Translations under genes and position numbers: made by a program
The notes under the pieces: generated by a model
The model's input: the letters and a program-made list of their open reading frames with translations, nothing else
What the model was told of the DNA's origin: nothing
Databases searched by the model: none
Part shown: one piece after another, positions 1 through 32,000 of the stretch
Numbering within the stretch: position 1 is the first letter of the stretch
Layout of the letters: each line of letters starts with the position of its first letter
DNA from: Thermococcus kodakarensis KOD1
GTDB lineage: Archaea; Methanobacteriota_B; Thermococci; Thermococcales; Thermococcaceae
DNA length: 32,000 nucleotides
Assembly: GCF_000009965.1 (NCBI RefSeq)
Contig: NC_006624.1
Location: 990,001-1,022,000, forward strand
Direction of reading: 5' to 3'

Positions 1-157
1 CGGTATTTTGAATCGATAAGAGTTGTAAATAATTACTAAATATCATAATCATGAAATGGAAAATCTTATATCTACTCACAACTTATTATATTACAGTAGT
101 ACATTGTGACCCAACTGAGTAAATCCACATGGTTAATTCCAAAGTGGAGGTGAGCAA

Positions 158-634
158 ATGAAGCCCCGCTCTCTCCTTTATCTCTTCCTCTTCCCCGCAT
201 GGGAGTTCCTACTCATGATTTTGCTCCCTTCAGAATACTACGTCGGAGCTTCTTGCCTCCAGATTCGTCCTCATCCGATCTGTGCCTTCCACTTTAGTCC
301 ATCAGCAACTTTCGTTCTCCTCGTAACGGCGCCGTTCCTAATCTCAATTATCCTTGGCCTCTGGAAGGAATGGGGTGAACTTGTAGCATTTGGAATCCCT
401 TCGCTTGCCGTTGTACTGGTAACGCTCCTTCTCTTAGACCTCTTCGAAAAGTCATGGATTCCCCCGGCTGGGGCCGGAATAACCTCTGCGGTCTTGTATA
501 GTGTTCCAGGCATGGGTATAAGACTGAATTACTCTACAAAAAGAGTGGAGAGACTGGTATGGGCAACCACATCATTCATAGTTTCGTTTATCATTTGTGT
601 TATGGTATGGGGTGGAACATCTGTGGCGGTGTGA
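158..634 (+). CDS. hypothetical polytopic membrane protein (158 aa)
   Basis: Complete ORF with GGAGGTGA just upstream of ATG 158. Several long hydrophobic segments (e.g. FVLLVTAPFLISIILGLW, SLAVVLVTLLLLDLF, TSFIVSFIICVMVW). No family recognised. Confidence 0.55.
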   Translation: MKPRSLLYLFLFPAWEFLLMILLPSEYYVGASCLQIRPHPICAFHFSPSATFVLLVTAPFLISIILGLWKEWGELVAFGIPSLAVVLVTLLLLDLFEKSWIPPAGAGITSAVLYSVPGMGIRLNYSTKRVERLVWATTSFIVSFIICVMVWGGTSVAV

Positions 635-754
635 AGTAGGATACAGCACCAATATAAGTCCTAATACCGATGAAAAAGAGGGATCATTTTACGATAGACA
701 ACCATAATGTTTTTAAGAAAGATGCCGTACTCACAACATACGGAGGAGAGTTCA

Positions 755-1456
755 ATGAGAGGACCCCATGTTGCCTTCATATTGCTGGTTGTTATATGGG
801 CACTGATTGCTGTGGAAGTCTCCCAACCTTCTGAGAAAATCCATTGTTTCTCCAAGGTGCCGGTGAACGTGAGCGGCATCAAACCTCCTATTGTCAGCGG
901 TCCGGGCTTCCCTCCAGAGGCAGGGTTTAAGGGAATAACCCTCGACGAGGTTGTAAATGGAAGTCCGAGGCACGTACTCGTCGGCTTCTTCAACTTCAAG
1001 CCCTTAAACTGGACCGAAAAAAAGCCGAAGTGCTACTTTAAGAGGCTGGAGGGCTTTTCAGAGAACTGGATCGGCTTTGTTCTGCCAGGAGCTTCCACAG
1101 AGAGCATCACACTCTCCAGTAAGGTTTATTTAGCCCTCTATGTATATCCCAAGGAGACCTCCGTCGTGATCTCGAAGATTGAGTATGCGGAGAATCCTGA
1201 GGATTCAAAAATAGTGGAAGCTTTTCGCCTCGAATACCCCAAGAACCCCGAGGAGTACGTTGCGGAGTACCTAGACTCTCTCGAAAAAGCCGGCTACACC
1301 AAAGTTAGAGAGCTCAAGAAGGGAGCGATCTTTGAGAGAGATGACGATACCCTGCTCGCTCTGGAAATTGAAGACGATGCTAACTTCTACTTAATACTAG
1401 TGAAGGGGAGTCATGAGGACGTTTTAAGAGTTGCGGAAATCCTGAGTGAGGGGTGA
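755..1456 (+). CDS. hypothetical secreted or membrane-anchored protein (233 aa from ATG 755)
   Basis: The ORF track starts at 707, but ATG 755 follows GGAGGAGAG (742-750) and a TATA-like TTTTTAAG (710-717). The N-terminus MRGPHVAFILLVVIWALIAV looks like a signal peptide or anchor. The C-terminal half is acidic. No family recognised. Confidence 0.55.
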   Translation: MRGPHVAFILLVVIWALIAVEVSQPSEKIHCFSKVPVNVSGIKPPIVSGPGFPPEAGFKGITLDEVVNGSPRHVLVGFFNFKPLNWTEKKPKCYFKRLEGFSENWIGFVLPGASTESITLSSKVYLALYVYPKETSVVISKIEYAENPEDSKIVEAFRLEYPKNPEEYVAEYLDSLEKAGYTKVRELKKGAIFERDDDTLLALEIEDDANFYLILVKGSHEDVLRVAEILSEG

Positions 1457-1465
1457 TGGATTCCC

Positions 1466-1936
1466 ATGAAGTTCCGAGATTTCCTCATACATCTTTCCAT
1501 TCTCGGTTTGGCTACCGTTTGGGAGATTTTTCTTGCCTACCAGCGCTGGCTGGAGAAATACTACATCAGAGGCGAGAGTATTAAGCTCTGGGACAGGATC
1601 TTTACGTGCCATATATGGTACTCGCCAACTCCAATCTTCGTCATCCTCGTTCTCCTCCCGGCCATAGTCATCCTTGCATTGTATGTCTATCTTAGGAGCC
1701 CTATCCTCAAAAAATCTGGTTTGTCAATAGGAGCGCCAATACTCACAGTGGTGCTGATGCCCATTTTTTCTGATGAGACTACTAAATGGCTGTGGGGGAT
1801 CCTCATCGTCTCCATCCTGAGCGGCATTGTTCTCGGAGAGGGAAAGCTGGAGAAAGTCCTATTGGCAGTCCAGGGCTTCTTCCCAGCGTTGATGGTTCTC
1901 ATGATCATAAGCACAGGACTTCACGTCACGTGTTGA
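1466..1936 (+). CDS. hypothetical polytopic membrane protein (156 aa), possible distant paralog of 158-634
   Basis: ATG preceded by GAGGGGTGATGG, 9 nt after the stop of the upstream gene. Four hydrophobic segments. Size and topology are similar to the 158-aa protein (HFSPSATFVLLV versus WYSPTPIFVILV). Confidence 0.55.
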   Translation: MKFRDFLIHLSILGLATVWEIFLAYQRWLEKYYIRGESIKLWDRIFTCHIWYSPTPIFVILVLLPAIVILALYVYLRSPILKKSGLSIGAPILTVVLMPIFSDETTKWLWGILIVSILSGIVLGEGKLEKVLLAVQGFFPALMVLMIISTGLHVTC

Positions 1937-1980
1937 GTTTTGAAACAGAGAAAGAGAAGACCAAACATGTCCTGAGAGCT

Positions 1981-2955
1981 TCACCACGTAACCAGCTGCC
2001 AGTCGAGGAGGCCGTTCTCGACTATGTACTCCCATCTATCTCTGCATTCTGGCTTCAGGTTCTCTATATAGCTTAAGTCCTGCGTGGCTGAAAACTTCTT
2101 TATGGCCTTGCCGATGACTCTGTCGTAGTCGGTGAGGCAGTTGTGAGGTCCGCGCTTCGAGCCTGCACCAACGGGATCGCTCAGGATTCTCTTGTTGGGA
2201 AACTTCCTCTTCGCCCAGATGAGAACCTCCACCGCGCTCCAGAGCCAGGGCGGGCGGTATTCCTTCTTCTCCCAGAGCCTCTCGTAGAGCGTCCCCTTCT
2301 GGATGTCCGTTATGTTGATGGAGAAGGTGTCCGTGTAGGGTTCTGCCTTGATTATGCTCTCTTTAGCGTCCTCTACTCCATCGCGCTCGGAGAGGAATAT
2401 CGGCTTGAGGAGAAGGTAAGTCTTGACCTTGGCGCCGGCCTTGTGTGTTATCTCAGCCGCCTTCACAAAGTCGGCAAAGGTGTTCCCCTTGTTTATGGAA
2501 ACGTCAGCAACGTCGTCGTTGGCAGTCTCAAGACCGATGGCAACTTCAAAATGTTTATCCGGGACTATCTCGGCAAGCTCTTTAACGGCTTCATACCTAA
2601 CAAGCTCGCTCCTGCTCTCGATGACGATCTCCTCGACGTTATCCATCTCCGCAAGGATTTCGAAGATTTTTCTCCTCGTTTCAGGCTTAAGCTCACCGTT
2701 GTCGAGGAATGAACCCGAGGTAAACATTCTAACCGCGAACGGCCCCTCCGTTCCCTCTATCTTCTCGAGGGCCTCCTTCACGTAGTTCACTATCGCTTCC
2801 TGAGTCCACTTTACCTTAGGCGCGGCAGTTGGATAGGAGCACATGTAGCACGCCTGACCTATACGGTAGCGGTAGCATCCTATCGTAGGCAGGATTATGA
2901 AGAGCGCCGTCCCCGGCTTTCCGGCCACGTTGTCCTCGCTCGTCCAGTAAGTCAT
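1981..2955 (-). CDS. radical SAM protein, archaeosine-biosynthesis RaSEA-like (TIGR01210-type)
   Basis: 324 aa. The N-terminal cysteine cluster GCYRYRIGQACYMCSY has C-X8-C-X2-C spacing, followed by a TIM-barrel-like pattern (VRMFTSGSFLD, IESRSE, AIGLET). The family assignment is from memory of archaeal RaSEA sequences. Promoter-like CATTTAAAAACC and AGGTGAG lie upstream on the minus strand (2956-3002). Confidence 0.6.
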   Translation of the reverse strand: MTYWTSEDNVAGKPGTALFIILPTIGCYRYRIGQACYMCSYPTAAPKVKWTQEAIVNYVKEALEKIEGTEGPFAVRMFTSGSFLDNGELKPETRRKIFEILAEMDNVEEIVIESRSELVRYEAVKELAEIVPDKHFEVAIGLETANDDVADVSINKGNTFADFVKAAEITHKAGAKVKTYLLLKPIFLSERDGVEDAKESIIKAEPYTDTFSINITDIQKGTLYERLWEKKEYRPPWLWSAVEVLIWAKRKFPNKRILSDPVGAGSKRGPHNCLTDYDRVIGKAIKKFSATQDLSYIENLKPECRDRWEYIVENGLLDWQLVTW

Positions 2956-3002
2956 TCTCTCACCTGAGGCGGGCTTGGAACCAGGGTTTTTAAATGTGAG
3001 GG

Positions 3003-4088
3003 CTAATAGATGTCCTTCTCAATGACAACGTACGCACTCACGAACCTTCCGGACACTCCTGCGGCATGGGCTTCCGACTCAGCGCCTTTTATGGCCTCCT
3101 TAACTGCTTCAACTATCTGAACGTCCGAGAGCGACTTCGACGTTCTGTTGATTCCCAACGCGAGGCTGTAGTTGCCACCACTGCCGGTTACCTTAACCCA
3201 GTTCAGAGTTATTCCCTTAATGCTGGAAAGCTTGGATACCAAGCTTCTTTCCAGGAGACCGGCTGATTCGCTCTTTTCTTCTTTCTTTGTCAGCTCCAAA
3301 AGCTCCTCTGAAAGCCCCGCCTCCTGAAGGATCTTCTCCACTTCCTTCTGCAGTTTATCCATGTCAACCTTTACTGAACCCTTGGTTGTGGAGAGCGGAA
3401 CTTCCAAGACTCTTCCACCCCTGAAGTTCACTTTCCTGCGTTGGAACCTTACGAGCGGGAGCTTCTTTACTCTCTGAATACCCAGCTCGGATATTGAAAC
3501 CGTAGTCCTGAATCCAAGTTCCCTCTCGATGTGCTCCTTGAGGGAGTCCGCAATGACTTCAGGCCCAACCTCACCAAGGGAGTACCCTTCAACGGCAACT
3601 CTAAGGACTAGCAGGTTCGTCCCAGTAAAGCCCTGTCTCACACGTCCCTTTCCATGAACCACACTTAAGGCCACGGATTTTTTCTGGAAGAGATGTTTAA
3701 CTGCTTCTATTACACCATTCTCGATTGGAAGAGCAAACTCTGGGGGAACCTCAAGGTTGATATCCAGCTGAACTATCCTGGGGGCTTCGGAAAGAGTGTC
3801 CTGGGACTGGGTTTCACTCTGAGCATCGCCTGGCTGAGTATCGTTTGGAAGTTTCAGGTCTCCGTGTAGAAAGTCGAGGGCCTCTAGTTTGTCTAGGGAG
3901 TAGATCGAGACGTTTCTAATTACCTCGGGCAACTCAAAATTGGCTGATACTGGCTGTCCGTTCGAGAACAGCACGGGTTTTATGTTCTCAGAGACAACAA
4001 GAATGAATCCACTAGCACTATTAACATAACTTAAAAGTTCATTTTTAGTCATCAGTGGTCTTGATTTCAGTAGCTCCACGTATATCAC
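3003..4088 (-). CDS. conserved-looking hypothetical protein (361 aa) with a Q/S/T/D-rich internal linker
   Basis: Long complete ORF with host-like codon usage. GTG start at 4088, about 25-30 nt downstream of TATA-like TTTTATAC on the minus strand, so possibly leaderless. Low-complexity segment PNDTQPGDAQSETQSQDTLSEAP. No family recognised. Confidence 0.6.
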   Translation of the reverse strand: MIYVELLKSRPLMTKNELLSYVNSASGFILVVSENIKPVLFSNGQPVSANFELPEVIRNVSIYSLDKLEALDFLHGDLKLPNDTQPGDAQSETQSQDTLSEAPRIVQLDINLEVPPEFALPIENGVIEAVKHLFQKKSVALSVVHGKGRVRQGFTGTNLLVLRVAVEGYSLGEVGPEVIADSLKEHIERELGFRTTVSISELGIQRVKKLPLVRFQRRKVNFRGGRVLEVPLSTTKGSVKVDMDKLQKEVEKILQEAGLSEELLELTKKEEKSESAGLLERSLVSKLSSIKGITLNWVKVTGSGGNYSLALGINRTSKSLSDVQIVEAVKEAIKGAESEAHAAGVSGRFVSAYVVIEKDIY

Positions 4089-4185
4089 CCTCAGTGAACA
4101 TTACCAAGTGGGAGTATAAAAATGTTGCTTTTCTCCTTCTACCACTTGGGCAAGACTAAAAAGGACAAAGAGCAGATACTCAACC

Positions 4186-4965
4186 ATGCGAATCCTCGTA
4201 ACAAACGACGACGGGATATATTCAAACGGCATTCGTGCTGCCGTAAAAGCGCTCTCAAGTCTTGGAGAAGTCTATGTGGTTGCCCCGCTCTTCCAGAGAA
4301 GCGCCAGTGGAAGGGCCATGACTCTCCACAGGCCTATAAGAGCAAGGCTCGTGGACGTCCCTGGGGCAAAGGTTGCCTACGGGATAGACGGAACTCCCAC
4401 GGACAGCGTTATATTTGCCCTGGCCAGGTTTGGGGACTTTGATTTAGCTGTCAGCGGTATAAACCTTGGCGAGAACCTCAGCACCGAGATAACGGTTTCA
4501 GGGACTGCATCGGCAGCTATCGAAGCGGCAACCCATGAGGTCCCAAGTATAGCTATAAGCCTTGAGGTAGACTGGAAAAAGACCCTCGGGGAAGGAGAGG
4601 GCATTGACTTCTCAGTTGCTTCACATTTCCTTAAAAGGATAACAAGGGCAGTACTTGAGAAGGGTCTCCCAGAGGGAGTCGACATGCTTAACGTCAACGT
4701 ACCAAGCAACGCAACTCCAGAGACGGAAATTGCAATAACCCGCCTAGCAAGGAAGCGCTACTGTCCAACGATTGAAGAAAGGGTAGATCCCAGAGGGCAT
4801 CCCTACTACTGGATAGTTGGACAGAAGAGGGAAGAGTTTGAGCCCGGAACCGACGCTTACGCTCTTAAGATCGAGAGAAAGGTCAGCGTAACACCGATAA
4901 ACATTGATATGACTGCCAGGGTGAATTTCGAGGAAGTAAGAAAGGTGCTGTTTGCACAACCGTGA
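4186..4965 (+). CDS. surE: 5'/3'-nucleotidase SurE
   Basis: The N-terminus MRILVTNDDGIYSNGIRA is the SurE signature (DDG metal site). The 259-aa length is typical; SGINLGEN motif present. Confidence 0.9.
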   Translation: MRILVTNDDGIYSNGIRAAVKALSSLGEVYVVAPLFQRSASGRAMTLHRPIRARLVDVPGAKVAYGIDGTPTDSVIFALARFGDFDLAVSGINLGENLSTEITVSGTASAAIEAATHEVPSIAISLEVDWKKTLGEGEGIDFSVASHFLKRITRAVLEKGLPEGVDMLNVNVPSNATPETEIAITRLARKRYCPTIEERVDPRGHPYYWIVGQKREEFEPGTDAYALKIERKVSVTPINIDMTARVNFEEVRKVLFAQP

Positions 4966-5024
4966 ACGTTGCCAACATATGGGGGGGCCCGATGGGGTTA
5001 ATATGGAGCATGGTCAGAGCGGCC

Positions 5025-5040
5025 AAAAAACTTAAAAACC
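5025..5040 (+). promoter_or_regulatory. candidate BRE/TATA promoter for the tRNA-Ser/tRNA-Cys transcription unit
   Basis: AAAAAACTTAAAAACC is centred about 35 nt upstream of the mature tRNA-Ser 5' end, which would give a short leader. Confidence 0.4.
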
Positions 5041-5071
5041 CTCCCTGGCTCATATAAGCTGGGCGTCGAAT

Positions 5072-5157
5072 GCCGCGGTAGCCTAGCCTGGTAGGGCGCC
5101 GGCCTGCTAAGCCGGTGGGCGGTGCCCACCGGGGTTCAAATCCCCGCCGCGGCGCCA
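5072..5157 (+). tRNA. tRNA-Ser(GCU): tRNA-Ser (anticodon GCU), long variable arm, genomically encoded CCA
   Basis: Cloverleaf folded by hand. Acceptor GCCGCGG/CCGCGGC. Anticodon stem CCGGC/GCCGG with loop CTGCTAA. Variable arm GGGC-GGT-GCCC. T arm CGGGG-TTCAAAT-CCCCG. Discriminator G followed by CCA. Confidence 0.93.
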
Positions 5158-5179
5158 GCTTACTTTCTTCGGGTTCAAT

Positions 5180-5254
5180 GCCGGGATAGCCTAGAGGCGA
5201 GGCGAGGGACTGCAGATCCCTTTCACCCGGGTTCAAATCCCGGTCCCGGCTCCA
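5180..5254 (+). tRNA. tRNA-Cys(GCA): tRNA-Cys (anticodon GCA), genomically encoded CCA
   Basis: Acceptor GCCGGGA/TCCCGGC. D stem GCCT/AGGC. Anticodon stem AGGGA/TCCCT with loop CTGCAGA. T arm CCGGG-TTCAAAT-CCCGG. Discriminator U (a Cys identity element) followed by CCA. It lies 22 nt after tRNA-Ser. Confidence 0.93.
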
Positions 5255-5324
5255 ATCTTCTTCATAACCTTTTCCCACAGGAAAACGATATAAGGTTCAG
5301 GATACAAATCGTTAGGGTGGTCTA

Positions 5325-5789
5325 ATGTCAATAGTACCGAGACAGAAGAAAGAGCTCACACCCCTTGAGAACACCGCACTCAAGTGGATGAACTTCGCCT
5401 TCGACCTAGTTGTGATAGTCCTAGCCCTCCTTACGATGGCATACGTTCTCTACGCCATCTACGATCTGGCTGAAATCATGCTCCAGGGATTTGACATTGA
5501 AGAAACCCTTCATGAGTTCCTGCTCGTGATCATACTCCTAGAGCTGTTTGAACTCCTAACCCTCTATATAAAGGAGCACCACGTAAGTATGCGCCGCGTT
5601 GCAGAACTTGGCGTCGTGGCACTGGTTAGGAAACTCGTTATTACCATAGATTACAAAGCTTTGGGCTGGGAACTGCTGATCGGAATGGCCGCCCTCATCT
5701 TCGTCTTGGGCTGGATATACGTTCAGGAAAGGCGGAGAATTTCCGAGGAGGAAAAGTTCATCATCGAGCGCGGACTGAACACGCAATAA
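5325..5789 (+). CDS. PsiE-like (phosphate-starvation-inducible E family) membrane protein
   Basis: 154 aa with 4 TM segments. The core LLVIILLELFELLTLYIKEHHVSMRRVAELGVVALVRKLVIT resembles the PsiE core (YFLYFEFIALIVKYF...YIGITAIVRLIIV). AGGGTGG RBS upstream. Confidence 0.55.
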   Translation: MSIVPRQKKELTPLENTALKWMNFAFDLVVIVLALLTMAYVLYAIYDLAEIMLQGFDIEETLHEFLLVIILLELFELLTLYIKEHHVSMRRVAELGVVALVRKLVITIDYKALGWELLIGMAALIFVLGWIYVQERRRISEEEKFIIERGLNTQ

Positions 5790-5822
5790 CTGCAACTCCC
5801 AACATTAAAATCACCGATCTGG

Positions 5823-6929
5823 CTAATACGATCCATATTCCCGAGCCCACATCTCGTACTTTTTGATTAATGCAGGCGTAATTGGACTCTTTATTCTCCG
5901 CAATCCGTATCTAAAATCTTCCATCTCAATTGGGCGTACAGTGAGCTCCTTCCCTACTAGAGATGGGATAAGCTGAGGCTCCGAAAGTTCGGGGTTCATG
6001 TCACTCAGCATTTTGGTTATGGCCAGTCTGGCAAGGTTTGCGAGATCCCTTCCCGAGTATCTCCGTCTCACGGCTTCCTTAGCTACGGCTCTCAGATTAG
6101 CCTTAACCCTAAAGCCGGATAAATGTATCCTCAGTATTTCAACCGCGGAACTTTCGTCGGGGAGCGGTACGTATACCCTAAGAGGAAACCTGGAAAGGAT
6201 GGCATCATCAAGATCCCACGGCCGATTCGTTGCCGCGAGGGTAACAACACGCTCATTGGTGTCTGAACGCTTAAAACCGTCAATCTCAACGAGAAAAGTC
6301 GAAAGAACCCTTCTGGCAGCATCCTCGAGGGAGGAGCGCTTCATGGCCAGCGCATCGAACTCATCTATAAAGACTATGCTAGGACTTTTCTCCCTGGCGA
6401 GGTGGTAAATGGAGGCAACAAGCTTGGACGACTCTCCGAAATATTTACTCAGAACGTCGCTGACCTTAACGTTCAGAAACGTCGCCCCGAGGCTTCCCGC
6501 CACTGCACTCGCCAGAAGGCTTTTGCCAGTGCCGGGTGGCCCGAACAAGAGAATACCCTTCCAGGGTTCGAACTTCCCAGGAACCCTGGCGAGGTGAAGA
6601 CCTATAGTCCTCGATAGTACTTTTTTTGCTTCCCATAGCCCACCTACATCGTCCCAGGCAACCCTCGATGTCTGCACAACGTTGGGCAGATTAACGGACT
6701 TTCTCTGGGAATATCTATGGCCGTTCTCCAGCTCCCCCGCTCTTTTCTCCCATTGCTTGGCCATCTCCAGGTAGTAGTCGGAGAACTCCAGGTTTAGAGA
6801 AGCGAGTTCTCGGAACAAGCCGGCGCATTTAATAGCAAGTACCCTTGCCCTTGAAAATTCTCCCCTCTCCACAGCGTCCCAATACGCTCTCTCGTATTTT
6901 GAAATCAATATCTCATGGGATCTCTGCAT
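5823..6929 (-). CDS. AAA+ ATPase of the Vps4/katanin/spastin (meiotic) clade with an MIT-like N-terminal helical domain
   Basis: Walker A GPPGTGKS, Walker B IVFIDEFDAL, pore loop SKYFGES. SDVLSKYFGESSKLV closely matches Vps4 SDLVSKWMGESEKLV. The roughly 70-aa three-helix N-terminus is MIT-like. The C-terminal helix ends KKYEMWAREYGSY, like the Vps4 C-terminal helix. Confidence 0.8.
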   Translation of the reverse strand: MQRSHEILISKYERAYWDAVERGEFSRARVLAIKCAGLFRELASLNLEFSDYYLEMAKQWEKRAGELENGHRYSQRKSVNLPNVVQTSRVAWDDVGGLWEAKKVLSRTIGLHLARVPGKFEPWKGILLFGPPGTGKSLLASAVAGSLGATFLNVKVSDVLSKYFGESSKLVASIYHLAREKSPSIVFIDEFDALAMKRSSLEDAARRVLSTFLVEIDGFKRSDTNERVVTLAATNRPWDLDDAILSRFPLRVYVPLPDESSAVEILRIHLSGFRVKANLRAVAKEAVRRRYSGRDLANLARLAITKMLSDMNPELSEPQLIPSLVGKELTVRPIEMEDFRYGLRRIKSPITPALIKKYEMWAREYGSY

Positions 6930-7041
6930 CTTATTCTGATTCTCGCGGCTTCTTATAGGAATTTTGTGTAGGTGGTTATGTATGTGGTATCACCCAAAAA
7001 CCTTTTTTATAGGTAGACCCTTCTCAGTTGAGGTGGAGAAC

Positions 7042-8409
7042 ATGCTTGACATAAAGCTCATCCGCGAAAACCCAGAGATAGTAAAGAGGGATTTGATAAA
7101 GCGCGGTGAAACCGAAAAGCTGAAGTGGATAGATGAAATCCTCGAACTCGACAAGAAGTGGCGCGAGAACCTGAAGAAGATCAACCAGCTCAGGAAGGAG
7201 CGCAACCAGCTGGCGGTGCAGATAGGCAAGAGGAAGAAGGCCGGAGAGCCGATAGACGACCTCCTGAAGAGGAGCAACGAGATAGTGAAGCAGATAGAGG
7301 AGCTGGAGAAGGAGAACGAGGAGCTGAAGAAGAAGATCGACTACTACCTCTGGCGCTTGCCCAACATCACCCACGAGAGCGTCCCCGTTGGTGAGAGCGA
7401 CGAGGACAACGTCCCGATAAGGTTCTGGGGCAAGGCCAAGGTCTGGGAGGGCTTCCTCGAAACCTTCAAGGAGCAGAGCCTTGGGAAGATGGAATACGAG
7501 GTTCTCAGCTGGAGACCGAGGCTCCACGTTGACATGCTCGAACTCCTCCGCGGTGCTGACCTCGAGAGGGCCGCTAAGGTGAGCGGTGCCAGGTTCTACT
7601 ACCTCCTCAACGAGCTCGTTATCCTTGACCTTGCCTTGATACGCTTCGCTCTGGATAAGCTCATCGAGAAGGGCTTTACTCCAGTAATCCCCCCATACAT
7701 GGTTAGGCGTTTCGTTGAAGAAGGTGCAACCACCTTCGATGACTTCGAAGACGTTATCTACAAGGTCGAGGGTGAGGACCTTTACCTCATCCCGACCGCT
7801 GAGCACCCGCTCGCTGGCATGCACGCCAACGAAATCCTTGACGGAAAGGACTTACCGCTCCTCTACGTCGGCGTAAGCCCGTGCTTCAGGAAGGAGGCAG
7901 GAACTGCAGGAAAGGACACGAAGGGAATCTTCCGCGTACATCAGTTCCACAAGGTCGAGCAGTTCGTTTATTCAAGGCCGGAGGAGAGCTGGGAGTGGCA
8001 TGAAAGGATCATTGCCAACGCCGAGGAGATATTCCAGGCACTTGAGATTCCCTACCGCGTCGTGAACATTTGTACTGGAGATCTAGGCTACGTAGCAGCC
8101 AAGAAGTACGACATAGAGGCCTGGATGGCTGGCCAGGGCAAGTTCAGGGAAGTGGTTTCGGCGAGCAACTGTACCGACTGGCAGGCGAGAAGGCTTAACA
8201 TCCGCTTCCGCGACAAGACCCACGAGAAGCCCAGGTTCGTCCACACGCTCAACTCAACTGCCATAGCAACCTCAAGAGCCATCGTTGCTATCCTCGAAAA
8301 CCACCAGACGGAAGAAGGTGTAGTAAAGCTCCCGAAGGCCCTCTGGAAGTACACTGGCTTCAAGGAGATACTGCCAGCACACATGAAAGAGAAATGTTGT
8401 CAGGACTGA
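7042..8409 (+). CDS. serS: seryl-tRNA synthetase
   Basis: MLDIKLIRENPE start, N-terminal coiled-coil arm, class II motifs (FRKEAG, GDLG, NSTAIATSR). ATG 7042 follows GAGGTGG (7030-7036) and TATA-like CTTTTTTATAGG. The 6964 start in the ORF track is probably an upstream extension. Confidence 0.93.
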   Translation: MLDIKLIRENPEIVKRDLIKRGETEKLKWIDEILELDKKWRENLKKINQLRKERNQLAVQIGKRKKAGEPIDDLLKRSNEIVKQIEELEKENEELKKKIDYYLWRLPNITHESVPVGESDEDNVPIRFWGKAKVWEGFLETFKEQSLGKMEYEVLSWRPRLHVDMLELLRGADLERAAKVSGARFYYLLNELVILDLALIRFALDKLIEKGFTPVIPPYMVRRFVEEGATTFDDFEDVIYKVEGEDLYLIPTAEHPLAGMHANEILDGKDLPLLYVGVSPCFRKEAGTAGKDTKGIFRVHQFHKVEQFVYSRPEESWEWHERIIANAEEIFQALEIPYRVVNICTGDLGYVAAKKYDIEAWMAGQGKFREVVSASNCTDWQARRLNIRFRDKTHEKPRFVHTLNSTAIATSRAIVAILENHQTEEGVVKLPKALWKYTGFKEILPAHMKEKCCQD

Positions 8410-8414
8410 GGGTA

Positions 8415-8450
8415 TCTCTTCTATTTCCTCTTTGAAGATTAAAGAAGAGA
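8415..8450. terminator. inverted repeat and T-rich zone between convergent serS and nth
   Basis: TCTCTTCT (8415-8422) pairs with AGAAGAGA (8443-8450), with T-rich runs on both strands. Confidence 0.35.
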
Positions 8451-8469
8451 CCAAAGGAAAACCTCAATA

Positions 8470-9210
8470 TCATCTCCTTGTGGGCTTTCTAGCATTCCCT
8501 TTGATATCCTCGTCAGTTACAAGGCCCTTCGCGTAGGGGCAGAACTCTCTCAGCGGACATTCTTCGCACTTGGGGTTTATCGGCCGGCAGATACTCCTTC
8601 CGTGGTCAACCATGGCGTGGTTGACGTATATCCACTTCTCCTTCGGGATGAGTGCAGTTAGGTACTCTTCGACCTTTTCAGGGGCAACCCTCGGCGGTGC
8701 CAGGCCCAACCTTTTGCTTATCCTGTTAACATGCGTATCCACTGGGATAGCCTGTTTTCCAAAGCCGTATGCCAGAACGATGTTCGCACACTTCCTCCCG
8801 ATTCCCGGGAGCTTCATAAGCTCGTGAATGTCATCCGGGACTTTTCCCCCGTACCTCTCAAGGATTATCTTGGAGGCCTTAACTATCCACTCGCCCTTCG
8901 TCTTCCAGAGGCCAACTCCCTGCTTTCTTAGAAACTCCTGCATCTCCTCGACGGGGGTGTTCGCTATTGTCTCAATGTCCTTATACTTCTTAAACAGCTC
9001 TTCCCAGACGCGGTAGGTTACCTCATCGCGCATCCTTTGGGAGATTATGCAGTGGACGAGCGTTCGGTAGGGGTCGCCGATTAGGAGCTTTTCCCTCGGG
9101 TGGGTCTTCATGAGGATTTCAACTATCTTCTCGGCCCGCTTTTTCTTTTCCTCCCAGCTCTCCTCAAAGGTGAAGCCCTCAAGGCTCAATGACCGTGACT
9201 TTGCTTCCAT
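8470..9210 (-). CDS. nth: endonuclease III (HhH-GPD DNA glycosylase/AP lyase, 4Fe-4S)
   Basis: HhH motif LMKLPGIGRKCANIVL and catalytic-region VDTHVNR. Cluster CRPINPKCEECPLREFC has C-X6-C-X2-C-X5-C spacing. Confidence 0.9.
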   Translation of the reverse strand: MEAKSRSLSLEGFTFEESWEEKKKRAEKIVEILMKTHPREKLLIGDPYRTLVHCIISQRMRDEVTYRVWEELFKKYKDIETIANTPVEEMQEFLRKQGVGLWKTKGEWIVKASKIILERYGGKVPDDIHELMKLPGIGRKCANIVLAYGFGKQAIPVDTHVNRISKRLGLAPPRVAPEKVEEYLTALIPKEKWIYVNHAMVDHGRSICRPINPKCEECPLREFCPYAKGLVTDEDIKGNARKPTRR

Positions 9211-9616
9211 GGACTACCACCACCTTCCCTTCTGCCACCCTAACTTCTTTCAGTTCCTCGAACTCCCTGCTATAAATCTTTTGCCCGCTCCAGTTGTAGA
9301 TTCGAACTTCGTTTTCGAGGACGATGACGAGACCTTTTGAGAAGGGGAGCACCTCCCGAACTTCTTCATCGAATTCGAGAGTTATCTCCTTCACCTCGCT
9401 TCTCGTTATCTCGATTCGGGTGTTTTTCGAGACCTTCATCGGGCTTGGATCGGCGAGGACAACTTTGTAGGCCAAAGGCCTCCCGAGGAGGTCTATCTCA
9501 ACCGTCTCGCCAGTTTTTACTTCTCTGCCCACTAATTTCGAACGGATAATCTCCTCAAAGCCAGCCGGGAGCTCAGCGTCGAAGAGGGGTTTGAGTACTA
9601 TCTTCATAGTCCCCAC
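9179..9616 (-). CDS. hypothetical protein with a Cdc48 N-domain (beta-clam, CDC48_2-like) segment
   Basis: 145 aa. LVGREVKTGETVEIDLLGRPLAYKVVLADPSPMKVSKNTRIEITRSEVKEI aligns with Cdc48 residues [52 protein letters not shown] encoded in this same window. The 3' end overlaps the nth start by 32 nt. Confidence 0.6.
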   Translation of the reverse strand: MGTMKIVLKPLFDAELPAGFEEIIRSKLVGREVKTGETVEIDLLGRPLAYKVVLADPSPMKVSKNTRIEITRSEVKEITLEFDEEVREVLPFSKGLVIVLENEVRIYNWSGQKIYSREFEELKEVRVAEGKVVVVHGSKVTVIEP

Positions 9617-9662
9617 CTAACCGTGAGTTAGGGCGGAGGGTAATAAGCGTTCCTAAGAAAGC

Positions 9663-9694
9663 TTTATAAACTCGACATATCAAACGATATATCG
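9663..9694 (+). promoter_or_regulatory. PadR gene promoter (TATA TTTATAAA 9663-9670) with a palindromic candidate operator
   Basis: Perfect 10-nt palindrome CGATATATCG (9685-9694), overlapping ATATC-AAAC-GATAT (9677-9690). It lies 15-24 nt downstream of the TATA box, across the expected transcription start. Confidence 0.5.
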
Positions 9695-10174
9695 GTGAAA
9701 GAAATGGAGAAGCCGAAGTTCAGGGGACACCTCAAACTCCTCGTTTTGAAACTCCTTGAGGAAGGTCCGCTCCACGGGTACGGCGTAATGGCGGAGCTTG
9801 AGAAGAGGTACGGCATGCCCCAGCCGAGCCCTGGGGCTATATACCCCATCCTAGCCTCCCTGAAGAGGTCAGGCCTCATTGAGGTCGCAGGTGAGGGAAA
9901 AAGGGAGAAGAAGCTCTACCGCATAACCGAGAAGGGAAGAGAGTACCTCAAAGAGCATGAATACGAGGTGAATGAAGCCATTGAGACCGCAGAGCGCTTT
10001 AGGGAGTTCGCCCGTCTCGGCGGCAGGGAGCTGGCGGAGGTTCTCAAAGAGACATTCAACTCGATCAACGAATTGGGTGAAGAGCAGAGAAGGGCCCTCG
10101 CGAAGGAATTTGCAGAGTTCACGAAGAGGGTTAGGTTAATTCTTTTGGGTGAGATAAAGGAGGGAACGGAATGA
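9695..10174 (+). CDS. PadR family transcriptional regulator
   Basis: Winged-HTH signature LKLLVLKLLEEGPLHGYGVMAELEKRYG...SPGAIYPILASLKRSGLIE plus a C-terminal coiled coil. The start is GTG 9695 or ATG 9704 and is probably near-leaderless. Confidence 0.85.
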   Translation: MKEMEKPKFRGHLKLLVLKLLEEGPLHGYGVMAELEKRYGMPQPSPGAIYPILASLKRSGLIEVAGEGKREKKLYRITEKGREYLKEHEYEVNEAIETAERFREFARLGGRELAEVLKETFNSINELGEEQRRALAKEFAEFTKRVRLILLGEIKEGTE

Positions 10175-11157
10175 GCGAAGCATTAGTTGTTGAGAACCTC
10201 GTTAAGAAGTACGGGGACTTTGAGGCCGTTAAAGGGGTCTCCTTTAAGGTTAAGAGGGGAGAGATATTCGCCTTCCTCGGGCCGAACGGGGCAGGGAAAA
10301 CAACCACCGTGCACGTTCTCACGACGCTTTTGAGGCCGACCTCGGGAAGGGCGATCGTCGCTGGCCACGACGTGGTTGAGGAGCCGATGGAGGTGAGGAA
10401 GAGGATAGGCATAGTCTTTCAGGATCCGAGCCTCGACAGGGAGCTTACCGCGTGGGAGAACATGTACATCCACGGGAGAATATACGGGCTGAAGGGGAGC
10501 GAACTGAGGGAGAAGATAGAGCGCCTCCTCAAGTTCGTCGAGCTCTGGGAGTTCAAGGACAAACCAGTCAAGACCTTCAGCGGCGGGATGCAGAGGAGGC
10601 TTGAGATAGCGCGCTCTCTCCTCCACGAGCCCGAGGTTCTCTTCCTTGATGAACCCACGATAGGCCTCGATCCGCAGACGAGGGCGCACATCTGGGACTA
10701 CATTCGCGCCATGAAGGAGGAGCACAATATGACGATTTTCCTCACGACTCACTACATGGACGAGGCGGAGATGTTAGCGGACAGGATAGCCATCATAGAC
10801 CACGGAAAGATAATTGCCGAGGGCACCGCGGAGAAGCTCAAAAAGCTCGTCGGAAACGACGTGATCTATTTTAAACTCGACGCTCCCGAAGAGCTCAAGT
10901 GCCTCGAAAGTGGCTTCATCAGGGGCTGTAAGGTTCTTCCCGACGGCAGGGTGGCGCTTGAGGTGGAAAACGCTGCCGAAGCGCTCCCGGGACTCTTCGA
11001 GCTCGCAAATGAGAGGGGCATCAGAATCCTCGAGGTCACCTACCACAGACCCACGCTCAACGACGTCTTCCTCCACCTGACTGGCAGGGAGATAAGGGAC
11101 GAAGGGCCGGAGAACCCGATGGCTTCCTTCGTGAGAATGAGGATGAGGAGGAGGTGA
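10171..11157 (+). CDS. ABC transporter ATP-binding protein (DrrA/ABC-2 exporter type)
   Basis: Walker A GPNGAGKTT, signature FSGGMQRRLE, Walker B VLFLDEPTIGLD, H-loop TTHYM. The ATG overlaps the PadR stop (ATGA). Confidence 0.9.
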   Translation: MSEALVVENLVKKYGDFEAVKGVSFKVKRGEIFAFLGPNGAGKTTTVHVLTTLLRPTSGRAIVAGHDVVEEPMEVRKRIGIVFQDPSLDRELTAWENMYIHGRIYGLKGSELREKIERLLKFVELWEFKDKPVKTFSGGMQRRLEIARSLLHEPEVLFLDEPTIGLDPQTRAHIWDYIRAMKEEHNMTIFLTTHYMDEAEMLADRIAIIDHGKIIAEGTAEKLKKLVGNDVIYFKLDAPEELKCLESGFIRGCKVLPDGRVALEVENAAEALPGLFELANERGIRILEVTYHRPTLNDVFLHLTGREIRDEGPENPMASFVRMRMRRR

Positions 11158-11161
11158 GAGG

Positions 11162-11932
11162 ATGGAGGCACTAACCACAATGGCCTACAGGCAGCTCAAG
11201 AGGTTCAGCAGGGCGAGGTCGAGGGTAATCGGGATGATAATCAACCCGCTCATCTGGCTCGTCTTCTTCGGCCTCGGGTGGAGCAAGGTCTTCGACAACC
11301 CCATGACGAAGATGATCTTTGGGGGAGTGGACTACTTAACGTTCCTCGCGCCAGGTATCTTTGCCATGACGGTCTTCAACATGAGCTTCATAGCAGGAGT
11401 AAGCGTTATCTGGGACAAGCAGTTCGGCTTTCTCAAGGAAGTCCTTGTTGCTCCCGCATCGAGGAGGGGGAGCATCCTGGGGAGGATAATCGGTGACTCA
11501 CTCGTGACGCTCGCTCAGGGAACGATAATCCTCACCCTCACCTACCCGCTCGCGGAGAGCCTCAAGCTGAGCGGATTCCTTCCGGCCCTCGGAGTCGGCT
11601 TCCTGCTCTCGATGGCCTTCTCGGGCTTTGGCGTCAGCCTGGCTTTGAAGATGGAGAGCATGGAGGGCTTCCAGATGGTGATGATGGTCCTCATGCTCCC
11701 GCTGACCTTCCTGAGCGGCGCGATATACCCAATAGACACCATGCCAGGCTGGATGAAGGCCTTAGCTTACATCAACCCGTTAACTTACGCCGTTGACGGC
11801 GCGAGGCACTTCCTCGTGGGGGCCAACGTTGCCAAGTTCTCGCTCGCCGTTGATTTAGGTGTTCTGACCGTCCTGGCGGCCCTCCTGGTGGGGCTGGCCA
11901 TGGTTGAGTTCGAGAGGGCAACGATAGGTTGA
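11162..11932 (+). CDS. ABC-2 type transporter permease
   Basis: 256 aa with six hydrophobic segments. Starts 4 nt after the ATPase stop. ABC-2 style N-terminus (YRQLKRFSRARSRVIGMIINPLIWL). Confidence 0.85.
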   Translation: MEALTTMAYRQLKRFSRARSRVIGMIINPLIWLVFFGLGWSKVFDNPMTKMIFGGVDYLTFLAPGIFAMTVFNMSFIAGVSVIWDKQFGFLKEVLVAPASRRGSILGRIIGDSLVTLAQGTIILTLTYPLAESLKLSGFLPALGVGFLLSMAFSGFGVSLALKMESMEGFQMVMMVLMLPLTFLSGAIYPIDTMPGWMKALAYINPLTYAVDGARHFLVGANVAKFSLAVDLGVLTVLAALLVGLAMVEFERATIG

Positions 11933-11946
11933 AGGGGAGGGCTCCC

Positions 11947-13182
11947 TCATTCTTTTACCCTGTCTTTGAACCTTTCGTAGCTTATCTTCAGCGCCTTCAG
12001 GACGGGGAGTTCCTCTCCCGCGAAGAAGCTCAGCATGGCCCCACCGCCCGTTGATATATGGCTTATTCCAGTGATGTTGTACCTGTAGATGCTTGCTATT
12101 GAATGGCCACCGCCCACCACCGAGAAGGCGGGGCTTTCGCCGATGGCCCTGAAAACACCGACCGTACCAACCGCAAATTCTTCCCTCTCAAAGACGCCCA
12201 TCGGGCCGTTAGCCACTATTATCTTTGCACCTATCAGTATCTCGCGGTACTTCTCCACGGTCCTTGAGCCTATGTCAAGGATGGGATACTGGTCAAACAG
12301 CCTCTTTTCGCCGCCCAGGAGATCAACCTCAAGGCGCTCGCCTTTGTAATCAATGGCAAAGTCCACAGGCGTTCTGACATAGGGATAGAACTCGTCGAGT
12401 ATCTTCTCCGCCCAGTCCACAAGCTCAAGGAGACCTTTCCTGTGAAGGAACTCTATGTTGGCATCCCCGAGGTCAAAGCCCTTAGCGAGCGTGAATATCT
12501 GCCCGACGAGACCACCAGTGAGGATGAGATCCGCTTTCCCCTTCCGCAGGACGTTCTCGGCAACGCGGAGGGAGTCATCTACCTTTGCACCGCCCAGGAC
12601 GTAAACTCTCGGCCTCTCCTCGCTCTCGTAAGCTTTGCTCAGTGCATCAACCTCCGTCTCCATAAGCTTCCCCATTATCATCGGCTTAAGGCGGGCGAAG
12701 CCGACGAGGGAGGGCTGGCTCCTGTGGGCAGTTGCAAAGGCATCGTTAACGACGTAGTCTATTAACGGCGCAAGCTTTCTCACGAAGAACGTCTTTTCGC
12801 ACTCCTCAATTGACCTGTTGAATACCTCTTCAGCTGAGAAGCGGAGGTTTTCGAGAATTATAGCCTCCCCTGGCTTCAGGGAGCTTATTCTCTCCCTGGC
12901 GTATTTCCCAAAGATGTCCTCGACGTATTCAACTTCCTGGCCGAGAAGTCTGCTCAGGATTTGGGCGTGCTCCTCGGTGGTTATGTAGTCCCCCTTGTAG
13001 GGTCTGCTCTGGTGGGTCGCTATCACGAGTTTCGCCCCGTTGTCGAGGAGGTGTTGAATCGTTGGTAAAACCGCCCGAAAGCGGGCGTCGCTCGTTATCC
13101 GTCCTTTTTCAACGGGGGAGTTAAGGTCAGCCCTCAGAAAAACGGTCTTTCCCTCGTAGGTGAAATCTGTGATTCTGAACAT
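11947..13182 (-). CDS. pgk: phosphoglycerate kinase (archaeal type)
   Basis: FLRADLNSPV, ATHQSRP, GGAKVDDS, STGGGA motifs. ATG at 13182 is preferred over the adjacent GTG at 13185. Confidence 0.92.
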   Translation of the reverse strand: MFRITDFTYEGKTVFLRADLNSPVEKGRITSDARFRAVLPTIQHLLDNGAKLVIATHQSRPYKGDYITTEEHAQILSRLLGQEVEYVEDIFGKYARERISSLKPGEAIILENLRFSAEEVFNRSIEECEKTFFVRKLAPLIDYVVNDAFATAHRSQPSLVGFARLKPMIMGKLMETEVDALSKAYESEERPRVYVLGGAKVDDSLRVAENVLRKGKADLILTGGLVGQIFTLAKGFDLGDANIEFLHRKGLLELVDWAEKILDEFYPYVRTPVDFAIDYKGERLEVDLLGGEKRLFDQYPILDIGSRTVEKYREILIGAKIIVANGPMGVFEREEFAVGTVGVFRAIGESPAFSVVGGGHSIASIYRYNITGISHISTGGGAMLSFFAGEELPVLKALKISYERFKDRVKE

Positions 13183-13200
13183 CACATCACCGAGAAAGTG

Positions 13201-13230
13201 TTAAATAGAGGTTTTAATAAAAGTTTATTT
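13201..13230. promoter_or_regulatory. shared AT-rich bidirectional promoter core between pgk and the nuclease-PepSY gene
   Basis: TTAAATAGAGGTTTTAATAAAAGTTTATTT gives TATA-like elements readable on both strands. It lies about 35-50 nt from each start codon. Confidence 0.45.
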
Positions 13231-13278
13231 GAACACTCTTGGTGGTTACAATCCAGAGTACATGAGGACGGTGAGAGG

Positions 13279-15411
13279 ATGCCTTGGACTCAGGACATCG
13301 TGAGGATGCTGTCCCGCGAGGATATCATTGAGTACTTAGCAGAAGTCCTTGATAAGATGGGATTCAGAAACCATGAGAAGGTTGCAGATCGGAGCAGGTG
13401 GGGTGTTGACATAGTAGCGGTAAGGGATGATCCGTTGGCGGGCACCGAAAAGCTTCTGATAAAGGTTCATACCGGATCGCTGGCATCTTCTAAAGAAGTT
13501 AGCGTTTTTGGCGATCTTATTGACAGATACAAAGCCGATAGAGGGATTCTTATATCTCCCCTGGGATTTACAAAGGACGCGAGAACAGTTGTTGCTAAAG
13601 AGTATAGGGCGAGGATTATACTCTGGGACGCCGAAAAGCTCGCGAAAACGTTTTCCAACTACGGGATCAAAGTTCCCGAAATCAAACCCCAAGAATCCGA
13701 GGAAAAAGCGGAAGAAACTCCCCTCACCAAGTTTGAGCTGGACGCGCCTCTCCTGTTTGAGTTTTCGCCAGAAGGGGTCCTCAAAGCCATAGCCAGGGAA
13801 GCCAGCAGAAAATATCCCATAAAGCCCGAGGACATAAAGATCTCCTTCCTCAAAGTGTATCTCTCGACGGCATACATAATTTCCTGGTCAGCGAGAGAGG
13901 GGGAGAGCGAAGAAAAGGGAAAAGCCCTGGTGTTCTCGGAAGAAAAAATAGTTTCCCAAGCTCAGTCAGACCCCAAACTGGCAACACCCGTTAAAAAAGC
14001 CCTTCTAAACGACAGGTCTGAGATATACGCAACTGAGAGAGAAATTGAATCCTCCCTCAGTCCCAGCGAATCCGTTCTTGTGCTTAAGAACACCCTTTCG
14101 GAGAAGCTCGGCGTTCCAGAGAGCAATATAACGATCCACGAGCGGAAAAAAGTGTACGTGCCCACAAAAGCGGAGGCCGAGCTTAAGGTGGGTGCCAACA
14201 GGGCGAGGGCTGTGGTGGATCCGAATACCAACGAAGTCCAGCTTGATGTGTCCGAATTGCCCGACGAGTACTTCCTGCAGACCGTTACAGAAATTCTCAT
14301 GGATAGAATCGGCGAGGAGCCCCTGGAGTCAAAGATTGAAAGGAACAACGGGAAGGTGAAGGTTTTTGGCAAAACCGAGCGCTTCAACTTCGAGTTCAAG
14401 TTCAACGGGTATACCGGTGCCGTGGTATATGAAGAATCCCTTATCACCGATGAGGCCCTCAGGGAGCTCATAAGCAACAAGTATCCAGCCGGAACCATTT
14501 TGGACATCGAGAAGGGCAAGAAGGTTGCGATTGTTGAGGTTGGGCTCAAAGAGGGCATAGTAATCCTCGAGGTCAACCTTGAGAACGGAGAGTTGAAAGA
14601 GATTACCACGCTTCCTTCGCCGGAGGAGGCCTTCAAAAAGGCAAAGCCGATAATAGAGAACAACTTCCCAGTGAAGAACCTGAAGCTGGTCTCCAGCAGA
14701 GTCCTCGAACACAAGTTCTTAGAGATAACAATGGAAGGAGAAGGTGGAAAGGCGACCGCAAAAATAGACGGGGATACAAAGGACGTCCTTGACTACTTCG
14801 TCGAGATTACACCTCAGAAGGCAGAAGAGCTTGTACTCGCCAAATATCCAGGCTACAGAACACTTGGCGTATCAGAATCGGACGAGGTTTACACGGTAGA
14901 AATAGAAAACGACAAGCATAAAGTTACCGTGAAGGCAACCAAGGACGGGAAGATCCTCGAAGAGGCAGACAGGGTTCTGAAAAAAGAAGTCGCCGAGAAA
15001 ATAGCGGAGGAGAAAGTTAAGGACATAGACGAAACCGCAGAGATAAAGGGGATAAGGCTAGACGGAGATTGGGTCGTTGAGTTCCAGGGAGGCAGCAAGG
15101 TCGGAAAGCTCGTACTCGACAGAAAAACGGGTGAGGTAAAGGAAGAAAACGTCAGGTTTACAGAGCTGGCGCTTGAAGAGGCTTTCCACGAACACCTGAA
15201 GAAGCTTTACGGAGAGACCGAGTTGAAGACGGAGAGGCTCACGCACTACAAGGAGGAAGGGTACATCCACATAAAGGTCGCAGGAAAGAACAGCCTTTAC
15301 TATGCGAGAATAGACACGAAAACCGGGAAAATACTGAGCGAGGACAGAGCGCCGATAAAAGGAATAACTGCAAAGCTGAAGCAGCTCCAGCTGGAGAGCA
15401 AGTACAAGTGA
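13279..15411 (+). CDS. Mrr-type (PD-(D/E)xK, Mrr_cat-like) nuclease domain fused to a tandem array of PepSY-like modules; no signal peptide or TM segment
   Basis: ATG 13279 follows GGTGAGAGG. The 13198 GTG in the ORF track lies inside the promoter. The N-terminus aligns with Mrr_cat (IIEYLAEVLDKMGF / WGVDIVAV / EKLLIKVHTG / ADRGILISPLGFTKDAR / IILWDAEKLAKTFSNYGIKV). The remaining roughly 570 aa are repeated helix+sheet modules ending in D/N-x-x-(T/N/D)-G-x-(I/V/L). Confidence 0.75.
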   Translation: MPWTQDIVRMLSREDIIEYLAEVLDKMGFRNHEKVADRSRWGVDIVAVRDDPLAGTEKLLIKVHTGSLASSKEVSVFGDLIDRYKADRGILISPLGFTKDARTVVAKEYRARIILWDAEKLAKTFSNYGIKVPEIKPQESEEKAEETPLTKFELDAPLLFEFSPEGVLKAIAREASRKYPIKPEDIKISFLKVYLSTAYIISWSAREGESEEKGKALVFSEEKIVSQAQSDPKLATPVKKALLNDRSEIYATEREIESSLSPSESVLVLKNTLSEKLGVPESNITIHERKKVYVPTKAEAELKVGANRARAVVDPNTNEVQLDVSELPDEYFLQTVTEILMDRIGEEPLESKIERNNGKVKVFGKTERFNFEFKFNGYTGAVVYEESLITDEALRELISNKYPAGTILDIEKGKKVAIVEVGLKEGIVILEVNLENGELKEITTLPSPEEAFKKAKPIIENNFPVKNLKLVSSRVLEHKFLEITMEGEGGKATAKIDGDTKDVLDYFVEITPQKAEELVLAKYPGYRTLGVSESDEVYTVEIENDKHKVTVKATKDGKILEEADRVLKKEVAEKIAEEKVKDIDETAEIKGIRLDGDWVVEFQGGSKVGKLVLDRKTGEVKEENVRFTELALEEAFHEHLKKLYGETELKTERLTHYKEEGYIHIKVAGKNSLYYARIDTKTGKILSEDRAPIKGITAKLKQLQLESKYK

Positions 15412-16029
15412 CTAGGCCATCAGCATGTTCTCTATCATTTTTATTGCTTCCACTATCTTCCTCTCGGGCTTCTCCTCGTTCTTTGGTATCTCAAGGTTTA
15501 TGACGAGCCTCTCTTCCTTGCTGTCCTCGAAGTCGTAGATTTCAAGCTCCTCGACCTCAACGTCCTCGAAGATGCTCTCCAGTTCGGGGCTAAGCACCTT
15601 TTTGTCGTTGCCGTAAACCTCAACGCGGACTATATCGTCAGTCGTTGAGGCCACAACAACTATCTCGTAGGGGCCAACCTTCTTGGTGAAGCGGAAAGCG
15701 TTTCCATAGCCCTCAACGTCCTCTTTAAACCCAAGCTGAAGCATCGTGCTCCTTATGGCTTCGGTCTTGCTCTTTATCCTGTTTAAAACTCTCTCACGGA
15801 GCTTGTAGCTCTCCTCAAGGGCCTTCTTTATACCCTCACCCGCTTTCTCAACCGGGCCTTCCCATATGCCGATGATCTTGATACCTGAAGAAGTCGGCTT
15901 AAGCTCAATCTTAAGGGAATCAACGTCAAAGTCTCGCAGGTCGTCTATCTTAAGCTCGCCGAGGGTGAGTATATCAAACTCAATCCTCACGACGTTTCCA
16001 AAGGCTTTACCTTTGAACTTCACCCCCAT
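15412..16029 (-). CDS. hypothetical protein (205 aa from ATG 16029)
   Basis: Complete ORF with host-like codon usage. TATA-like GGTTTTTAAACC on the minus strand (about 16058-16069) lies roughly 30 nt upstream of ATG 16029, so the mRNA is probably leaderless. The track start at 16035 is TTG. No family recognised. Its stop codon directly abuts the stop of the convergent gene. Confidence 0.6.
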   Translation of the reverse strand: MGVKFKGKAFGNVVRIEFDILTLGELKIDDLRDFDVDSLKIELKPTSSGIKIIGIWEGPVEKAGEGIKKALEESYKLRERVLNRIKSKTEAIRSTMLQLGFKEDVEGYGNAFRFTKKVGPYEIVVVASTTDDIVRVEVYGNDKKVLSPELESIFEDVEVEELEIYDFEDSKEERLVINLEIPKNEEKPERKIVEAIKMIENMLMA

Positions 16030-16146
16030 CACCAAGAGCGGCTTGAAGCGTCGGTTTAAAAACCTTCTGTGTGATGAGGGCGAAAAATTTTCACAAATGT
16101 GGTGGCCTGCAAAAGTCGTAGAAATTGAGGGAGAAAAAGAAAGCCT

Positions 16147-17835
16147 TCAGAATATCAGCGGAGCCCTGTACTCGCCCCAGACTTCCCTAAGGACGTCAGT
16201 GACCTCACCGAGCGTGGCAAGGTGTCTGTGGGCCTCGATGATGTAGGGCATGAGGTTCTCGTCTTCGGTTTCGGCTGCCTTCCTGAGCTTGTCGAGGGAC
16301 TCCTCAACTTTCTTGCTGTCCCTCGTTGAGCGGAGCTTCTTGAGCCTCTCGATCTGCTTGTCCCTGATGCTCGGGTCGACTTTGAGTATCTCAACATCAA
16401 GGGGCTCGTCAACGACGAACTCGTTCACACCGACTATGATGCGCTTCTTCTCCTCGACTTCCTTCTGGTACTTGTATGCCGAGTCAGCTATCTCCTTCTG
16501 GATGTAGCCGCGCTCGATTGCCCTCATCATGCCTCCCATCTTCTGAATCTTCTCGATGTACTTGAGGGCCTCTTCGTAGATGTGGTCTGTGAGCCACTCG
16601 ATGTAGTAGGCGCCTCCGAGCGGGTCAACGGTGTCAACGACGCCGCTCTCGTAGGCTATTATCTGCTGGGTTCTCAGGGCTATCCTCACGCTCTTCTCGG
16701 TCGGGAGTGAGAGCGCCTCGTCGTATGAGTTGGTGTGGAGGGACTGTGTACCGCCGAGAACGGCCGCGAGGGCCTGAATCGCAACACGGACTATGTTGTT
16801 CTCGGGCTGCTGGGCGGTGAGGGTTGAGCCGGCGGTCTGGGTGTGGAAGCGAAGCATCATTGAGCGCGGGTTCTTTGCGTGGAACCACTCCTTCATGATG
16901 TATGCCCAGAGCCTTCTAGCGGCTCTAAACTTTGCTATCTCCTCGAGGAAGTTGTTGTGGGCGTTGAAGAAGAAGCTCAGCCTCGGGGCGAACTTGTCAA
17001 CGTCCATGCCCCTCTCTATGACTGCCTTAACGTACTCGATACCGTCAGCGAGTGTGAAAGCGACCTCTTGAACGGCGTTTGCTCCAGCCTCCCTGATGTG
17101 GTAGCCGCTTATCGAAATTGAATTCCACTTCGGCACGTTCTCAGCACAGTACATGATGATGTCCGTGGTGAGCCTCATGCTCGGCTGGGGCGGGAAGATG
17201 TAGGTACCCCTCGCTATGTACTCCTTCAGGATGTCGTTCTGGACTGTTCCTCTCAGAACGTTCTGCGGGACGCCCTGCTTTTCAGCCACGAGGATGTACA
17301 TGGCCAGAAGGTTGGCCGCGGTGGCGTTGATTGTCATGCTCGTTGAGACCTTGTCGAGCGGGATTCCATCGAAGAGTATCTCCATGTCCCAGAGGGAGTC
17401 TATAGCTACACCGACCTTTCCGACCTCGCCCTCGGCCATCGGGTGGTCGCTGTCGTAACCCATCTGGGTCGGCAGGTCAAAGGCGACGCTCAAACCAGTC
17501 TGTCCCTGGCTGAGGAGGTACTTGTAGCGCTTGTTACTCTCCTCGGCCGTTCCAAAGCCGGCGTACTGCCTCATCGTCCAGAAGCGGCCGCGGTACATGG
17601 TGGCGTAAACGCCGCGGGTAAATGGATACTCACCAGGGAAGCCGAGCTTCTCAAGGTAGTCCCAGTCCTCGCCGAGGTCAGCGGGAGTGTAGAGGCGCTT
17701 TATCTCGAAGCCGTCATCAGTCATGAACTTCTCCTTTCTCTCGGGAGCCTTCTCGAGGAACTTCTTAACGGTGGTCTCGTTCCAGCGCTCCTCTTCCTCG
17801 CGGATCTTCTTGAGCTTTTCCTTATCGAACGTCAT
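16147..17835 (-). CDS. methylmalonyl-CoA mutase, large catalytic (N-terminal, substrate-binding) subunit
   Basis: 562 aa. Characteristic mutase segments: [72 protein letters not shown]. There is no B12-binding domain, so this is the split archaeal form. TATA GGTTTTTATAC and AGGTGATCAGG lie upstream. Confidence 0.92.
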
Positions 17836-17923
17836 TCCTGATCACCTGACCCTAATTGGGCACTGGAGTATAAAAACCTTTTACATAGCTCAAGTTTCAC
17901 CTTGCTATTGGATAAATTGTCCA

Positions 17924-20137
17924 TCAGCCGAGGCGCCGTTCGAGAGCAATGACCACCACCAACAGGAGGGCCAGGAGAGCCACTGTTAGCTCGCCGGAGT
18001 ACTTCCCAATGCCGCTCACTGAAACGGGAACTTCCTTCGCTGTCATAGTTAGAGAAACGTTCCCTGTGCCAATTATGGATATGGCTACGAAATCCTCGTA
18101 TGGCCTTAGAGGAACTTCTCCCGACACATGCTCCCCTTTACCTCTGAAAGCCCCCTTGAAATCAGCGGAGAGCGGGTCAAAGTCTTCCCTCTCCCTGTTG
18201 AGGGTGAAGTAATAGACCCTAACCTCAACCGGCCGATCAGCGTTAACATCAAGGGCAAGCTTCTTCCCGCGGAGCGATGTAGCGTTTAGGATGAACGTCT
18301 TAATTCCCTCTCCGAACTGCTTTGGAAGGAGCTCAAAGCTGATGTTCTCAGGCTTCCTGAGGTAATCCGCAACAAGAAGAACGGCGTCGAACCTGTCGCC
18401 CTCGAGCATAAGCATGAAATCAGACTCGTTGAACACTACAAAATCTGGCCTTCCCTTCCCCTGGCTTGAGGAGTGCAGAATCTCCCCACTCGAAGAGAGA
18501 ACGTGAAGGGTGATGTCCAGCCCTGAGCGGACGTAATTGCCGTATGAGAAGGCTATCTTCTCCCCAGGATAGTGTTCGAACTGAATCGGTGGGGTCAGAG
18601 ACTTAGCGGCGACTCGGTATGGAATTCCTACAAAGTGCGTCTCGGCGGTAAAGTTCATCTTCGCCAGCCAGTTGTCGCCGTAAACGGGCAGGAACGCCAG
18701 ACCGTATGCCTCGAACTCCAGAGGGATTACATGCAGGTTTCCATTCTCGTCCCTGACTGTTACGTTGAATCCGACTGGCACACCAACGGAGAATCCCCTG
18801 GGCAGAGAGGGCACGTCAATAACCAGAACCACCTGGGCCGAGCCGTCCACGTTAAGCTCCTCGACCTCGCTTTCCCCGGAGTAGAACTTCCAGCCAACCG
18901 ACTCCGGAAGGCCTTCGACGCCAAGCTTCACCCTGCCCGAACCGGAGAGAACGAGTGCATAGCTGCCCTTTCCACCGAGGGGGACTTTTATACTCGTTGA
19001 GAGCGCCTCGACCGAGATGCCGGAAGCGCCAGCCTCGGCCGTGAAGGAGAAAGTTCCCGAGTCGGAGGAAGCTAGGATGGTTGGATACCTAACCTCCTCG
19101 GGAACCTTGAAGGTCAGCGAGACGCTCTCCCCTGGCCCTATGGAGACCTCTGAATATGTTGGACTTCCCACCACAACGCCGTTTTGGGTCACGCTGACGA
19201 AACCCCTGAAAGGAGACTCCCCCGTGTTTTTGAGGACAACCCTGAGATGCTCCCCCTCCCTGGAGATGTTTTCGAGAACCAGAAGCGCCGGCCTGAAGTA
19301 GAAGGTCTGCTGGATTACTTTTCCGTAATCAACCACTACCGCTCCCTGGTTTATAAAGTTGGAGAACTCCACCCAGCTGGTTCCCCGCTGGAGCAGGATT
19401 TTCTTCGACTCCAAAACCATGTTACTGCTGTAAAGGAGGCTGAAGGTGGCGTTAACCGGGTCGCCTTTGTTAAGAACCTTTACCTTAACACCTTTACTGC
19501 CCGTTATTTCCTCGATTTCAACCTGAGGCTCTAAGGTTCCAAGGAAAACATCCTTTGAGATGCCCTTCTCCTTTAGACTAAAGACCAGCGTCTGGCCCGG
19601 GTTTGGAACCTTGAAAACTATCTCTTCGCCTGGTGCAAGGTTCAGCTCCACTTCCTTTAGGACAGTGCTTGAGGAAATGGGAAAAGCGCCTTGAGAAGAC
19701 GACGAAACAGAAAGAGTGTCGTTGAGCGGATAAAAGCCCGTGTTTTTAATCTTTACCTTGGCGTAGGTGTCGAAGGCTTCTATGACCTCAACACCGAAGT
19801 CGTACTTCTTCATAACTCTCACGCTTGTATAGTTGCCGAGTATGTGAGCGGTGAGCCTCTGGTTCTGGCGGTCGTATGAGCCGATGACGTAAGTCACGTT
19901 GCCCACTGTGATGTTTTCGCCGAAAGCGAGAACGGAATACGTTTCTTCTCCATGACTCGAAACGCTCACGAGGAACCTGTCCCCGCTCTGGCCGGGGTCA
20001 AAGGTAAAGACCTGGCCGTCCACTATGAGGACTTCATCGATTCCTACTTCAATGGAAAGAGCTGTAGCCTGCCCGGCCAGCAGGATGAGGAGGAAGACCG
20101 CGAAAGTGAGGGTTTTCACGCGCGCCATCGTTCTCAT
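17924..20137 (-). CDS. large extracytoplasmic protein with N-terminal signal/anchor, CARDB-like beta modules and a C-terminal TM anchor; third gene of an ABC operon
   Basis: 737 aa. N-terminus TLTFAVFLLILLAGQATALS; C-terminus ELTVALLALLLVVVIALERRLG. Recurrent KNTG/LNKG beta-sandwich-type motifs (KVKIKNTGFYPLNDTLSV, VKVKVLNKGDPVNATFSL, LRVVLKNTGESPFRGFVSV). 12 N-x-S/T sequons by my count. The ATG overlaps the permease stop (ATGA). Confidence 0.7.
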   Translation of the reverse strand: MRTMARVKTLTFAVFLLILLAGQATALSIEVGIDEVLIVDGQVFTFDPGQSGDRFLVSVSSHGEETYSVLAFGENITVGNVTYVIGSYDRQNQRLTAHILGNYTSVRVMKKYDFGVEVIEAFDTYAKVKIKNTGFYPLNDTLSVSSSSQGAFPISSSTVLKEVELNLAPGEEIVFKVPNPGQTLVFSLKEKGISKDVFLGTLEPQVEIEEITGSKGVKVKVLNKGDPVNATFSLLYSSNMVLESKKILLQRGTSWVEFSNFINQGAVVVDYGKVIQQTFYFRPALLVLENISREGEHLRVVLKNTGESPFRGFVSVTQNGVVVGSPTYSEVSIGPGESVSLTFKVPEEVRYPTILASSDSGTFSFTAEAGASGISVEALSTSIKVPLGGKGSYALVLSGSGRVKLGVEGLPESVGWKFYSGESEVEELNVDGSAQVVLVIDVPSLPRGFSVGVPVGFNVTVRDENGNLHVIPLEFEAYGLAFLPVYGDNWLAKMNFTAETHFVGIPYRVAAKSLTPPIQFEHYPGEKIAFSYGNYVRSGLDITLHVLSSSGEILHSSSQGKGRPDFVVFNESDFMLMLEGDRFDAVLLVADYLRKPENISFELLPKQFGEGIKTFILNATSLRGKKLALDVNADRPVEVRVYYFTLNREREDFDPLSADFKGAFRGKGEHVSGEVPLRPYEDFVAISIIGTGNVSLTMTAKEVPVSVSGIGKYSGELTVALLALLLVVVIALERRLG

Positions 20138-20952
20138 CCCCTGTACTCCCTTCTGTAAAGCCCGAGGATCGCAAGCATCAGGCTCAGGAGCATGACCGAT
20201 GCGAAGAACACCAGCGTCGTTGACGGGTCGCCCTTGTAGACGTCAAGCCCCGTGTGGAGCGTGAACCTGTCCCTCAAGAGAACTCCGAGCTGGTAGTTGA
20301 GCGTGAACCTCTCGGGGTCGTCGAAGAAAGGCAACTGCGGGAGGATGAACTGGGCGACGAATATCACTCCAAAGCTCGCCAGAGAGGCGTAGAGGGGCCT
20401 CGAAAGAACCACTGAGAGGGCCATTGCGAACGCTCCTAGAGAGCCGAGCAGGAGGATGGTCACCTCAAGGGAGTAGAGCAGGTCACCGAACGTCGCCCTA
20501 AGGCCGGTGAAACCTTGCTTGTAAAGCAGAACCATATAAATCTGCATGACCAGGTAGGGCAGTCCGAAGACCACCAACATTCCCGTAAGCCCGCCGAGGA
20601 ACTTTCCGATGACGAGTTCGCTCTTTCTAACGGGTTTCGTCAGGAGAACCCTTATCGTACCCTTGTCTATCTCGCTTCCAAGGAGTTCGCTCATCAGGAT
20701 TATGACCACGAGCTGGCCTATGACGCTCGCCCAGAAGTTGACGAGGTAAGTGGAGAAGTTAACCTGGAAGGATATCCTGAGCGCGCGCGTGCTGTACTCG
20801 GTGATCTCTTCGTGGGTGAAGAAGTAGACGACAACTGGGAGGAACATCAGGAGGGTCATGAGCTTGAGGCGGCGGGAGCGCAGTAACCTTTTCACTTCCA
20901 TCCCGTATATTATCCCGAGCCGCGATTCAAAGGAAAAGTGAGAATCTTTCAA
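20134..20952 (-). CDS. ABC-2 family permease (NosY/GldF-like subfamily)
   Basis: 272 aa with six hydrophobic segments and the N-terminal motif MEVKRLLRSRRL. The TTG start at 20952 is preceded by GAGGAGGTG at about 7 nt, and lies 3 nt after the ATPase stop. Confidence 0.8.
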   Translation of the reverse strand: MKDSHFSFESRLGIIYGMEVKRLLRSRRLKLMTLLMFLPVVVYFFTHEEITEYSTRALRISFQVNFSTYLVNFWASVIGQLVVIILMSELLGSEIDKGTIRVLLTKPVRKSELVIGKFLGGLTGMLVVFGLPYLVMQIYMVLLYKQGFTGLRATFGDLLYSLEVTILLLGSLGAFAMALSVVLSRPLYASLASFGVIFVAQFILPQLPFFDDPERFTLNYQLGVLLRDRFTLHTGLDVYKGDPSTTLVFFASVMLLSLMLAILGLYRREYRG

Positions 20953-20955
20953 ACT

Positions 20956-21894
20956 TCACACCTCCTCGCCCACTCCAAACTTCTCCATCAGGATTCTCTC
21001 AAGCGGACTCGTGTGCGGCCTGAAGAGCTTCAGTCTGATGCCGTTTTCCACGAGGTACTTCGGAAAGGCCAGGAAGAACTCGTCAAGAAAGCGCGGATCA
21101 ACTTTGACCCTGAGGATTCCCTCCTCTTCCCAGGCCTCACGGATGTAGGGCTTCTCACGCAGGAACGCCATCGCCTTTCCATTGTCGCTGGTCAGAACGT
21201 CGTAGTCGTCCTCCTCAATGCTCGCAAGCTCCCTGACCCTGCCCTGGGCGAGCATCGTACCGCGGTTTATCAGCCCGACGTAGTTGCACATTTTCTCGAC
21301 CTCGCTGACTATGTGGGAGCTTATGAAGATCGTCTTGCCTGCCTTGGCGAGCTGGATGACCTTCCCAATAAACTCCATTCTCCCGAGGGGGTCGAGGTTC
21401 GCTGTTGGTTCATCCAGTATGAGGAGCTCTGGGTTTCCCATCAGCGCCGCGGCGAAGCTCGCCCTCTGCTTCTGACCGGAGGAAAGCTCCCCAATCCTGT
21501 TCATGGCCAGCTTACCAATTCCAGCGTACTCCATAAGCTCCTTCGCCTGCTCCATGGCGTCTTCCTTCTTCATACCAGCCAGGCGGCCCATATAGACCAG
21601 AAACTCGAAAATCGTCATGTCTTCATAAGCTATCGGCACCTCGGGCATGTATCCGACCCGCTTCATGATCTCAACCCTGTCGTTGGGCATCCTCAGGCCA
21701 AAAATCCGTATCTCGCCGTAGGTAGGCCTCAGTGCCCCGGTCAGCATCTTTATAGTGGTCGTTTTTCCCGCACCGTTTGGCCCGAGGAAGCCGTAAACGA
21801 CCCCCTTAGGCACTTTGAGGTTGAGGTGGTACACTACGTTCCTCTTGCCGAAGAACTTGGTGAGCTTGTTTGTTTCTATGACGTAAGTTCCCAT
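20956..21894 (-). CDS. ABC transporter ATP-binding protein
   Basis: Walker A GPNGAGKTT, signature LSSGQKQR, Walker B LLILDEPTANLD, H-loop SSHIV. ATG 21894 is preferred; the ORF track's 21906 is a TTG. Confidence 0.9.
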   Translation of the reverse strand: MGTYVIETNKLTKFFGKRNVVYHLNLKVPKGVVYGFLGPNGAGKTTTIKMLTGALRPTYGEIRIFGLRMPNDRVEIMKRVGYMPEVPIAYEDMTIFEFLVYMGRLAGMKKEDAMEQAKELMEYAGIGKLAMNRIGELSSGQKQRASFAAALMGNPELLILDEPTANLDPLGRMEFIGKVIQLAKAGKTIFISSHIVSEVEKMCNYVGLINRGTMLAQGRVRELASIEEDDYDVLTSDNGKAMAFLREKPYIREAWEEEGILRVKVDPRFLDEFFLAFPKYLVENGIRLKLFRPHTSPLERILMEKFGVGEEV

Positions 21895-21957
21895 CTCAAC
21901 ACCCAAAGGAACATCGAAACGAAATTAGTTAAAGGTTTCGGCATTACTCTCTAACCG

Positions 21958-22824
21958 ATGATGCTTAGAAACATCGGTCTGGACAGTTCGGCACGGTTTG
22001 CCTTTCAGAGCCACGCCCACACGGATCACTTTGTCAGCGGTGAAGTTATCTTCGCAACAAAGGCGACCAAATATCTCAGTCATCTCAGGAAGGGGGGCTT
22101 CTATCGGGAAGTGGAGTTTGCAAAAACTTTCTACATCGGCGATTTCAAAGCGAAGCTCTATCCAGCGGGCCACATGCTCGGCTCGGCCGGAATAAAGCTC
22201 TGGCTCGAAAACGGGACGCTGTTCTACACTGGAGATACCAAGTGGTTCAAGCTGAGAACGGCGGAGAAAAGCCGCTTTCCCAAAGCCGACGTTCTCATAA
22301 TCGAGGCCACCTTCGGCGTTCCGAGCTTCACGTTTCCATCCCCCAGGGAAGCTGAGAAAAAACTGGTCGCATTCGTTGAAGAGGCTCTTGACAGGGGAAA
22401 GCGCCCAACCCTCTATGTGAACCAGATGGGGAAGGCGCAGGAAGTTATGAAAATCCTGGACGTTCACGGGATCACGGTGAGGCCAAGCAGAGAGATGCTG
22501 AAAGTGGCGAGGGTTTATTCAAAATTTGGGGTCAAATTTGGAAACATCACCCATGAAGGGGACGTAGTTTTAAGGTCGTACCGCTCCCCCAAGGTCGAAA
22601 ACTCACTCTCTCCCTGGGAGCTTACCGTTTCCGGCTTTGGAAGGCTCAAGCTGAGCAACCACGCGGACTTTTGGGAGCTGATGAAAATCATAGAGAAGGT
22701 AAAGCCCGAAAGGATCTTCACGGTGTACGGCTTCTCCAGGGAATTTTCCAGGATTTTGACCGGGCTTGGATACGAAGCCCATCCAATTGACAAGGACTCC
22801 GATATATACGGACTACTTTTTTGA
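21958..22824 (+). CDS. metallo-beta-lactamase fold hydrolase, small beta-CASP-like (COG1236 / mRNA 3'-end processing factor-like or ligase-associated exonuclease-like)
   Basis: HxHxDH variant SHAHTDH near the N-terminus, GHMLGSAG (motif 3), GD (motif 4) and C-terminal SNHADFWEL (beta-CASP motif C-like). 288 aa. Confidence 0.7.
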   Translation: MMLRNIGLDSSARFAFQSHAHTDHFVSGEVIFATKATKYLSHLRKGGFYREVEFAKTFYIGDFKAKLYPAGHMLGSAGIKLWLENGTLFYTGDTKWFKLRTAEKSRFPKADVLIIEATFGVPSFTFPSPREAEKKLVAFVEEALDRGKRPTLYVNQMGKAQEVMKILDVHGITVRPSREMLKVARVYSKFGVKFGNITHEGDVVLRSYRSPKVENSLSPWELTVSGFGRLKLSNHADFWELMKIIEKVKPERIFTVYGFSREFSRILTGLGYEAHPIDKDSDIYGLLF

Positions 22825-22941
22825 ACAACTGTTAAACAGACTGCCAAAAACCTAATAAACTTCTAAAATTGAAGGTTATTTTCGAACAAGCTTCACATAT
22901 TCGAAGTGCTGTTTAGTTATTTTGAACACGGAGGTGGTGGA

Positions 22942-23223
22942 ATGCAGAGGCTGAGGAAGAAACCGAAGTGGGTGACAGGACTCAGGCCCAGACTTGAGAC
23001 ACTCTTCAGTGAAAGGGCCATCGGGGAGGGACTGTTGGTAGGTCGAGGAACGATAAGAGGCGACATGGTGGAGGTTACCCAGCTCAAGTTCTCCGGCGGG
23101 CGGGTTAAAAAGCCGATAGTTGAAGTCGAGGGCAACGAGCTGAGGTTCATATACCCGATCAAGAACGGTGAGAGCCTTGAGGGGATATACTACTCTCTAA
23201 TGGGCTTTCTGAGCAGGGTTTGA
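22942..23223 (+). CDS. hypothetical protein (93 aa)
   Basis: ATG 22942 follows GGAGGTGGTGG. Basic N-terminus MQRLRKKPKW. No family recognised. A T5 tract lies directly after the stop (23225-23229). Confidence 0.5.
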   Translation: MQRLRKKPKWVTGLRPRLETLFSERAIGEGLLVGRGTIRGDMVEVTQLKFSGGRVKKPIVEVEGNELRFIYPIKNGESLEGIYYSLMGFLSRV

Positions 23224-23257
23224 GTTTTTCAGAGTTCTCAAACCCCAAACTTTTTGC

Positions 23258-23269
23258 CATTTTGGTAAC
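23258..23269 (+). promoter_or_regulatory. 12-mer CATTTTGGTAAC, upstream copy 1 (hsp20 promoter)
   Basis: Identical 12-mer also at 24689-24700 upstream of cdc48. Contains the TGGTAA core of the Phr operator. Confidence 0.5.
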
Positions 23270-23284
23270 TTTCGGAGAGAAAAA

Positions 23285-23325
23285 TTTTTAAAGGGCTATT
23301 CTTTAATAACAATTGGTGAGAAAAA
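23285..23325 (+). promoter_or_regulatory. hsp20 promoter (TATA TTTTTAAA 23285-23292) with a Phr-type heat-shock operator
   Basis: CTTTAATAAC-AAT-TGGTGA-G-AAAAA (23301-23325) matches the TTTA / TGGTAA / AAAA arrangement described around the start sites of Phr-repressed Pyrococcus promoters. Confidence 0.6.
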
Positions 23326-23342
23326 GGCGGGGGGTGAGAAAG

Positions 23343-23828
23343 ATGGTCTGGAGGAGGGACCGCTACTGGGACCCGTTCGACATCATGAGGGAAATCCAGG
23401 AGGAGATTGATGCAATATTCCGCGACTTCATGCGCGGCCCGAGGCTCTGGAGCTACCGCGAGCCAGGTGAGAGAATAGAGGTCAGCGAGACCTGGAGGGA
23501 GCCGTTCGCAGACATCTTCGACAGGGGCGACCGCTTTGTTATCACCGTCGAGCTCCCAGGTGTTAGGAAGGAGGACATCAAGCTCCGCGTTACAGAGGAC
23601 ACCGTTTACATCGAGGCCCAGATGAGGCGCGAGAAGGAGCTCGAGCAGGAGGGTGCCATAAGGATCGAGCGCTACTACAGCGGCTACAGGAGGGTCATCA
23701 GGCTTCCAGAGGAGGTCATCCCGGAGAAGGCCAAGGCCCGCTACAACAACGGCGTCCTAGAGATCGAGATTCCGAAGAAGAAGCCCACCAAACCCGAGAA
23801 GGAGGGCGTTGAGGTCAAGATCGAGTGA
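23343..23828 (+). CDS. hsp20: small heat shock protein, Hsp20/alpha-crystallin family
   Basis: Alpha-crystallin domain FVITVELPGVRKEDIKLRVTEDTVYIEA...YNNGVLEIEIPKK. ATG 23343 follows GGGGGGTGAG. Confidence 0.92.
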   Translation: MVWRRDRYWDPFDIMREIQEEIDAIFRDFMRGPRLWSYREPGERIEVSETWREPFADIFDRGDRFVITVELPGVRKEDIKLRVTEDTVYIEAQMRREKELEQEGAIRIERYYSGYRRVIRLPEEVIPEKAKARYNNGVLEIEIPKKKPTKPEKEGVEVKIE

Positions 23829-23856
23829 TTTTGAGTTTTTCTGATTTTTCTGCTTT
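23829..23856 (+). terminator. oligo-T termination zone after hsp20
   Basis: TTTTGAGTTTTTCTGATTTTTCTGCTTT, with T5 tracts at 23836-23840 and 23845-23849. Confidence 0.5.
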
Positions 23857-23939
23857 ACTCTCTGCAACAGCCGGATTCTGCCAATTGGATGGGGCTTGAA
23901 TGGGTACCTAGCAGAGTATTGCCGGTTCTTAGTTTGAAA

Positions 23940-24356
23940 TCACCTGCTGCTCGCAAAGTGCTTTTTCAGATCCTTCATCAGGTCGTACACTATGTTTAAG
24001 AACAGCTCCATGTCGTTGCCGAACAGCCTGCGGGTGTCGGCGATGACCTCCGGGTATGTCTTCAGCCCATAGGGCTTGCCGTCTATGATTGCCACGAGGT
24101 CACCGTCTATGAGGTACGCCTCGTGAAGGTCGAGGTAGTGTAGGAGTTGCTTGAGCTTCTGCCTGACCCACTCAAAGGGCAACGGCTCGGCATAGGTTTC
24201 GAAGAGGGCAAAGGCGACCCGGTTGAGATCTTCAGGAAAGCTGGCGAGAATCTCACTTTCGCCGTCCTTGGGCCTGATGACGTAGAACCCCTTCGGGCCG
24301 AGCGCTACCACAACCGGCATCACGTCGGAGAGAGTTGTTTGGGCTTTTCCTACCAT
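23940..24356 (-). CDS. hypothetical protein (138 aa)
   Basis: Complete ORF. GGAGGTGG lies 6 nt upstream of the ATG on the minus strand. No family recognised. Confidence 0.55.
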   Translation of the reverse strand: MVGKAQTTLSDVMPVVVALGPKGFYVIRPKDGESEILASFPEDLNRVAFALFETYAEPLPFEWVRQKLKQLLHYLDLHEAYLIDGDLVAIIDGKPYGLKTYPEVIADTRRLFGNDMELFLNIVYDLMKDLKKHFASSR

Positions 24357-24472
24357 TTGGTACCACCTCCAGAGTTCTTAAAATTGGAAAAACGAAAATT
24401 TCCCGGGACAAAAACGGTTTTTGTACGGTAGTGTTGGCGGTACTTTTGGCATCAGCAAAAAAGCAACAGGAA

Positions 24473-24537
24473 GTTGGTGTTTTGGTGGTGTTGGTGGGTG
24501 TTGGTTGTGGTGTTTGGGTTTGGGGTAGTAGTGGTGT
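24473..24537. repeat. pure G/T (opposite strand C/A) low-complexity tract with degenerate TTGGTG periodicity
   Basis: Positions 24473-24526 contain only G and T (54 nt). The tract extends to 24537 with two A. TTGGTG-like units start at 24474, 24482, 24491, 24501, 24513 and 24520. Confidence 0.8.
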
Positions 24538-24688
24538 CTCCATACATAAGAAAACCATAAACAAAAATGCAAAATTTTTGCAAGCACATTTTTGTACTCC
24601 AAAAACATTGACTCATTGATCCAGCCCAATCTCTTCTTAGTCTATTCTGCCTCTACGCACGCCTTTCATTACCGCGATGCAGGGGCCA

Positions 24689-24700
24689 CATTTTGGTAAC
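24689..24700 (+). promoter_or_regulatory. 12-mer CATTTTGGTAAC, upstream copy 2 (cdc48 promoter)
   Basis: Identical to 23258-23269. Both copies are preceded by GCCA and followed within about 10 nt by AGAAAAAT. Confidence 0.5.
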
Positions 24701-24723
24701 CTCACTTAAGAAAAATCGAAAAG

Positions 24724-24766
24724 TTTATAAAGGGTTTGTCCTTTAGTAACTTACGGTAACCAAAAA
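24724..24766 (+). promoter_or_regulatory. cdc48 promoter (TATA TTTATAAA 24724-24731) with a Phr-type heat-shock operator
   Basis: CTTTAGTAAC-TTA-CGGTAA-CC-AAAAA (24741-24766). The spacing from TTTA to GGTAA is 13 nt, the same as at hsp20. Confidence 0.6.
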
Positions 24767-24782
24767 CTAAGAGGTGATGCTC

Positions 24783-27173
24783 ATGAGTGAGAGGAGAGAG
24801 GTCAAGCTCAAGGTTGCCTCTGCCTACCAGAGGGACGTTGGCAGGGGGATCGTGAGGATTGACAGGAAAGCCATGCGCGAGCTTGGCGTCCAGTCAGGTG
24901 ACATAGTCGAGATCATAGGTACCAAGAACACCGCTGCAGTTGTCTGGCCAGCCTATCCAGAGGACGAGGGGCTTGGCATCATAAGGATGGACGGTACGAT
25001 CAGGAAGAACGCCGGTGTTGGTCTCGGCGACGAGGTCACCGTGAGAAAGGCCGACGTCAAGGAGGCAAAGAAGGTCATAGTCGCTCCGACTGAGCCGATA
25101 CGCTTCGGCGCTGACTTCGTCGAGTGGCTCCACAGCAGGCTCGTCGGAAGGCCCGTAGTCAGGGGAGACTACATCAAGATCGGCATACTCGGCCAGGAGC
25201 TGACATTCGTAGTTACCGCCACAACTCCAGCGGGGATCGTTCAGATAACCGAGTTCACCGACTTCCAGGTGAGCGAGAAGCCAGTTAAGGAGGTCAGCAA
25301 GGCAACCGCCCTCGGAGTGACCTACGAGGACATAGGTGGCCTCAAGGACGTCATCCAGAAGGTTAGGGAGATGATAGAGCTCCCGCTCAAGCACCCGGAG
25401 CTCTTCGAGAAGCTCGGCATTGAGCCGCCTAAGGGTGTGCTCCTCTACGGACCACCGGGAACGGGTAAGACACTCCTGGCTAAGGCCGTTGCCAACGAAG
25501 CCAACGCTCACTTCATAGCCATCAACGGACCGGAAATAATGAGCAAGTACTACGGCGAGAGCGAGGAGAGGCTTAGGGAGGTCTTCAAGGAGGCTGAGGA
25601 GAACGCGCCGGCGATAATCTTCATTGACGAGATCGACAGCATTGCGCCGAAGAGAGAGGAGACCCACGGTGAGGTCGAGAAGAGGGTTGTCAGCCAGCTG
25701 CTAACGCTAATGGACGGCCTCAAGAGCCGCGGAAAGGTCATAGTCATCGGTGCCACCAACAGGCCGGACGCGATTGACCCGGCCCTGAGGAGGCCTGGAA
25801 GGTTCGACAGGGAAATTGAGGTCGGCGTTCCCGACAAGCAGGGCAGAAAGGAGATACTCCAGATCCACACCAGAGGAATGCCGATCGAGCCCGAGTTCAG
25901 GAGGGACAAGGTAATCGAGATACTCGAGGAGCTTGAGAAGAACGACACCTACCGCGAGGCCGCTGAGAGGGCTATCATGAAGGTCAAGAAGGCCAAAGAC
26001 GAAGAGGAGATCAGGAGGATCCTCAGGGAGACCGACGAGAAGCTCTACGAGGAGGTCAGGGCGAAGCTTATCGATGCACTCCTCGACGAGCTGGCTGAGG
26101 TTACGCACGGCTTCGTCGGTGCCGACCTGGCAGCACTCGCCAGGGAGGCTGCAATGGCAGCTCTCAGGAGGCTCATCAACGAGGGCAAGATCGACTTCGA
26201 GGCCGAGTACATACCGAAGGAAGTCCTCGACGAGCTCAAGGTCACGAGGAGGGACTTCTACGAGGCCCTCAAGATGGTCGAGCCGTCAGCTCTCAGAGAG
26301 GTGCTCCTGGAGGTTCCAAACGTCCGCTGGGACGACATCGGCGGCCTTGAAGATGTCAAGCAGGAGCTCAGAGAGGCAGTCGAGTGGCCTCTCAAGTATC
26401 CCGAGGCATTCATGGGTCTCGGCATAACACCGCCGAAGGGAATACTCCTCTACGGTCCGCCGGGAACCGGTAAGACTCTCCTCGCCAAGGCAGTCGCCAA
26501 CGAGAGCGAGGCCAACTTCATAGCAATCAAGGGTCCAGAGGTGCTCAGTAAGTGGGTCGGTGAGAGCGAGAAGAACATCCGCGAGATCTTCAGGAAGGCT
26601 CGCCAGGCCGCACCAACCGTGATATTCATCGACGAGATTGACGCCATCGCCCCGAGAAGAGGAACCGACGTGAACAGGGTCACTGACAGGTTGATCAACC
26701 AGCTGCTCACTGAGATGGACGGAATCCAGGAGAACAGTGGCGTGGTCGTCATTGGTGCCACCAACAGGCCGGACATTATCGATCCAGCACTCCTCAGGCC
26801 AGGAAGGTTCGACAGGCTGATACTTGTACCAGCTCCAGACGAGAAGGCCAGGCTCGAAATATTCAAAGTCCACACCAGAAGAGTACCGCTTGCAGGTGAT
26901 GTTGACCTTAGGGAGCTCGCCAAGAAGACCGAAGGCTACACCGGCGCAGACATAGCGGCAGTGGTCAGGGAGGCTGCGATGCTCGCCATGAGGAGGGCCC
27001 TGCAGGAGGGCATCATAAGACCCGGCATGAAGGCCGACGAGATAAGGGGGAAGGTCAAGGTCACCATGAAGGACTTCGAGGAGGCCCTCAAGAAGATCGG
27101 GCCGTCAGTGAGCAAGGAGACCATGGAGTACTACAGGAAGATCCAGGAGCAGTTCAAACAGGCTCGCGGATGA
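24783..27173 (+). CDS. cdc48: Cdc48/VCP/VAT-type double-ring AAA+ ATPase
   Basis: N domain ([21 protein letters not shown]), then two AAA modules, each with [17 protein letters not shown] and IIFIDEID Walker motifs and second regions of homology. ATG 24783 lies 6 nt after GAGGTGA. Confidence 0.93.
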
Positions 27174-27201
27174 TCCAGGGGTCGTAACCCCCATCCCCTA
27201 A

Positions 27202-27224
27202 TTTATCTCTTTTTGAGCTCTTTT
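27202..27224 (+). terminator. oligo-T zone after cdc48
   Basis: TTTATCTCTTTTTGAGCTCTTTT, with a T5 at 27210-27214. It overlaps the TTG 27213 start proposed by the ORF track for the next gene. Confidence 0.4.
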
Positions 27225-30200
27225 GAACTCGACCGTGGAGATAACATTTTAAGCCTTCCAGTTGAAACCTTTGCGGTGGTGCTTTTGGAGAACCTGGAAC
27301 AGGTTTATGAGAGGATAAAACTGGCCGCTAAACAGGCCTCAAATGAGGAGGAACTGCGGCACAACGTTTCTAAGGTTCTTGATGAGATTGCGAGAGAATT
27401 TGGAGTATCTGGCAGGCTGGAGAAGTCAACTCAGCTCCTTGAATCAAAGAAGGTCTTTAGGGGCAGGATAGACGCCCTCTATGGCGGTGTTATTATAGAG
27501 TACAAGTCTCCAGGAAAACTGAAGGAAAAGCAGGCATTTAACTCCGCCCTCGACCAGGTCATAAACTACATCAAATCAGAGGCCAAAAGCGAGGAGTTTT
27601 ATCCGTATTACCTTGGAGTGCTCTTCGACGGTTCAACGATAGCGTTTGTTAGGTACTGGGGAGGCAGTTTCAAGGTCAACGGCCCGCTTCCGTTCACGTT
27701 TGAGGCCTTTGAGCACCTCGTTGATGCCCTCAGGGGCCTGACGAGGAAGCCCCTCGATGCGGAGATGCTTTTGAGGGACTTTGGGCCAAAAAGCCGGATA
27801 ACGGAAGAAGTCCTCAGAGCGTTCTATAGCGCCCTTGAGTCGCCAAAATCGGATAGAACTGAGATGCTCTTTGAGGACTGGAGGAGGATATTCTCCCAGG
27901 TCTGCTCCTACACCCCGGAGAAGCTGAAGAAGCTGGCCGAGTTCTACGGGTTCAAGGAGGCCGACCCCGAGAGGCTGACCTTCGCACTGCACACCTACTA
28001 CACCCTTCTGATGAAGCTCATCGTCAGCGAGATAGTCAGCGTCCTCTCGGAGGGCCTGACTGGTTCCGTACTGGCGAGGCTCAACGAGAGCTACCTGAGC
28101 GATGTTGAGTCCTTCAGGTTCGTGCTCACCGAGCTTGAGGACGGGGGACTGTTCAGACAGCTGGGCATAAGGAACTTCCTGGAAGCGGACTACTTCGCCT
28201 GGTACCTTGAGGAGTGGAGCGGAGAGGTGGCTAGGGCAGTTTATGAAATCACTAAGGCACTCATGGACTACGAACCCGCGACAGTTGAACAAACCCCTGA
28301 GAGGGTGGAAGACCTCTTCAAGAGGCTCTACCAGAACCTCGTCCCGAGGGAGATAAGGCACAGCCTCGGGGAGTACTTTACGCCCGACTGGCTCGCGGAG
28401 CTGACGCTGGACGAAGCTGGTTACGATGGAAACCCCGAAAAGAGGGTTCTCGACCCGGCCTGCGGCTCCGGGACTTTCCTCGTGCTGGCGATAAAGAGGG
28501 CGAAGGAGTGGGGGCTGAGGCACTGGGGAACCTCTGCCGATGCCCAGCTCCGGCTCCTTGAGTCAATAACGAGCAACATAGTCGGGATAGACCTCAACCC
28601 GCTGGCAGTCCTGGCGGCGAGGGGCAACTATCTCATCGCCCTCGGGAAGCTCATACGCTACAGGGTTGACGACATCACGATACCAGTTTATCTAGCCGAC
28701 TCGATAACAGTAAGTACGAAAACATCAGCCAGGGGAGGCAAGAGGATAGCCCTCAAGACGGTTGCCGGTGAGTTCGAGGTTCCCAAGGAGGTCATAGACT
28801 CAAAGCTGATGGACAAGGTTTTCCAGGCCATAGAGGACGGCCTGAGGCGGAACATGAAGAAGGGGCAGTTCATCGTTTACCTTCACATGAAGCTCGGCGG
28901 AAAGAGGCTTAGCGACGATACCATTGATGCCATCTCCGTTCTGTACGAGAAACTGTGGAAGCTTGAGCAGGAGGGCAAGGATAGGATATGGACGAGGGTT
29001 CTGAGGAACGCCTTCGCACCGCTCACGATAGGGAACTTCGACTTCGTGATCGGGAACCCGCCGTGGATAAACTGGGAGAGCCTGCCAGAGAACTATCGAG
29101 AGCTGACGAAACCGCTCTGGGAGTACTACGGGCTTGAAAAAGGCTCGGGTAAGGGTATGGGCAGGGTAAAGAGGGACATGAGCATGCTCTTCGTCGCGAG
29201 GACATTCGACCGCTACCTCAAGCCCGGCGGGAGGCTGGCCTTTCTTGTTCCCTTCACGCTCTTCAAAACGCAGGCGGGAGCGGGATTCAGAAGGTTCCTC
29301 ACCTACGGAAGAAGACGGGAGCCGAGGATACCCGTTAAGCTCCTGAAGGTTCACGACCTCGTTACACTTTACCCCTTCGAGGGGGCCACCACGAGGACTG
29401 GCCTATTGGTCATCGAGAAGACCGAGAAGACCGAGTTCCCGGTTCCGTTGATTGTCTGGAACTGGCCGGACACCAGGGGGGCGGACGTTGAGGCAACCCT
29501 TGAAGAAGTGAAGGAAAAGGCGGCGATTCACCAGCTCGTCTTCATGCCGATCGAGGAGGGGAAGCCAGAGAGCCCGTGGATGATGACGACGGTGAAGGCC
29601 TACGAGGGGCTTAAGAAAGCTTTGGGGAGCTCGGAGTATAGGGCCTATGCTGGAGTTTTTACAGGATTAGATGGAGCTTACTGGGTTGAAATTATTCGTG
29701 AAGTTGCCCCAGGGAGAGTACTAATTCAGAATGTCGGTAAAACCATGAAAAAGTCTATCAAAAGAGTCCAGAAAGTTGTAGAAACAGATCTTATATTTCC
29801 AGTTCTACGCGGAAAGAATGCAAAAAAATGGTACTGCAACCCAGAAGGGTGGATACTCCTGCCAATAGACAAAAACGGTGATATCATTCCACCTTCAGAG
29901 CTCAAACTCAAGTATCCACTGACATATGATTTCTTTACAGCGCTCCTAGATGAACTCATAAGCAGAAATGCAGAACCCTTTAAAACAAAGTTAAGAATTT
30001 ACAAGGAAAAGCCAATTGAAATAGCAGAAAGATCAGGAATGCCTTTCTATGCAGTCCTTAACTCACAAGTCTCAATAGCTCCATACAAAGTTGGTTGGAA
30101 ACATATATCCGGAGCTATAAGCGGAAAAGCCCAATTGGATGTTTTCGTGATACCAACTTTACAGGACAAACCAATGATTCCAACTCATGGCATTATGCAC

Positions 30201-30656
30201 ATTCCCACATCCTCAGAAGACGAAGCCCACTACATCGCCTCGATACTCAACTCCACAATAGCCCGCTTTATCGTTGCCAGCTATGGCCTCGAGGTCCACA
30301 TAACAACTGACGTTCCAAAGAGAATTTACATTCCGACCTTCGACCCATCTAACCAACTCCACCTCGAACTCGCGGAGCTTTCAAAGAAGGCGCACGAAAT
30401 AGCGAAGGAAAAGTACGAACTCCTTGACCGGATAAAGTCCCTCAAGAAGTCCCTGAAGGGCACCAGAGGCGAGGAGAGGAAGAGAATAAAGGACGAGATT
30501 AGGGAACTCGAAGAAGAACTCGCCGAGGTTGAGAAGAAGCTTGGGGAAGTCGAGAAGGAGATAGACGAGAAAGTCGCCGAGCTGTACGGCATAACCTGGG
30601 AGGAGCTTGAGGAGATAGAGCGGCTCTACACCGTGCTCATGAACGCCGAACCCTGA
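27213..30656 (+). CDS. single-polypeptide Type IIG/IIL restriction-modification enzyme: N-terminal PD-ExK nuclease, gamma-class N6-adenine methyltransferase, TRD and C-terminal coiled coil
   Basis: Nuclease motif GRIDALYGGVIIEYK (D-X8-E-X-K, 27462-27506). Methyltransferase motif I VLDPACGSGTF (28446-28478) and motif IV NPPW (29055-29066). The Eco57I/TaqI_C-like tail ends VAELYGITWEELEEIE. The start is uncertain because there is no in-frame ATG near the 5' end: candidates are TTG 27213 or GTG 27276/27279, about 25 nt downstream of TATA-like CATTTTAAGCC. Confidence 0.85.
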   Translation: MSSFELDRGDNILSLPVETFAVVLLENLEQVYERIKLAAKQASNEEELRHNVSKVLDEIAREFGVSGRLEKSTQLLESKKVFRGRIDALYGGVIIEYKSPGKLKEKQAFNSALDQVINYIKSEAKSEEFYPYYLGVLFDGSTIAFVRYWGGSFKVNGPLPFTFEAFEHLVDALRGLTRKPLDAEMLLRDFGPKSRITEEVLRAFYSALESPKSDRTEMLFEDWRRIFSQVCSYTPEKLKKLAEFYGFKEADPERLTFALHTYYTLLMKLIVSEIVSVLSEGLTGSVLARLNESYLSDVESFRFVLTELEDGGLFRQLGIRNFLEADYFAWYLEEWSGEVARAVYEITKALMDYEPATVEQTPERVEDLFKRLYQNLVPREIRHSLGEYFTPDWLAELTLDEAGYDGNPEKRVLDPACGSGTFLVLAIKRAKEWGLRHWGTSADAQLRLLESITSNIVGIDLNPLAVLAARGNYLIALGKLIRYRVDDITIPVYLADSITVSTKTSARGGKRIALKTVAGEFEVPKEVIDSKLMDKVFQAIEDGLRRNMKKGQFIVYLHMKLGGKRLSDDTIDAISVLYEKLWKLEQEGKDRIWTRVLRNAFAPLTIGNFDFVIGNPPWINWESLPENYRELTKPLWEYYGLEKGSGKGMGRVKRDMSMLFVARTFDRYLKPGGRLAFLVPFTLFKTQAGAGFRRFLTYGRRREPRIPVKLLKVHDLVTLYPFEGATTRTGLLVIEKTEKTEFPVPLIVWNWPDTRGADVEATLEEVKEKAAIHQLVFMPIEEGKPESPWMMTTVKAYEGLKKALGSSEYRAYAGVFTGLDGAYWVEIIREVAPGRVLIQNVGKTMKKSIKRVQKVVETDLIFPVLRGKNAKKWYCNPEGWILLPIDKNGDIIPPSELKLKYPLTYDFFTALLDELISRNAEPFKTKLRIYKEKPIEIAERSGMPFYAVLNSQVSIAPYKVGWKHISGAISGKAQLDVFVIPTLQDKPMIPTHGIMHIPTSSEDEAHYIASILNSTIARFIVASYGLEVHITTDVPKRIYIPTFDPSNQLHLELAELSKKAHEIAKEKYELLDRIKSLKKSLKGTRGEERKRIKDEIRELEEELAEVEKKLGEVEKEIDEKVAELYGITWEELEEIERLYTVLMNAEP

Positions 30657-30718
30657 TAAATAGGGCAGAGAGCAGCGAAGCCGAGAAAAACAGTATGAAA
30701 ACCGGAAACTAGCGACTG

Positions 30719-30740
30719 CCTTTTTCTTTTGTTCTGATTT
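30719..30740 (+). terminator. oligo-T terminator after the Type IIG gene
   Basis: CCTTTTTCTTTTGTTCTGATTT. The same convergent gap carries T-tracts for the minus strand (AAAAA at 30686-30690). Confidence 0.5.
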
Positions 30741-30765
30741 GAGCAATCGGAGGAGGGGAGGAGCG

Positions 30766-30915
30766 TCAGGCGACCCACTCAACCTCATAATCAACTGCCC
30801 TAAAGTCCCTCATCTTCTTTCTTGCTATTTCCTCTGCCTTCCCAGGGTCGTTGGTCACGACTATGACTTCCTCGGGGAGGGAATCGGTTCTGTAGTAAAC
30901 GATCCTCGCGAGCAT
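30766..30915 (-). CDS. unannotated small ORF (49 aa): MLARIVYYRTDSLPEEVIVVTNDPGKAEEIARKKMRDFRAVDYEVEWVA
   Basis: Below the ORF-track size cutoff; translated by hand. GGAGGTGAT lies 3-4 nt upstream of the ATG (30915). TATA-like GGCTTTTAAATTG lies about 50 nt upstream on the minus strand. Codon usage is host-like and GC-rich, in contrast to the AT-rich flank. Confidence 0.5.
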   Translation of the reverse strand: MLARIVYYRTDSLPEEVIVVTNDPGKAEEIARKKMRDFRAVDYEVEWVA

Positions 30916-31160
30916 GATATCACCTCCAGTTAATCACTCCGAGTGAAAAGCATCAGTTTCAATTTAAAAGCCTTACTGAATAATAAAAGACATCAATGAA
31001 CGAAAATTTTGCTGATTTTGGCAGGATGGATGTACATAAATGTAGTAATGGCTCAAGATGCACATCAGAAGAATCGAAGTAAAAACGTAATGATGCATAA
31101 ATTAAAGAGCTTATGCAAAAATTTTTAAATTCTTCGATTTCTACTGAAAGACGTGGTACT

Positions 31161-31562
31161 ATGAAAAATAAGAACAATGACCTAGAAATAATACTGAGCA
31201 TGATAAACGTACTAATTGGAGCCTTTGGAATCATAACCATTCCTGCAATGGTCTCGCAGCTTTACCTGTATTATGTGCTAGAGAAAGGAGGAAGAGAGTT
31301 CACAAGAGAGGGCGTCCTCGGCGGATTTATAGCGCTCAACGGACTGCTGGCATTGGCGGTACGCTCGAATGATGGGATGTTCTCAGAGGTGGCAATCCTC
31401 GCGACTGCGATGGCAACCATCGCGTTTTTATTGTACGCGGTGCATCTTGAAGTGGTGTGGAACCATGAAGTTCGCGGGGATCAGCCTCAACGAGCCGAGG
31501 ATAATGGGAGTGATAAACATCTCTCCAGAGAGCTTCTACAAGGGAAGCGTCAGAAACGATGA
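31161..31562 (+). CDS. hypothetical small membrane protein (133 aa from ATG 31161)
   Basis: Three hydrophobic segments (VLIGAFGIITIPAMV, GGFIALNGLLALAV, VAILATAMATIAFLLYAV). TATA-like TTTTTAAAT (about 31122-31130) upstream. The 3' end overlaps the next gene by 98 nt, so the C-terminal tail is doubtful. Confidence 0.45.
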   Translation: MKNKNNDLEIILSMINVLIGAFGIITIPAMVSQLYLYYVLEKGGREFTREGVLGGFIALNGLLALAVRSNDGMFSEVAILATAMATIAFLLYAVHLEVVWNHEVRGDQPQRAEDNGSDKHLSRELLQGKRQKR

Positions 31563-32000
31563 AGAAAAGCTGATAGAAACTGCTCTGAGAATGGTGGAAG
31601 AGGGAGCGAGCTTCATTGACATTGGGGCAAAGTCCACGGCTCCCTATCTAGAGACCCAGATACCGGTTGAAGAAGAGATTAGAAGGGCGGTCTGGGCAGT
31701 GAAAACGATCCGCAACCACGTTGACGTTCCCATAAGCATTGACACAACAAACGCGAAGGTCGCGGAAGAGGCCATAAAAGCTGGCGCTGATATAATCAAC
31801 GACGTAACTGGCCTGAAAGGGGATCCCGAGATGCCCAAAGTCGCCGCTGACTACGGTACCCCCGTTGTCCTCTGCGCCCACGGTGAGGTAAGGAACCTCA
31901 GCGATCCGGTTCGCACCGTCATGGACTTCCTTCAGGAAAGCCTCAGGATAGCCGAAAGACACGGGATTGAAGACGTTGCAGTTGATCCTGCCATCGGCTT
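31465..32000 (+). CDS. dihydropteroate synthase-like pterin-binding protein, 3'-truncated by the window edge
   Basis: Hand translation from ATG 31465: MKFAGISLNEPRIMGVINISPESFYKG...EEGASFIDIGAKSTAPY...ISIDTTNAKVAEEAIKAGADIINDVTGL, which are classic DHPS motifs. The frame stays open to the window end. It is absent from the ORF track because there is no stop codon. Confidence 0.8.
   Translation, partial: MKFAGISLNEPRIMGVINISPESFYKGSVRNDEEKLIETALRMVEEGASFIDIGAKSTAPYLETQIPVEEEIRRAVWAVKTIRNHVDVPISIDTTNAKVAEEAIKAGADIINDVTGLKGDPEMPKVAADYGTPVVLCAHGEVRNLSDPVRTVMDFLQESLRIAERHGIEDVAVDPAIG

Follow-up and report, generated by a model that had tools for sequence, protein, structure and literature searches.

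A Thermococcus protein that joins an Mrr-type nuclease-fold head to a tandem PepSY array: a possible DNA-associated platform for protein binding

The window analyzed here, a stretch of 32,000 nucleotides of Thermococcus kodakarensis KOD1 (NC_006624.1), contains a plus-strand open reading frame that spans positions 13198 (GTG) to 15411. The start codon was placed at ATG 13279, which yields a protein of 710 amino acids, because a beginning of the form M-x-W is common to all 56 homologues. Inside the 93-bp divergent intergenic region that separates the gene from pgk, A/T-rich TATA-like elements are located 48-67 nt upstream of this ATG and, as read from the sequence, could be a putative archaeal promoter (Table 1). 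The gene stands alone as a monocistronic unit, with pgk pointing away from it on one side and orf207 pointing toward it on the other. A scan of genome contigs recovered 12 loci, all from MAGs of Thermococcus, and this comparison of neighborhoods, which the first-pass annotation had proposed, revealed a fixed order pgk / gene / orf207 in 12 of 12 loci. The neighbors code for PGK, methylmalonyl-CoA mutase and an ABC-2 transporter; no methyltransferase, ATPase, defense or mobile-element genes adjoin the gene at the locus. A family search with orf207 produced no match, and an operon and guilt-by-association analysis yielded no partner. The window holds a single gene that resembles a restriction-modification system, at 27213-30656; it is self-contained and lies at a distance of 12 kb. 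Distant homologues of the gene are likewise found among housekeeping genes. Thus, with pgk, orf207 and methylmalonyl-CoA mutase as neighbors, all conserved in 12 of 12 loci, and no cognate methyltransferase, the locus is not a restriction-modification or defense island.

Table 1. Features of the gene and its product, in positions of the window.
Feature	Position	Strand	Basis
TATA-like elements, A/T-rich, TTTTAATAAAAG, TTTATTTG	13212..13231	+	sequence read only
Shine-Dalgarno-like run GGTGAGAGG, abuts start codon	13270..13278	+	read from sequence
Complete CDS, 710 aa plus stop codon	13279..15411	+	ORF list, homologue starts
Head, Mrr_cat-type PD-(D/E)xK fold domain, aa 1-130	13279..13668	+	Pfam, orthologues, AF2
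Codon of D44, retained 'PD' aspartate (G-x-D-I-V-A)	13408..13410	+	alignment
Codons of K62-V63-H64, in the canonical (E/Q)-x-K place	13462..13470	+	alignment
Linker, acidic, disordered, variable, aa 131-146, PEIKPQESEEKAEETP	13669..13716	+	AF2, alignment
M0, aa 147-220: strand, helix, long hairpin, strand	13717..13938	+	AF2, alignment
M1, aa 221-259: small helix plus hairpin insert	13939..14055	+	AF2
M2, aa 260-325: helix and sheet unit	14056..14253	+	AF2, profile comparison
M3, aa 326-389: PepSY homologue, helix and 4 strands	14254..14445	+	hhalign, AF2
M4, aa 390-446: PepSY-like, helix and 4 strands	14446..14616	+	linked via M6, AF2
M5, aa 447-510: PepSY homologue, DGxTGDVLDY hairpin	14617..14808	+	Pfam in orthologues, Foldseek
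M6, aa 511-567: PepSY homologue, SKDGK hairpin	14809..14979	+	hhalign, Pfam, Foldseek
M7, aa 568-627: PepSY homologue	14980..15159	+	hhalign
M8, aa 628-694: PepSY homologue (YYARIDTKTGKI)	15160..15360	+	Pfam in orthologue
Tail, basic, conserved, aa 695-710, GITAKLKQLQLESKYK	15361..15408	+	alignment

The first-pass annotation, all of whose quoted peptides are present in the translation, had proposed an Mrr-type nuclease domain at the N-terminus with K-V-H in place of the (E/Q)-x-K motif, and both proposals hold. The Pfam model Mrr_cat (PF04471) covers amino acids 11-123 (E=1.8e-13; 51 bits, cutoff 21) and also matches 34 of 34 aligned orthologues. In the AF2 model, the head contains the elements H13-27, E31-34, E45-51, E55-63, H71-83 and E88-92 (pLDDT 71-93), in the order of the alpha-beta-beta-beta-alpha-beta core. 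By sequence, neither the full protein nor the head found a match in the PDB, and NCBIfam likewise yielded none. With respect to the catalytic triad D...(E/Q)-x-K, the aspartate is kept and the second motif is replaced. D44 is invariant (34/34) and aligned with the aspartate of bacterial and distant archaeal relatives, and the segment KLLIKVHTG aligns without gaps, and with identical D-to-E spacing, with RIVVEVKHR of bacterial relatives; at this spacing the relatives carry EVK or QVK. Among the 34 Thermococcales orthologues, position 62 is A in 15, K in 12, L in 4, V in 2 and R in 1; E, Q and D do not occur there. Position 64 carries H (30 orthologues) or K (4); thus, the canonical (E/Q)xK is absent from all 34, with K/A/L/V/R-x-H/K in its place. 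Other residues of the head are invariant in the clade, namely E33, R49, D51, P52, G55, E57, K58 and F97-T98-K99-D100, and G96 and A101 are each found in 32 of 34 orthologues. E33 is variable (Q/R/S/E/R) in relatives that possess QxK, and is invariant exactly in the clade that lacks E/Q62.

Compared with pgk, the gene has diverged at a rate 4-9 times higher, and the identity falls sharply at the gene boundary. The distances of the gene and of pgk are largely congruent (Spearman 0.94). For a close pair, omega is ~0.10, equal to that of pgk, which is indicative of purifying selection; purifying selection is also indicated for the head (omega 0.14), which at 59% identity is the most conserved large domain. 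Rare distant archaeal relatives of the same architecture retain D...QxK and match the PADLOC model mREase_IV at ~1e-15. Paralogues in Thermococcus (P0060, P0064 and P0065) are without D44 and GFTKDA but keep the rod and the tail, so that the rod must have a function independent of the nuclease. The motifs of the head decay progressively across the family, in three stages of the catalytic site: (i) intact QxK; (ii) substituted; (iii) erased. The presence of these stages in one family makes it a good natural series for nuclease exaptation.

The head is followed by a linker that is acidic, as the first-pass annotation had stated, and flexible in the AF2 model (pLDDT <50 at 136-146); its length varies and its mean pairwise identity is 34%. 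Residues 147-694 form a chain of tightly abutted helix-plus-beta-sheet modules (AF2 pLDDT 88.8), in which units of 57-67 aa, each a helix and four strands, repeat over 326-692 and are preceded by three variant units at 147-325. The linkers between modules are of 1-3 residues only, and it should be noted that the full-length model has a pTM of 0.51, so that the geometry between modules is uncertain; a model of the two-module fragment M5-M6 has a pTM of 0.75. A BLASTP comparison of the protein with itself detected no repeats, which are too old for pairwise detection, and profile methods were therefore used.

The rest of the protein had been described in the first-pass annotation as a head-to-tail array of PepSY-like modules, based on seven hairpins that correspond to M2-M8. 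The array itself was recovered; for the single modules, the PepSY assignment stands by sequence for M3-M8, and for M2 by fold and hairpin motif only. On Pfam, the proposed check confirmed Mrr_cat, whereas PepSY (PF03413) is sub-threshold in the KOD1 protein (11.2 bits, E=0.48, gathering threshold 24) and evidence at the level of the family is needed. In the orthologues, PepSY reaches 29.4 bits (P0034), 29.2 (P0035), 27.8 (P0042), 26.7 (P0036) and 25.4 (P0007), with E<=0.01 in 16 of 34, and 7 of 34 match Pfam PepSY_like on M6. The modules were also compared by hhalign to a PepSY repeat profile built from the repeats of P0090 (Pfam PepSY 4.8e-71), a genuine secreted protein with five PepSY repeats that is itself retrieved by the profile of the array; reversed-sequence controls gave at most 3.7%. 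In this comparison of single modules, of a kind that the first-pass annotation had suggested, the probabilities are high for M3 (93.5%, 53 columns), M6 (93.9%) and M7 (96.5%, E=8.6e-10, 55 columns), and M5 reaches 38%, in register over 50 columns. The best Pfam PepSY stretches of P0035 and P0042 map to M5, the PepSY or PepSY_like stretches of P0007, P0034, P0036 and P0052 map to M6, and for M8 there is a PepSY stretch in P0036 (633-689) and a weak match in the KOD1 protein (644-688). Profile-profile comparison of modules revealed similarity in register for M4-M6 (84%) and M6-M7 (54%). At least six modules (M3-M8) are PepSY homologues. M0, M1 and M2 showed no sequence link to the PepSY repeat profile by hhalign. 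M0, with the conserved motifs LDAPLL and AYIxSWS, has no PepSY sequence match and shares the fold type; M2, which carries RKKVYVP and a D-x-N-T-N-E-V hairpin, is PepSY-like by fold and motif only, with 41% for M2-M4 and 2.6% against the PepSY repeat profile.

The structural comparison, also envisaged in the first-pass annotation, is in agreement: the modules consist of a helix on a four-stranded antiparallel sheet, and their structural neighbors are PepSY and BLIP-like proteins. Such proteins are the Foldseek matches of the M5-M6 fragment (pLDDT 91.8), the top ones being 4exr, 4fr9, 5boi (YpeB-C), 4k61 and 3u1w. With the whole chain, the top 50 Foldseek matches in the PDB were beta-propellers (prolyl oligopeptidases, DPP4) at E ~1e-8; however, with TM 0.07-0.12 and rmsd 30-41 A, these were rejected as a 3Di artefact of repeated four-strand meanders.

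Consistent with the cytoplasmic location assigned earlier, a hydropathy scan revealed no TM or signal-like hydrophobic segment (the maximal 19-residue Kyte-Doolittle value, 1.53, falls within a beta-strand), and no C-terminal sorting helix was found. There is one N-glycosylation sequon (N-x-S/T) per 710 aa, versus 12 per 737 aa in the neighboring secreted protein. Thus, by hydropathy and sequon count, the protein departs from the extracytoplasmic location that is typical of characterized PepSY proteins, although it does not strictly define them. The tail is the most conserved segment (68% mean pairwise identity) and is recognizable in relatives that are 20% identical (P0062, P0067, P0069, P0075 and P0064). 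A membrane-targeting amphipathic helix was rejected for the tail, whose muH of 0.08 ranks at the 7th percentile among all 16-mers of this protein. A PCNA-interacting PIP box found no support: by eye the tail reads (Q/R/K)-x-Q-L-E-x-K-Y, which lacks the double aromatic and shows no conservation at the position of the PIP glutamine.

We tentatively favor, among the explanations considered, a domesticated and probably non-cleaving DNA-binding head that is tethered to a multivalent protein-binding rod. The protein would be lineage-specific, cytoplasmic and modular, with an ancestor in which a PepSY array was joined to an active nuclease of the Mrr type. The head of the Thermococcus proteins would have lost the restriction-nuclease role and would serve as a DNA-binding or recognition module with, at most, weak or altered nuclease activity; the ability to bind DNA is suggested by the ancestry of the fold. 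The short linkers between modules lead us to expect a semi-rigid rod, which may be a multivalent platform for proteins because the sole documented molecular activity of PepSY and BLIP-like domains is to bind partner enzymes and keep them inactive. Given a head that presumably recognizes DNA and a rod that binds proteins, the whole would act as an adaptor or a sensor that couples the binding of at least one protein ligand to DNA, rather than as a classical restriction enzyme. We know of no characterized PepSY protein that is not extracytoplasmic, so that a protein-binding role of PepSY in the cytoplasm would be without precedent.

An active nuclease with a remodeled catalytic center, i.e., a single-polypeptide effector of the defense type in which the PepSY rod gates DNA cleavage and senses an invader protein or a cellular perturbation, appears rather unlikely. 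Enzymes of the PD-(D/E)xK type are known to relocate catalytic residues; therefore, E33, D51, E57, K58, H64 and T98-K99-D100, together with D44, could form a relocated site, and judging from the alignment a candidate center would comprise D44 and E33 (strand beta1) with H64 and K58. The invariance of E33 where E/Q62 is lost is the pattern that would be expected of a relocated acidic residue, and the strong conservation of the head points in the same direction. In addition, the head is most closely related to bacterial PDC-S02 defense candidates and to type IV methyl-directed restriction endonucleases, the rate of divergence resembles that of many conflict genes, and the tandem modules weakly resemble in fold the N-terminal repeats of RnlA/RNase LS. 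Conversely, none of the 34 orthologues has an acidic residue or Q at the canonical beta3 position, and the paralogues drop the whole motif and retain the rest. The fixed, vertically inherited locus among housekeeping genes, free of methyltransferase, ATPase and mobile-element genes, and the congruence with pgk distances also argue against a defense nuclease.

A broader proposal, quite unlikely as a whole, is that Mrr-PepSY proteins are undescribed archaeal single-polypeptide sensor-effectors, in which the cytoplasmic array would recognize foreign (e.g., viral) proteins and control an Mrr-type DNA-targeting head; members of the Korarchaeota type would be active nucleases, whereas the Thermococcus clade would have been remodeled or domesticated, with rapid, conflict-like diversification at a fixed locus. 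The defense-like sensor suggested in the first-pass annotation is likewise a hypothesis: the gene occupies a fixed chromosomal place between pgk and the conserved orf207, has no defense neighbors and is devoid of the catalytic glutamate or glutamine. The rapid divergence and the archaeal relatives with active motifs do fit a conflict-related origin.

It is improbable that the protein is a structural or metal-binding cytoplasmic rod, i.e., a spacer or scaffold, or an acidic array that binds cations, with the head as a knob for oligomerization or anchoring. Each of the modules M3-M7 carries a net negative charge (-2 to -5), but such acidic composition is common in Thermococcus proteins; the linkers of the model suggest stiffness; and the calcium-binding BLIP-like protein 3u1w is among the fold matches, but no conserved carboxylate cluster was identified beyond the D/G residues of the PepSY hairpin. 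Lanpepsy, reported to be a PepSY metal binder (PMC9988556), offers a parallel. This explanation leaves the retained D44 and GFTKDA without a role.

It is very improbable that this is a PepSY protein of the envelope or the extracellular space that leaves the cell by a non-classical route and carries the Mrr-like domain as a decayed remnant with no role at DNA. The location of characterized PepSY proteins, the lipoproteins, YpeB and periplasmic proteins among the fold matches, the rapid divergence typical of surface proteins and the progressive decay of the head motifs would all suit it. Against it are the absence of a signal peptide, TM segment or C-terminal sorting helix, the single sequon, the tail that is not amphipathic, and the strong conservation of the head; furthermore, the intact QxK site of the distant relatives makes sense only near DNA. 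Finally, it is hardly credible that the protein is a type II or type IV restriction endonuclease of the usual kind, as its names in NCBI and UniRef imply ('restriction endonuclease', 'predicted type II restriction endonuclease'), because the label rests solely on the 115-residue Mrr_cat match, (E/Q)xK, a cognate methyltransferase and an Mrr_N domain are lacking, the PepSY array makes up 80% of the protein, and the sole restriction-modification-like gene of the window is remote and self-contained.

Returning to the favored explanation, the name 'restriction endonuclease' is probably misleading for ~50 Thermococcales proteins. We found no description of a fusion of Mrr with PepSY in the literature searched on PepSY with Mrr, Thermococcus or archaea, or by accession and locus tag, in line with the first-pass view of a candidate undescribed system. 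To our knowledge, the PepSY fold is otherwise found only extracellularly, as an enzyme-binding or inhibitor domain. The present array would be the first of its kind with a predicted role in the cytoplasm, and it is the longest tandem PepSY array among those met in this analysis. Should the rod sense proteins, the conflict systems of archaea would gain a new type of sensor; should it serve as a scaffold, the family would be a new structural protein of hyperthermophiles, lineage-specific and associated with DNA.

Among known systems, Mrr and the type IV restriction endonucleases share with the KOD1 head the Mrr_cat fold and the signatures G-x-D and G-F-T-x-x-A. However, the catalytic domain is C-terminal in Mrr, whereas in the KOD1 protein it is N-terminal and followed by 550 residues of PepSY modules; (E/Q)xK is the motif of Mrr and is substituted in the Thermococcus clade; and a profile search found no match to Mrr_N, the winged-helix DNA reader. 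The nearest relatives of the head in sequence are the bacterial PADLOC PDC-S02 proteins (~335 aa; e.g., in Klebsiella, Citrobacter and Polaromonas). Over aa 5-128 they are 29-35% identical to it, and they share the D-to-E spacing and GGFTKDAR. These have their own N-terminal domain of ~190 aa, the canonical D...EVK and no PepSY array; a bacterial relative matches the PDC-S02 model end to end (E=1.5e-81), whereas in the KOD1 protein only aa 18-128 match, at positions 212-322 of 346 in the nuclease part of the model. A precedent for reuse of a decayed Mrr-clan endonuclease in a larger modular protein is NA-iREase1 (PF22722, NACHT-associated inactive restriction endonuclease), which partners a NACHT/STAND NTPase. 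The KOD1 protein has no NTPase domain and scores 24.8 bits against a gathering score of 27, with sub-threshold to threshold scores in 34 of 34 orthologues, and is thus not a member. As a sign of inactivity, this match was rejected as a clan cross-match because a PDC-S02 protein with the canonical EVK scores equally (24 bits).

The RnlA / RNase LS toxin (6y2r) is a cytoplasmic defense nuclease with tandem small alpha/beta repeat domains, but its nuclease is of the HEPN type and there are two repeats only; the Foldseek matches are weak (E ~1e-2 in the PDB, 1.6e-3 in BFVD), so that the likeness is marginal and is a lead rather than a relationship. No match to the BFVD viral structures was found at E<=1e-3. 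Tandem head-to-tail PepSY domains, like those of the rod, are present in the Bacillus spore protein YpeB, which has three of them at its C-terminus (5boi), and in the lipoprotein CD1622 (4exr). With 2-3 modules, these proteins are either anchored in the membrane or secreted; the KOD1 protein, in contrast, strings together 8-9 modules behind a nuclease-fold head and carries no export signal. The PepSY domains of YpeB are reported to hold a partner enzyme, SleB, inactive (bioRxiv 10.64898/2026.06.01.729290). The PepSY_like / BLIP-like DUF2874 proteins (PF11396; 4fr9, 4k61, 3u1w) consist of the same tandem unit, a helix with a four-stranded antiparallel sheet, but these Bacteroides proteins are located in the periplasm, have two units and carry no domain with an enzymatic or DNA-related role. 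Both building blocks of the KOD1 protein are thus well known, whereas their combination and setting are new.

The open reading frame of the target gene opens with a GTG codon, and the M-x-W start common to all homologues (56/56, searched among 5.8 billion proteins) corresponds to a downstream ATG. The product has 710 aa, a mass of 80 kDa and a pI of 5.4, lacks cysteine, and contains all of the peptides quoted in the first-pass annotation. It should be noted that an antisense ORF, rich in serine and leucine, lies inside the coding sequence, which is itself under purifying selection; the antisense frame is almost certainly a shadow ORF.

We found that the N-terminal head belongs to the Mrr_cat fold family but lacks the family's catalytic motif. 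Pfam Mrr_cat matches the window protein with 51 bits (gathering score 21) and is found in all 34 aligned orthologues, and in the AF2 model (pLDDT 88.8) the elements of the head follow one another as in PD-(D/E)xK nucleases (alpha-beta-beta-beta-alpha-beta). Outside the family, the head is closest to bacterial proteins of ~335 aa, which the PADLOC defence candidate PDC-S02 matches end to end (E = 1.5e-81). These proteins read G-K-D-I-V-A-S...R-I-V-V-E-V-K-H-R...G-G-F-T-K-D-A-R, and the window protein, aligned to them without gaps, reads G-V-D-I-V-A-V...K-L-L-I-K-V-H-T-G...L-G-F-T-K-D-A-R; thus, D44 and the GFTKDA signature are retained, whereas K occupies the catalytic E/Q position and H the catalytic K position. 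The K-V-H in place of (E/Q)-x-K, reported in the first-pass annotation, is therefore correct and extends to the entire clade: among 34 Thermococcales orthologues position 62 is K (12), A (15), L (4), V (2) or R (1), never an acid or Q, and position 64 is H (30) or K (4). The match to NA-iREase1 (24.8 bits versus 27) was rejected as a sign of inactivity because an obviously canonical PDC-S02 protein has an equal score; it is a clan cross-match.

The linker behind the head is acidic, as had been proposed, and disordered in the model (pLDDT below 50 at residues 136-146); its length and sequence vary (mean pairwise identity 34%). The head-to-tail array described in the same annotation was recovered as nine modelled units, M0-M8, spanning residues 147-694; in M3-M8, the final strand of one unit is followed, after only 1-3 residues, by the next unit's helix. 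Comparison of the window protein with itself by BLASTP found no repeats. With family profiles, in-register similarity between modules was seen (hhalign probability 84% for M4-M6, 54% for M6-M7, 41% for M2-M4 and 39% for M7-M8), and these similarities point to ancient tandem duplication. Whole-chain Foldseek matches to beta-propellers (TM 0.07-0.12, rmsd 30-41 A) were discarded as an artefact.

Features of the target gene, its product, the window and the loci of homologues (window or locus nucleotides, or residues of the window protein; units M0-M8 from the AF2 model)
Feature	Position	Strand	Description
Target ORF	13198-15411	+	GTG to stop
Target CDS	13279-15411	+	ATG start
TATA-like elements	13212-13231		A/T-rich, within the 93-bp divergent intergenic region common to pgk and target
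GGTGAGAGG	13270-13278		5' of the ATG
Antisense ORF	13962-14714	-	250 aa
orf207	15412-16035	-	207 aa, convergent with target, abuts its stop codon
Head	aa 1-130		Mrr_cat match at aa 11-123
Linker	aa 131-146		PEIKPQESEEKAEETP
M0	aa 147-220		helix+sheet variant
M1	aa 221-259		small helix-hairpin insert
M2	aa 260-325		helix+sheet variant
M3	aa 326-389		one helix, then four antiparallel strands
M4	aa 390-446		as M3
M5	aa 447-510		as M3
M6	aa 511-567		as M3
M7	aa 568-627		as M3
M8	aa 628-694		as M3
tRNA-Ser(GCT), tRNA-Cys(GCA)	5072-5254	+	in tandem
145-aa gene	9179-9616	-	CDC48 domain-2-like fold and DUF6849; adjoins endonuclease III; conserved in syntenic loci
737-aa protein, ABC-2 permease, ABC ATPase	17924-21906	-	737-aa protein without family match; permease and ATPase upstream, same orientation
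1147-aa gene	27213-30656	+	Eco57I-like / N6_Mtase; 12 kb from target and unrelated to it
363-aa gene	L081 1224-2315	-	divergent from and adjoining P0067
Asp/Glu racemase	L082 2941-3666		directly downstream of P0075
Asp/Glu racemase	L083 3674-4399		directly downstream of P0075
Asp/Glu racemase	L087 7643-8389		two genes from P0062

The PepSY-like character of the modules, suggested in the first-pass annotation, stands at the family level, and falls short of the Pfam threshold in the window protein alone, where PepSY is sub-threshold on M8 (11.2 bits, E = 0.48) and the PepSY_like match on M6 has E = 0.51. The family-level case is solid. PepSY matches 16 of 34 orthologues at E <= 0.01 (best E = 1e-6) and PepSY_like matches 7 of 34; among ten orthologues listed, five exceed the 24-bit PepSY gathering score, with the best stretches on M5, M6 and M8. 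An array-only profile retrieved P0090, a genuine secreted 5xPepSY protein, and comparison of the module profiles with its six repeats gave 96.5% for M7 (E = 8.6e-10, 55 columns), 93.9% for M6, 93.5% for M3 and 38% for M5 (reversed-sequence controls, <=3.7%). For M5+M6, modelled independently (pLDDT 91.8, pTM 0.75), the top Foldseek matches in the PDB were the tandem-PepSY lipoprotein CD1622 (4exr, E = 2.8e-4), 4fr9 (BLIP-like), 5boi (the YpeB C-terminal PepSY triplet), and the DUF2874/PepSY_like proteins 4k61 and 3u1w. We conclude that six of the units are homologous to PepSY and that M2 resembles it in fold and hairpin motif; M0 and M1 share the general alpha/beta character, without a sequence link.

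Searched exhaustively by HMM against 1.84 billion representatives, the array profile matched only 37 proteins; thus, the family is narrow. Its members can be ordered in three grades by the state of the catalytic motif. Grade 1 consists of rare full-length distant relatives (~20% identity), including P0062, P0067, P0069, P0075 and P0084, the last from a Korarchaeota/Thermoproteota MAG. These have the head-linker-array-tail architecture and the canonical Mrr D...Q-V/C-K-R; their heads score 84-119 bits with Mrr_cat, and both proteins scanned with PADLOC (P0062, P0075) match mREase_IV at ~1e-15. In grade 2, the Thermococcus/Pyrococcus clade that includes the window protein, the motif is substituted. 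Grade 3 is a Thermococcus subfamily of 677-716 aa (loci L084-L086; members include TAM4_643 (P0064) of Thermococcus sp. AM4, P0114 of T. nautili and the MAG protein PWQ95_1433 (P0065/P0102)), which is without D44, the beta3 motif, GFTKDA and any Mrr_cat match, and has kept array and tail. One MAG carries members of grades 2 (PWQ95_25) and 3 (PWQ95_1433) at different loci, indicating that they are paralogues. Conservation is highest (68%) in the C-terminal tail, K-G-phi-x-x-K-phi-K...L-E-x-K-Y-K, which is recognisable in all three grades; as a PIP box it fits poorly. The strongest argument that function in Thermococcales would not require classical cleavage is that the rod has persisted where the nuclease motif is gone.

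To our knowledge, PepSY and BLIP-like domains have a single documented molecular role, the binding and holding of partner proteins, often in an inactive state; M4 propeptides, YpeB-SleB and BLIP are examples. Given this role and the Mrr descent of the head, the most economical model, which we hold tentatively and at somewhat under an even chance, is an adaptor or sensor. The ancestor would have been an active Mrr-PepSY nuclease, surviving in other archaea; the head, of DNA-cleaving descent, would bind DNA on a flexible leash with weak cleavage or none, and the array joined to it would serve as a stiff rod that binds proteins multivalently.

A less likely alternative is a remodelled nuclease that is still active, or a defence effector. 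Its basis would be D44 together with the clade-specific E33 and H64. E33 belongs to an invariant set particular to the clade (E33, R49, D51, P52, G55, E57, K58), is fixed only in proteins that have lost E/Q62, and could be a relocated acidic residue; in QxK-keeping relatives its position reads Q/R/S/E/R. The window as a whole is ordinary chromosome (SurE, SerRS, EndoIII, PGK, methylmalonyl-CoA mutase, CDC48), and the distant relatives also adjoin housekeeping genes (RNase J, polyprenyl synthase, AdoHcy hydrolase, ribosomal proteins); there are no methyltransferase, ATPase or mobile-element neighbours at the target's locus or at the distant relatives' loci examined. A hint of a nuclease or defence setting comes from one context only: the 363-aa gene beside the low-GC distant homologue P0067 encodes a product with a C-terminal HxK...SANL pattern reminiscent of PLD/HKD nucleases.

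The order pgk (-), target (+), orf207 (-) is kept in 12/12 Thermococcus loci, usually with PadR, ABC-2 transporter and endonuclease III genes upstream. The orf207 product (63-91% identity across these loci) has no match in Pfam and NCBIfam, and the gene is absent beside the distant homologues. Elsewhere, the grade 3 protein P0060 (L085, L086) is encoded with AdoHcy hydrolase on one side and a 312-aa epimerase-like gene on the other, P0064 (L084) has downstream a 312-aa gene without recorded Pfam match, and the racemase genes near P0075 and P0062 may be a coincidence. Within the window, the 1147-aa protein, probably a restriction-modification enzyme of type IIG, has weak partial matches to BREX PglX and MADS2 methyltransferase models; the 737-aa protein, with a signal-like N-terminal segment and a hydrophobic C-terminal anchor, may be exported and belong to a transporter operon.

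The target diverges far faster than its flanks. Between the window and locus L008, amino-acid identity is 95% for pgk and 66% for the target (dN 0.027 and 0.24); between L001 and L002, dN is 0.046 and 0.20. Nucleotide identity to L008, in other respects a close relative, is 85-96% over 9781-13230 and abruptly 62-69% from target start to end (compared stretch 13231-15315). Target and pgk distances are largely congruent (Spearman 0.94), with one clear incongruence: the window is nearest L008 on the pgk side (95%, versus 84% for L001) and, towards orf207, nearest L001 and L002 (91% for L001, versus 77% for L008), which implies a recombination breakpoint at or in the target. The only pair free of saturation gives an omega of 0.10 (0.14 in the head, 0.10 in the array), equal to that of pgk; synonymous divergence seems raised in mid-distance pairs, where NG86 is near saturation and was hence not relied on. 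Taken together, the target is constrained but fast-evolving, a pattern that fits ligand-tracking or conflict-related proteins without being specific to them.

A rod with a structural or metal-binding role is improbable. Non-classical export would place the modules in the usual extracytoplasmic setting of PepSY, and is very unlikely. No 19-residue stretch of the window protein has TM-like hydropathy (the maximum, 1.53, is within a beta-strand) and the N-terminus is polar, bearing out the reported absence of signal peptide and TM segment; the conserved basic tail is not amphipathic, and the 710 residues contain a single N-x-S/T sequon, compared to 12 in the 737 residues of the predicted secreted neighbour and 2 in each of the cytoplasmic neighbours. 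These tests, all simple, point to the cytoplasm. The database reading "restriction endonuclease" agrees with the Mrr_cat match, and with the motif substituted it is highly improbable.

The whole window protein is a member of neither Mrr, PDC-S02, NA-iREase1-NACHT nor any RM system, and no paper found in the literature search mentions an Mrr-PepSY fusion or these accessions. The modules are PepSY homologues outside their usual extracytoplasmic setting. The novelty, within a narrow distribution, lies in the domain architecture and its unusual compartment, and the family offers an informative series from active to erased.
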